NCBI RefSeq assembly: GCF_006345805.1
Contig: NC_043014.1
Location: 23,560,001-23,624,000 of the forward strand
Source of the DNA: Octopus sinensis
Taxonomy: Eukaryota
Direction of reading: 5' to 3'
DNA length: 64,000 nucleotides
A program made the translations under genes and the position numbers. Shown one piece after another: positions 1-64,000 of this stretch. How positions within the stretch are numbered: position 1 is the first letter of the stretch; every line of letters begins with the position of its first letter. The notes below the pieces were generated by a model. The model was not told the origin of the DNA. It saw nothing but the letters and a program-made list of their open reading frames with translations, and ran no database searches.

Positions 1-2601
1 GCGATTAGGTACAGCAAAGCACTAGCCATAGATAGAAATAGAGTAGAGGGTGAGCTAGTTAAGAAGCTAGAAGAGGCAATTAGAAGCGGCATCGCATCCG
101 ACGTCGTTTTGGCGGCGAGGTTGGCCCTCGACCAACACTTCAACGCCAAACACGAAGGATGTGCTGTCAGAGCTAGGATGCGTGCTCTAAGGAACGAAGG
201 TGTTGGAGCCGCGAGAGAGGCCCGGGTGGCAGAGGCGCAACAGGGCAACAAAGCCACCATTCGGTCACTGGTAGATGAACAGGGGCGCGATTGCTCGAGC
301 CAAGTAAAATGTGTGAGGCCTTTCAGCAGCATTTTGCCCGACTGTTCGGAACGAGTGGAGGGCAAGAACGTAGGGTGGACTTCAGTGCCTACCTACATAG
401 CCTACCACGACTCTCGACAAGAAAGGCAGGGTGCTGCGAAGGTGCCATCACGGCGGCGGGAGTGCGGGAAGCGATGGCAGAATGCTCGAGGGACAAATCA
501 CCGGGTTTGGATGGTCTACCCTACGAGCTTTACAATTGTATGCCAGACTTGTTTGGAGATCTCTGGCGGCGGCGGTGTACTGCAACTGGCAGCAAAACGG
601 GAGCATTCCTGGTTTTGTGAGCCGAGGAGCCGTAACACTGCTGAAGAAAGATCTAAACAAGGGAAATGTAATAGATAACTTTAGGCCCATCACTCTGCTT
701 AATGCAGACTTGAAAATTTTGGCCAAGGTGCTAGCCAAGAGGTTGGCGCTTGTCATCGAGAAACTGGTCGACAAGGCGCAAACATGCGCGCCGTGCCAGG
801 CCGGACCATCCATGACAACCTCCATCTGATGCGCTACATCATAGACAGGGTAGTTAACGAACCTGGCATGGGTGGGGCCCTGATCAACTTGGATCAATCA
901 AAAGCCTTTGATAGGGTAGACCATCGATACTTGGAGGCAGTCCTGAGAGCGGCTGGTTTCGGTCCCGTCTTCCGCGGCTGGATAGCTGCCTTGTACAGAG
1001 GCATCCGTTCGGTAATTCGCGTAAATGGACATCTATCGAGACCTTTCGACATTGCACGTTCGGTCCGTCAGGGATGCCCCCTCTCGGCGCTTCTATACGT
1101 ATTGACTCTTGAGACTACTATGCGGAAGCTGGCGACTCTAAGGGGCATCCCGCGAGAATTGGGATGCGGGACGAGCGTGTCTGCATACGCGGACGACGTC
1201 ACCGTCATAGTGTCTAGCCACGAGCACATCGAGCTGGTCGGCGAGACACTGAAAAACTACGAAGCGGTGACAGGAGCGAAAATCAACCGGGAAAAGTCAG
1301 TGGGCTTGCGACTAGGCACCTGGAGAAGCAAGCCCATGCCGTCCACCAGCGCCTCCGTCGTGGGACGCTGGACCGACGGCCCGGTTGAGTTGCTCGGGTC
1401 TGGTTTGGTCCGGACCTCCAAGTGGAGAAGAACTGGAACGAGATAACGAGTAGGGTGGTCACTCTCGCCCGGCAATGGGCCGAGAGGAAACTGTCCCTAA
1501 AAGGTCGAGCGGAGGTGGCGAACACGTACATCGCGTCCGTCATCTACTACCGCCTGACCGTCGTACCTTGTCCCGACCCTACCATCACCAAACTACAACG
1601 CATCCTCTTTCGCTTCTTTGGAAAGGATGCGTCCCGATGGTCAGGCGATCCATTTGCTGTCAACACCCGTTAAAAGGAGGGCTGGGCATGCCGTGGTTGA
1701 TGATGCGCAGACACGCGCTGAGACTGCGACATCTCTGGCTCTATGTAGACGACGGTGAACAGGTGTGGTCGCCGTTTGTGAGGCACGCTTTCCCGCAGCT
1801 CGTCTCCATGACCGAACTGCAGTCGTGGATCAAAAAGAGGCCGAGGAAGGGCGAATGGCACCGCGAGTGTCGCGTTGCTCTCAAGCAACTCTGCCGTCCT
1901 GGGTCGACCTTAAGTGACTTCAAACACAACCAAAGCATTCTATAGGGGTTTAGTGGAGGGGAGGTACGACGACGAGCTCGGGGCGAACCTGGACGTCGAC
2001 GAGGAGTACCTGACCCGCCTGTTCGGGACGACTTTCGGGCCAGGGCCCATGGACAACTTCCAGAGATCCTGGCCTGGCAGTGCTACCGAGAAGCGCTACC
2101 CGTTCGGGATAAGCTCTACAGACACGGCTCGAGAAACACGGGGCCGACCTGCCCGAGATGCGGTCAGAGCGACGAAACCGTTCTGCACGCACTCGTTCAG
2201 TGTCCAACAATTTCCGACCTGTGGGCTTATGTCGAACAACTGCTGTCACGTGTGGGACGAGTCGGTTTATCAGCTGAGTCTATCGTCAATATTGTCACGC
2301 CTCCTTCCTTCAAACGGGAAGGAAGAGCTATTTTCATCATCCTTGTGGCTATGGCGAAAGAATGTATCTGGTGGACGCGTCTGAAAGGATTGGAGACAAA
2401 CACTTTCCTCTCTGGTCAATCTCTCATCAACTTCTTCAAGTACCACTTGAAAAGGAAAGTGAGAGTAGAGAGGCAAGTTTTGTCTAGCGAATGTTTTAAA
2501 AAAGATGGGTGAATGTAGCAAGAATGGCACGTATGAATGACGAAGCCACCTTGAGCATAGTCCTATGAACCCAGAAATCGAAAACAGAGAGTTGCTTATT
2601 G

Positions 2602-2634
<33 letters not shown>

Positions 2635-2950
2635 AATGTGACTTCATTGACCGAGGTTACCTCTTTCACGGTCCACGGGTAAACCTCACCTGTCCTCCCC
2701 TTTACACTTCATATTGACATTTCTGTGATAACGATCCCTATTGATCATTTTTTTTTCCTCTCCCCCCCCCCCTTTTTTTTTTTTTTTAACCCCCCCTTAT
2801 TTTTGTCCTCTTTCTCTCCTTTTACGATCCCTTTGATCGAAACCTCCCCTTCCCTTTTTTTTTTTTTTTTTTTTTTAATACCTTCAAAAGAAAAGCTCTA
2901 CCTTGTAATTTGTTCTATCTGTGTGCAGCCCTGTGTGGCTAATAAAGAAA
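1..2950 (+). mobile_element. Tx1/L1-clade non-LTR retrotransposon, 3' part of ORF2 (RT, frameshifted) plus 3' UTR; window starts inside it
   Basis: Overlapping ORFs 291-2512 give DKSPGLDGLPYELY, NFRPITLLNADLKILAKVLAKRL, LDQSKAFDRVDH, RQGCPLS, SAYADDVTV. The element ends with AATAAA (~2941) running into (CTAT)n. Confidence 0.85.
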
Positions 2951-3055
2951 CTATCTATCTATTATCTATCTACTACTAATCTATCTATTATCTACTATCT
3001 ATCTACATCTATCTATCTATCTATCTATCTTCTATATTATATATGTATCTTATAG

Positions 3056-3090
<35 letters not shown>

Positions 3091-3425
3091 AGATATATAT
3101 AGTATGTATCCTATTCGTATATCTACTATATATCTAGGTTAGAATACTATCTAATATATATATCAAGTACTAATTTAGTATGTATATGTGTATATAATAT
3201 ATATATAAGATATTACTAAGAATATATATAGATATATATATATATACTACTTATATCATATATCTATACATAATTATATATATATATCTTTATATATATC
3301 TATATACTATATATATACATAATCTATATATATAACTATATATAATTAATTATATATATATTATATATATAATATATCTATATAATATATATATATATCT
3401 ATATATATCTATATATATATATAAT
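2951..3425. repeat. Degenerate (CTAT)n/(TA)n microsatellite
   Basis: Low-complexity TA/TATC run seen directly. Confidence 0.9.
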
Positions 3426-4494
3426 ATATTCATATGTAGGTGATATTAAACGGACAGACAGACACACACATATTACATATTATAATATACGGTACGCATA
3501 CAAACACACAATATATAATTTATGTATGTTATCGGTCGAGTCCATGTGTTATCATTGTGTGTGTATTACTTACACATTGACAGCTATGAGACAACATCTA
3601 TTCATCCGACGTCAAAGTATATCACATACATTAATATAAATTGGGCTATTCGTTATAGAATGAAAAAATCTGGAAACTTTGGCAAAATTAGTCAGGTTGA
3701 ATCATAAGCTAAATAACATTATCAGTAAAAAAGATATCACGATTATCCGCATCAGTATGAGATTTACATGTCTTTCCACCATAGGTTTATTTTTAAACTT
3801 TCAAACTTTTCATTATTCATTCTTTCGAATTTTCTCATGTCCCTATTTTTTTCTTAATATGTCATTTCCCCCATATTTAAGCGAAGAAAGCCGGTATCGG
3901 ATCTTTACACACCTATCGACCATTACCCAAGGAAATAATTGATTGATATTGAGAAATATCACAATGATGTAAGCTTGGGAGGGCCATACACCAATAATAA
4001 TAAATATATGCACTTGTTTAATATCACTTCTTTATTGTAAGTCAATTGGTCAAACATCTAACCAACTACCATTATTGGTGTAATGACCCTTCCAAGACAT
4101 GATACAATTTGTTTCAATGCACAAATCCACATAAAGAACCTTGCAAACAAAATGGAAAAAGTTGCAAGTTAATATATAGATCAATAAATATATTTTATTA
4201 TACTTTTCAAAGTACAGAGTTCTTTATTTAGTTTGTGAATATATTTGTTCCAATAAACAAGTACACCCTCCTTCCTTATCTGTACTCCACCCTCTGTGTT
4301 TGAAATGCTATGAAAAATGGTAATAGAAAACACAGAAGAGCTTCAAACACACACCACACCCACACACACATGTAATCCAGTAGTGTCACCTCAACTGATA
4401 GCACAACAGCTAACCAATGTTTAGAAACCCAGGTGAGTCCTTGTATACTCAAATTTCAATTCAGGATTAAATGTTAATTGTTCTCCCATTTTTG

Positions 4495-4690
4495 TTTGGT
4501 ATAGTTAGTTATGTGATTATGAAGCTTACTTTGCAGTCATGTAGTTTTGGGTTTAGTCCCACTGCACTGGGCAAGTGTCTCTACTCTAGCTCTCTAGCCA
4601 ACTAGCCAACTAACACCTTGTGGGTGAATTTCATAGATGGAAACTGCATGAAAGTCCTGTGTGCGTATGCATGTGTGTGTGTGTGTGTGT
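4495..4690 (+). mobile_element. Degenerate tRNA-derived SINE (family A, same as 26805-27170)
   Basis: GGGTTTAGTCCCACTGCACTGGGCAAGTGTCT matches the B-box and core of the better-preserved copy; ends in (TG)n. Confidence 0.6.
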
Positions 4691-5189
4691 GTGTGTATAA
4701 CAAAACAGGAAATTGGAAATTCTTTTGGTAATATTTACACTCCATTACACATGTTTTATTTGCTAATAGGAATCACAAAGTTTTACTAGTTAAATAGACA
4801 TGTAAGGAATTTCCTATTAGAAATTCTTGAGACAGTGAAATTAAATAATAGGGATTTACCCTAAATACCTACACTATAAATATATTCATATTAATAATAA
4901 TAATATGACAACAAAAGAATGAATGAGACCTTGATATTATGTAAAATAGAGGAATTTATCTATAAATATAATATGTAACAATTAGTTGGTTGTCATACAT
5001 ATACACGCACATACACATGCATATATACCCATGCATGCATCACTACGCTCATATACACATCTCTGCATGCACACACACATACGCGGATATACAAAATGTA
5101 GTATACATGCACATGCATATACGTGCGTGGTAAGATATATATATACAAATAAAAACACATACGCAAAAACACACGCATCCTGTTTCTCC

Positions 5190-5470
5190 AAGCCTTCTCC
5201 AAGCCTTCCGGCAACTCCAATCCAACCCCTTCACTTTGCAGACTTTCCCTAACCAACCCCTCCTCTCCTTCAAATGAGCCCACAACCTACGAGACCTCTT
5301 GGCCCACAGCTTCTTCCCTAACCCAACCTCCCAACCCGGCTCTTTCCCCTGCTCCTGCCCACACTGCTGCACTTGTCCTTACATCTCCAACACCACCCTC
5401 CTCACCAGCACCCATCATCGACCCTATCACATTACCGACTCCTTCACCTTACTAACATTCCAGCTAAATT
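5190..5470 (+). mobile_element. Penelope-like element relic (RT-to-GIY-YIG linker with Cys cluster)
   Basis: Reads FPNQPLLSFK*AHNLRDLL...PGSFPCSCPHCCTCPYI...ITDSFT, typical of the region just before the PLE endonuclease. Confidence 0.5.
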
Positions 5471-5654
5471 TTTCACTGTTATAGATAAGCATTTACCTAA
5501 ATCGAATAAATACAATAGCGTCTTTCACTGGCACACTATTAGATTGTTTTTTTTCCGCTAGCAAAAACTTAACACAAATTATAGCAGCACATAACACAAG
5601 GAGAATATCTGAATTCCAGAACAAAAAAGACAGCAGTAAAATAGTTAATAATAA

Positions 5655-6250
5655 TAATGCTCAATACCACAGATTTGCTTGTCAGTTGTTTGAATGCCCT
5701 GATGCAGTACCAGGCAATGGCTCTCGTGGCTTCTGATCTTAACTGATTTGAAGTGTTATCATGTACATTGTTTTGTCTTGGTATAAAAGATGGGCTACAG
5801 CAAATATTCTGCTCAATACTACAGATTTGCTTGTCAGTTGTTTTACCTTAACTAGTTGAGTATGTCTCTTAGTGGCTGACGATATGTGCATCTCTGATCA
5901 TGAGCAGAAGTAGTGGAGGAGCATCATAGCCATTCGTTGAGAGGGATTCTTTGGGGTTTGAATAATTCACCTCTGGAAACATGGGTGTTTCGTTCAACAT
6001 CCTTAAACAATCCTTATTCAGAGACCTTTTGAGTGGGATAGGTTACTTGACCAGAGGAAAATTCCAACTGGGCATCACCTGCAAGGTTATGTGCTGTTTA
6101 TCTTGATATGAGATCACCATGTCGCGCACATATGGTTGTGATGCATGTGCCTAGTGTACCCTTATCAGATGGGTAGTCATGATGGGTATACTGGGCTTCG
6201 TATATTTTACCCCAGTGTCACTTTGATGGCATGCACTGCTCTCTCACTCA
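5655..6250. repeat. Probable interspersed repeat flanked by (ATA)n, with an internal 33-bp direct repeat
   Basis: GCTCAATAC(C/T)ACAGATTTGCTTGTCAGTTGTTT at 5659-5691 and 5811-5843; family not identified. Confidence 0.4.
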
Positions 6251-6282
6251 ATAATAATAATGATAATAATAATTCTTACTAC

Positions 6283-6485
6283 TAAAGGTACAGGGTCAGA
6301 AATTTTGGGAAAGTGGGTAAGTCGATTATATCGACCCAAGTGCTTCACAGGTACTTAATTCATCGACCCCAAAAGAATGAAAAGCAGAATCGACCTTGGC
6401 AGAATTTGAACTCAGAATGTAGCGACAGGCAAAATACTGCTGAGCATTTCGTCCAGCATGCTAACGATTCTGCCAGCTCACCGCC
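6283..6485 (-). mobile_element. tRNA-derived SINE (family B)
   Basis: Minus strand: GGCGGTGAGCTGGCAGAATCGTTAGC (A box) ... GAGTTCAAATTC (B box) ... GGGGTCGATGAATTAAGTACC core; repeated many times in the window. Confidence 0.7.
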
Positions 6486-6511
6486 ATTTTAATAATACTG
6501 ATAATAATAAT

Positions 6512-6676
6512 AAGATAAGGAAATAATTTTATTCTCAAATGCAGGATAATGCTAATAATATAGCATGAACAGGATAAACTACCCATATTTTGCAGAAAAG
6601 TAATAGTAGTTTATCCTGTTCATGTTATATTATTAGCATTATCCTGCGTTTGAGAATAAAATTATTTCCTTATCTT
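6512..6676. repeat. 71-bp near-perfect inverted repeat with a 23-nt loop
   Basis: Arms 6512-6582 and 6606-6676 differ at only 2 positions, both transitions. Confidence 0.9.
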
Positions 6677-6774
6677 TCTATACATCTCAACGCTTCTATA
6701 GTAAACTTTATTTGTTTACTTTCATCGTAATTTGAATAATAATAATCATAATAATAATAATAATAATAATCCTT

Positions 6775-6935
6775 TCTACTATAGGTACAAGGACCGAAAT
6801 TTTTGTGGGGAAGGATAAGTCGACTACATCGACTCCAGTACTCAGCTGATACTTAATTTATCGACCCGAGAGGCATTTGAACTCAGAATGTAAAATCAAA
6901 CGATACACCGCTAAGCATTTTGCCCGACATGCTAA
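6775..6935 (-). mobile_element. SINE family B, partial
   Basis: Shares TCGACTCCAGTACTC...GGTACTTAATTTATCGACCC...TTTGAACTCAGAATGT with the 6283-6485 copy. Confidence 0.6.
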
Positions 6936-8059
6936 GATGATGATAATAATAAGTGATAGTAATTATACACATAGAGCTAAAATGGTAGATCTTGAATACA
7001 TCTACAGAAAATGATAGGGAAACACTCATCAAAATGGAGGCAAATAGGAGAAGGGAGACAACAGTTACAATTCCTAAAGCAGCTTGACCAGACAGTAAAT
7101 GCTAGACAAAATAACACGGAAACTTGAAACTAAAACCAAAATACTTGTTTAATTTTTGGTTATTTTTGTCACATTGTTTCATAGAAAAATGATAGTTTTT
7201 TTCCGCATCTTTCCATATGAAATTTATGAAAATTTCCAACAATCATAAATTGTGAATGTATCCATCCATGTTCCATGCTGTCATACATTGAATGGTTTGA
7301 CAGAACCTGATGGCTCCAAGGATTGCCTCATGCCTTAGTATCTGCTTTGGCATGGTTTCTATGACTGGATGCCCTTCCTAACACCTGTGTGTACTAGGTG
7401 CTCTTCTCATGTCACCAGCACTAGTGAGGTTGCCATGCATCTTGCACACCTATAAAACCTGAAGGGAGGGGACTTATGCTAACAGATGAGGGTTAAAGTA
7501 TGAGAAAATGGGATAGGCAGAGCAGATTCTTGTTGTAAGGGCTTTCTCGCATTTAGGAAAGAGTGAAAAATGAATCAGTAGAAGCTGTGAAGAGATAAAT
7601 GAGGAGTCCAGGTGGCACCTCAAGGTATGAGGTAAGTAAAAGTGAGTGGGGAGTGAGAAACTAGGAGTAGGTGGAGGTTTGCATGAGAATATGGGAGGGG
7701 ATGGTAGGGAAGTAGGCAACACATGTAAGGAGTGAATAGGGTTGAAGGGTGGATATGGGAGTGGGGATGGTCAATGTTGCATGAATTGGGGAAGTAGTAG
7801 GATGCAAGAAGAGAGCAATAACAAGATAATAATTATGATACAGTTGTCATGGGAAGAACAAGAGAGAGATGATGTGTTTGGGTAGGCTACAAAAGAGGGA
7901 CAGAGAGAAAGTGAGGCATAGTGCATGAGGATAGAATTCAGTATGGTCCAGTATGATGATTAGGGAAATCAATACAATGTGTGGGTGTAAAGAACAATAT
8001 GAGAAAAAGTGACATCAGGAGGTTGGGCTGCTGTGAGAGAGATGTAGTGGGGGTGATGT

Positions 8060-8345
8060 GAGGAGGAGATTGTAGCAGGTGTCCATTTGTTCACATATAA
8101 ATATTTACACCCACAGTGCTTCTAGAAATCGGTTTTGCTGTGATATGTCGGTTTTCTTGAGAACACTGGTTACATCTTATGGAGTTTCTATCTATGTCTT
8201 TTCTACAGATCAAGCAGGGCCATCTATCTGAAGGGATTTGTGATTTGTCTGCCTTCCTACTTAATAAGACATCGCTAATTTTCTTTTCTCCTTTGATGAT
8301 TGCAACAAATGCATGAAACATTAAGCCAGTTTTCTGGAGCAATTT
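8060..8345 (-). mobile_element. RTE ORF2 fragment (PHD-like finger region)
   Basis: ORF 8091-8342 VLLSRKADKSQIPSDRWPCLICRKDIDRNSIRCNQC matches the RTE copies at 30.7, 41.6 and 51.7 kb. Confidence 0.7.
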
Positions 8346-8499
8346 TAATAGATATTTAATATAGACTATTTTGATTCCCAGTATAATTTAATGGAAAATT
8401 TCAAACACACACACACACACATGCAGGCATGCATGCAAACAAACAAAACAAAACAAAATACAAAGCAAAACAAAACAATTGACATGTGCAGTAATTGTG

Positions 8500-9190
8500 C
8501 AAGTGGGTGTAAGAGCAGTGAGCTGATATTTGCAGACAACATGATGTTACTTGGCTTAGCAAAAAATGAACTCCAGCATGCACTGAACAGTTTTGCTGCT
8601 GGGATGAGAATTAGTGCTGCAAACACTGAAACATTGATAACCTCAAGAAAGTCTTCCCAGTGCACTCTGCAAGTTAGTGGAACATCACTGAGGCAAGTGG
8701 AGAAATTTAAGTATCTTGGGACCATATTCATCAGTGAAAAGAGGTAGGAAGCTGAACTATACAAGAATTGTAGGTGCTGGTAAAGTAATGCACCAGCTTC
8801 AATATTTATCTTCAGAAGAGAAGATATTTGTAAAAAAGCTAAACTTGCTATCTTCAATTTGTCCATGCCTCTCCCCATCTATGGTCATGAGTGTTGGATA
8901 ATGACCAAAAGAGTACAATCACAAATATAAGTGGCTGAAATGGGGTTCCATTGAGGGATCTCTGGAGTAACATTACTCAAGAGGGTGTGCAGCTTGGAGA
9001 TAATGGAGGCTCTCCAGATCAAGCTGCAACTTTCTCTGCATTGAGAGGTCATAGCTCTAATACTACAGACATGTGATTAGAATGTCACAGGAGAAAATCA
9101 CAAGCCAAGCAGACCAGCGGGAGGTTTTGGGGTAGACCAAGAACAAGATGGTTGGAGAATATCAATAATGTCAGTTGATGGCATTTAGGA
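8500..9190 (+). mobile_element. Decayed RTE-clade LINE, RT C-terminus to 3' end
   Basis: LIFADNMMLL (YADD-like), LRQVEKFKYLGTIF, then GRPRTRWLENI-like sequence near 9130-9160. Confidence 0.6.
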
Positions 9191-9356
9191 ATCCAGCCAG
9201 AAAATACAGTCTTTTCTTTATATAATAATAAATAATCTTTTCAATGACGGTTGTTTAGGACCTTCTGGAGGAGGTATCTGACAACTGTACTCCCACTACC
9301 TTTCCAGGAATAATGGGGAAAGAAGATGGATAGATGGAGGGATTTATGTATATATA

Positions 9357-9430
<74 letters not shown>

Positions 9431-9468
9431 AAGAAAGTGTAGTGATAAACAGAGATATTATCTCATAC

Positions 9469-9559
9469 ATTTTCATCTTCATCATCTTCAAAAGAAAATT
9501 CAAATCTGCATTTATACAATGCTCTCCTGGATTTAATAGTCTCATCAAGAAACATGTCC
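9469..9559 (-). CDS. FBXL13: FBXL13/DRC6-like gene, coding exon 3 ((W)DMFLDETIKSRRALYKCRFEFSFEDDEDEN)
   Basis: Acceptor ttgttttggcAG and donor GTatga; 91 nt, phase 2 in and phase 0 out. It completes the Trp codon split from exon 2. The peptide resembles the WDM...LF.LDD segment I recall from vertebrate FBXL13 long isoforms. Confidence 0.7.
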
Positions 9560-10310
9560 CTGCCAAAACAAAAAGATTTAAAAAAATTAACTTCCAAATT
9601 TGTGGTTAGCAATTATCATTTCACTTTTTAAACATTTCAAAAATTGGCTAATTCTAAATCCCCAAAACTGTACCCTTCTGGAACTCCATCTCAACTAATG
9701 ATTTTTCTCTTCCCAATAATTTACACATGAAATCTGATTTCAGGTAACTCAGTATTAAAGGGGTTAATTGCATGTGCTCCAACCACCCTAAAAAAGCTTC
9801 TTTTTAATCTAACAATAGCATAAAAAAAAAAAAGAAATGAGAGAGAGAGAGAAATTACCTTAGCTACTCAATCTTAATGTAACATCTCTTAAGAATTTAT
9901 TATTTGAAATAAAGGCCTAAGAAATAAACCCTTTTCTTGATCTATGAACCAAGTAGTTCAAAATCCCAATAGAAATATTTGTTCTCTGTAGTTGCGTCAC
10001 TAAATTTTGCAGTTGCTTTGAAATTGGCAGTGGAAATGTGAGCAGAAAACCACGACTCACAAGTTATCCACAGACTAGAGACTTGGTCCAAAAAGGTTCC
10101 CTGCTAAAACATTCAAAGTCCAGGTTATAATATTCAAAATGGGTATTAGATTAACGTTAAATATCAATAAGTAAAAACAGAGGGTTTGGAGAGGGAAGCT
10201 TCTTGCAGCACAATAAGTAAAAGACATTGAGAGTAGGAGGTGTTGAGAGATGTTAGTTGATTCAGCTAAGTATAAATATTTGAAAAGGGTAACATGATGT
10301 TTAATCTTAC

Positions 10311-10414
10311 CAATGAACAGATTGAAGTCCTTGTTCTTTGATATGCAAAAGTTTGTTGATAATGAACAGGTAAGGATCTTCTGGGCATATCATTGCTAAA
10401 GCAGTCATCAATGC
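10311..10414 (-). CDS. FBXL13: FBXL13/DRC6-like gene, coding exon 2 (ALMTALAMICPEDPYLFIINKLLHIKEQGLQSVH-W)
   Basis: Acceptor atttcAG and donor GTaaga; 104 nt. Contains the CPEDP docking-domain-like motif recalled from the FBXL13 N-terminus (EALL.G..V.CPEDP..YL). Confidence 0.75.
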
Positions 10415-12559
10415 CTGAAATATATCAGTTATTTAATTAGGTTTCATATATATTTTAAGATTATACGTAAAATCCTAAGTATGAGGCAAAAGGTTTATTG
10501 GCTGGGTGTAAAGGGATTATATTCAAAATATATAATTAGAAGTTAACAAACTACTTCATAAAATCGCTAAGAGTAGAAGGAAAGTATTGAATATTTAATT
10601 ACATTTCTTTGAGTTTTCAGGTCACTGTAGATCTCTGTAGTCACTAAAATAAGGAAATACATTTGAGATACTGGCTTAGCCAGAATCCATAGCTTTTTTG
10701 CAACAATCATTGGTAGCCACATGCAAGCTGTTTCCTTTCACTCCCTCTTACTTAACTTCTACCTTGACATTGCCTGCTGCCCATTATCTGCTTGAAAACA
10801 TTTTCACTTTACAAATACAGACACATATTCATTTTTAATAACACAGTGTGCATTACATTAATCAATTGGCTTTGTAAAATAGGAAAATATCTATGTACGT
10901 TCTTATAAGCACATTTACGTAAAGTTACTTTGATTGCTGTTGTTAATTAAGTTCTGTTATATTCTGTCTGCTTTCTACACTATCTCAAATTGTACTGTAT
11001 AATTACAGTTTTATTCTATTTACAATATTAGAAAAGGTCTACTTTTTCAAATGTAGGAGACAAAAAAGAAAAATTTTGCATTGTCAATTATTGTTATCTC
11101 TCCACAATCACTTTTTAATTTCAACAGTTCTCTTCTCTCACATCCTACTGGTATCACCACAAGATTTCACCCCATTTCTTTTGTATATCAAACACTTTAT
11201 CCATTCATACTTTACAAATAGTGCTTTCCTCTGCTTTTTCCCTTCAGTTACAAACTGACTGTAATTCAACATTAACCACATCAAGTTCATTCAATTATTC
11301 CCATTCCTCATTTAATTAAATTTGAATATCCCATTACTTTTGTAGAATCTTCACTTATTCCTAATGGCTTCTCTCTGTAATGAATCAGATTAGAGGAATG
11401 TCAGCCTGGAAGAACTCATTTCCTTCCAAAGTATTGACCGAGGTGTGGGAATTGTGGCTATTGAGCATAACCGAAGGCAAATAGCTCTAATGGAAGCTTC
11501 AAAAGGTAACTGTATAGTCAGACCAACAAATATAATTTTTAAAAAAAGGGAGGAGGGGGCAATCATTATGGATAATCTAGAAACATTTAATAATTTTCAG
11601 TTTTTCTACCTAATCAATACAATTCTACACACAAACATACTCTCACTCTTTTTCTTTTACAGTCACACACAAAAAAAAACTAATAAAAATATTTCAATTG
11701 AGAGTTTGATGTTTTGCCAAACATATAAGCATTTGGTAATACTAACAGTTATAAGTTCTAACACCCAACCTCTCTCACTTTCTTTTCTATAAATGTGTAT
11801 TTGAGTCAACATCTTGCAGAGTTTACTTTTCATTTAAAGTTTATCCTTCAAATCCTTGCTACGTGAAGTTTCTCATATTGTGTCTTTTTGGTGACAAAAA
11901 GAATTACATATAGCAAGAAAGTTTGAGTTATGACAAAGTGGACCTGTCTATGTGTGGGGGGAAAGTACATGACTTAACCAAATAAGCACACATACATACA
12001 CACACAAGTACATATATATTATATGTGTGTGTATGTGTTTACATAAATATCTGTATATAAATATATACAGATGTACATGTGCATAAATATGTATATCTTT
12101 CTTTTCAAGTACCATTCCTGTTTCATGTGTCAGCAATCATGACTCTCAATATCAATGCCTGAAGATTCATGATTTTCTTTGAGAAAGACACAGTACTGGT
12201 TTCTTGTTACCTTCTGTAGGTTTCTTTATAGTTTATTTCCTTAGTCTTATACACTTCCAAACCTCACCAGTTTAATGTCTTACCCAAGATTATTCATTTT
12301 CATCACTACTAACAATATTCACCAGTCAGTCTCCTTTCACTACAAGCCTACAGACTCCCAAAACTACCTGCACTACTCTCCCTCTCATCCCACATGCACT
12401 AAATCTATATCATTTTCTCAATTTCTTTGCCTTTGCCAGCTCTGCAACATTGATTCAGATCTTAAATCACAATATAAAAAATGTAACAATTCTTCCTGAA
12501 TTCAGGGTACTCTCAATTGATTATAGAACCTGTACACCACTGTATTCACCTATGCCACT

Positions 12560-12830
12560 ACTCTCCTACTCTCTTTCAGCACACCTACAGACTGTATTCA
12601 GCTCCCATCTTCCAACCAACCCTTTCATTGAAAGACAAACTCATTTCCAACTTCTGAATTCTATTTTCTGACACCACAACTGTTCCAATCTTTCCTGCTC
12701 CACCTCTCTTCACCTTTAGAAAAGATAGGGACTTTTTATTCAAGAGAATACTATCTCTACGTTTGCTAGATCTTGTCATTAATACTACAGCCTATTGTGG
12801 TTTCCCTACACAAAAGAGATTATAGAAATT
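12560..12830 (+). mobile_element. Penelope-like element relic
   Basis: Reads HFQLL...TT..IFPAPPLFTFRKDRD, homologous to the 5190-5470 relic region. Confidence 0.45.
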
Positions 12831-13149
12831 GAAGCAACCCAGAAATCAATCCCCAAAAAATAAATGAATAAGACAGGCATTGAAGATTGAAATCACCTCT
12901 AAAAGTCCAAGTATTATCTCTCTAATACTGCCATGAGCACAACATTTGTACAATGTGAAAAATATTTCACTGTCTAAACAATGTAAGTATCGAATTCATA
13001 AGTCACATGAAACTAGCCCAACCCACAGTGTTATTTGTCCCATACAGAAATTGAATTCACATCACATTGCGACACAATTTTTCATTTTTTTTTTAACCTC
13101 AACTGGTTCTGCTTTACTCAGCATTGACCTGAAAAAAAAAATTTATGGA

Positions 13150-13300
13150 TCATAACATTCAAACAATACCTGAACAAATTCCTCCCGGAGATATCAGACA
13201 AACCATTGAGACATGAATATATTTCGACACACAACAAATCTCGACTCAAGTGGGCAATGATTTCCCAAAGTATGACATAAATGACCCCCTCCCTACACTG
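13150..13300 (+). mobile_element. Small 3' relic of a CR1/L2-like LINE
   Basis: FKQYLNKFLPEISDKP resembles FKIKLDLFLSGVPDEP in the 39753-40184 ORF. Confidence 0.35.
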
Positions 13301-13436
13301 CAACGTAGTGCTGTTCAGCCAATAATAGTTGAAATCTATCTAAAGTATACTTCGAGTATATATGTTTACAAAGAGATTTCAATATAGAAACTAAATATTT
13401 TCCTGAAGTCAAAAGAGAAAGCGTCCCAGACATATT

Positions 13437-13550
13437 TGTACATTATTTACAATGGACGGCAGATAGGTGTCCTCATCTTGTTTGTTGTTATCTACGTGAT
13501 GGCAACAAACAAGATGAGGACACCTATCTGTCCATTGTAAATAATGTACA
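13437..13550. repeat. ~53-bp-stem hairpin in FBXL13 intron 1
   Basis: TGTACATTATTTACAATGGAC(GGC)AGATAGGTGTCCTCATCTTGTTTGTTG and its reverse complement; one 3-nt bulge and a short loop. Confidence 0.9.
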
Positions 13551-13753
13551 TAATTCCTCATCTAAAAAAATATAGAATAGTAGACAAATTTGGTTTTCTC
13601 CTTAAACGAATGATTAGCAGATAATCGAAAAACATGGGTAAGCAACAAAATTCTTAGTGTGTGTACTAGTAACATAGCAGGCGTTATAAATACTACTTAG
13701 TCTAGATGGAACACTAGTGTAATACTAATATGAGAATAAGTTATAGTTTATAC

Positions 13754-13834
13754 CTCACATATGTCTGGAATTCTATGATGTACTAAATATTGTTTCAGTT
13801 CTGCAGGTACATTCCGAAGTGGAACAACTGCCAT
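13754..13834 (-). CDS. FBXL13: FBXL13/DRC6-like gene, first coding exon (MAVVPLRNVPAELKQYLVHHRIPDICE)
   Basis: ATG at 13834, 81 nt, phase 0, donor GTataa. Resembles the recalled FBXL13 N-terminus (MASLRNA.P.LK.YF....IPQ.CE) and splices in frame to exon 2. Later exons (F-box, LRR) were not located. Confidence 0.75.
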
Positions 13835-14372
13835 TCTTTGAAACGGGGAGGCCTATAATGTATATTTGTATTTTTGAACTCAGTCCAAATTATCTTCTGA
13901 AATGCTACGTAGTTTATCTATTGCACACGCTCTATAGGAGATGCGTCCTTAGCAACAGGAGCGAACACGGGTGCTCGTTCTTGATTTTTCTTTTTTTATT
14001 TATTTAATAGCCGTGTATACACATCAAACAGCGGTAACAATAAACTACCCATTTTCTTGCCAGCTTGCTAGAAATCATATCGAACAATCAAAAACCACAC
14101 GTTTTTTTTAGGTTAACAAAACTCACCACTTTCAAACCTTTTCTACTTTCTAATTTGTCATAATTAGGAAGGAAGGGAGTGAGTTAGAGTAACTTCCCTT
14201 CTAATGTTATCATGACCTAAATATTAGAAAAGTATTATAAACGACACGCGTAGAAGCGAAATTCAAAAAGAGGTATACATCCGAAACTATGCATTTGTTA
14301 AATGACTAAATTGGAAAGGCTCCACGATTCTATACTCCTATTGTGACAAAAGAAGAAAGGATTTATTCCATA
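13835..14372. promoter_or_regulatory. Putative bidirectional promoter / shared 5' region of FBXL13-like and NDUFAF8-like
   Basis: Divergent ATGs at 13834(-) and 14373(+); locally richer in CpG than the surroundings. No TSS can be seen from sequence. Confidence 0.5.
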
Positions 14373-14441
14373 ATGACGATTGAACAATTAGAACATCGAG
14401 TTGCGAGATTTACTAATGGTCTTACACGCTGCAGTGCCGAG
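14373..14441 (+). CDS. NDUFAF8: NDUFAF8-like twin-CX9C complex I assembly factor, exon 1 (MTIEQLEHRVARFTNGLTRCSAE)
   Basis: Donor GAG|GTAAAT, phase 0. Aligns with recalled human RLRAFPERLAACGAE. Confidence 0.8.
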
Positions 14442-14874
14442 GTAAATAAAAACAAAATTGTTTTAAAAAGAAAGAAAAATGCCTATTATATGTCTATCAT
14501 AATATATATTTTTTATAAAATGCCAAATGTGTACACAACCTGCTGTTTTCATGAAACTAATATAAGATTTTAAACTTTTGTATTTAACAACTTATTGCCC
14601 TATGATTCAGTATAGAAAAGTGTCGCTTTTTATATTTCGATCGCTATTAAGTATATCAAATTGACGGTAATTTTTCAGTTTAATTTTATTAAAAAAGTAA
14701 ATAAAAATTAAGGGGGAGATAAATAGTAAAAGAAGCGCAAACTAAAGGGTTTGACTCGAGCAAAAAAGAAAATATTGTAATAGGTGTATAACATGTAGTA
14801 AACGAATATGGAAAAAATGCGCGCTCGCGAACGGGGTGGGTGGACGAGAGTACTCGAAAAATTCACATCGTAAC

Positions 14875-15364
14875 ATTTTAAGCCAATGGTTTGAATTGCA
14901 AACTCACTTCCAAACTACAACCACAAAAGAAAAATATTTTACAATACAAACGTTACATGAAATGTTTTGTGATTCTAGGAATGAACTTTACCTTTTATTT
15001 TTGCATCCAATTTTAAAACAAAATTACTTGAATATCTTTCAAATTTGATCAAATCTGTTGCTAATATGATAGTGTTGCCATGTAGAATTGATCCTCTTTA
15101 CCTGGATGCTATTGAAAAATTTCTGGATCCTAAACCAAATTTAGGCAACAGGCTTGAGAGAAAGATAGCAGAAATGATTATCAAGAAGACTGTAACAGCC
15201 ACCGAAGAAAATAATATTCACAAAAGAGCACAATTTTTTTTACTCTGCCTTTATAAAGAGCTCAAGCACCGTTTGCCAAGAAATATTAATATACTGAGGA
15301 ATGTCAAATGTTTTTCAGTAGAGAATATTTTGAAGCATTTCAAAGAGCCAATTTTACCTGTCTT
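14875..15364 (+). mobile_element. Isolated internal fragment of the hAT transposase
   Basis: High-90s % identical by eye to 24465-24957, including the same IFQI*/MIKSV lesion; no TIRs. Confidence 0.85.
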
Positions 15365-15694
15365 GCTGGTTTGAACATAAAACAGGTAGAAATGGTAAAA
15401 TTTAATCGAAAATTTTACCGAATATTTGGGCCAGATATGATCAGTTTGAATACTAATGGGTTAAACTAGATTATTGCTGTTAACTTTTGATAATTTTTCA
15501 ACTTCATAATTTTTTTTTCCTTGAATGCTTAATTGTACTTTCTTTTAACAATTGATGTATGACTAAAGTGGTCCTCCTAACTTAGGTCACATTTGAGCTG
15601 TAGCATTATTTTATTATTCCCGCCGCAGTTTTATTACCTTCCCTGCTTTACTATTTTATTTTCTCCTTTATTTTACTTTTATATTATTTCAATT

Positions 15695-15874
15695 TTTTTG
15701 GCACAAGGACAGCTTGGGAGAGGCGGGGATGAGTCGATTACATCGACTCCAGTGTTCAACTGGTACTTATTTTATCAACCCTGAAAGGATGAAAGGCAAA
15801 GTTAACCTCAGCGGAAGGCGAAATACCGCTAAGCAGTTCATACAGAACGCTAACGATTCTGTCAGCACACCGCC
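15695..15874 (-). mobile_element. SINE family B
   Basis: Minus strand GGCGGTGTGCTGACAGAATCGTTAGC head and GGGTTGATAAAATAAGTACC core. Confidence 0.65.
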
Positions 15875-16143
15875 TTATTTTTTATATTTTTTATAATACC
15901 ACCCTTATTTTACTATTTTGTTGCCTCCGCTACTAATCGTTTTTATTGATAATAATATATAATGAAATTATTGTATACAGTGCTCCCCTACTTTGCTATT
16001 TTATTACATTCCGTACTATTAAATTACCTACCTAATTTTAATTACCTCTTATACTACTTTATCTCCTTTAGTATGTTATTACCTCTCATACTATTTTATT
16101 ACTTATCCTACTAAAGTTATCCTCAGATCTGGCTTAATGCTCT

Positions 16144-17583
16144 TATAATGGAACTGTAGTAGATCTTTTCTGTTTGATAGACGGAATTTTCTAGTTAACT
16201 AAAAAATTTGAAACTTCGTATACTGGTAGAATGTGTCAAAAGAAAACATTATTGTAAACAAAATTGTAATTCGTAACTTAAACGTAGTTTAATTTTTACG
16301 AATTTTAACCAATGAAATCCCAGCATTGCTGCGTTATAGATATTGATAAAGAAATATAGCAGACGCACGACACACACACACACTCTCTCTCTCAAACACA
16401 TGCATATACATTTGCACAAGCACATAGTAATTAATATATAAGCGTACACACACATACGCACACAGGCAAAAATACACGTTCGTGTTTTGCCACTTGCCGC
16501 AACAAATTTGCACAAAAGGTAAATAAACCAGAAGGGGGGGGAGGTCAATGTTTCATCGTTTCGGGGTCGATAAATTAAGTACCAATTACGCACTGGTGTC
16601 GAGGATTTTTCCCCAATTTATATCACAGCTTCCGACAAGCTGGGTGCAGCCTTTTATGAAAAAATATTTCGCAAATTTTTACAATACTACTCACACTCCA
16701 CGCGCAAACTCGAGACCGATTTAGGCATATCATTGTTTTGTTTTTGTTGTTTCTGACCCTTCAAAACCATGGGAGAAGCCTTTTCGGTAAACGAAATTCA
16801 TCGATTTAAGAGATATAGCTGTTATTTCTAGCACATGTAGAAGACAGAAGAAGAGACAAGGATGAATAAGACGTGTGCGTGTGAGTTTTTAGATGCAGTA
16901 AATAATTTGAGCTCGAATACTGAGATTTCATTGGTTAAAATTCGTAAAAATTAAACTACGTTTAAGTTACGAATTACAATTTTGTTTTCAATTTTGTTTT
17001 CAATAATGTTTTCTTTTGACACATTCTACCAGTATACAAAGTTTCAAACTGTTTAGTTAACTAGAAAATACCGTCTATCAAACAGAAAAGATCTGAACTG
17101 GTTAATTCTTTACACTGTTCGGGTGCAACCAATTTCCTTTCTTTAATTTCCAGAATCTACCAGTCAGGAACAAGAACGCAACCGTAAAAATATATATACT
17201 CTTTATTTCTTATTTACAAAAGAAGTACGTTGGTATATTGGTATCCACTTGGTTCGATATAGCAAGGCTGAACTTCAACATTTGTAAGATTCTTACAACA
17301 AATTCAGCAGCAACAGAGCAGGTCAAATTCTAAGCGTCTGGGACAGGAGAATGGCTGATCACATGTTTAACACTTCAATAGCCGTGTCTCAAGTCAACGA
17401 CCCTAAACAAGGAACGCGATAGAATTTTCTTCCCCAGTCTCTTGCGCATGTGCATGAGGGAACTTCCTTAGACCTTTCCAGAAGGTTCCAGCCCCGCACA
17501 CGCACACTGAAGAATGACGTTCCGCACACGCACACTGAAGAATGACGTTGCGTGTGCGCACACTGGAAAATGACGTCACTACA
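16144..17583 (-). repeat. 3' LTR of the Gypsy element, split by the MITE (16144-16156 plus 17095-17583)
   Basis: Plus strand T(A)TAATGGAACTG ... TCACTACA. About 10 substitutions, a 10-bp deletion and a 28-bp duplication relative to the 5' LTR. Confidence 0.9.
16157..17094. mobile_element. MITE-like element with ~170-bp terminal inverted repeats inserted in the 3' LTR
   Basis: AGATCTTTTCTGTTTGATAGACGG... at 16161 is mirrored by ...CCGTCTATCAAACAGAAAAGATCT ending at 17094. GAACTG is duplicated at 16151-16156 and 17095-17100. A family B SINE fragment lies inside (~16530-16600). Confidence 0.85.
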
Positions 17584-17596
17584 AAGGCTCCCTCTC
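17584..17596 (-). promoter_or_regulatory. Polypurine tract
   Basis: Minus strand GAGAGGGAGCCTT immediately before the TGTAGTG start of the 3' LTR. Confidence 0.7.
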
Positions 17597-17798
17597 GAGT
17601 GCAGAAACACGAAGCAAAATTCCTTGTAGTGGCTTCAGAAAATAAGGTGGTTACCAAATCACCAAAATGGCACACAATATGACAAATCAAAACAAAATTT
17701 ACAATATAAATAAGAATGCACCAAAAAGAAAAAAAAATACTCAAATGAACAAAGTTCAATAAGTATCGTAACTGTCACTGGGAAAACAATTGAGAATG

Positions 17799-19362
17799 TC
17801 AAATATAAATAGTCTTTGAAAGTTTCTTTGGCCAGTGAACAGTTCTGCCTGACCTCGTAACATAAGGTTTGTTCGAGGCGGGCTGCGACGACGAAGGTGA
17901 TGTTGCCGATGTTGGTATTGATAAAGGTGCATGTCTAAATGGTGGTGTTGTTGTCAAAGGTGCATGTGAAGGTTCAACGATGGTTGTAGCAGCGGTGTCA
18001 TCAAAAGATGTTGACACCTCAAAATATGCCCTTTTAAGACAATCTACGGAGATGGTCTCCAAACGACCATTAATGTCAAGTTTTAATACTTTCGGCGTGC
18101 GGAAAATCACACGAAAAGGTCCTTTATAAGGAGAAACAAGAGGTCCTTTGACAGAATCATCACGAACAAAAACATGTGTCCAAGAATCAAGATCTGATGG
18201 CACATTAGAAGGAGGATTTTGGTGTTGGGGACCCATAGGAGGAAGGGCAGAAAAATATCTGCGTAGTCGAGCAACATAAGACTCTAAATTAAGAGACTGT
18301 GACTTGTCTGGCACCAACATCGTACCAGGCAATGCCAGTGTGGTACCATACAAGAGCTCGGCAGAAGAAAAACCAAGGTCTGCTTTAATCGCAGTCCGAC
18401 ATCCAAGCAGGACGATAGGAAGAAATTCAGTCCACGACTGGATTCGGCAACGCATGCAACACGGCCTTAAGTTGCCTGTGGAAACGCTCCACCATCCCAT
18501 TAGAAGCGGGATGGTAACTAGTGGTGCATATATGATGCATCCCCAGGATTCGTGATAACTCACGAAATAAAACCGCTTCGAATTGTCGACCATGATCTGT
18601 GGTTAAACTGGACGGTACACCATACCTAGAAATCCAATTAGACACAAAAGCTTTCGCAACAGTTTCAGCAGAAATGTCTGCTATAGGAATAGCTTCCGGC
18701 CAACGTGAGAAACGATCGATACAAGTTAAAATATATGAGAACCCGCGACTCACAGGCCAAGGTCCAACCAAATCAAGGTGGACATGGCGAAAATGGGCCT
18801 CAGGAGAAGAAAACTGTCCAAGTGGAGCACGAACGTGTCTATGGACTTTAGCACTCTGGCACCTCAAACAAGAGCGTGTCCAAGAGGTAATCGGTCGTCG
18901 CATATTGGGCCAGAAGAACCGAGTAGTAACAAGCTTTACTGTGGCAGAGATACCCGGATGTGACAATGAATGAAGAGCATCAAAAACAGAACGTTGATGT
19001 TTCTCAGGTACTAACGGCCTGGGTGAACCGGTGGAGACGTCACAAAGAATAGAGCCTTCTGCTGAAGGGAGCAGACGGTAGGCAAATTTACAATTGATGA
19101 ACTTGGGCGAAGTTAAATTCAACTCCGCTAAAGGTGGTTGATCCTGCGAAATAGCAGTTAAGTCAATTGCTGCAGGAGAGGAAATGGAATTGACAGGGAG
19201 TCTAGAGAGAGCATCAGCTGGGACGTTCTCCTTCCCTGGCACATGTCGAATGTCACTTGTAAACTGAGAAATATAATCCAGGTGACGGAAAGCACGAGGG
19301 GAGAGTTTGTCCGTTTTAGAAGATAGTGCAAATGTAAGGGGCTTGTGATCAGTATAAATCAC
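17799..19362 (-). pseudogene. Gypsy integrase (end of RNase H, HHCC zinc finger, DDE core; frameshifted C-terminus)
   Basis: [59 protein letters not shown]. Confidence 0.9.
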
Positions 19363-19368
19363 AAATTC

Positions 19369-20298
19369 TCATCTCTCGAGCTGGTGCTGAAAATGTCGAA
19401 CTGACAGATAGATTGCTAGTAACTCTCGATCAAAAGTACTATATCTGCGTTCAGCAGGCTTTAGCTGGCAAGAAAAGAAAGCCAAAGGTTTAGTTTCACC
19501 ATCTACGGTATGCTGCAAGACAGCGCCAACTGCAGAATCTGATGCATCCACAGATAAAGTAAGTGGAGCATCAGGAGCCGGATGTGCTAGAACAGGAACT
19601 GAAGCTAGTTCCTTTTTAACTAACTCAAAGGCAGACAGTGCTTCAGCTGAAAGAGTAAGACGGGTGTCCTTTTTAGAATTGCCCTTTAGCATCTGCGTTA
19701 AAGGAAACAACTTGTCTGCACACCGGTTTATGAAGCGTTGATAGAAATTAACTATACCCAAAAAATGGCGAAGTTGACGCAAAGAAGAAGGTGGTGCAAT
19801 GCACTGAATTGCATCGACTTTAGACGAGAGAGGTTTGATTCCACTCAAATCAATACAATGACCGAGAAAATCAAGAGATGATTGCCCAAAAACACACTTG
19901 TCTGGATTAATGCGAACACCATAGTCGCGAAGACACTGAAAAAGCTGAGACAAGTGCTAGAGATGATTTTCATGCGTATCACTTGCAATGAGGATATCAT
20001 CGACATACGCGAAAACAAAATCAAGTCCACGAACAACTTCATCTATAAAACGTTGGAACGTACTAGTGGCGTTCCGCAAACCAAAACTCATGTATAGAAA
20101 TTCGAAACAACCAAAAGGAGTGGTAATTGCCATTTTAGGAACATCGTCTGGGTTGACCGGTATTTCATGATAAGCACGTATGAGGTCAACCTTAGAAAAA
20201 ATGGTACAGCCATGAAGATTCGCTGAAAAGTCATTGAGATTCCTAATTGGATATCTGTCCGGAATCGTCACAGAATTTAGATGCCGATAATCTCTCAC
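19369..20298 (-). pseudogene. Gypsy reverse transcriptase / RNase H (interrupted)
   Basis: DYRHLN, FSKVDLIRAYHEIP, MSFGLRNATSTFQR, AYVDDILI, VDASDSAVGAVL, YSTFDRELLAIY. Confidence 0.9.
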
Positions 20299-20322
20299 CG
20301 GGCGAAAATCTGTATCCCCTTT

Positions 20323-21000
20323 TCAAACTAAATGAAGGGGTGATGCCCATGGACTGGTGGATGGGCGTATCAGACCAAGCTGGAGCATATGCTCAAACTC
20401 AGCCCTAGCCGTTTTAAGGCGGTCAGGTGCAAGACGCCGTGGGCGCGAAAAAACAGGCGGCCCAGTAGTTGTAATGTAATGGAGTGTCGAGTGTATGGGT
20501 TTTGCCATTTTAAAAGTAATATCAAGTAGCTCTGGAAAAGAAGCCAAAAGAGAATGAAAAACATCTCCAGAAGTAGCAACAAAAAATGTCGGGCTAAGAG
20601 CTGAATCGGTAGATTCTCTGGTCGGCGTGGAGAGTGTAGTCGAACTGTCAACTAGCCTCCGACGTCTGACATCTACCAATAGATCAAAGTTATTTAGAAA
20701 ATCCACATCTAAAATAGGATGCGGAATGTCAGCAATGACAAAAACCCACTGAAAATCTTGACAAAGATTTATGTCAAGGCGTAAAGAGATCTGACCGAAT
20801 GTGGCTATTGGTGACGAGTCAATAGCGTGCAAGGTAACATTAGATCGTTTTGGTCTGTCGGTTGTGAGACACAGAGGCCAAATGCTGCAACAAGAACCAG
20901 TGTCCACCATGAAGTATTTCTTTGACACTAGATCCTTAACGAAGAATGCACGATAACTAGAAAACGATGTGGAGGAAGTTGACGTGCTCAACTCCTCCAA
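20323..21000 (-). pseudogene. Gypsy aspartic protease and start of RT
   Basis: FMVDTGS protease motif; SPWASPLHLV RT domain 0/1. Confidence 0.85.
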
Positions 21001-21015
21001 AGCTAGTTTAAATCT

Positions 21016-21717
21016 TTAGGTGCATGGCTGTATGCACTTATGTGCTTTCTCTCCAAAATTGGAGTGGTACCAACACAGTCCGGACTTTGACTGTGTGGAA
21101 CGAGATGATGAACGGCCACGACTACGCGATCTTGAAAATCGCTTGCCATCGCAACACATCGCGTCCATCCTTTTGGTGAGACTTTCTATTTGTTTAGAAA
21201 GTCCATCAATTGAGTTTGCAGAAGTTGCCGAGCAGACACAAGCAGCACGTGAAGATGGTCGCACTGCAAATTCAACCATCTTATCTGCCATGGTCGCTAT
21301 TTGGTCCACAGTATTGGACTCTAAAGCAGTTGACAAAACAGTTTGTATGTAGGCGGGCAACCTTGAAAAAAAAATTTTCCGAAGCAGAGGAGCGTCTGCA
21401 GCTTTACCGCTCAACTCTCTTAAACGTCTCAGAAATTGAGAAGGCGTCCTATCTCCCAACTGTTCATCCGCCATCAATTCATTGAAGCGACTTTCCTCGC
21501 TTCTAGTGTTTCTTTTTTCTACTTCTAATTTAACAGACGCATAAGTGGCATCCATAATAAGATCTCTGGCAGTAGTTGCAAGTTGAGGAGGCATACAACT
21601 ATAAAGAATTTGCAACTGCTGCTCAGAAGAAACACTATGTGCACAAAAATATGCCTCTAGTTGTGCAAACCAAACTTTAGCATCACCTGTGAAAATGGGT
21701 AATGATGCCAAAGACAT
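21016..21717 (-). CDS. Gypsy Gag with CHCC motif
   Basis: WFAQLEAYF, LGDRTPSQFLRRLRELSG, CWYHSNFGEKAHKCIQPC (C-x2-H-x9-C-x3-C), diagnostic of the CsRn1 lineage. Confidence 0.85.
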   Translation of the reverse strand: MSLASLPIFTGDAKVWFAQLEAYFCAHSVSSEQQLQILYSCMPPQLATTARDLIMDATYASVKLEVEKRNTRSEESRFNELMADEQLGDRTPSQFLRRLRELSGKAADAPLLRKIFFSRLPAYIQTVLSTALESNTVDQIATMADKMVEFAVRPSSRAACVCSATSANSIDGLSKQIESLTKRMDAMCCDGKRFSRSRSRGRSSSRSTQSKSGLCWYHSNFGEKAHKCIQPCT

Positions 21718-22466
21718 TTTGTTCTTTTTAAATTTAAATAGATGATTCTGTCAAAGGAAAGGGAAATGACAACGAAAAGTTGAACTGATGCAAATGGAAA
21801 AAAGAACAGAAAGAAATAGCAATCAAAACAAGACTAGCAATTGAACCAATAATTTTTTTTTTACGTGTAAATTTTACCAAAAAAAAATGTTTTTTCTTTT
21901 TTTTTTTTGTACTGTATACACAGAGAATAAAAATTCTTTTTTTTTTTATTTTTACCAACCTTCATTGCGTCTGAAACAAAATTTTTCTTTTTCTTTTTTT
22001 TTTTAATGAAGTTAGAGTTATTTTACCAGTTCATAGTAAAGTACATAATAGCAGTTCATTCTGTAACAGGATGTTCGGATCACAAGTGCAGATGCCGGTT
22101 GAACACATGTCGTGTAGTGGTTGTGGCTTCAATGCTGTGCGAGGTTACATTGGTACAGAAGATCTCGCAGGTAGTGCTGTGCTGTTAACCTCGGTGAAAA
22201 TCATAACAGCGTGAAAGCTAAACCTGAATGAGTGCTATGTACATATTAGTGTTGCTGGAGATGAAGGCGACGGAGATGGAGACGATGTGAAGTTGAAGGG
22301 CGGCGATGGTGATTGCGACGGCAGAGAAAGGCGTCGTTCGTGGAAACGTCCTGTGTCGCTGGTGTATGTTGAGGCGAAGATATCGATGTCAGAAAAACTG
22401 GATTCACAACTCTGACTCGGTAGAAACTAGATTTTATTTAAGTGTTCTATGGTCTATGACCAGAAC

Positions 22467-22478
22467 TCGGGGTCACCA
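22467..22478 (-). promoter_or_regulatory. Primer-binding site, tRNA-Trp
   Basis: Minus strand TGGTGACCCCGA, 1 nt after the LTR's CA end, complementary to the 3' end of tRNA-Trp (...UCGGGGUCACCA). Confidence 0.85.
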
Positions 22479-22479
22479 C

Positions 22480-22957
22480 TGTAATGGAACTGGTTAATTC
22501 TTTACACTGTTCGGGTGCAACCAATTTCCTTTCTTTAATTTCCAGAATCTACCAGTCAGGAACAAGAACGCAACCTTAAAAATATATATACTCTTTATTT
22601 CTTATTTACAAAAGAAGTACGTTGGTATATTGGTATCCACTTGGTTCGATATAGCAAGGCTGAACTTCAACATTTGTAAGATTCTTTCAACAAATTCAGC
22701 AGCAACAGAGCAGGTCAAATTCTAAGCGTCTGGGACAGGAGAATGGCTGATCACATGTTTAACACGTCCTTTCACTTCAATAGCCGTGTCTCAAGTCAAC
22801 GATGCTAAACAAGGAACGCGATAGAATTTTCTTCCCCAGTCTCTTGCGCATGTGCATGAGGGAACTTCCTTAGGCCTTTCCAGAAGGTTCCAGCCCCGCA
22901 CACGCACACTGAAGAATGACGTTGCATGTGCGCACACTGGAAAATGATATCACTACA
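22480..22957 (-). repeat. 5' LTR of the Gypsy element (478 bp)
   Basis: TG...CA ends; direct repeat of 17095-17583. Confidence 0.92.
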
Positions 22958-22964
22958 CTCTCAA

Positions 22965-25580
22965 CAAGGGTTGCCAATTTAGCATTTTTTTTTCAGCATT
23001 TAGCAGAAAATTCTTGAATCTAGCATTTAACAGGGAAAACAGCAGGTATAAAATTTTATTTAGCATTTTTCTCTGATCATGACATTTCCACAAGTTATTC
23101 TTTTTACTTCTTTTTCCTCCTTTTCTACTTCCGTTAATGTATCTTATAGCCAAATTTTAGTACTATCGGCTATTGTTGAATTTTTGTTTCTCTTTCTTGA
23201 AACTTCAAATGAAAGTTTATCAAGTTATGAACTTTTCCAGCCCCACCACTACCGGCTTGGATACAGAGTGGTGCTGATAAGGGGAGGGGGAAAAGCTAAC
23301 TCATGTCAGCATCTGAACTCACTGCACCATAATGGAAATATGTTGCAAAGAATGAAAGCATGGAAATTCGTTCTAACAATGCTTTATTCTGTAGTGATGA
23401 GTTTTTTATCATGACAGGTTGACTGATTTACTTTCAGTTTGACTGTTTTAAAATAGACCTGTGTTTTTTCATGCTTGTTTTGGATTATATATCTTGTATA
23501 GAAGTACGGGGGTGGCAGGGATCTTCCCCTTTATATCTCTACTTACATTCCAAAAGGAATGGCTTAAGATGCCAGCGTTAACTAGTGACCAATCTAAAGC
23601 ACATTGCAGATATTGTAGATGTAATATGTTGGCAAAATATTCCCTTTTAATAAGCCACTGTGAAGCAAAGAAACATAAAGCATCAACTCCACATCAAATG
23701 ATTCTGCTTACCAATTTTATTGAAACCAAAAATGATAAGACATCTATGCTTGAAGCAAATTTAGCAATGTTTATTTGTTGCCATTCATCATTTAATAGCT
23801 GTGATCACTTAATAGAGTTATGTAAGAATTATATGTCTGATAGTGATATTATATCCAAAGTGAAGTTGCATCGTACAAAATGTGCAAATATTGTGAGAAA
23901 TGTTCCAGCTCCATATTTTGATGGAGATTTGATTTCTGATAGAGGAGATAGAAAATTTAGCCTGTTATTAGATGAATCCAATGATAAACAAGTTGTTAGG
24001 AATTGTTATCATATATTACAGTGACACTCACAAAAAAGTGGTACATACATACAGTATGGTATCTTTAGAAACGTGATGCAGATGGCATTGTAGATGCCTT
24101 AAAAACTGAATTAGTGAAAAGGAAATTAGATATAAAAAATTTACTGGCTATAGAAACTGACAATACTAGAGTAATGATAGGAGTCAACAATGGTGTTTTC
24201 CAGAAATTAAATGAAATTCCATCATTGCTTCTATTTAGATGTGTATGTCATTCTTTACAATTGGCAGTATCCCACACTTGTGCTGAATGCTTGCCCATAA
24301 ATTTAGAATTTTTAGTATCTGAAACCTATAAATGGTCCTCTCATTCTTCAACAAGACAAAGTGCCTACAAACAACTTTACATTGCTATCAATGATAAAGA
24401 GCCATTGAAGATCATGAATTCTTGTACAACTAGGTGGCTGTCAATAGAACCAGCAATAAATAGAATTTTAAGCCAATGGTTTGAATTGCAAACTCTCTTC
24501 CAAACTACAACCACAAAAGAAAAATACTTTACAGCACAAACGTTACATGAAATGTTTTGTGATTCTAGAAATGAACTTTACCTTTTATTTTTGCATCCAG
24601 TTTTAAAACAAAATCACTTGAAGATCTTTCAAATTTGATCAAATCTGTTTCTAATATGACGGTGTTGCCAACATGTGGAATTGATCCTCTTTACCTGGAT
24701 GCTTCTATTGAAAATTTTCTGGATCCTAAACCAAATTTAGGCAACAGGCTTGAGAGAAAGATAGCAGAAATGATTATCAAGAAGACTGTAACAGCCACCG
24801 AAGAAAATAATATTCACAAAAGAGCACAATTTTTACTCTGCCTTTATAAAGAGCTCAAGCACCGTTTGCCAAGAAATATTAATATACTGAGGAATATCAA
24901 ATGTTTTTCAGTAGAGAATATTTTGAAGCATTTCAAAGAGCCAATTTTACCGGTCTTAAAAGCAATGCAAATGCATTGCTTCTAAGACAGGTAAAATGAA
25001 GAAAAAATTGCTTCAAATGATATTCAGTTTAATAGCATTCATTTAGTTAAATGGACAAATACGTCTAATACTGAGGCATTCTGGCTGGAAGTCTTGAACT
25101 ATAAAGATGCTACTGGAGGAAATCCTTTTAGAGATGTTGCAAATTTTGCCAATAATCTATTAACATTGCCAAACTCAGATGCAGAAGTTGAACAGTTGCT
25201 CAGTAGTATGGGTGTAATCAAATCAAAATTGAAAAACAAAATGCATCTTCCTATGCTTAGATCAATACTGCCTATAAAATATGACCTGAAAAGATATGGC
25301 AAATGTTGCAAAAACTTTGATATTCCAAAACATATAATTAACAAGATTGGGACCTTGAATGTATACCGAAGACAAGACCTAAGCACTGCAACTGAAAGTG
25401 ATCAAAGCAGTGAAGTTCAAAAAATTATTTCTCAATGCTGAATATAATTAAAGAAAGTAAATAAAAATTTTGCTTTTTCATATAATTTGTCTTTAGCATT
25501 TTTTGTCATATTTAGTTTTTTTGGGGTTTTTTTTAGTATTTTTTCTACTGAAATTTAGCATAAAATTCTGAGGATAACCT
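22965..25580 (+). mobile_element. Decayed hAT-superfamily DNA transposon
   Basis: Fragments 23461-25441 give a C2H2-type finger (CRYC..H...KKH), FSLLLDES, DN..VMIG, RCVCHSLQL, TTRWLS and a C-terminal LPNSDAEVEQ..S.M dimerisation motif. Left TIR-like CAAGGGTTGCCA; subterminal TTTAGCAT repeats. The right TIR is not clear. Confidence 0.85.
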
Positions 25581-25869
25581 AAACATTTATGCTTGTTAAT
25601 GCAATGAAGAAGCATAGACAAGAAAGGAGTCAATGGTCTGGTCTGAATTCTCAGAGCTGAGCAAACTCCATTAAAGGTACCCAAATACCAGCCAGTACTA
25701 TTAAACCAAATGGCATTTTAGACATAAATTATGCTTAGAAAAGATAGCATATCCTTTCCTAAAACAATTGATCATTTTCATGCATGAAAATGGAAGGTAT
25801 TGAAGAGACAAACAAATCAAAGGTTTCTATGTTAAGTACTGAAAATTCTTCTTTCTCTTACTGTTGTAG

Positions 25870-25968
25870 GTACTGATGTATGGGAAATGTGTTGCAAGTA
25901 AAAATAATCTCAAAAAAGACGACTGTTTGAAAGAGTTCAGATCTCTTCATAAATGTGTAATGGCCATG
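25870..25968 (+). CDS. NDUFAF8: NDUFAF8-like exon 2 (VLMYGKCVASKNNLKKDDCLKEFRSLHKCVMAM)
   Basis: Pyrimidine-rich acceptor ...gttgtAG and donor GTATGT; 99 nt. With exon 1 it gives C-x9-C and C-x9-C. Matches recalled human AYGRCV....SKD.CAREFEALRSC. Confidence 0.85.
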
Positions 25969-26804
25969 GTATGTATCTAAATTTATTCTTAAACATCTGT
26001 TTGTGCGTGTATCCATCATTGACTGAAGAATCAAGATTCTGCCCATGTGATTCAACTCACTGTTATTTCCTCTCTATTGTCCAATTCTCTCAAGGCTGAG
26101 TTGAATTTTTTATAAGTTAGTGAAGGAAGTGGGGAAGTACTCATGACTTTTGCAAGTCTTTCTAGATTTATGACAGTGATTATTCAACTTGAATATTTGT
26201 AGGTCAATGCCTACAGATATATCTTGGGTAGGGGAGAATATTTTAAAAAGTTGCAGCCCTGGGTATGAAGAACTAGTGAAGAAAGTGAAACACAGTCCGA
26301 GTACTTAAAGAAGAGAGACAGGTGGGCTTGTTTAGTGAGGGTGTATGGCTAGCCTGCTGAAAGGTGTTGAGGCCATTGTAGCAGTTAAAGAAGAGTTTAA
26401 GAATACTGTATTGACAAGTCAGTAGGTGAAGCCAGTTGGTGATTGAATCTGGATTTGGTCCAAGATGTTTGTGTTTGAAGCATCAGCACATGGGTGTGTG
26501 CAGCTACTCAGCACAGATCTTACTTTAACATTGTTGGGAATTAACAAATTAATCTTTGTCATGCTGTTTAGGTAATATATGTGTGTGTTTTTGTCTGCAA
26601 TGAAAGATCATCAAGAATTGTGAGACTGTTTTTTCTAGGGACTGAGAGATTTAAACTTTTCATCAAAGTCTTCTGTACTCATACTTCTGTAAGTGGGGTG
26701 GTACTTTTAGTTATTTTATTGTTTCTTAATAATAGGGAAAAATTCATTTGAAGTTGGACTTTTTCTGGATATACCAACTGAGTAATATAATCTCTTTTAC
26801 TCTT

Positions 26805-27170
26805 TTACTTGTTTCAGTCATGTGACTGTGGCCATGCTGGAGCACCGCCTTTAGTCGATCAAATTGACCCCAGGACTTATTCTTTGTAAGCCTAGTACTT
26901 ATTTTATTGGTCTCTTTTTTTTTTTTGCCAAACCGCTAAGTTACAGGGACGTAAACACACTAGCATCAGTTGTCAAGTGATGTTGGGGGGACAAACACGC
27001 ACATACATATATATGACAGGCTTCTTTCAGTTTCCATCTACCAAATCCACTCACAAGGCTTTGGTCGGCCCGAGCCTATAGTAGAAGACACTTGCCCAAG
27101 GTGCCACGCGGTGGGACTGAACCCGGAACCATGTGGTTCGTAAGCAAGCTACTTACCACACAGCCACTCC
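26805..27170 (-). mobile_element. tRNA-derived SINE family A, full length, in NDUFAF8 intron 2
   Basis: Minus strand GGAGTGGCTGTGTGGTAAG (A box), GGGTTCAGTCCC (B box), GGCACCTTGGGCAAGTGTCTT core and LINE-like 3' tail GGCGGTGCTCCAGCATGGCCACAG. Confidence 0.8.
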
Positions 27171-27377
27171 TATGCCCACGTTTATCTCTATTGTTTTTTA
27201 ATTTTTTTTAACCTTCTCAGAAGCCAAACTGAACCACATCTTTGATTCACTGAGGTTTTATAACCAATTATAAATTAAGTTTAAAGTTATATTTTGCTTA
27301 ACAAAGTTGTTTTCCTTGGCTGGAAAAAAGATTTACCGTTTTGTTTGTCACTAAACTAATCTCTTCTTTGATTTCAG

Positions 27378-27389
27378 ATGAAGAAGTGA
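27378..27389 (+). CDS. NDUFAF8: NDUFAF8-like terminal exon (MKK*)
   Basis: Acceptor tttgatttcAG, then ATGAAGAAGTGA; AATAAA at 27434-27439. Homologues end in a similar KK motif. Confidence 0.7.
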   Translation: MKK

Positions 27390-28314
27390 TATACTTACTG
27401 TGAAGTTCAACATAAAAGAAACATAGATCATGCAATAAACTGTAATATAAAATGACACATTATTGTTTTGTTGTTTAATCTAAGGTTATTTCTGACTGGT
27501 GTAGCCATCCTGGTTTTCTTATTTTTCTTCTTTTTTTTCTTTTTTTTTTTTTGCATATCCATGACTACATTGTTCAACATACACTTTCTTTTTTAACAAG
27601 TTGTTTGTAGTGTTTTTGCTAATTAATACATAAGAAACAGACTTTATTAACTGTTTATATTTTAATATAAATCAGACATAAGCTGTAAATTGAGACAGCA
27701 GAAACAAACCACTGATGGGTTGCAAACCATATATTTTTCCTAATTCAAATTATCACTTATAATGTTTTATATAAAATCTTAGCAGTTTCTTCATACTTAT
27801 GGAATTATTTCTCATGGTAAATATCAAACTGAGGTAGGACATCTCATGCTATTGGGCATTAATAAACTGATCTACTCTGCTAGGACTAAGTGACTGACAA
27901 AATTATTTTGTAGAGATATGATAGGAAATAATGTACAGTATCTACTTTGAGAGGAGGAAACTGGAGGTGCTGTGTCATGTTATCAATGATATAATCACCC
28001 AGCAAGCAATGGATATGAATTTTGAGTCTTGTCAGTGGACCTGTTTAACTTTTATAACTCCATGTCTAATATCAGAGGTAGGCTTACATAACAGTAACAA
28101 TATACTGTGAGTATTCCACTTTTATAGGGAGACTAGACTACCCATGACCCATTGGGTCACCTGGAAAGTCTGAGTTTCCCAGCAACGGAATTTTGTTTTG
28201 TGGATTTTTTGATCTTTTTCAGGTTATTTTGTGTGCTTTCAATGAATGTAACATTGAAATCACTTGTAAATGGCTACTTTCCCCAGAGAAGGAAAGATCT
28301 GGCTGCTGTTTCTT

Positions 28315-28389
28315 GCATGCCCTGCTACCACGTAACAGGTATTTTGGGTCCTTTATCACAAATAGCTGTTACGTGGTAGCAGGGTGTGC
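28315..28389. repeat. 75-nt hairpin with a 19-bp perfect stem
   Basis: CCCTGCTACCACGTAACAG (28320-28338) and CTGTTACGTGGTAGCAGGG (28366-28384). Confidence 0.85.
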
Positions 28390-28689
28390 TAAAAATAACA
28401 ACCAAATCTTTGGAGCTGAGATACATTGAATGCACTCGAAAACATTTTTGTAATGGTATTCCTTTGGAGCAAGCTTTTGCTTTGACTCTCAGAACTTCTC
28501 ATCTAGATCAGCTGGTTTTATTTGTTAATTTCTGTGGGAGAGAGTTCACTTACACATACCTGAGAACACACGTTCACTCACTCACTCTCTCTCACACACA
28601 CATGCACACGTACATAAAAAAAGATGTGTGCATATGTATTGATGTATATATGTATACATGACAACACACCCCTTCACCCACTCTCTTTC

Positions 28690-31600
28690 TCTTTCACAGA
28701 CATGTTTACTTCAACGGAGATGTGTTGATATGTGCTGTATCCAAGAAGTAACATGATGAGGAGGTTCTGCTAGGTTCCTCACAGGCAAAGAACACAGGTA
28801 CAAGATTTTCTGGGCAGGGAACACTGACGGGGTTGGGGGTGTGGGTATACTTCTTTCGAAGAAATGGGTAGATAAGGTAATTGAGGTAGTCAGAGTATGC
28901 GACAGAGTACTTAAGATTAGATTAGTGCTCCATCATGGGTTAGCAACTATTATCTCAGCCAGGGCTACCCGATGGACAGAAAGACCAATTCTATGACACC
29001 CTCTTGCAGACTACCGCGTTGACAAATGACAGGGACCTTCTCTTTGTGGCTGGTGACTTCAATGGACATGTTGAACAACATGTCGGAGGCTTCCATGGCA
29101 TACATGGAGGCTACGGTTTTGGCTCTCACAATACTAACTTCAGAAAACCTGCTAGTCACCTACTGCTCTGGAAGACACACTAGTCAGATTGACTATATCC
29201 TCACCAGAAAAAGGGAAAGATGGCTGCTTATAAATGCCAAAACCTTCCCAGGCGAAGAATGTACCACACAACATAGACTGGTAGTTAGTGACTTCAGGAT
29301 CAGGGTTAAATGGATGCCCAGAAGACGACCAGCAAGGAGAAGAAGGGTCTGGAGACTTAAAGATCCCGCAAACAGACAGAGATTTAGAGACATTTGACGA
29401 AATAGAAGGGGATATAGCTTCACATGGTGTAGAAGACAACTGGAGGTTCCTATGGGATAACCTGCTAAGGGTCACTGACCAGATCTGTGGATAGTGCCCA
29501 AAATAACGTGGTGGTGGAAAAATGTTGTTGACAGGGCTATTAGACAAAAAAAAAAGGCTTGGAAGGACTGGAAGAATGGTGGTAGCAGGGAAGTATATCA
29601 GACTGCCAGAAGGGAAGCTAGGAGGCAGGTTTATTTAGCCAGAGGGGAAGCAGATGAGAAAAAATTTGCCAATGTTCTGCGCCGTGAGGACCAAAGATTT
29701 GAGGTATTTTGTGTTGCAAGACAGTGTGTGAGAGAGAATCGTGATGTTGTAGGAGAGAAATGTGTTCACATGGATGATGGTTCACTTGCGCTAAATGAGG
29801 ATGCAAAGAGAGTTTTGGAGACGCCACTATGAAAGGTTTCTGAATAAAGAAAATGAATGGGAGAAAGAGAGTCTGCCAAATGTCGACCCAACAGAGGGAC
29901 CAGCTATCCAAGTTGACAGTACTTTGGTAGATAAGGCTATTAGAAGTATGAAGACAGGGAAAGCCCCCGGCCCATCAGGAATTACTGCAGAGATGCTCAA
30001 AATATCTGGCAGTGTCGGCTATAGCCTAGTCACCCATATAGTTAACCAGGTGATACACGAAGGAGTCATACCCAATGACTGGTGTAGTAGCATAATAGTC
30101 AACTGCTACAAAGGTAAAGGTGACACCTTAGATACAAATAATTATAGAGGTATCAAGCTGTTGGATCAGGTAATGAAGGTTACAGAGAGGGTCAGAGCCC
30201 AACTGATTAGGGAGAGAGTCAGCTTGGATGAGATGCAGTTTGGTTTCATGCCAGGGAAAAGCACCACTGATGCCATATTTCTGGTGAGACAGCTGCAGGA
30301 GAAATACCTAGCCAAAGATAAGCCCCTGTACCTGGCTTTCGTTGACATGGAGAAAGCCTTCGACAGGGTCCCCCGATCCCTTATCTGGTGGTCAATGAGG
30401 AAACTAGGGATAGATGAATGGTTAGTGAGAGCTGTGCAAGCCATGTACAGGGACACTATAAGTAAGGTGAGGGTTGGCAATGAGTACACTGAAGAATTTA
30501 GGGTAGAGGTAGGTGTCCACCAAGGTTCAGTCCTCAGCCCCCCTCCTATTTATCAGTCCTCCAGGCAATAACTGAGGAATTCAAGACATGATGTCCCTGG
30601 GAGCTCCTCTATGCTGATGACCTTGCTCTAATTGTTGAGTCACTATCAGAACTAAAGGAGAAATTTCAAGTGTGGAAATAAGGATTATAATCAACCTAGC
30701 TAAAACAAAAGTCCTAATAAGTAAGAAGGCAGGCAAACCACAAATCCCTTCAGGAAGATGACCCTGCCTAATCTGTAGTAGAGGCATAGGTAGAAACTCT
30801 ATAAGATGTACCCAGTGTAAGCTATGGACACATAAGAGGTGCAGTAATATCAAAGGAAGGCTAACTGGGAGGATAGTTTTTATATGTGCAGATGCTTGGG
30901 AGCAATAAACACTGAAAATGCGCAAAGAACAACTTCCGCCACTTTGCAGGGAGAAAAACTAGAAGTAGTTGATAGCTTCCGTTACCTAGGTAACCAAGTC
31001 AGTAGCAGAGGAGGGTGCACTGAAAGTGTAGCTGCTAGAATAAGAATAGCTTGGGCAAAGTTCAGAGAGCTCTTACCTCTGCTGGTGACAAAGGGCCTCT
31101 CACTCAGAGTAAAAGGTAGACTGTATGACGCTTGTATACGAACAGCCATGCTACATGGCAGTGAAACATGGGCTGTGACTGCTAAGAACATGCGTAAGCT
31201 CGCAAGGAATGAAGCCAGTATGATTCGATGGATGTGTAATTCGGTACCTTGAGAGAAAAGTTGGACCTAAGAAGCATCAGATGTGGTGTGCAAGAGACGA
31301 CTGCACTGGTATGGTCATGTGGCGAGAATGGATGAGGATAGCTGTGTGAAAAAGTGCCACACCCTAGTTGTTGAGGGAACCTGTGGAAAAGGTAGACCCA
31401 AGAAGACCTGGGATGAAGTGGTGAAGCACGACCTTCGAACTTTAGGCCTCACCAAGGAAATGACTAGTGACTGAGACTTTTGGAAATATGCTGTGCTTGA
31501 GAAGACCCAGCAAGCCATATGAAGCCATAACCCGTGGCCTATGCCAGGAGTGTAACCAGCCCACTTATGCGTACCTTTTCCTTCTTTGGACACTAAACTC

Positions 31601-32155
31601 TGCTTACGAAGACATGTTGAGGCAAGTGAAATCAAAATCAAATTCGATGACTGGCATCCGTGCTAGCAGGGTACAAAGAGCACCATATGAGTGTGATCAT
31701 TGACAGAGCGGTTAACCGGCTTCCATGCAGGTGGCATATAAAAGGCACCATTCGAACGTGATCATTACCAGCACTGCCTTACTAGCACTTGTATCCATGC
31801 TAGTATGGTGTCAAGAGCACCATCCGAGCGTGATCGTTGCCAGAGGGCACCATTCGTGCATGCTCATTACCAGCGTCACCTTACTGGTACCTGTGCCGGT
31901 GGCATGTGTAAAAAGATTCAAGTGAGGTCATTGCCAGTACTGCCTGACTGGCCTCCATGCAGGTGGCACATAAAATGCACCCACTACCTCAGAGTGGTTG
32001 GCATTAGTAAGGGCATCCAGCTGTAGAAACTCTGCCAGATCAAGATTGGAGACTGGTGCAGCCATTTGGTTTGCCAACCCTCAATCAAAATCGTCCAACC
32101 CATGCTAGCATGGAGAGCGGATGTTAAATGACAATGATGATGATGATGATGATAC
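28690..32155 (+). mobile_element. RTE-clade LINE copy 1 (APE-RT, degraded, 5' truncated) with structured 3' UTR and (GAT)n tail
   Basis: VAGDFNGHV, SQIDYIL, QHRLVVSDF, NYRGIKLL, FVDMEKAFDRV, VHQGSVLSP, LLYADDL, GRPKKTW; tail at ~32131-32155. Confidence 0.9.
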
Positions 32156-33049
32156 ATCTTTCACTTTAAAACAAGTAAATAAATAAAAAAATTTTACAGA
32201 AATAAAAAAAACTCTGGATGATAAGCAAAAGATCTCCTTTCACTTGAAAATAATTTTAAAAAACATTAAAATATTGTCTGTTTAAAGAAAGCTAAAATAT
32301 AAATTCTTACTGTGCAAACAACTTACATTTTTGAAATCATATTCAGTTAAAAATATTTCTAAATGATTAAAATATTGTGTACGTCAAAAAGTCATTTTTT
32401 TTCCTTCTTAGCAGGAAGGCTATGTGTATATATCACAGCGGATGTGTGTTTGTGTTGATTGACTGCCATGACATTCATTATAAGTGCATGTGTTGACGTC
32501 ACAGAAGCGATGATTTTTTTTGTCAAGAAATAACAAACAAAACTTGCATTTAATCGTTTTCCTTACTAAATAGAGTCCCAAATATCACAAAAATTTGTAC
32601 TGCACTGTCAAAGATAAGTATGAAAATACATATGCAAAAAAAATTAAGATAAAATATACTATTTCTGAGATATTTTGGGTACACACAAACATCTCTAGGG
32701 TTTAATATTATCAAGATGTAAACATAATCGTCATCCTTGTTTATTACAATTCTCACTAGCTTAATATTCCTTGTTATAAGAAGGTATGAGATGTAAGTGC
32801 AGACTACTAAGAGCTATGTCTATATTAACAAATGTTAAAACATCTTTGTCTGCATCCTAAAGAATGTCATCCAACTGATAGGCAACAACACCAATACCCT
32901 GCAAACTCTAGCTCTTAGTTATGCTGTCTCTTCACTCTGACTATTTGACTGCAAATATACTACAATGGTGTCTGCTCCTCTGAACCAGCAAGTTGTATAT
33001 TATCTCCTTTGATATATTCATCAACCATAGTGTCTAATTTCTTCTTCCC

Positions 33050-33200
33050 CCACTATTCAATTAGTACTTATTTTATTGACACCGAAAGGACGAAAGGTAA
33101 AGTCGACCTCAGTGAAATTTGAACTCATAACATAAAGATAGATGAAATGCCACAAAGCATGTTGTCCTGCATGCTAACTATTGTGCCAAGTCACTGCACT
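33050..33200 (-). mobile_element. SINE family B, degenerate
   Basis: Same core (GTACTTATTTTATTGAC...AAAGTCGACC...TTTGAACTC). Confidence 0.55.
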
Positions 33201-34099
33201 AACTACTATACCCAATCTTTTGTACTTACTAAATCTCTTCCCTGCTGAAGTTTTTCCTGCAAACATTTATCTACAGAAATTCAAAATGAACATCAGCCAT
33301 ATTTATCTCAGCACACTGGAAGGGTAATTACTCCCCTCCTGGCTTAACCTTAGAAAAATAAGTTTGCAGTAATAATTTCAAATCCTTCTTGAGACCTGCA
33401 GAAAATAATGAGATCTCACTTGCAAGTATTGGTCTAAATTACACTGTCTTCATTTTTGGTGTTATTCTAATTTTTATAATTTCAAGTTTTCCTTTACAAT
33501 CACCCTCTCCTTCCTTGAAAGTAGCACCTTGCATCTTGCAGTGCAGTGATTGAAACCAGTAAAAAAAAGTACACACACACATACACGTGGACAAAGGCAT
33601 AGTCATATCATTAAAAAGATGGCAACACCCCAGTAAGAGCACAGCCTTGAGGCTAGAACTTGTAAGAGAATAAAAGTGTTCTCTACTGTAGACTCAGGCT
33701 TTACCAATAACTTTTGGGTGGAATTTGTACATGGAAATGTGCAATATTGTGTGCATCTATTATATACAAATCTATATTTGTCCATGTGTTGTACCTGTGT
33801 TTAACTGCATCATATCAAAAAGATTAACTCAAATTCCATTAAATAAGTACAAGATTAAATTTGGGTTGGGGTCAATATTATTGGCTAAATCGCATGTAAC
33901 AACTAAACCCAATAAAAGAATATGCGCTATTAATTTTCAACCTAATTTGACAGGCTGATATAAAACTGACTAAATAATCAGCATGAAAATAGTTTTGTCT
34001 GTAACACCTTGCATGATCAAACCAAACCAAAGTGTGTGCAAATTTGCAATCCTGCAGTTATTGGACTCACGTAATCTTTTAGGGTTACTATTATAAAAT

Positions 34100-35330
34100 G
34101 AACTTATGGTACTATGGAAGCATAGGAAGACAAGAATTCTTGTCGGTTATGCTGCTGCAATTGTTGTTTATATGTGCAATCTCATTTCTCACATATGTGG
34201 CTTTGGCTCTGGTGGGTAAGGCTGATTGGTAGTGGACTGAAAGTTTTCTATTAGTGGCTCTTCTGTAGAATTTAGTAAATATGGAGCCTTCCTCTGTGAT
34301 CTTGAGTTGAAAGTTGAGTAGAGAGAGAATTCCAGATTCATCTGGATGTTCAATCTCAAATTTGATGTTTATGTTGGTGTTATTGAAGGTCCTATGTATG
34401 TTAATGGCCTCATCCCTGGAGGATGTGATGATAAGCATGTCATCAATGTATCTGGTGAAGATGCATGAGCAGCAGGTGTTGAGTGCTGTGCATTCTAGCT
34501 TATCCATGTATGTGATGGCCAGCAGGCCTGAAAGGCTAGATCCCATAGGTAGGCCAGAAGTCTGTTTGTAAATCACACAATTATATTGGAAGTAGGTGTC
34601 ACCAATTATAATGGTTAGTAACTCTCATATGTCTGAGGGTGTAAGGCTGAAGAGCTGGAAGCTGATGGATGGGGAGGTGAGAGAAGATGGAGAGGGAGGG
34701 AGAGATGAAGTGGGAGGTGGGGGAGATAAGGATGTGATGTGGTCTATGAACAGCCAAGAGAGCAGATGCAGAGGTGAAGAGGGAAACTATGTTTAAACTA
34801 AAAAGGTATTTGTTAGTTTTAAGTATGGAGGGGTCGATATCTTTGAGTCTTGTGAAGATTTTATGGGAGCTGCTGACATGTCCGGGGAATGCGTGTAGTA
34901 AGGGCTTGAGAAGTTTAGAGAGGAGCCAAGAAATCTTATAGAAAGGATTATTAATTCGTGATACTATGGGTCTGATTTTAAGCTTAGGTCCGAGTTTGGG
35001 GATTTTTATTAAATGGTAGAAGGATGGAAGGGTGATGTTTTTAGATGGGTAGTTCAGGCTAGTCTTTTTAGAGAGGATCCTTTGGTGACAGATGTTGGTC
35101 CAGCTGGTGTTGATAGTGGACTCCAATTGGTGAGGTGTGATGTAAACCTTTTCATATAGTGTGGTGTCACTGAGGTATTTGATAGCTAGTCTTTTGTAGG
35201 TGGGTTTGTCTATAATGCAGAATTCTTTCCCTTTGTCTGAAGCTAGGTAGATGAGGTTCTTGCAAAATCAGAAATTGGGATTAAGTAAGGTTGCATGATG
35301 GGGTAGAACGTTTATCTAATATGTTAAATA
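34100..35330 (-). mobile_element. Penelope-like element RT relic
   Basis: SDKGKEFCII, LPSFYHLIKIPK, IRPIVSRIN, YKQTSGLPMGSSLSGLLA, RYIDDMLII, FYRRAT. Confidence 0.85.
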
Positions 35331-35559
35331 TGGATTGTTTGAGTCTAGCTAGTTTGGGGTTTTAAGGGGGAGGGTGAAGTGGGTTATCGAGGTGGTAGAT
35401 GGGGAGTCTAAGTGTAGCAGAGGAGGAGGTAGAAGAAAGAAATGATGACGATGATGATGAATTCAGTGAAAATGACGATGAGGAAGATGTAGGGGTGGTG
35501 GAGGGGGAGGAGGAGGTAAAGGGGTAGATGATGATGCTATTGGTGTGTCTGTATTTATT

Positions 35560-35705
35560 CCCCCACCATCACTTGACAACCGATGTTGGTGTGTTTACAT
35601 CCCCGTAACTTAGTGGTTCAGCAAAAAAGACTGATAGTATAAGTACTAGGCCTGCAAAGAATAAGTCCTGGAGTCAATTTGTTCGACTAAAGGCGGTGCT
35701 CCAAG
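35560..35705 (+). mobile_element. 3' half of SINE family A
   Basis: Reverse complement of 26830-26985. Confidence 0.65.
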
Positions 35706-35829
35706 TAAAAGAATATATAGCCATAAACAATACACATGTAAGCAATATACACACAAATGAATACACAAACACATGCATATATATACATACACACACAATA
35801 AAATGAAATAAAATAAGATGACAGTACAA

Positions 35830-36900
35830 CTAAAATTCTTGTCACTGCAATAAATATCAGGGCAGGAGCAGTGGCTAGATATAGTGTGCCCATCATCAGG
35901 TGGACAAAAGAAGAAATATCGAAATACAATTGAAAGTTGTATAGAGCATTACGCCCTAAAGCTAATATAATTAGACTATAGATGTAGAGAATGGTGGTAG
36001 AGGTCTCATCAGTGTAGATTGTTACATAAGGAGTGAAAGGAGAATGCTTACAGAATATTTGGTAAATAGTGATGAAAAGTTGTTCCAATATGCAGCAAAA
36101 GATATGGGTATAAATGCAAATGAAATGTTTGGTAAAGAAAAGTTGAAGAGGAAAGAAGATCTGGAAATGAGAATGCATGATCAGTTTCAAAGAAATACAC
36201 AGGACATCAAGAATACAACATCGTGGACAAGGCTTAAACAAGGTGACTTGAAGCATACCACTGAAAGCCTTGTAATTTCAACATGAGACTAAGCTATTGC
36301 TAATAATTCAGTGAAGTATAATACCTACAAAACTTCAGACACCAAGAAACACAGACTCCATGAAAAGAATGTGGACAATGTAACCCACTTGGTAAGTAGA
36401 TGTAAGAGCCTCACACAAAAAGAATATAGATGCTACCATGTTTGTACCTTCATTGCTTTTATGCCATAAATACCAACATGAAGTAATAGAGAATTGGTAT
36501 GAGCCTAGTAAAGTAATGCAGGAGGAAGAGAAAGCAACACTATTCTGGGATTATGGTTTTCTGACTGGTAGAGTCATTGCCAACAGGACATTGTCATATT
36601 GAACAAGACAAATACTGTCAGGCATTGCCATAGCCATGCCAAATGACATGAATATTGTGAGTAAAGAAGTTGAAAAACTCACCAAGTACTCTGAATTGAA
36701 AGTGGAGATGGTAAGAATGTTTGGAATGCAAAATAGTAATATAAAAGTGATGCCATTTGTGATTGGAGCATTAGGGTCAATCCCACTGAAACTTTAAGAC
36801 TTCTTAAAGCATTTTGGAATACCATAAAAGATTGGTGTCATACCAAAATCTGCCTTGTTAGGTACTGCACACATTTTAAGGAAAGTATTATCTATTTGAG
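35830..36900 (+). mobile_element. Degenerate 3' part of an R4/Dong-like non-LTR element (restriction-like endonuclease)
   Basis: AINIRAGAVARYSVPIIRWTKEE, GGRGLISVD, GDLKHTTESLVI, LWDYGF, IAIAMPND, KEVEKLTKYSEL, VIGALGSIP, ILRKVLSI*. Confidence 0.7.
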
Positions 36901-36984
36901 GTCCTTGTTGTGACTTGATGGATGCCTAAATACTCTGGTTCATTTTCCATCTACACTGCATGATAAAGCAATGATAATTCCTTT

Positions 36985-37160
36985 TTCACTAGGCATAAGG
37001 CCTGAGATTTGGGAGAAGGGGTGGGTATAATTGATTACATCAACTCAAGTACTCATCTGGTCTTCATTTTATTGATCCAGAAAGGATAAAAGGCAAAATT
37101 GATCTTGGCAGAACTTGAATTCAGAACGTAAAGAGTCAGAAGAAATATCACTAAGCAATT
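36985..37160 (-). mobile_element. SINE family B, degenerate
   Basis: Same core motifs. Confidence 0.55.
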
Positions 37161-37839
37161 CTTCTATTGGATTGACAGGGTGAATAGATGGAGAGTGGAG
37201 TAGAATTATGTGAGTGAGAGTGCGTGTGTGTGTGTATTTAGGGTATATTACTGATGAGTATAGTTCAAGAGGTTCTTGTTGTTAATGTGTATATATTGGT
37301 GTATGTGTAATTATATATATGTATTGTCTGTACACACACACACATATATATATATCGATGTATACAATATCTTGTGTGTACAGTTAGATGTACAACTGCT
37401 ACTTCTGAGTTTAGAGCTGTATGCATCATCATCCTGCTTGCTTCTGATTGTGATATACAGAACAAATGTAGGAGAAATTATGATAAACAAAAGACATAAA
37501 CTTGTGCTTATCATAATTTCTCACACACACACATGTAAGCCATTAAAAGTTAGGAAGTATGGGATGTGAGTATATTTATTTAACCACTTGTCATCCTGAG
37601 GATTATAGCGATTTTGCAGCCTTCTTCATGTAATAAACAATAATTTCAAGGTATAATAATTATGCTTACATGTCTGCACTAATATGCATTATAAAATACA
37701 ACTGTACATACAGATAAAGAAAGCTAGCTCATCAGATCACCTCAAGATTATGATTACACCACTGATTCAACTCTAGGTACACATACAAAACTAAGATGAA
37801 TTGACAAACAGAGTGACCAGTCTTACCTAGAAATGGGCA

Positions 37840-38915
37840 GGGAGGAAGCTATCACTTGACCATCATACCTTGCCCCAGTCTCCTGTTCATTATTTTGTGG
37901 ACAGAACATGTTTAAATGGTTAAGCAGTCATTCTGCTGCAAGAACCCTGTTTTTTTTTTGGCTTAGGCATACTGTGATTTTTGATGCACTAACACATGCT
38001 CAGTTTGTGCCACCTACCACAATTTCTAGACAGTGAACATGTGTGGACTCCATTTGTGAGGCACATCTTTCTGCAGCTTGTCTTTTTGATGGAACTGCAG
38101 TTCTAGATGCAGGAAAGACTGAGAATGGGCGCTTGGTATGTAGAATGTTATCAGACACTCACAGTCCTCCACCAGTCAGACAATCAGATCAATGGATATC
38201 CCACTTTAGCAATATATAAATGATTAGTGGTGGGGAAGTGCAACGATATCCTCAAGGAGACCCTTGATATTGATAAAAAGAACCTGGCTAATCTGTTCCA
38301 GAGGACTTTCTGGTTGGGGACTATTATGGATAATTTCCAGGTGTCCTTGGCCTGGGACAGGTGTGGGGTGGTACTACTGGTTCGAGATAAACTCTACAAG
38401 TATGAATGTGCTGTCAGATGAACTTGTCCAAGTTGCATGCAGAGCAATGAAGCCATTCTGCACACACTCATTCAGTGTCTAAGCATTACTTACTCATGAG
38501 TAATGTTGAACAGCTGCTGCTACATGTGGGATGAATCCATCCCTCAGCTATAGTCATGATTGCCCCACCGCCCTCCTTTAATCAGGCAAGCAAGGCAGTT
38601 TTCCTTTATCTGGTAATGGCAAAAGAGGCTGTCTGGTGGACAAAGCTGAAAGGAATGAGGACATTTCTCTTTAGTAGAGCCCTCATTGACCTTTTCAAGT
38701 TTCACTTGGAAAGGAAAGTGAGGGTGGAGAGAGAGGTGCTGTCCTTGAGTAAATTTACTGATATGATGTACACTTCCATTCTTTGTTTTATTGTATACCA
38801 TGTATACTTACCTCTTTTTGCTTTAATCATTTCATTATATGTAAACCTCCACACTTTATGTCTGTCTTTGTATTATCCGTCTTATCCTTCACCCTAGTAG
38901 CAAATAAAAGAAATC
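37840..38915 (+). mobile_element. Degenerate 3' fragment of a Tx1/L1-like LINE related to 1-2950
   Basis: MAKEAVWWTKLKG..FLF..LI..FKFHL.RKVRVEREVLS parallels 2252-2512; ends AATAAAAGAAAT(CATT/ATT)n. Confidence 0.8.
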
Positions 38916-38939
38916 ATTATTATTATTATTATTGTCATT

Positions 38940-39290
38940 CAAGGAAGTGAGCAGGTAGAATCTTTAGCATGCTGGGCAAAATGATTAGTTATATTTCATC
39001 CATCTTTACATTCTGAGTTCAAATTCCACTTTGCTTTTCATCCTTTTGGGGTTAATAAATTAAGTACCAATTGAACATTAGGGTTGATATAACTGACTTA
39101 CCTGTTTCCCCAAAATTGCTGGCTTTGTGCCAAAATTTGAAACCATTAGCATTAGACAAAATTTTTAGTGGCATTTTTTCTGGCTTTATGTTCTGAGTTC
39201 AAATACCAGAAGAAAGACTAAGTCAAGCCTTTCTTCCCTTCAGGGCAATGAACTACATACCAGTTAAGTTGATGTAACTAACTTGCTCAC
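38940..39290 (+). mobile_element. Two tandem family B SINEs
   Basis: Two heads with TTCTGAGTTCAAAT B boxes and GGGGTTAATAAATTAAGTACC-like cores. Confidence 0.55.
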
Positions 39291-39329
39291 TCTCTACAAA
39301 TTTCAGACCTTCTGCAACAGCTTGGGTTT

Positions 39330-39595
39330 CAGGGGACCACAGCCCTTCAATATCCTTCCTTAATGCCTGAGAGACGTGTATGGTGTGGATGTGGGTTTCT
39401 TTAAAACTAAACTGGATCTCTTCTTGTCAAGGGTTCCAGATGAACCTACCTCTCGGCAGGAAACACAGATGCGGGCAGCGGCATCGAACTCCATTGTTGA
39501 CCAAGTGGCACGTATCAGAGGTGGTTTCACATACTAGTGTAACAAATTCAACGGTGGTGCCCCAGCATGGCCGCAGCTTTTGGGATGAAACATTT
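39330..39595 (+). mobile_element. Short 3' end of a CR1/L2-like LINE
   Basis: Near-duplicate of 40000-40250, including the GGTGCCCCAGCATGGCC tail. Confidence 0.7.
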
Positions 39596-39659
39596 TTAAG
39601 GGTTTAAATATATATATATAAATATATATTTATATACAAATATATATATATAAATATTT

Positions 39660-40260
39660 GACTATTGCTCTCAGCTATGGTCACCAACCAGTGTCAAATT
39701 AATCATAGAACTTGAGGCAATCCAACGAAGCTACACGAAGAAGATAGCCTCTGTGCAGCATATAAGCTATTGGGAAAGACTCAAGAGATTAAGACTCTAT
39801 TCCTTAGAGCGTAGGCGAGAAAGATATGCCATAATATACATCAGGAAGATCCTACAAGGACTTGTCCCAAACTTTGGCATCGAGAGTTACACAAATACTA
39901 GAACTGGGCGCCACTGCATAGTACCAAGGACTCCAAATTTGCCATCAAGATGTAGGACAAGATACTGTGATAGTCTGGGCTTCAGATGTCTACAGCTCTT
40001 CAATATCCTCCTGAAGGACCTGAGAGACCTGCATGGGGTGGATGCAGATGTCTTTAAAATAAAACTGGATCTCTTCCTGTCAGGTGTCCCAGATGAACCA
40101 GCTTCATGGCAGGAGGTGCAGATGAGGGCAGCTGCATCAAACTCTCTCATGCACCAAATGTCAATTGCTAAAAAGCATTCGTGAAATAAAATCATGTAGA
40201 AACACCAAATGGCGGTGCCCCAGCATGGCCACAGCTCGTGAGCTGAAACTAGATAAAATA
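39660..40260 (+). mobile_element. 3' fragment of a CR1/L2-like LINE
   Basis: ORF 39753-40184 LRLYSLERRRERYAIIY..KILQGLVPN...FKIKLDLFLSGVPDEP; 3' tail GGCGGTGCCCCAGCATGGCCACAGC. Confidence 0.75.
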
Positions 40261-40351
40261 AAAATAAAAAAATATATATATATATATATATAATATATTT
40301 ATATATATATAAATATATATCTATATATAAATATATATTTATATATATATT

Positions 40352-43020
40352 TATATGGTGGTGGAACAATATTGTTGACAGGGCTATTAGACAAAAGAAA
40401 CAGGCTTGGAAGGACTGGAAGAACGGTGCTAGCAGGGAAGTGTATCAGACTGCCAGAAGGAAAGCTAGGAGGCAGGTGTATTTAGCCAGAGGGGAAGCAG
40501 ATAAGAAAAAATTTGCCAATGTTCTGCGCCGTGAGGATGAAAGACTTGAGGTATTTCGTATTGCAAGACAGTGTGTGAGAGAGAATCGTGACGTGGTAGG
40601 AGAGAAATGTGTTCGCAAGGATGTCGGTTCACTTGCGCTAAATGAGGATGCAAAGAGAGAGGTTTGGAGACACCACTATGAAAGGTTGCTGAATGAGGAA
40701 AATGAATGGGATAAAGAGAGTCTGCCGAATGTCGACCCAACAGAGGGACCAGCAATCCGAATTGACAGTTCCTTAGTAGTTAAGGCAATTACAAGCATGA
40801 AAACAGGGAAAGCCCCTGGCCCATCAGGAATTACTGCAGAGATGCTCAATATATCTGGTAGTGTTGGCTATAGACTAGTCACCCGTATAGTTAACCAGGT
40901 GATACACGAAGGAGTCATACCCAATGACTGGTGTAGCAGCATAATAGTCAACTGCTACAAAGGTAAAGGTGACGCTCTAGATACAAATAACTACAGCGGT
41001 ATCAAGCTGCTGGATCAGGTAATGAAGGTCACGGAGAGGGTTATAGCCCAACTAATTAGAGAGAGAGTTAGCTTAGATGAGATGCAGTTTGGGTTCGTGC
41101 CAGGGAAAAGTACTACTGATGCTATATTCCTGGTAAGACAGCTGCAGGAGAAATACCTAGGCAAAGACAAGCCCCTGTATCTGGCTTTTGTTGATATGGA
41201 GAAAGCCTTTGACAGGGTCCCCCGATCCCTTATCTGGTGGTCAATGAGGAAACTAGGGATAGATGAATGGTTAGTGAGAGCTGTGCGATCCATGTACAGA
41301 GACGCTGCTAGTAAGGTGAGGGATGGTAACAAGTACAGTGAAGAATTCTGGGTAGAGGTTGGGGTCCACCAAGGTTCAGTCCTCAGTCCCCTCCTATTTA
41401 TCATAGTCCTCCAGGCAACAACGGAGGAATTCAAGACAGGATGCCCCTGGGAGCTCCTCTATGCTGATGACCTTGCTCTAATTGCTGAGTCTCTATCAGA
41501 ACTGGAGGAGAAGTTTCAGGTGTGGAAGCAAGGTTTAGAATCGAAGGGCCTTAGAATCAACTTAGCCAAAACCAAAGTCCTAATAAGTAGGAAGGTAGAC
41601 CAATCACAAACGCCTTCAGGTAGATGGCCCTGCTTGATCTGTAAAAAAGGCATAGGTAGAAACTCTATAAGGTGCACCAAGTGTAAGCTATGGACACATA
41701 AGAGGTGTAGTAATGTCAAAGGAAGACTAACTAGGAAAATAGTTTTTATCTGTGGCAGATGCTCAGGAGCAATAAACTCTGAAAATATGCAGACTAACTT
41801 CTACCACATTCCAGGGAGAAAAACTAGAAGTAGATGATAGCTTCCGCTACCTAGGTGACCAAGTCAGTAGCAGGGGTGGGTGTGCTGAAAGTGTAATTAC
41901 TAGAGTAAGAATAGCCTGGGCAAAATTTAGAGAGCTCTTACCCCTGCTGGTGACAAAAGGCCTCTCGCTCAGAGTAAAAAGCAGACTGTATGATGCATGT
42001 GTACGAACAGCCATGCTACATGGCAGTGAAACATGGGCTGTGACTGCTGAGGATTTGCGTAAGCTCGCAAGAAATGAAGCCAGTATGCTCCGATGGATGT
42101 ATAATGTCAGTGTTCATAATCGACAGAGTGTAAGTACCTTGAGAGAAAAGTTGGACCTAAGAAGCATCAGTTGTGGTGTGCAAGAGAGACGTTTGCGCTG
42201 GCATGGTCATGTGACGAGAATGGCTGAAGATAGTTGTGTGTGAAAGTGCCACACCCTAGCAGTTGAGGGAACCTGTGGAAGAGGTAGACCCAGGAAAACA
42301 TGGGACGAGGTGGTGAAGCACGACCTTCGAACTTTAGGTCTCACCAAGGAAATGACTAGAGACCGAGACCTATGGAAGTATGCTGTGCGCAAGAAGACCC
42401 GGCAAGACCAGTGAGAACATAACCTGTGGCCTACATACCTTTCCTTCTTGGGACACAAAACACCACTTGTGAAGACCCGTTGAGACAAGTGAAAATCAAA
42501 ATCAAATCAAAATCAAAATCAAACCAAATCAAATCAGATATCAGAGAGCAGAACCAAAATCGAAGTCGATCAACATCAATGGAAATTGCAGCTGTGGTTA
42601 AGCGAACCATCCGATCGTGGCCGTTGCCAGTGCCGCCCCGACTGGCCTCCGTGCCGGTGGCATGTAAAAGCACCATCCGTTCATGTCCGTTGCCAGCCTT
42701 GCCTGGCCCCCGTGCCGGTGGCACGTAGCACCATCCGTTCGTGGCCGTTGCCAGCCTCGCCTGGCCCCCGTGCCGGTGGCACGTAAAAGCACCATCCGTT
42801 CGTGGCCGTTTGCCAGCTCTGTCTGGCACCTGTGCGGGTGGCACGTAAAAAGCACCCACTACACTCACGGAGTGGTTGACGTTAGGAAGGGCATCCAGCC
42901 GTAGAAACACTGCCAGATCAGACTGGGCCTGGTGCAGCCTTCTGGCTTCCCAGACCCCGGTCAAACTGTCCAACCCATGCTAGCACTGAAAACGGACGTT
43001 AAACGGTGATGATGATGATG
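40352..43020 (+). mobile_element. RTE LINE copy 2 (5' truncated, long open RT) with repeat-rich 3' UTR and (GAT)n tail
   Basis: 465-aa ORF 40440-41837 with all RT motifs and a PHD-like finger; 5' end abuts (TA)n. Confidence 0.92.
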
Positions 43021-43095
43021 ATTCTCCCTACTAGCTTAAGGTGACCCGCTCTACGCGCGGGTAAGAGTGTGGTTGTTACTTTCTGTTGCTTCCTT

Positions 43096-43410
43096 TCAGC
43101 ACGTAAAAAGCACCATCCGAACGTGGCGGGTTGCAGTGCCGCCTTGACTGGCTTCTGTGCTGGTGGCACGTAAAAAGCACCAACCGATCGTGGCCGCTGC
43201 CAGCCCCCCTGGCACCTGTGCCGGCGGCATGAAAAAAGCACCCACTACACTCACAGAGTGGTTGGCGGTAGGAAGGGCATCCACCTGTAGAAACACTGCC
43301 AGATCAGACTGGAGCCTGGTGCAGGCTCCTGGCTTCCCAGACCCCGGTCAAACTGTCCAACCCGTGCTAGCACGGAAAACGGACGTTAAACGATGATGAT
43401 GATGATGATT
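43096..43410 (+). mobile_element. RTE 3'-tail fragment inside the non-autonomous Helitron
   Basis: About 90% similar to 42780-43020, with (GAT)n tail. Confidence 0.8.
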
Positions 43411-44086
43411 CTCCCTCTTTGTTTCTCTCTCACTTTCCCACTCTCTTACTCTTCCTTTCTCTCGGACTCTCCCTCGCTTTCTCTTACTCTCTATCTTTAT
43501 CTATCTCTCTCCCATTTATAAACAACAAAAGATCTTGAGTAAGTTGAGAAATAAAATATTTAGAAAGATCAATCATAAATATCAGGCAGTAACAACGGAA
43601 AGGTCTGCTTCAAGGCAGACAGCAAAACACTAACATTTAAAAGGGACAGACGAACTTGCGAGCTGAATAAAAATAATAAAATATTGGAAACCAAAGTTTG
43701 AAGTGATAGAATTTGAGGATAGTAGAGTCACCATGGCTGGCATTTCTTAACGACGGACAGCAACGTATTGACAGTTCAACGGCTGGCGTAAAATTTTGAA
43801 CTTGATGTAAATGAAAATCCTTAAACACCAAGTTTGAATTGATTCTTTCTCACGACAGTAGACTCACGATGGCAAGCATTCAAAACTTCTTCATCATGGA
43901 CGGCAACACATTGACGATTAAATGGCTGGCGTAAATTTTTTAGCTTGATGTAACAGAGAATTGCTAAATACCCACTCCTTTAAATTTTAATCCCCTTCCA
44001 GCCCCATTTAGACCCCTTTCCACATTTTGGTTAATATAACCCGATTTCATTTGGGTCTACTGGGGCTACATTTTATAAGATGAGGA

Positions 44087-44340
44087 CTCAACCAAGTTTC
44101 TCGAGTTCTGGTCATAGACCATAGAACACTCAATCAAGTTTCCCGAGTTCTGATCATAGACCATAGAACAGTCAAGCAAGTTTCCCGAGTTCTGGTCATA
44201 GACCATAGAACACTCAACCAAGTTTCCCGAGTTCTGGTCATAGACCATAGAACAGTCAAGCAAGTTTCCCGAGTTCTGGTCATAGACCATAGAACACTCA
44301 ACCAAGTTTCCCGAGTTCTGGTCATAGACCATAGAACACT
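44087..44340 (+). repeat. 42-bp tandem repeat, 6 units
   Basis: GAGTTC recurs at 44103, 44145, 44187, 44229, 44271 and 44313. The unit contains the Gypsy post-PBS sequence. Confidence 0.95.
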
Positions 44341-45482
44341 TAGCTAAAATCTAGTTTCTACCTAGTCTGAACCAATCAATCCGCCGCAGTCTTCATCCAC
44401 ACAGAGCTTACTCAACCATGTTCCAGTTCCAGCGACAGACGACCAGACCAGCCAGTAATGTTCCTGCTCCAGCCAATGACGACGCTAACATACACCAGCA
44501 ATGCCACCGACGCCTTCATCTCAACGTCGCCTTTCTCTGCCATCGCCATCACCATCGTCGTTCTTCACCTACACGTCATCTCCATCTCCGTCGCCTTCAT
44601 CTCCAGCAACACTAATATGTACATAGCACTCAATTAGGTTTAGCTTTCACGCTGTTATGATTTTCACCGAGGTTAACAGCACAGCACTACCTGCGAGATC
44701 TTCTGTACCAATGTAACCTGGCACAGCATTGAAGCCACAACCGCTACACGACATGTGTTCAACCGGCATCTGCACTTGTGATCCGAACATCCTGTTACAG
44801 AACGAACTGCTATTATGTACTTTACTACGAACTAGTAAATTAACTCCATCTTGTCTGAAATACTCTGAGAGACTTTTCCTATGCGCTGTATTTTGTTTTG
44901 CCCGCATACACCTTGTTTGTACTTCTGTCGCACACACGAACACACATAGTTAATACACACACAAATGCTATCTCTGTCACATTCATACGCCACACATGCC
45001 TTTCTCGTTTGTTTTCCATGCTCAATGTGCCCTTGTAAACACAACTCGTCTCTGTAAGACCCTAGGTCGGTCACGCATACATAGAGAAAGTTGTTTGTCC
45101 CTTACAACGCGCCAGCATGCCACACTTTTGTTCCTGCACGACTGAGGCATATAATAGCTCAAGCACTGGCTGGCAGCCTCAGCCTTACCGCATTAATCAC
45201 TAGGATATTCAATACTGTACACTGTATTTCAGCCTAGCAAGCCCTATTGCACTCATGCACCTCTGTTCTGCATGTGTACTCCCTTGTTTTGCAACATGTC
45301 TGCATCAGCTCAATTCTTCTCCCGACTCAAAGTACATCGGATGTTCACATGCGCTGCGCTCATGTTTAGGCATAATTTCCCCGTTAGACCCCTGTTGGTC
45401 ACGTAATTAACAGAGAAAATTATCTGTCTCGCACCCAAGTTACACCCAAAAAGTGTAAAGAAGCAACCAGTTCCCTTTACGT
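44311..45482 (+). mobile_element. Gypsy-derived non-coding fragment (5' leader, plus possible LTR end)
   Basis: 44311-44850 is a reverse-complement relative of 22010-22472. 45440-45482 resembles the LTR U5 end (AGTGTAAAGAA..AACCAGTTCC.TTAC). Confidence 0.75.
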
Positions 45483-45573
45483 AACTATCAAAAAGTATTA
45501 AAAAGTTTAATATACATAAATACAGATATATACACTTTGTATATATACATTATATATACATATTTATATATAG

Positions 45574-45619
<46 letters not shown>

Positions 45620-46070
45620 AACGCTCTTTGGTGTGTTCTGTTTGTATTTGGTCGATCGGCGCATTGACAGGTAGACAATAGAATGCGATGGAATGTTTCT
45701 CTCTATGAATGCAGACAGATACATAAGTGAATGTTATGGGAAGGTAAGAAATAGAGTGAGTGAAAATGTGCTGGTAAGAGAGGAGATAGCGAGAGTGAGT
45801 TGAGGAAGACAGATACATTAAATAACGGGAGTGGACTTGTCAAAGTTATAAATGAAGGGAAGTTAGAGGGGAATGGAGGAAATAGCGTGAGTGAGGAAGA
45901 TGGCCCCTAGCAACTACACCTTTTAAGATAGGGATTTCTAAGGTAGCCCACGGGCATCATCACCTCATTTTACATGTCCCTGTAAATGTTGGAGCGAATC
46001 GGACGGGAAGTAGTGGCATTGAAAGTGAGCCAAGCGGTAAAAACGCATTTCAGTTTTATATATAGAGATA

Positions 46071-46275
46071 AAGTTTCCCGAGTTCTGGTCATAGACCATA
46101 GAACACTCAATCAAGTTTCCCGAGTTCTGATCATAGACCATAGAACACTCAACCAAGTTTCCCGAGTTCTGGTCATAGACCATAGAACACTCAACCAAGT
46201 TTCCCGAGTTCTGGTCATAGACCATAGAACACTCAACCAAGTTTCCCGAGTTCTGGTCATAGACCATAGAACACT
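46071..46275 (+). repeat. 42-bp tandem repeat, 5 units; followed by a second copy of the Gypsy-like leader to 46517
   Basis: GAGTTC at 46080, 46122, 46164, 46206 and 46248; 46276-46517 duplicates 44341-~44580. Confidence 0.95.
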
Positions 46276-46518
46276 TAGCTAAAATCTAGTTTTTACCTAG
46301 TTTGAACCAATCAATCCGCCGCAGTCTTCATCCACACAGAGCTTACTCAACCATGTTCCAGTTCCAGCGACAGACGACCAGACCAGCCAGTCATGTTCCT
46401 GCTCCAGCCAATGACGACGCTAACATACACCAGCAATGCCACCGACGCCTTCATCTCAACGTCGCCTTTCTCTGCCATCGCCATCACCATCGTCGTCCTT
46501 CACCTACACGTCATCTCC

Positions 46519-46850
46519 TGGGGGATGCCTGTAATATTTGTATCTTCTGTTTATATATATTCATGTAATTTGTAATTTTATATGTTCATGTAATTTGTAT
46601 TTTGTATTTTGTTTTTGTTTTTGTTTTTGTTTATTCTTATTTTGTTCATGTGTTTACATCCACCCATCATTATCATTACATATGCTTGTATGTATGTATG
46701 TATGTATGTATGTATAACAACAACACTAGTAATAATAACAAAAACAAAAACAAAATACATAATACAAAATACAAATTACATGAACATATAAAATTACAAA
46801 TTACATAAACATATATAAACAGAAGATACAAATATTACAGGCATCCCCCA
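46519..46850. repeat. Fold-back with ~100-bp arms
   Basis: TGGGGGATGCCTGTAATATTTGTATCTTCTG... is mirrored by ...CAGAAGATACAAATATTACAGGCATCCCCCA. Confidence 0.9.
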
Positions 46851-46978
46851 CATGCACACACTAAATAAACATAAACGCACATAGAGATATAAGCATGCGC
46901 AAATGAAGACATACAATAGAAATACAAAATGGCTGACGGTTAGTAGGGAGAGACACAAATAAGTGAGAAGAAAACAAA

Positions 46979-47023
46979 GGACCACTGATGCGGTCACAGG
47001 GGTGTGACGAAAGAACTCTGGCC
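46979..47023 (+). ncRNA. Degenerate minimal type I hammerhead-like motif
   Basis: GGACCA-CTGATG(CG)-GTCACA gggg TGTGAC-GAAA-GAAC-TC-TGGCC; core A9 is altered. Confidence 0.4.
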
Positions 47024-47202
47024 GAAATAAGATTAAGATTAATGTAAAAAATAAATAACACTGAAGCAAAGTAACACCAAATATATAGTGCGTGTGCTTT
47101 TATTGGCTAAACTGGCAAAATGACCATTCCGAAATATAACAATATCTGTTTCAACACACGACTTCATATAAAAAATCTTGCACAACAAATATTTAAACGT
47201 AC

Positions 47203-47283
<81 letters not shown>

Positions 47284-47315
47284 TATATACAATATGTTAC
47301 ATTACTCGGTAGTCA

Positions 47316-47378
47316 AGATAAAACTCTGAGTTTCAGATGCCGAAGTGGAAATCCACAACACCATCTCTTCGGTTATCT
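47316..47378 (-). ncRNA. Degenerate hammerhead-like motif
   Basis: Minus strand AGATAA-CCGAAGA-GATG..CATC-T-GAAA-CTCAGAG-TT-TTATCT; two core deviations. Confidence 0.35.
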
Positions 47379-47387
47379 GGCTATTTG

Positions 47388-47808
47388 AAAACGTTATGAA
47401 AAAATACCGTTAAATAAAGGGAAATTACTCTGTTATAACTCTGCTTACCTGCTTACTTATACATCGCTCGCATTTTTCGTCATAAAAATGATATAAAAAT
47501 ACATAAAAAATATATAAAAATACATAAAAATATATAAATTGTTCTTGGGACATAACATAGAAAGCATGTGACTAAATTTCTGTTACGTTTTTGGTCCCCT
47601 AAAGAAAACAGATAGAACATGCTTTCTATGTTATGTCCCAAGAAGAATTTATATATTTTTATATATTTTTTATGTATTTTTATATATTTTTTATGTATTT
47701 TTATATAATTTTTATGACGAAAAATGCGAGAGATGTATAAGTACGCAGACAAGCAGAGTTATAACAGAGTAATTTCCCTTTATTTAACGGTATTTTTTCA
47801 TAACGTTT
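47388..47808. repeat. Fold-back with ~180-190-bp arms and a 49-nt loop
   Basis: Arms 47388-47568 and 47618-47808. Confidence 0.9.
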
Positions 47809-47809
47809 C

Positions 47810-47842
47810 ATATATATATATAAATATATAATATATACATGT

Positions 47843-47881
<39 letters not shown>

Positions 47882-48125
47882 TATGTATATATATATAAAT
47901 ATATATATATATATACATATATATATAATATATATATATATATACATATATATATAAATATATATATATACATATATATGTATATATATATAAATATATA
48001 TATATATACATATATATATAAATATATAATATATATATACATATATATAAATATATATATATATACATATATATGTATATATAAATATATATATATATAT
48101 ACATATATATGTATATATATATATG
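47810..48125. repeat. (TA)n-type microsatellite
   Basis: Seen directly. Confidence 0.9.
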
Positions 48126-48210
48126 TAGGTCCCGGGTTGATTCGGGGTTAACCACAGTAAATAAGGTACTCAATACATAGCAGAGTAAAATTAATTTATT
48201 ATATAGAAGG

Positions 48211-48261
48211 AGCTTCTACAGGACTAGAACTGTTTCATTCAAGAGAAATCTTCAGGAAGCT
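48211..48261 (-). ncRNA. Type I hammerhead ribozyme motif, near canonical
   Basis: Minus strand AGCTTC-CTGAAGA-TTTC tctt GAAT-GAAA-CAG ttctagtc CTG-TA^-GAAGCT; stem II first pair mismatched. Confidence 0.65.
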
Positions 48262-48549
48262 AGTTAACAGGAATTGTATTGGCATTTATACATTTAGGCA
48301 GGTTTAAAGGGGTGTTGGTGGGGGACTTTTGGGGGTAGGCATAGCGCAAAAAATCATACTTGGGGGAGTGGTCAAGGAGTCAGTGTTAAATTAGATAGGA
48401 GAATAAATAAAAAATAAAAAATAAAAAATAAAAAATAAAAAATAAAAAATAAAAAATAAAAAATAGAAAATAAAAAGATAAAAAAATAAAAATAAAAATA
48501 AAAATAAAAAAATAAAAAAAAAAAAAAATAAAAAAAAAATATATATATA

Positions 48550-51500
48550 TCATCATCATCATCATCATCATCATTTAGCGTCCGTTTTCCATGCTAGCAT
48601 GGGTTGGACGGTTCAACTGGTGTCTGGGGAGCCCGAAGGCTGCACCAGGCCAGTCAGATCTGGCAGTGTTTCTACAGCTTGATGCCCTTCCTAACGCCAA
48701 CCACTCCGAGAGTGTAGTGGGTGATTTTATGTGCCACCGACACAGGTGCCAGACGAGGCTGGCGAACGGCCACGCTCGGATGGTGTTTTTATGTGCCACC
48801 GACACAGGTGCCAGACGAGCCTGACAGACGGCCACGCTCGGATGGTGTTTTTATGTGCCACCGACACAGGTGCCAGATGAGGCTGGCGGACGGCCACGAT
48901 CGGATGGTGTTTGTTACGTCCCCAAAGCACGGAGGCCAGTCTATGCGGTACTGGCTACGGCCACGTTCGGATGATTTTCTTGTGAGCCACCGGCACTGGT
49001 ACCACAAAGATACAAATTCCATTTATGTTCATCTATTTTGATTTGTTTTGATTTGATTTGATTTTCACTTGCCTCAACAGGTCTTCACAAGTGTCACAAG
49101 AAGGAAGGTATGCACAGGTGGACTGACTACGTCCCAGGTAGGGGCCACGGGTTATGGCCTGACTAGTCTTGCCGGGTCTTCGGATGGTGTTTTTATGTGC
49201 CACCGACACAGGTGCCAGATGAGGCTGGCGAACGGCCACGATCGGATGGTGTTTGTTGCGTGCCCACAGCACGGAGGCCAGTCGATGCGGTACTGGCTAC
49301 GGCCACGTTCGGATGGTTTTCTTGTGTGCCACCGGCACTGGTACCACAAAGATACAAATTCCATTGATGTTCATCTATTTTGATTTGATTTGATTTGATT
49401 TGATTTTGATTTTCACTTGCCTCAACAGGTCTTCACAAGTGTCACAAGAAGGAAGGAAGGTATGCACAGGTGGACTGACTACGTCCCAAGTAGGGGCCAC
49501 GGGTTATGGCCTGACTAGTCTTGCCGGGTCTTCGGTTGGTGTTTTTATGTGCCACCGACACAGGTGCCAGATGAGGCTGGCGGACGGCCACGATCGGATG
49601 GTGTTTGTTATGTGCCCACATCACAGAGGCCAGTCGATGCGGTACTGGCTACGGCCACGTTCGGATGGTTTTCTTGTGTGCCACCGGTACTGGTACCACA
49701 AAGATACAAATTCCATTGATGTTCATCTATTTTGATTTGGTTTGATTTGATTTGATTTGATTTTGATTTTGATTTTCACTTGCCTCAACAGGTCTACACA
49801 AGTGTCACACACTTGCCTCAACAGGTCTTCACAAGTGTCATAAGTAGGAAGGTATGCACAGGTGGACTGACTACGTCGCCGGGTCTTCGGATGGTGTTTT
49901 TATGTGCCACCGACACAGGTGCCAGATGTGGCTGGCGAACGGCCACGATCGGATGGTTTTCTTGTGTGCCACCGGTACTGGAACCACAAAGATACAAATT
50001 CCATTGATGTTCATCTATTTTGATTTGGTTGATTTTCACTTGCCTCAACAGGTCTTCACAAGTGTCACACGTGTCACACACTTGCCTCAACAGGTCTCCA
50101 CAAGTGTCACACACTTGCCTCTGCCTCAACAGGTCTTCACAAAGTGTCACACACTTGCCTCTGCCTCAACAGGTCTTCACAAGTGTCATAAGAGGGAAGG
50201 TATGCACAGGTGGACTGACGACGTCGCCGGGTCTTCGGATGGTGTTTTTATGTGCCACCGACACAGGTGCCAGATGAGGCTGGCGAACGGCCACGATCAG
50301 ATGGTGTTTGTTGTGCCCACAGCATGGAGGCCAGTCGATGTGGTACTGGCTACGGCCACGTTCGGATGGTTTTCTTGTGTGCCACCGGTACTGGAACCAC
50401 AAAGATACAAATTCCATTGATGTCAATCTATTTTGATTTGGTTGATTTTCACTTGCCTCAACAGGTCTTCACAAGGGTCACACACTTGCCTCAACAGGTC
50501 TCCACAAGTGTCACACACTTGCCTCTGCCTCAACAGGTCTTCACAAGTGTCACACACTTGCCTCAACAGGTCTTCACAAGTGTCGTAAGAGGGAAGGTAT
50601 GCATAGGTGGACTGACTACGTCGCCGGGTCTTCGGATGGTGTCTTTATGTGCCACCGGCACAGGTGCCAGATGAGGCTGGCGAACGGCCACGATCGGATG
50701 GTGTTTGTTGTGCCCACAGCACGGAGGCCAGTCGATGCGGTACTGGCTACGGCCACGTTTGGGTGGTTTTCTTGTGTGCCACCAGCACTGGTACCACAAA
50801 GAATACAATTCCACTGATGTTCATCTATTTTGATTTGGTTTGATTTTCACTTGCCTCAACAGGTCTTCATAAGTGTCACAAGAAGGAAGGTATGCACAGG
50901 AGGACTGACTACGTCCCAGGTAGGGGCCACGGGTTATGGCCTGACTAGTCTTGCCGGGTCTTCTCACGCACAGCATACTTCCATAGGTCTCGGTCTCTAG
51001 ACATTTCCTTAGTGAGACCTAAAGTTCGAAGGTCGTGCTTCACCACCTCGTCCCAGGTTTTCCTGGGTCTACCTCTTCCACGGGTTCCCTCAACTGCTAG
51101 GGTGTAGCACTTTTGCACACAACTATCTTCAGCCTTTTCGTCACATGACCATACCAGCGCAGCCGTCTCTCTTGCACGCCACAACTGACGCTTCTTAGGT
51201 TCAACTTTTCTCTCAAGGAACTTACACTCTGACGATTATGAACACTGACATTACACATCCATCGGAGCATACTGGCTTCATTTCTTGCAAGCTTACGCAT
51301 ATCCTCAGCAGTCACGGCCCATGTTTCACTACCATGTAGCATGGCTGTACGTACACATGCATCATACAGTCTGCCTTTTACTCTGAGCGAGAGGCCTTTT
51401 GTCACCAGCAGGGGTAAGAGCTCTCTAAACTTTGCCCAGGCTATTCTTACTCTAGCAGTTACACTTTCAGCACACCCACCCCCGCTACTGACTTGGTCTC

Positions 51501-54125
51501 CTAGGTAGCGGAAGCTATCAACTACTTCTAGTTTGTCTCCCTGGAACGTGGCAGAAGTTGGTCTCTGCACATTTCCAGTGTTTATTGCTCCTGAGCATTT
51601 GCCACAGACAAAAACTATTTTCTAGTTAGCCTTCCTTTGACATTGCTGCACCTCTTATGTGTCCATAGCTTACACTTGGTGCATCTTATAGAGTTTCTAC
51701 CTACACCTTTTTTACAGATCGAGCAGGGCCATCTACCTGAAGGCGTTTGTGATTGATCTACCTTCCTACTTATTAGGACTTTGGTTTTGGCTAGGTTGAT
51801 TCTAAGGCCCTTCGATTCTAATCCTTGTTTCCACACCTGAAACTTCTCCTCCAGTTCTGATAGTGACTCAGCAATTAGAGCAAGGTCATCAGCATAGAGG
51901 AGCTCCCAGGGGCAACCTGTCTTGAATTCCTCCGTTATTGCCTGGAGGACTATGATAATAGGAGGGGACTGAGGACTGAACCTTGGTGGACCCCAACCTC
52001 TACCCGGAATTCTTCACTGTACTCGTTGCCAACCCTCACCTTACTAGCAGCGTCTCTGTACATGGCTTGCACAGCTCTCACCAACCATTTTTCTATCCCT
52101 AGTTTCCTCATTGACCACCAGATAAGGGATCGGGGGACCCTGTCAAAGGCTTTCTCCAAGTCAACAAAAGCCAGGTACAAGGGCTTATCTTTGGCTAGGT
52201 ATTTCTCCTGCAGCTGTCTACCAGGAATATAGCATCAGTAGTACTTTTCCTGGCACGAACCCAAACTGCATATCATCTAAGCTAACTCTCTCTCTAATTA
52301 GTTGGGCTATAACCCTCTCCGTAACCTTCATTACCTGATCCAGCAGCTTGATGCCCCTGTAGTTATTTGTCTCTAGGGCGTCGCCTTTACCTTGTAGCAG
52401 TTGACTATTATGCTGCTACACCAGTCATTGGGTATGACCCCCTCGTGTATCACCTGGTTAACTATACGGGTGACTAAGCTATAGCCGACACCACCAGATA
52501 TTTTGAGCATCTCTGCAGTAATTCCTGATGGGCCTGGGGCTTTCCCTGTTTTCATGCTTCTAATTGCCTTATCTACTAAGGAACTGTTAACTCGGATTGC
52601 TGGTCCCTCTGTTGGGTCGACATTCGGCAGACTCTCTTTATCCCATTCATTTTCTTCATTCAGCAACCTATCATAGTGGCGTCTCCAAGCCTCTCTCTTT
52701 GCATCCTCATTTAGCGCAAGTGAACCATCATCCTTGCGAACACATTTCTCTCCTACCACGTCACGATTCTCTCTCACACACTGTCTTGCAACACGAAATA
52801 CCTCAAGACTTTCATCCTCACGGCGCAGGACATTGGCAATTTTTTTCCTATCTGCTCCCCCTCTGGCTAGATAGACCTGTCTCCTAGCTTCCCTTCTGGC
52901 AGTCTGATACACTTCCCTGCTACCACCATTCTTCCAGGCCTTCCAAGCCTGTTTCTTTTGTCTAATAGCCCTGTCAACAATATTGTTCCACCACCACGTT
53001 ATTTTGGGTCTTAAGGGGACTTTGCACCAGCCACAGATCTGGTCAGTGGCTTTCAGCAGGTTGTCCCTGAGAAGCGTCCAGTTGTCTTCTACCCCATGCG
53101 TAGCTATACTCCCTTCCATTTCGTCTAAGGCTTCAAATAACATATCTCTAAATCTCTGTCCATTCGCAGGGTCTTTAAGCTTCCAGACCCTTCTTCTCCA
53201 TGTTGGTCGTCTTCTAGTCGCCCTCTTAGTCCTGATCCTAAAGTCACTAACTACCAGTCTATGTTGTGGGGTGCATTCTTCACCTGGGAAGGTTTTGGCA
53301 TTTATAAGCAGCCATCTTTCCCTTTTTCTGGCAAGGATGTAGTCGATTTGGCTAGTATGCCGGCCCGATCGGTAGGTGACCAGGTGGCTTGTCGGTTTCC
53401 TGAAGTTAGTGTTGCAAATCATAAGACTATTCGCATCGCAGAACTCCAGCAGCCTGGTTCCCTCCTCGTTGCGGGAACCATAACCGTAGCCTCCATGCAC
53501 GCCATGGAAGCCCCCAGCACATCGTCCAACATGCCCATTGAAGTCACCAGCCACAAAGAGAAGGTCCCTGTCGTTCGTCAATGATGTGGTCTGCAGTAGG
53601 GTGTCATAGAAACAGTCTTTCTGTCCATCAGGTAGCCCTGGCTGAGGGGCATAGGCCGATATAATAGTTGCTAAACTATGTGGAGCACTAATCTAATCTT
53701 AATTATTCTGTCACTTACTCTGACTACCTCGATTACCTTATCTACCCATTTTTCGGCGATAAGCATGCCCACACCCCCGACTCCGTCAGTATTCCCAGCC
53801 CAGAAAATCTTGTACCTCTGTCCTTTGCCTGTGAGGAACCTAGCAGAACTCCTCTCCACCTCACTTCTGAATGCAGCATATATCAACCCACCTCCGTTCA
53901 AGCAATTCAACTATCTCGCCAGATCTGCCTTTCAGTGTGCCAACGTTGAGGGTGCCAACCCTGAGGCTGGGGTGGGGGTGGGGGTGTGGAAGTGGTATTG
54001 TCCTAATAGCGTCATGGACCTGAAAAGAAAACTCGCGTTTGGCAGTATTCATAGACAAACAATGGAACTTAAGTTCAAACCTCGTACACAACACTAAACA
54101 TATCTTGCAATGACTGACCACTACC
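48550..54125 (-). mobile_element. RTE LINE copy 3, near full length, with a ~2.4-kb multimerised 3' UTR
   Basis: LRVGTLNVGTLKG (APE start), ORF 52373-53581, RT motifs, PHD-like finger and (GAT)n tail at 48551-48573. Confidence 0.92.
48575..50945 (-). repeat. Higher-order tandem amplification of the RTE 3' UTR (six ~290-410-bp units)
   Basis: The CACAAAGATACAAATTCC marker recurs near 49003, 49345, 49697, 49985, 50398 and 50795. Confidence 0.85.
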
Positions 54126-54967
54126 TTTTATGGAAGGAGGTGGGGGGGGGCGTAAGACTTTGAGGTGTATAAGGGAGACAAGGATGAGAAAATTTAGGAC
54201 TTCCTGTACCGGTGGTGGGGGTGGGAGGGCGGGTGCACCGCGGAAAAACCGGGCGGCAGCCATTCCTTTCTTAGGAGAGAAATAGTTATTAGTAGCTATA
54301 AAACCTAAATTTTGCCTAATCTATGGGAGAAGCGTTGAACGATAAGGAGCTATAAATTATAAATACATGTATTCTAATCTACGAGGCGTGAGATGATCGA
54401 TAAAATAAAAATAAAATTAGGGGCAAGCTTTAAGATTAAATATAGATTTAAACAAGACATGAGACAACGATATATAATTAAGATGAACTATAGAATTATA
54501 TGTACATATAAAAAAGACACAAGGCGTGAGGCTAAATTCACAAGTCATAACAATAATACTAATAGAGATAAAACAGGGCTAACTAAAAGATCAGATCAGT
54601 TGCAGATAGTTAAGTAGGTACACGGGTGAAATTAAATATAGATGCTTAGCTTGGATTCATTTTCGTATTTCGTATTTTTCGTAGGGAGTCGGATAACAGT
54701 CTGAATTCATATATAGAGATATATGCTATAGATATATAATATATGTATATATAATATATATATGGATAGATATATGTAGATATATATATAATTTAAGAGT
54801 ATGTAGTATAGAGATATATAGATGTATATATATATGTATATATGTATATATATATTATAGAGATGTAGATATATAATAGATGTATATAGATATTAGGTAG
54901 ATATATATAGATTAGGATATAATATTGTAGAGATATATATATGTAGAGGTATATATATATAGTATTA

Positions 54968-55067
54968 NNNNNNNNNNNNNNNNNNNNNNNNNNNNNNNNN
55001 NNNNNNNNNNNNNNNNNNNNNNNNNNNNNNNNNNNNNNNNNNNNNNNNNNNNNNNNNNNNNNNNNNN
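54968..55067. other. Assembly gap (100 N) within TA-rich microsatellite
   Basis: Seen directly; adjacency across the gap is not proven. Confidence 1.
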
Positions 55068-55141
55068 TATATATGTATATATATTTATGTATTTAAGTAT
55101 ATATATATATGTATGTATAATATATATATATATATATTATG

Positions 55142-55173
<32 letters not shown>

Positions 55174-55189
55174 TATATGCATATATATA

Positions 55190-58100
55190 TCTCTATATAT
55201 AAAACTGAAATGCATTTTTACAGCTTGGATCGCTTTCAATGCCATTTACGTCCCGTCCGATTCCCCCCAAAATTTAAAGGGATATGTAGAATGAGGTGAC
55301 GATGCTCGTGGGCTACCTTAGAAATCCCTATCTTAAAAGGTGTGTTTGCTAGGGGCCATCTTCCTCACTGACCCTATTTCCTCCAGTACCCTCTTACTCC
55401 TCTTCATCTGACAAGTCCACTACCGTTATTTAATGTAAATCTTCCTCAAATCACTCTCTCGCTATTTCCTCTCTTCCAAGAACATTTTCACTCACTCTAT
55501 CTCTTAGCTTCCCATACATTTTACTGATGTATCTATCTGCGTTCATAGACAGAAACAAATATTACATCGCCATCGCATTCTATTGTCTACCTGTCAACAC
55601 ACACACACACACACACCCACACACACACACACACACATATATCTAATATTATATTTTTATTTTTATGTTTTTGTGTTTGGTTTTTTACTGTTTCATTTCC
55701 CTATTAGTGGTTTTATCTCTAATTTAATTTCTACAGCGTGCACACACACACCACACACACACCTATATGTGGCCCCAGTACACCCGAATGAAATCGGGTT
55801 CTCTTCATCAAAATGTGAAAAGGGAATGTCCCTGGACCTTCAAGACCTGTTGCAAAAACAGTACTCGAAAACCCCCATGTCAACAGACTGTATACAAAGC
55901 CTAATTATCATTCAGAGATGTATGAACATTTTTACACAAACAAAATTCATGGACAGTACTACCATCAAATGGGAAGTCTTCGGCCGATTCCTGGTAAAGA
56001 GCCTACATTCATGCAGGTTTTCTTTGTTGGTGGTCACGATGAGGAACTTGCTATCAGGAAAAAAAATAATCCAAAACTTGAGCAGCGTGTAATTGAAGTA
56101 CTTCAGATGATGCTCCACCAGACTCATCCTTATGTTCGTGAGTTCAAAAATGCAATGGATACGTTGGATTCTCAACCTCATTTAAAATTGGTGATACATG
56201 CCGACAAAACTCCTGCCGGTGAGCACCCTGGTCGTTTCAATGCTCCAACAACGAATGAAGTTGCAGCACTCATGGTCGATGAGGTCCATGGAAATCGTGA
56301 CATAATCCTCCGTCACCGCGACGAAGACGTGACTTTTGTTTCAGAATTACACCGATGTTACGATTGCTTGCAGTACCCTCTCCTTTTTCCTCATGGAGAG
56401 GATGGATACTACTTAGAAATTCAAAAGGTTGATCCCACAATTCTCACACTTCTTGACAAGGTTTCCTGCAAGGCATTTTACGCCTATCGACTCATGGTGC
56501 GGGAAAACGATTTCAATTTATTACTAAGGTGCTATTCTTTGACCAATCAGTTTTTGGTCGACATGTATTGTAAAGTTGAGTCCGAACGTTTAAAATACAT
56601 TCGTTCTCACCAGGACCAATTAAGAGCAACAGAATACGTTGCATCTAGAGGATGCAATGCGTCAAGACGGTGATGCAGCCAACGTTGGAAAACATATTAT
56701 TCTTCCTTCAACATTTATTGGCTCACCTCGGTATATGAATAAACAAATGCAGGACGCAATGACATACCTCGGTAAGTTTGGAAAGCCGGATCTCTTCATT
56801 ACATTTACCTGGAATCCTACCTGGCCAGAGATTAAAGAGAATGTGTTTGCTGGGCAGCTGCCAGAGCACAGACATGACATTGTGGTGCGCGTTTTTCATG
56901 CCAAGTTGAAGAAAATGCTATTTTTTCTGAAGGTTTTGCATATTTTTTGCCCACTGTCTGCTTGGATGTATACTGTGGAATGGCAGAAGAGAGGTCTTCC
57001 ACACGTTCATATGCTAGCCTGGTGTCAGGATAGAATCCACCCTGTGGATATTGACAGAATTATATCTGCTGAGTTGCCCGATCAAAATGCTGATCCTCAG
57101 CTGCACAGCAGTGTGACAAAGCATATGATTCACGGTCCATGTGGTGACTTTAATCCGAGAAGTCCATGCATGAAGAATAAAAGATGTTCGAAGCGGTACC
57201 CTAGAGACTATTGCGGTCAAACCTGCATTACGAATGATGGATATCCCATCTACCGAAGGCGTGACCCAGGTTTGGGTGGCCACACAGCTACAATTAGACA
57301 ACGGCTAAAAACATTCGATGTTGATAATGCCTGGATCGTTCCATTCAACCCTTTGCTTTCCAAAACATTTAATGCACACATTAATGTTGAGTACTGCAGT
57401 TCGGTGAGATGCATACAATACCTCTGCAAGTACATTAATAAGGGCGATGATATGGCCGTGTTTGTGTTCAGTGATGAAGACCTTAGACATGACGAAATTA
57501 AACAATTCATTTTGGGTAGGTATGTATCCTCCAATTACGCAGCGTGGCGCATTTTTAGATACAAGATTCATCTAAGCTCACCAACAGTTTTCCACCTGAA
57601 TGTTCATTTACAGAAGAGACAGCTGGTTTACTTCACAGAGAAAAATGCACGTCAAGTCATTGAAAATCCAAAAGGGACTACGCTTACAGCATTTTTTAAA
57701 TTGTGTTCAGTTGATGAGTTTGCTGCTACTCTCATTTACCCTGAAGTACCGGAATATTACACATACAACAACAATAATTGGAAGCGCAGGTCACATGGAA
57801 CAGAACTTGACAATTGGCCCGGTGTTTCTAGGAAGAACGTCATTGGACGTGTGTATAATATTCATCCTACCAAAGAGGAAATCTTCTTTTTGACAATGCT
57901 ACTTCATGTAGTTACTGGACCGAAGTCTTTTGCTGATCTTCGCACGGTTGATGGTATCATCTGCGCCACTTACAGGGAAGCATGTTTGAGGCGTGGACTT
58001 CTTCTCAATGACGACCACTTACACAGGACATTAGCAGAGGCCTCAAATTGTAAACTGCCATGGCAAATGCGTCGATTGTTTTGTAGCATATTAATCCACT

Positions 58101-60636
58101 GTAATCCCATCAACCCTCTTAACCTTTGGGAATCGTTCAGACAGAGCCTATCAAAGGACATACAGGCTAATTTAGCGCTACGTGATGGCAACGACGATGT
58201 TTATAATGAGGCATTAATTGACATGGACAGACACATCAGACACTATGTTATACACGGTTTAAGTGAATTCCATCTGCCAACACCTGTCCATCATGAAGCG
58301 CCTTTGGATGTTGAATACATGTCAGAAAAAAACTACAACATTGCCGAATTGACGGAAACAATTACGCGAGATGAACCAATACTTTTGCCTGAACAAAGAG
58401 AGATTTATAATGAAATTATTGACAGCGTTAGATTGAACCAAGGAAAGCTTTTCTTTTTGAATGCTCCAGGTGGTACTGGTAAAACTTTCGTCATCAATTT
58501 GATTCTCGCAAAGCTGCGCGCTGAACGTCGAATTGCCATTGCATGTGCCTCAAGTGGTATTGCAGCGACACTGCTTCAAGGTGGCCGTACGGCACATAGT
58601 GCATTCAAATTGCCCATGGACATTGGAAAGAAAGATAATCCTATATGTAATATAGATCGTAGTTCCTCAAGAGCAAGACTTCTTCGCGAATGCAGTCTTT
58701 TTATTTGGGATGAGGCTATAATGAGTAATAAGGCCATGTTTGAGGCTCTTGACAGAACTCTCCAAGATTTGCATCACAATACAAAAATAATGGGTGGAGC
58801 TACGTTTCTCATGGCAGGAGATTTTCGACAAACTCTTCCTGTTGTCCGAGCAGGCACTAGAGCCGATGAGGTTAATGCATGTATAAAGCATTCTTATGTG
58901 TGGCACAGTGTTATCAGTCGCCATCTTCAAACAAACATGAGAGTCCACCTACATGGTGATGTGGAGTCTGAGGCTTTCGCAAAACACCTATTAGATCTTG
59001 GTGATGGAGTTTTGCCTTTCGTTGATGATGAGCATATTCGGTTGCCTTTTGGGAATTTCGTTCCAAATGTAGAGGAACTTATAAGAGCCGTTTTACCTGA
59101 CGTCGAAACCAACTTCCAGGATCTCGATTGGCTAAGAGCAAGAGCTACTCTATCGCCTCATAATACAACAGCTGATGCTACAAATAAACAAGTACTTGAT
59201 ATGATTCCTGGTGAGATAGTTTCTTTCATGTCCATCGATACAAATAAAGATGAGAATGATGCAGTCAAATATCCACCCGAGCTACTCAACAAGCTAACAC
59301 CTCCGGGACTTCCACCTCATCATTTGTGTTTGAAAGTTGGTGCTCCAATCATGGTGCTCAGAAATATGGAAACGCCTGAAATATGCAATGGAACCCGAAT
59401 GGTTATAAGGAGGATTCAAAGCCATGTTATAACTGCTGAAATTTTGAGTGGACCATTTGTAGGAACAATCAAGATGATACATAAAATGAGTATTTCACCC
59501 TCTGATGTTCCCATTCAGTTTAAACGCTTTCAATTTCCGATAAAACTATGCTTCGCGATGACAATCAACAAGTCACAGGGACAATAACTGGACATTGTAG
59601 GCATTAACCTGTCACAACCGGTTTTCAGTCATGGTCAATTGTACGTAGCCTGTTCTCGAGTTGAAAATCCACATAAACTCTTCATTCTTGGCAATCATGA
59701 GCGCACAAGGAACGTGGTTTATCAGGAGGCTCTGACAAAAGAAAACTGATTGTAAGTCATGAAATTTTGCTTGATTTTTTATTTTGCAGCTCTTCATTAT
59801 CTCTTCATTCTTGAAAATAAAGACATTAAAAAGAACATGGTTCATAAAGAACATTGGGTTCAGATGTTTGCAAACATTTGATCCAACTCACTCTCTTTAT
59901 TCCTCATTTTCCGATTCCTTCTACGTCTCCATTAAACGGTTTTGTCAAGTTATTGTTTCTTCGCTAACATAAGACATTCATAAAGTGAATGAGTTGTTAA
60001 TTACATTTTATACACTATTCCATTGTTTAGGTGGTGTCGAAAGGACTGGCATGTGTCACCATATAAACTCTCTCAGTCAAACTTCCAACTCATGAGTTCA
60101 CGTCGTGATACTCTTTTTACAAAACTGAGCTGGGTGTGAATTCTAATTTCATTCACTATTACAGATTTTTTAATTTTTGAAACAAACACATTGTCTCTTT
60201 CGTTTTAAAACAATAAAACAATACTACCTTAATACATTGGTCCAACAAACAAAACATCCAACACTCTCATTCTTTTATGTATCTGTCTTCCTCCATCACT
60301 CACTCACTTTTCTCCCTTCCTTTCACTTTCAATCTATAATGTCGTTTCACAGCGTCTACCTCCCTTACATTCACTTTCTCTTTATAATGTCGTTTCACAG
60401 CGTCCGTTATCCCCCCTCCCTGCCTTCCACAGCGCTTTCACACACTCTCACTCTCTACGTCTGTCTGCATTCATAGAGAGAATTATCATCGCCACAACCA
60501 CCACTCAATCATGACAACAAATATTATGAATCAGATATTTATTGGGTTAATTTATATATGTGTGTGTGTGTATCTATATATAAATATGTATAATTAATAA
60601 TTTTTATATATACAAAGTGCATATATCTTTATTTAT

Positions 60637-60640
<4 letters not shown>
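55190..60640 (+). mobile_element. Autonomous-type Helitron; 3' terminus not identified
   Basis: 5' A|TC start followed by a Rep/Helicase coding region. The end coordinate is approximate. Confidence 0.85.
55918..59749 (+). pseudogene. Helitron Rep/PIF1 helicase, with one frameshift (~56640) and one premature stop (59585)
   Basis: Rep motifs PDLFITFTWNP, VEWQKRGLPHVH and YLCKYINKG; helicase motifs APGGTGKT, IWDEA, GDFRQTLPV and FAMTINKSQGQ*LDIVG..FSHGQLYVACSRV continuing to TGA at 59747-59749. Confidence 0.92.
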
Positions 60641-60674
<34 letters not shown>

Positions 60675-60790
60675 ATGTATGTATATATATATATATATGT
60701 ATGTATATATATATATATATGTATGTATTATATATATATATGTATGTATATATATATATATGTATGTATATATATATATATATATGTATG

Positions 60791-60825
<35 letters not shown>

Positions 60826-60974
60826 GAAATAAATATAAGAGAGTGGTCACTATATGGCTCACTCTAGCACTAGTTAATCCAAAAGGTTTCAACCACAAAA
60901 AATACATGTTTCCTATGAAAGTCAGTACGATTGTTAGCTCACATAGACAGGGCAAATAAAAAATAACAAAAATA

Positions 60975-61070
60975 CAGATTATTTTGGGACAATTGTTTCG
61001 CTATTAATGAATTAAATGTAATTTTACTTACAAAAAAATCCACTTGTAGCTCGTCAGCCAAAACTATCTG
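60975..61070 (-). ncRNA. Type I hammerhead ribozyme, unit 1
   Basis: CAGAT ag TTTTGG-CTGACGA-GCTA..43nt..TAGC-GAAA-CAATTG-TC^-CCAAAA ta ATCTG; predicted cleavage between 60988 and 60987. Confidence 0.85.
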
Positions 61071-61510
61071 GATGAAATCCACTCAATCACACGCCAGATT
61101 TTACTATAACGATAAATACACGTGTGGTTCAATTGATTACATCCGACGTTATAATTCAAATGCCCCAACTAACAGCGCGCCAAACTTTCACGGAAAACAA
61201 ATACTGCATTTAGAAATAAATGTAGCATAATTATAATTAATTAATAAGGGTGAGAGAATTAGATACTAATTTAATAGTATATCTATTCAACACCAAGTGG
61301 CCTAGTGCTCCGAGAAACCTGGATTATTATAATATTTTATAATATATTATAATATTTTTACAAAATATATATAAGAGAGTGGTCACTATATGGCTCACTC
61401 TAGCACTAGTTAATCCAAAAGGTTTCAACCACAAAAAATACATGTTTCCTATGAAAGTCAGTACGATTGTTAGCTCACACAGACAGGGCAAATAAAAAAT
61501 AACAAAAATA

Positions 61511-61606
61511 CAGATTATTTTGGGACAATTGTTTCGCTATTAATGAATTAAATGTAATTTTACTTACAAAAAAATCCACTTGTAGCTCGTCAGCCAAAAC
61601 TATCTG
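61511..61606 (-). ncRNA. Type I hammerhead ribozyme, unit 2
   Basis: Identical to unit 1. Confidence 0.85.
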
Positions 61607-62046
61607 GATGAAATCCACTCAATCACACGCCAGATTTTACTATAACGATAAATACACGAGTGGTTCAATTGATTACATCTGACGTTATAATTCAAATGCC
61701 CCAACTAACAGCGCGCCAAACTTTCACGGAAAACAAATACTGCATTTAGAAATAAATGTAGCATAATTATAATTAATTAATAAGGGTGAGAGAATTAGAT
61801 ACTAATTTAATAGTATATCTATTCAACACCAAGTGGCCTAGTGCTCCGAGAAACCTGGATTATTATAATATTTTATAATATATTATAATATTTTTACAAA
61901 ATAAATATAAGAGAGTGGTCACTATATGGCTCACTCTAGCACTAGTTAATCCAAAAGGTTTCAACCACAAAAAATACATGTTTCCTATGAAAGTCAGTAC
62001 GATTGTTAGCTCACACAGACAGGGCAAATAAAAAATAACAAAAATA

Positions 62047-62142
62047 CAGATTATTTTGGGACAATTGTTTCGCTATTAATGAATTAAATGTAATTTTACT
62101 TACAAAAAAATCCACTTGTAGCTCGTCAGCCAAAACTATCTG
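62047..62142 (-). ncRNA. Type I hammerhead ribozyme, unit 3
   Basis: Identical to unit 1. Confidence 0.85.
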
Positions 62143-62539
62143 GATGAAATCCACTCAATCACACGCCAGATTTTACCATAACGATAAATACACGTGTGGT
62201 TCAATTGATTACATCCGACGTTATAATTCAAATGCCCCAACTAACAGCGCGCCAAACTTTCACGGAAAACAAATACTGCATTTAGAAATAAATGTAGCAT
62301 AATTATAATTAATTAATAAGGGTGAGAGAATTAGATACTAATTTAATAGTATATCTATTCAACACCAAGTGGCCTAGTGCTCCGAGAAACCTGGATTATT
62401 ATAATATTTTATAATATATTATAATATTTTTACAAAATAAATATAAGAGAGTGGTCACTATATGGCTCACTCTAGCACTAGTTAATCCAAAAGGTTTCAA
62501 CCACAAAAAATACATGTTTCCCATGAAAGTCAGTACGAT

Positions 62540-63413
62540 TGTTAGTCCACCACTGAAAGCGGCAGTGGGCAGCGAACGCAAGCCAGAAACCGAGACAACA
62601 ACAACAAAGGAGAGAGACAGTTGGAGGCAGTTGCTTAATTTAACACTTTATATACTTCACAAAATCAATCAAAACATTTCAAAACAAAAGCATTTAACTA
62701 CAAGGTTAACAAACATTTAACAGATCGTACACAGAGTTTAAAAAAAGAATAATCAATGGCATTTAGCAAAATACAACGCCCGACAACAATCAGTTAATGT
62801 TCAGAGTTTGATCCTTCAAAACGAATAGTCTTTCTCTTTTCTTTTCTCCTCTTTCTTTTTCTTTTAGAAACACATCTTACAGTTCTTTTTCTTTTTTTTT
62901 ACATTTACAAGTTCTCTTTTTTTTTTCCTTTTCTTTTTCAACAGATTATGTCACAGAGTCTCCTTTTTTTACATTTAAAACATCAAAGTTCAAAACACAA
63001 ATCAAAACGTAAATAAACATTACCGGCACATATTCCTCTCCGCAACACTCAAAACAGAACCCCACTATATCAGTCCGGCTTCTTCACATGTCTCTCTCTG
63101 CCCCTTCACTGTCATCTTCTTTACTACCTCTATCTGTCTCTCGCTGTCTTCATCTCTAACTCCCTGCCTGTCTTCCTTGCTTCGCTGCTATCATCTCTTG
63201 GCTGGCTGTCCGCATCAACTGACTGTCTCTCCCAACTACCGCCTCTTGCCAACTGACACACTAACACCAGTGCCCGTCGCCTTTTTAAAGGGTGGCATTT
63301 TTATTTTTTTATCAACTTTCCTTGACCGTGTAGGGATCAGAGATCGCTTCCTAAGCTCATTATTTACCGTGGCCGTTGACAGGACAAAGATTTTTTTTTC
63401 CTCATCCTGAACA
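62540..63413. mobile_element. Possible solo LTR or other repeat truncating the hammerhead array
   Basis: TGTT...AACA ends and LTR-like composition; no TSD found. Confidence 0.25.
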
Positions 63414-63489
63414 ACTGGAGTGCCGGTTCAACTCAAACTCCAACCAACGGAACTAGGGCACAATGTTCTGTTAATTTACCTCTGTAATA

Positions 63490-63542
63490 ATATATTTATA
63501 TATATATATACTTTTGTATGTATGTGTGTGTGTGTGTGTATA

Positions 63543-63575
<33 letters not shown>

Positions 63576-63633
63576 CTTTTGTATATGTGTGTGTGTCTGT
63601 ATGTATATATATATATATATACACTTTTGTATA

Positions 63634-63671
<38 letters not shown>

Positions 63672-63725
63672 CACTTTTGTATAGATGTGTATGTATGTAT
63701 ATATATATATATTTGTATATTTTTA
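63490..63725. repeat. Compound (TA)n/(TG)n microsatellite
   Basis: Seen directly. Confidence 0.9.
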
Positions 63726-64000
63726 GCTGGTGTCCTTTTTAAATACAGTTGATACTTGAATTTCTTATGATTGTTATCAATAACATTTTCCATTAGCAAA
63801 CCTTTATGCTACATCTTTGTTTATTCACTAGAAACATATTCTGACGTTGGGAAAACACTCCCTACTTAACTGAAAATTAAAATGTTTAAAATTAAATCGA
63901 ACATCACACTCTAACCTCCTTAGGACTCTCTCTCAAAACACAACTGAAGAGTATATTTGTAGATAAACTCACTGTACAGTACATTGTATTGGCATGAAGA

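Follow-up and report, generated by a model that had tools for sequence, protein, structure and literature searches.

Among animals, retrozymes are the principal source known for circular RNAs made by ribozymes. These short mobile repeats do not code for protein and are believed to propagate via a circular RNA; their movement has been inferred rather than shown. Type I hammerhead ribozymes with a weak, palindromic helix III also occur in satellites, e.g., the ~500-bp hammerhead satellite pDo500 of cave crickets. Metazoan retrozymes, described from coral, mussel, and axolotl, are dimeric to multimeric tandem repeats of 150–450 bp with low GC content and without LTR, PBS, or PPT, which yield self-paired circular RNAs and co-occur with Penelope-like elements (PLEs); every class member examined experimentally is transcribed and processed (PMC7229834). 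In a vertebrate survey, retrozyme consensus lengths span 51–972 bp, most families have seven units or fewer, and a hammerhead in every repeat is the criterion by which an element is called “active” (bioRxiv 10.64898/2026.07.22.740005). In canonical metazoan type I hammerheads, helix I has 6 bp, helix II has 4 bp, and helix III consists of 2 bp and a palindromic tetraloop, whereas the min-HHR of PLEs has a helix II of 7–8 bp, a helix I of 4–5 bp, and no or minimal helix III (PMC4209133). Plant retrozymes carry type III hammerheads within LTRs, a PBS and a PPT, 4-bp target duplications, and a GC content above 55%, and depend on Gypsy elements (PMC4918200). We found no published report of retrozymes in cephalopods in the literature.

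Here we analyze a tandem array near one end of a 64,000-nt stretch of the Octopus sinensis genome (hereafter, the window). With a probability of roughly 0.75, we read the array as a non-LTR retrozyme (hammerhead satellite) of the octopus genome that would be copied via RNA and reverse transcription.

A Tandem Array of Non-coding 536-bp Units

The preliminary description of this DNA had reported a 536-bp tandem repeat at 60827–62545, and the repeat was confirmed: 3.21 units with a period of 536 bp follow one another head to tail, with the minus strand as RNA sense. Identity between units is 99.25%, with six differences in total, each private to one unit. The array was missed by TRF because the longest TRF period is 500.

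60827–61362, RNA sense minus: unit 1
61363–61898, RNA sense minus: unit 2
61899–62434, RNA sense minus: unit 3
62435–62545, RNA sense minus: partial unit of 111 bp without a ribozyme, ending short of the ribozyme region

The GC content of the array is 31%, compared with a retrozyme criterion of <45–50%, and the only repeats at the array are the units themselves, without LTR. That the unit lacks a credible ORF, as previously stated, was borne out: the longest ORF per unit is 54 aa, and the six short ORFs, concatenated, had no homologs at E ≤ 10 among 5.8 billion proteins. The monomer RNA (minus strand) is predicted to be strongly self-paired, with a minimum free energy (MFE) of −141.3 kcal/mol (z = −4.9; none of 100 shuffles equally stable). 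When it is folded as a circle, 67% of its bases are in pairs; the complementary strand is likewise structured (z = −7.0). Both ends of the array have defined junctions, which differ from each other, and the RNA-sense 5′ end is a truncation that falls at no particular point of the unit (offset ~121) and does not coincide with the cleavage site.

A Complete Type I Hammerhead in Every Full Unit

A structural scan of the 64 kb returned exactly three matches, all on the minus strand and all within the array. All three full units thus carry a complete, identical type I hammerhead, with every element that had been listed for it from the sequence.

61064–60981, minus strand: structural scan match in unit 1
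61600–61517, minus strand: structural scan match in unit 2
62136–62053, minus strand: structural scan match in unit 3
60975–61070, minus strand: hammerhead 1 (96 nt when the stem I extension is counted)
61511–61606, minus strand: hammerhead 2, identical to hammerhead 1; Rfam Hammerhead_1 match at 61518–61599
62047–62142, minus strand: hammerhead 3, identical to hammerhead 1
61070–61058 and 60987–60975, minus strand: stem I of hammerhead 1
61057–61051, minus strand: core CUGACGA of hammerhead 1
61000–61050, minus strand: extended helix II of hammerhead 1 (same feature at +536 and +1072)
60999–60996, minus strand: GAAA of hammerhead 1
60996–60989, minus strand: palindromic helix III of hammerhead 1, ACAAUUGU
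60988, minus strand: C17 of hammerhead 1
60987–60988, minus strand: predicted self-cleavage site 1, between C17 (60988) and C1.1 (60987)
61523–61524, minus strand: predicted self-cleavage site 2; sites 1 and 2 bound a 536-nt monomer (61523 down to 60988)
62059–62060, minus strand: predicted self-cleavage site 3; sites 2 and 3 bound a second full monomer

The conserved core is complete (C3–A9, G12–A14, A15.1–U16.1, C17, and G10.1–C11.1), as are helices I–III, with helix I open. Stem I pairs UUUUGG with CCAAAA and continues with a G·U pair, an A/A mismatch, and CAGAU/AUCUG. Stem II (GCUA/UAGC) encloses 43 nt with an imperfect hairpin that includes UGUAA/UUACA; helix II thus consists of 4 bp, a 2 × 2 internal loop, and an imperfect hairpin in place of the usual loop 2. 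The extended helix II folds at −12.6 kcal/mol (z = −4.2), and none of 200 shuffles was equally stable. A GUC triplet directly precedes the cleavage site, and the predicted cut between 60988 and 60987, when re-derived from the sequence positions, proved correct. The few SNPs between units do fall outside the ribozyme, as had been pointed out, but their placement is uninformative: the ribozymes cover ~17% of the array, and ~33% of random placements of six SNPs also miss them. SNP distribution was accordingly rejected as a sign of selection on the ribozyme (P about 0.33).

When the window was simulated with a first-order Markov model, loose matches arose at 0.027 per 64 kb, and no motif as good as the observed one appeared in 300 simulated windows. 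A tolerant pattern matched metagenome sequences 27 times, in the core only and at a count near the chance expectation; none of these 27 matches had paired stems I and II. An exact 22-mer of the ribozyme had no match in the metagenome, viral, or prokaryote-genome collections.

Against Rfam, a 126-nt input aligned to the full model (1–45) of RF00163 (Hammerhead_1) with 30.0 bits and E = 4.4e-6, below the curated gathering score of 34 bits because the ~43-nt hairpin replaces loop 2 and the resulting 39-nt insertion is penalized. As scored by this model, the motif is member-like yet outside the formal Rfam limit. Rfam at the gathering score recovered no hammerhead in the whole window, and neither did permissive searches with a 2-kb or a single-unit (536-nt) input. 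Given the 30.0 bits for the 126-nt input, we attribute these misses with long inputs (≥536 nt) to a filter effect, for which reason the lack of matches to other ribozyme families on either strand is weak evidence only.

Helix Architecture and Possible Dimer Cleavage

The preliminary description had set the hammerhead beside “minimal” type I hammerheads of PLE pseudo-LTRs, newt satellite 2, and metazoan retrozymes. Its helices are not those of the PLE min-HHR: helix I has 6–7 bp, helix II stops at an internal loop after exactly 4 bp, and helix III has 2 bp and a palindromic tetraloop, i.e., the canonical metazoan lengths (PMC4209133). Judged from its sequence, the sole unusual feature of the motif is the long hairpin in place of loop 2.

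As a hairpin, helix III adds nothing to the predicted stability, whereas as a duplex between two copies it contributes −6.4 kcal/mol. For the isolated motif, the predicted MFE structure differs from the catalytic fold: in the monomer, the core is masked by an alternative pairing in which G5–A9 and UUGUC form 5 bp, about 5 kcal/mol more stable by nearest-neighbor terms. On these folding models, dimer-only cleavage is plausible; monomer cleavage has been described for invertebrate ribozymes whose helix III is the same (PMC7229834).

Flanking Sequence and an Adjacent Helitron

The RNA-sense 3′ end of the array directly abuts a (TA)n microsatellite, which contacts the window array on this side only and is presumed to be the insertion target and priming site. 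No target-site duplication was recognizable at the array. Six-frame translation of the right flank (62546–63490) gave no RT or GIY-YIG signal.

55825–~60640: Helitron immediately upstream of the array
60621–60826: (TA)n microsatellite

The Helitron, which was absent from the preliminary description, has a Rep/helicase ORF (Helitron_like_N and PIF1) that ends 1.2 kb upstream of the array, and the ribozyme is antisense to this ORF. Four other copies of it, three at O. vulgaris locus L001 and one at O. sinensis locus L002, are 93–97.6% identical; homology between them and the window copy ends at or inside the (TA)n tract, and the sequence after the tract differs in each of the four. None of the four holds the 536-bp unit, and the array as cargo of this Helitron was ruled out on that ground. 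The assembly contains a 100-N gap 6 kb upstream of the array.

Reverse Transcriptases in the Window

The earlier mention of PLE RT relics held for one decayed sequence; most RTs in the window are of LINE or Gypsy type.

784–1446: LINE-type RT, best matches L1 ORF2p and R2
17.8–21.7 kb: Gypsy-type element
29–31, 40–42, and 50–53 kb: abundant LINE-type RT family, best matches L1 ORF2p and R2
34112–35126, minus strand: decayed PLE RT relic; homologs carry RVT_1 and GIY-YIG (PF01541)

The PLE relic lies ~26 kb from the array and is physically unlinked to it. Another decayed PLE RT fragment is present in O. bimaculoides (locus L003), and no intact octopus PLE was seen at either place. The unit has no similarity to the window relic region or to the O. 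bimaculoides PLE locus, and no PLE ORF is attached to the array, be it between units, in the right flank, or on the left, where the (TA)n tract and the Helitron lie. The relic represents a candidate mobilizing family in the genome; we only infer a partnership with the array, because the single relic is decayed and 26 kb away. PLEs favor (TA)n or AT-rich targets, where they nick both strands, and a frequent by-product is a 5′-truncated copy in inverted orientation (PMC8557442, PMC11167929). Naiad-type PLEs of cephalopods are reported to have long been inactive (PMC8557442), and the only PLE assayed in vitro requires a portion of its own ORF within the template (PMC11167929).

A Second Octopus Family of the Same Design

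At O. vulgaris locus L001 we identified a second family (family B) with a 592-bp unit of the same design, unrelated in sequence to the 536-bp unit. The ribozyme cores of the two families are identical (CUGANGA, GAAA, and GUC), while both partners differ in three of six helix I pairs and two of four helix II pairs, with pairing retained; core and stems are intact in both family B units. Helix II of family B likewise has 4 bp, a 2 × 2 loop, and a long hairpin, and the motif scores 21.2 bits with Rfam Hammerhead_1. Outside the ribozyme, similarity between the families is limited to a 37-nt colinear block, whose score is reached by 8 of 500 shuffles and which we do not count as established homology.

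In the family B block, an inverted fragment of 121 nt accompanies 1.5 direct units, and the 3′ end of either part faces (TA)n. The block interrupts a (TA)n tract that runs on unbroken in a paralogous segment of 94–96% identity, and this filled/empty pair shows an insertion. As far as the sequence goes, this footprint would fit target-primed reverse transcription (TPRT). Inverted-plus-direct insertions are also produced by LINE twin priming, and either a PLE or a LINE may have supplied the RT.

Retrozyme Reading and Alternative Explanations

The assignment to the retrozyme class, already proposed in the preliminary description, is supported by the hammerhead in all full units, the head-to-tail arrangement, the 31% GC content, the non-coding and self-paired monomer, and the PLE relic in the same window. 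The array adds a member to a known class and does not represent a novel type of element. The steps by which it might move are taken from the described behavior of this class. A minus-strand transcript over at least two units would be cut 3′ of GUC at 62060|62059, 61524|61523, and 60988|60987, probably aided by two neighboring ribozymes that pair their palindromic helix III. This would release 536-nt monomers with 5′-OH and 2′,3′-cyclic phosphate ends, possible substrates for circularization by a tRNA ligase of the host (RtcB type). Multimeric or circular RNA may then be copied into new genomic copies by the RT of an autonomous non-LTR element, for which a PLE is favored and a LINE is possible. 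Priming would take place where an AT-rich or TA-microsatellite target is nicked, so that a single event could deposit several units in tandem, 5′-truncated at any point of the unit.

Several of these features would also suit an ordinary minisatellite or satellite that moves purely as DNA, by unequal crossing-over or by circular-DNA excision and reinsertion at microhomology, with the hammerhead an inert fossil and no RNA intermediate. Very high unit identity is expected from recent unequal exchange or gene conversion, a target-site duplication is not recognizable, the AT-rich microhomology of the unit end (…TATATTTATTT) with (TA)n could have been used in DNA repair just as in priming, and the monomer MFE structure masks the core. 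We nevertheless regard this explanation as rather unlikely. Core and stems are intact in all three units of the array and, through compensatory changes, in both family B units, which argues for selection on the ribozyme. The inverted 5′-truncated fragment of family B, with both 3′ ends toward a nicked microsatellite, is typical of two-strand TPRT and not of circular-DNA reintegration, and transcription and processing were seen in each class member studied by experiment (PMC7229834). It is unlikely, too, that the array is a stack of PLE pseudo-LTRs, i.e., the terminal repeat of an autonomous PLE without its ORF. The three contiguous units have no ORF between them, the right flank lacks RT and GIY-YIG signals, and the left side is occupied by (TA)n and a Helitron; moreover, the unit resembles neither the window PLE relic region nor the O. 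bimaculoides locus, and the ribozyme has the architecture of canonical retrozymes rather than that of the PLE min-HHR. These points have to be set against the type I hammerheads and partial tandems of PLE pseudo-LTRs (PMC4209133), their position as sister to vertebrate retrozymes (bioRxiv 10.64898/2026.07.22.740005), the PLE RT relic in the window, and the (TA)n target preference of PLEs (PMC8557442).

Two further explanations carry far less weight. An origin of the array as cargo or 3′-terminal tandem repeat of the adjacent Helitron, through rolling-circle DNA transposition, is suggested by the Rep/helicase ORF 1.2 kb upstream. Helitron-type elements of molluscs and insects do carry satellite-like arrays. 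This origin is very improbable here, as the four other Helitron copies lose homology at or in (TA)n, differ afterwards, and lack the unit, and as the ribozyme and the Helitron ORF lie on opposite strands. The 100-N gap shows that the assembly has gaps, and the Rfam gathering threshold was not reached; even so, we give next to no credence to a chance hammerhead-like motif in a local duplication or to an assembly artifact that turned one unit into three. None of the 300 simulations produced a motif as good, the Rfam E-value is 4.4e-6, private SNPs and defined, different end junctions would not result from a collapsed or expanded repeat, and an independent second family shares the design.

More tentatively, and with considerable doubt, the retrozyme reading might be extended to a distinct octopus lineage of long (536–592 nt) retrozymes with a loop-2 hairpin, still mobile by PLE-type two-strand TPRT and perhaps overlooked because this hairpin design falls under standard detection thresholds. 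If so, the TA-microsatellite target, the inverted 5′-truncated fragment with its multi-unit tandem block, and the filled/empty-site pair would be the first direct genomic evidence of retrozyme RNA integration by this route, and the helix II of 4 bp, internal loop, and hairpin would be a tertiary docking partner of helix I or a handle recognized by the RT.

Comparison With Described Hammerhead Repeats

The array resembles metazoan non-LTR retrozymes in that it is a short head-to-tail repeat whose full units each contain a type I hammerhead, has low GC content, lacks ORF and LTR, has a highly self-paired monomer and few units per locus, and co-occurs with a PLE. It also has the invertebrate helix architecture (helices I, II, and III of 6, 4, and 2 bp, the last capped by a palindromic tetraloop). 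With a hammerhead in all three full units, it would count as “active” by the operational definition given above. The unit had been described as longer than known metazoan retrozymes; at 536 nt it exceeds the 170–400 nt of these metazoan elements (PMC7229834) but falls within the 51–972 bp of retrozyme consensus lengths (bioRxiv 10.64898/2026.07.22.740005). A further difference is the ~43-nt hairpin that replaces loop 2 in the octopus motif, because of which the usual loop 1/loop 2 contact is unrecognizable.

Satellite 2 of newts and salamanders (~330 bp) likewise has tandem units and a type I hammerhead with a weak palindromic helix III (PMC7229834), a helix weak enough to favor double-hammerhead cleavage in multimeric satellite transcripts. 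Satellite 2 and pDo500 form very large, high-copy arrays, in contrast to the 3.2 units at a single octopus locus, and their sequences are unrelated to it. PLE pseudo-LTR hammerheads have in common with the array the type I topology, the tandem context, AT-rich or (TA)n sites, and a palindromic or absent helix III that implies dimeric action (PMC4209133); inverted 5′-truncated copies, also shared, are seen here at the family B locus. They differ in that the octopus array has no PLE ORF and that its helix I and II lengths are canonical metazoan. Plant LTR retrozymes are similarly non-autonomous and non-coding, with hammerheads that release a circularizing monomer (predicted for octopus) of similar size (600–1000 nt in plants), but type III hammerheads, LTRs, 4-bp target duplications, high GC content, and dependence on Gypsy elements do not apply to the octopus array, and neither, as far as is apparent, do a PBS and a PPT (PMC4918200).

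The octopus array extends the class to cephalopods. Hammerhead variants with a long helix II escape the Rfam threshold and default filters, and surveys thus probably undercount them. Together with the filled/empty pair of O. vulgaris, the array offers concrete junctions for testing the reverse-transcription route and the RT donor, the informative ones being the TA-microsatellite target, the inverted fragment plus tandem block, and the 5′ truncation away from the cleavage site.

A 536-bp Tandem Repeat With a Hammerhead in Every Full Unit

Judged by sequence criteria, the array at window 60827-62545 belongs to the metazoan non-LTR retrozymes and probably works like one. As the preliminary description had proposed, it has a 536-bp period, with head-to-tail units arranged as follows:

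60827-61362, full unit 1
61363-61898, full unit 2
61899-62434, full unit 3
62435-62545, partial fourth unit of 111 bp

Unit-to-unit identity is 99.25%, with six variable positions, each private to a single unit, and the GC content of the array is 31%. The array went unreported by TRF because the longest period that was allowed was 500. The absence of a credible ORF was also borne out, in that the longest ORF per unit is at most 54 aa, and a comparison with 5.8 billion proteins gave no relative for any of the ORFs. No further copies of the unit occur elsewhere in the 64-kb window. The predicted fold of the monomer (one unit-length RNA) has z = -4.9 and 67% of its bases paired. The RNA-sense 3' end of the array (…UUAUAUUUAUUU) abuts a (TA)n tract, and the 5' end is cut off at an arbitrary unit position rather than at the cleavage site. 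In the right flank (62546-63490), every frame is interrupted by stops, and Pfam gives no RT or endonuclease signal.

Both strands of the entire window were scanned for type I hammerhead topology, requiring a helix I 5' strand, CUGANGA, a helix II hairpin, GAAA, helix III, UH and a helix I 3' strand. Exactly three matches were obtained, all on the minus strand and one per full unit:

61064-60981, minus strand, hammerhead in unit 1
61600-61517, minus strand, hammerhead in unit 2
62136-62053, minus strand, hammerhead in unit 3

The motif reads 5'-CAGAU-A-GUUUUGG-CUGACGA-GCUA[43 nt]UAGC-GAAA-CAAUUG-UC|CCAAAAU-A-AUCUG-3'. Every hammerhead element named in the preliminary description was found where it had been placed, and re-reading the window coordinates put the predicted cut at the same site, 60988|60987. 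When the window was simulated with a first-order Markov model, loose criteria yielded 0.027 matches per 64 kb, and none of 300 simulated windows held a motif as good as that observed. As an empirical control, a metagenome scan that combined the core with a long spacer and the helix III of this repeat returned 27 matches, approximately the chance expectation, none of them with paired helices I and II. The SNPs do fall outside the ribozyme, as had been remarked, but this carries no weight, since with six SNPs and ribozymes occupying 17% of the array, about one-third of random placements would also miss them.

When the ribozyme (60975-61070, minus strand, and its equivalents) is folded in isolation, the predicted minimum free energy structure masks the core by pairing G5-A9 (GACGA) with UUGUC, a stretch made up of C17 and the 3' half of helix III; having a C at the variable position 7 is what permits this 5-bp helix. 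The monomer may have an off-state built in, or the pairing may be a nearest-neighbor folding artefact.

Rfam Detection and Class Membership

Given a 126-nt input (61495-61620), Rfam Hammerhead_1 supported the proposed identity, aligning all 45 model positions with 30.0 bits (E = 4.4e-6), yet a 39-nt insertion in loop 2 leaves the score 4 bits below the gathering score, and the formal Rfam threshold is not reached. Nothing was reported for the whole window, for 2 kb or for one 536-nt unit; the default speed filters thus lose this variant, and genome-wide scans probably undercount hammerheads that have long loop 2 insertions.

In canonical metazoan type I hammerheads, helix I has 6 bp, helix II has 4 bp and helix III has 1-2 bp with a palindromic loop of 2-4 nt. 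These ribozymes reside in short, AT-rich tandem repeats that lack ORFs and LTRs and are transcribed, self-cleaved and circularized, most likely by tRNA ligase (PMC4209133; PMC7229834). Newt satellite 2 and similar hammerhead satellites have historically been counted among these metazoan non-LTR retrozymes, with which the array agrees in every sequence-level criterion. Its unit length lies inside the range of retrozyme consensus lengths (51-972 bp, most families having at most seven units per locus), and with a hammerhead in every repeat it counts as "active" in the operational sense (bioRxiv 10.64898/2026.07.22.740005). The element is distinguished by its cephalopod host, the long hairpin replacing loop 2 and the TA-microsatellite junction; the searchable literature yielded no account of cephalopod hammerheads or retrozymes. 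These features do not amount to a new kind of system, and activity is putative.

A Second Hammerhead Repeat and Its Empty Site in O. vulgaris

The same scan, applied to the fetched octopus loci, detected two more hammerheads, on the minus strand and 592 bp apart, in the O. vulgaris locus L001. We refer to this repeat as family B and to the window array as family A.

L001 16689-17703 (OX597842.1, ~27.756 Mb), minus strand, family B block inside a (TA)n tract
L001 17566-17467 and 16974-16875, minus strand, family B ribozymes
L001 17703-17583, inverted 121-nt fragment, matching 17184-17303 in reverse complement at 95% identity
L001 17583-16689, 1.51 direct units, 98.4% identity over 304 bp

In ribozyme sense the order is (TA/TG)n, inverted fragment, direct units and (TA)n. 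Family B scores 21.2 bits with Hammerhead_1, and its monomer is predicted to be strongly structured (z = -6.1). The ribozyme core is identical in both families. Helix I is 6 bp in each, with three pairs differing on both sides and pairing kept, and helix II is exactly 4 bp, two of its pairs having changed in both strands; beyond it come a 2x2 internal loop and an extended, imperfect hairpin (helix II hairpins of 51 and 69 nt in A and B; z = -4.2 and -2.6). Both families have a short helix III that is self-complementary (ACAAUUGU and ACGUGCGU). Outside the ribozyme, the families share one 37-nt colinear block, its score reached by 8 of 500 shuffles, a similarity that is not convincing.

L001 contains a segmental duplication in which 1-2534 is colinear with 15361-16685 plus 17718-19000 (94-96% identity). 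At ~1249-1282 the empty counterpart is an uninterrupted (AT)n, where the filled copy holds the ~1-kb hammerhead block. This filled/empty pair shows that the inverted fragment and tandem units entered a TA microsatellite together, as a single block; it is the most useful by-product of the analysis because direct insertion footprints are scarce for retrozymes.

A degenerate hammerhead-like relic (CUGAAAA…GAAACAAUUGUA|CC) lies on the plus strand of L001 at ~16440-16530, with a paralog at ~1101-1122. The relic is similar to the window ribozyme in its 3' half (22 nt, 91%), but its stems do not pair and G8 carries a mutation; it represents a decayed solo copy or else a chance match.

Proposed Cleavage, Circularization and Reinsertion

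A minus-strand transcript of the array would be cut between 62060 and 62059, 61524 and 61523, and 60988 and 60987, giving two full 536-nt monomers open to circularization. By nearest-neighbor energies, helix III adds nothing as a hairpin and contributes -6.4 kcal/mol as a two-copy duplex, and in the isolated monomer the G5-A9/UUGUC pairing is ~5 kcal/mol more favorable than the catalytic secondary structure. As predictions, these energies and the core masking fit double-hammerhead cleavage in multimers, after which the finished monomer would be protected. Cleavage as a monomer is, however, known for invertebrate ribozymes that share this helix III (PMC7229834).

Reverse transcription could then be primed from a nick in a TA microsatellite, with a multimer or a circle as the template; a 3' end at (TA)n with arbitrary 5' truncation, as in the array, is the remnant expected of such an event. 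The return of retrozyme RNA to DNA is thought to use a non-LTR reverse transcriptase, with Penelope-like elements (PLEs) favored (PMC4209133; PMC7229834). PLEs insert preferentially in (TA)n, often leaving an inverted 5'-truncated copy, and nick AT-rich DNA on both strands with internal initiation on the template (PMC8557442; PMC11167929). The family B footprint closely fits this pattern.

Candidate Partners and Neighboring Elements

The window contains the following reverse transcriptase elements:

784-1446, LINE-type RT fragment, best matches L1 ORF2p and R2
17799-21717, minus strand, Gypsy-type LTR retrotransposon remnant with integrase (zinc-binding and core domains), RNase H and a DUF7041 gag-like ORF
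29129-31650, 40356-42737 and 50633-53414 (inverted), three LINE copies, 85-90% identical, with RVT_1, a PHD-like finger and a weak APE-type endonuclease signal
34112-35126, minus strand, decayed PLE RT relic whose homologs carry RVT_1 and GIY-YIG

The PLE RT relics earlier suggested as mobilizing partners thus reduce to one, decayed and 26 kb away, the other RTs being LINE or Gypsy; the three-copy LINE family, with L1 ORF2p and R2 as best structural relatives, is the one most readily mistaken for PLE relics. No solved structure matched the PLE relic. The annotation of O. bimaculoides includes a related fragment (locus L003), and no hammerhead was found beside either.

A PLE is the favored candidate RT donor, as in the literature on the class, given (TA)n targets and inverted 5'-truncated copies resembling the family B footprint. 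However, the only PLEs seen are decayed relics, LINEs are abundant in the window, and the PLE examined in vitro requires a template that includes part of its own ORF (PMC11167929). The array as a PLE pseudo-LTR was rejected, as it has no attached ORF and its helices are of canonical, not "minimal," length. Inversions similar to that of family B can also come from LINE twin priming.

Directly upstream of the array lies a Helitron:

55825-~60640, plus strand, Helitron
56639-59587, 982-aa Rep/helicase ORF with Helitron_like_N and PIF1 domains

Satellite arrays can be borne by Helitron-type elements, and we therefore compared the window with the chromosomal loci of the two closest Rep/helicase relatives, proteins of O. 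vulgaris (96%) and O. sinensis (88%), a relationship that marks this eukaryotic scaffold as octopus DNA. Three Helitron copies in L001 and one in the O. sinensis locus L002 are 93-97.6% identical to 55825-~60650. In all four, homology stops at or inside the (TA)n tract before the array, the sequence beyond differs in each copy, and the 536-bp unit is absent. Helitron cargo was thus rejected, and the array is a neighbor of the Helitron, not part of it.

(TA)n microsatellites are a landing site type common to the Helitron and the ribozyme repeat. The Rep/helicase ORF ends early, its helicase C-terminal motif running on, frame-shifted, to ~59750; the Helitron N-terminal part is split across 55583-56673, and a 100-N assembly gap (54968-55067) lies just upstream. 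Other window arrays, none with a hammerhead motif, comprise 352 bp x 3.2 (48838-49957) and 397 bp x 2.3 (49939-50880), both GC-rich and adjoining LINE 3' regions, and two 42-bp arrays (44086-44340 and 46071-46275).
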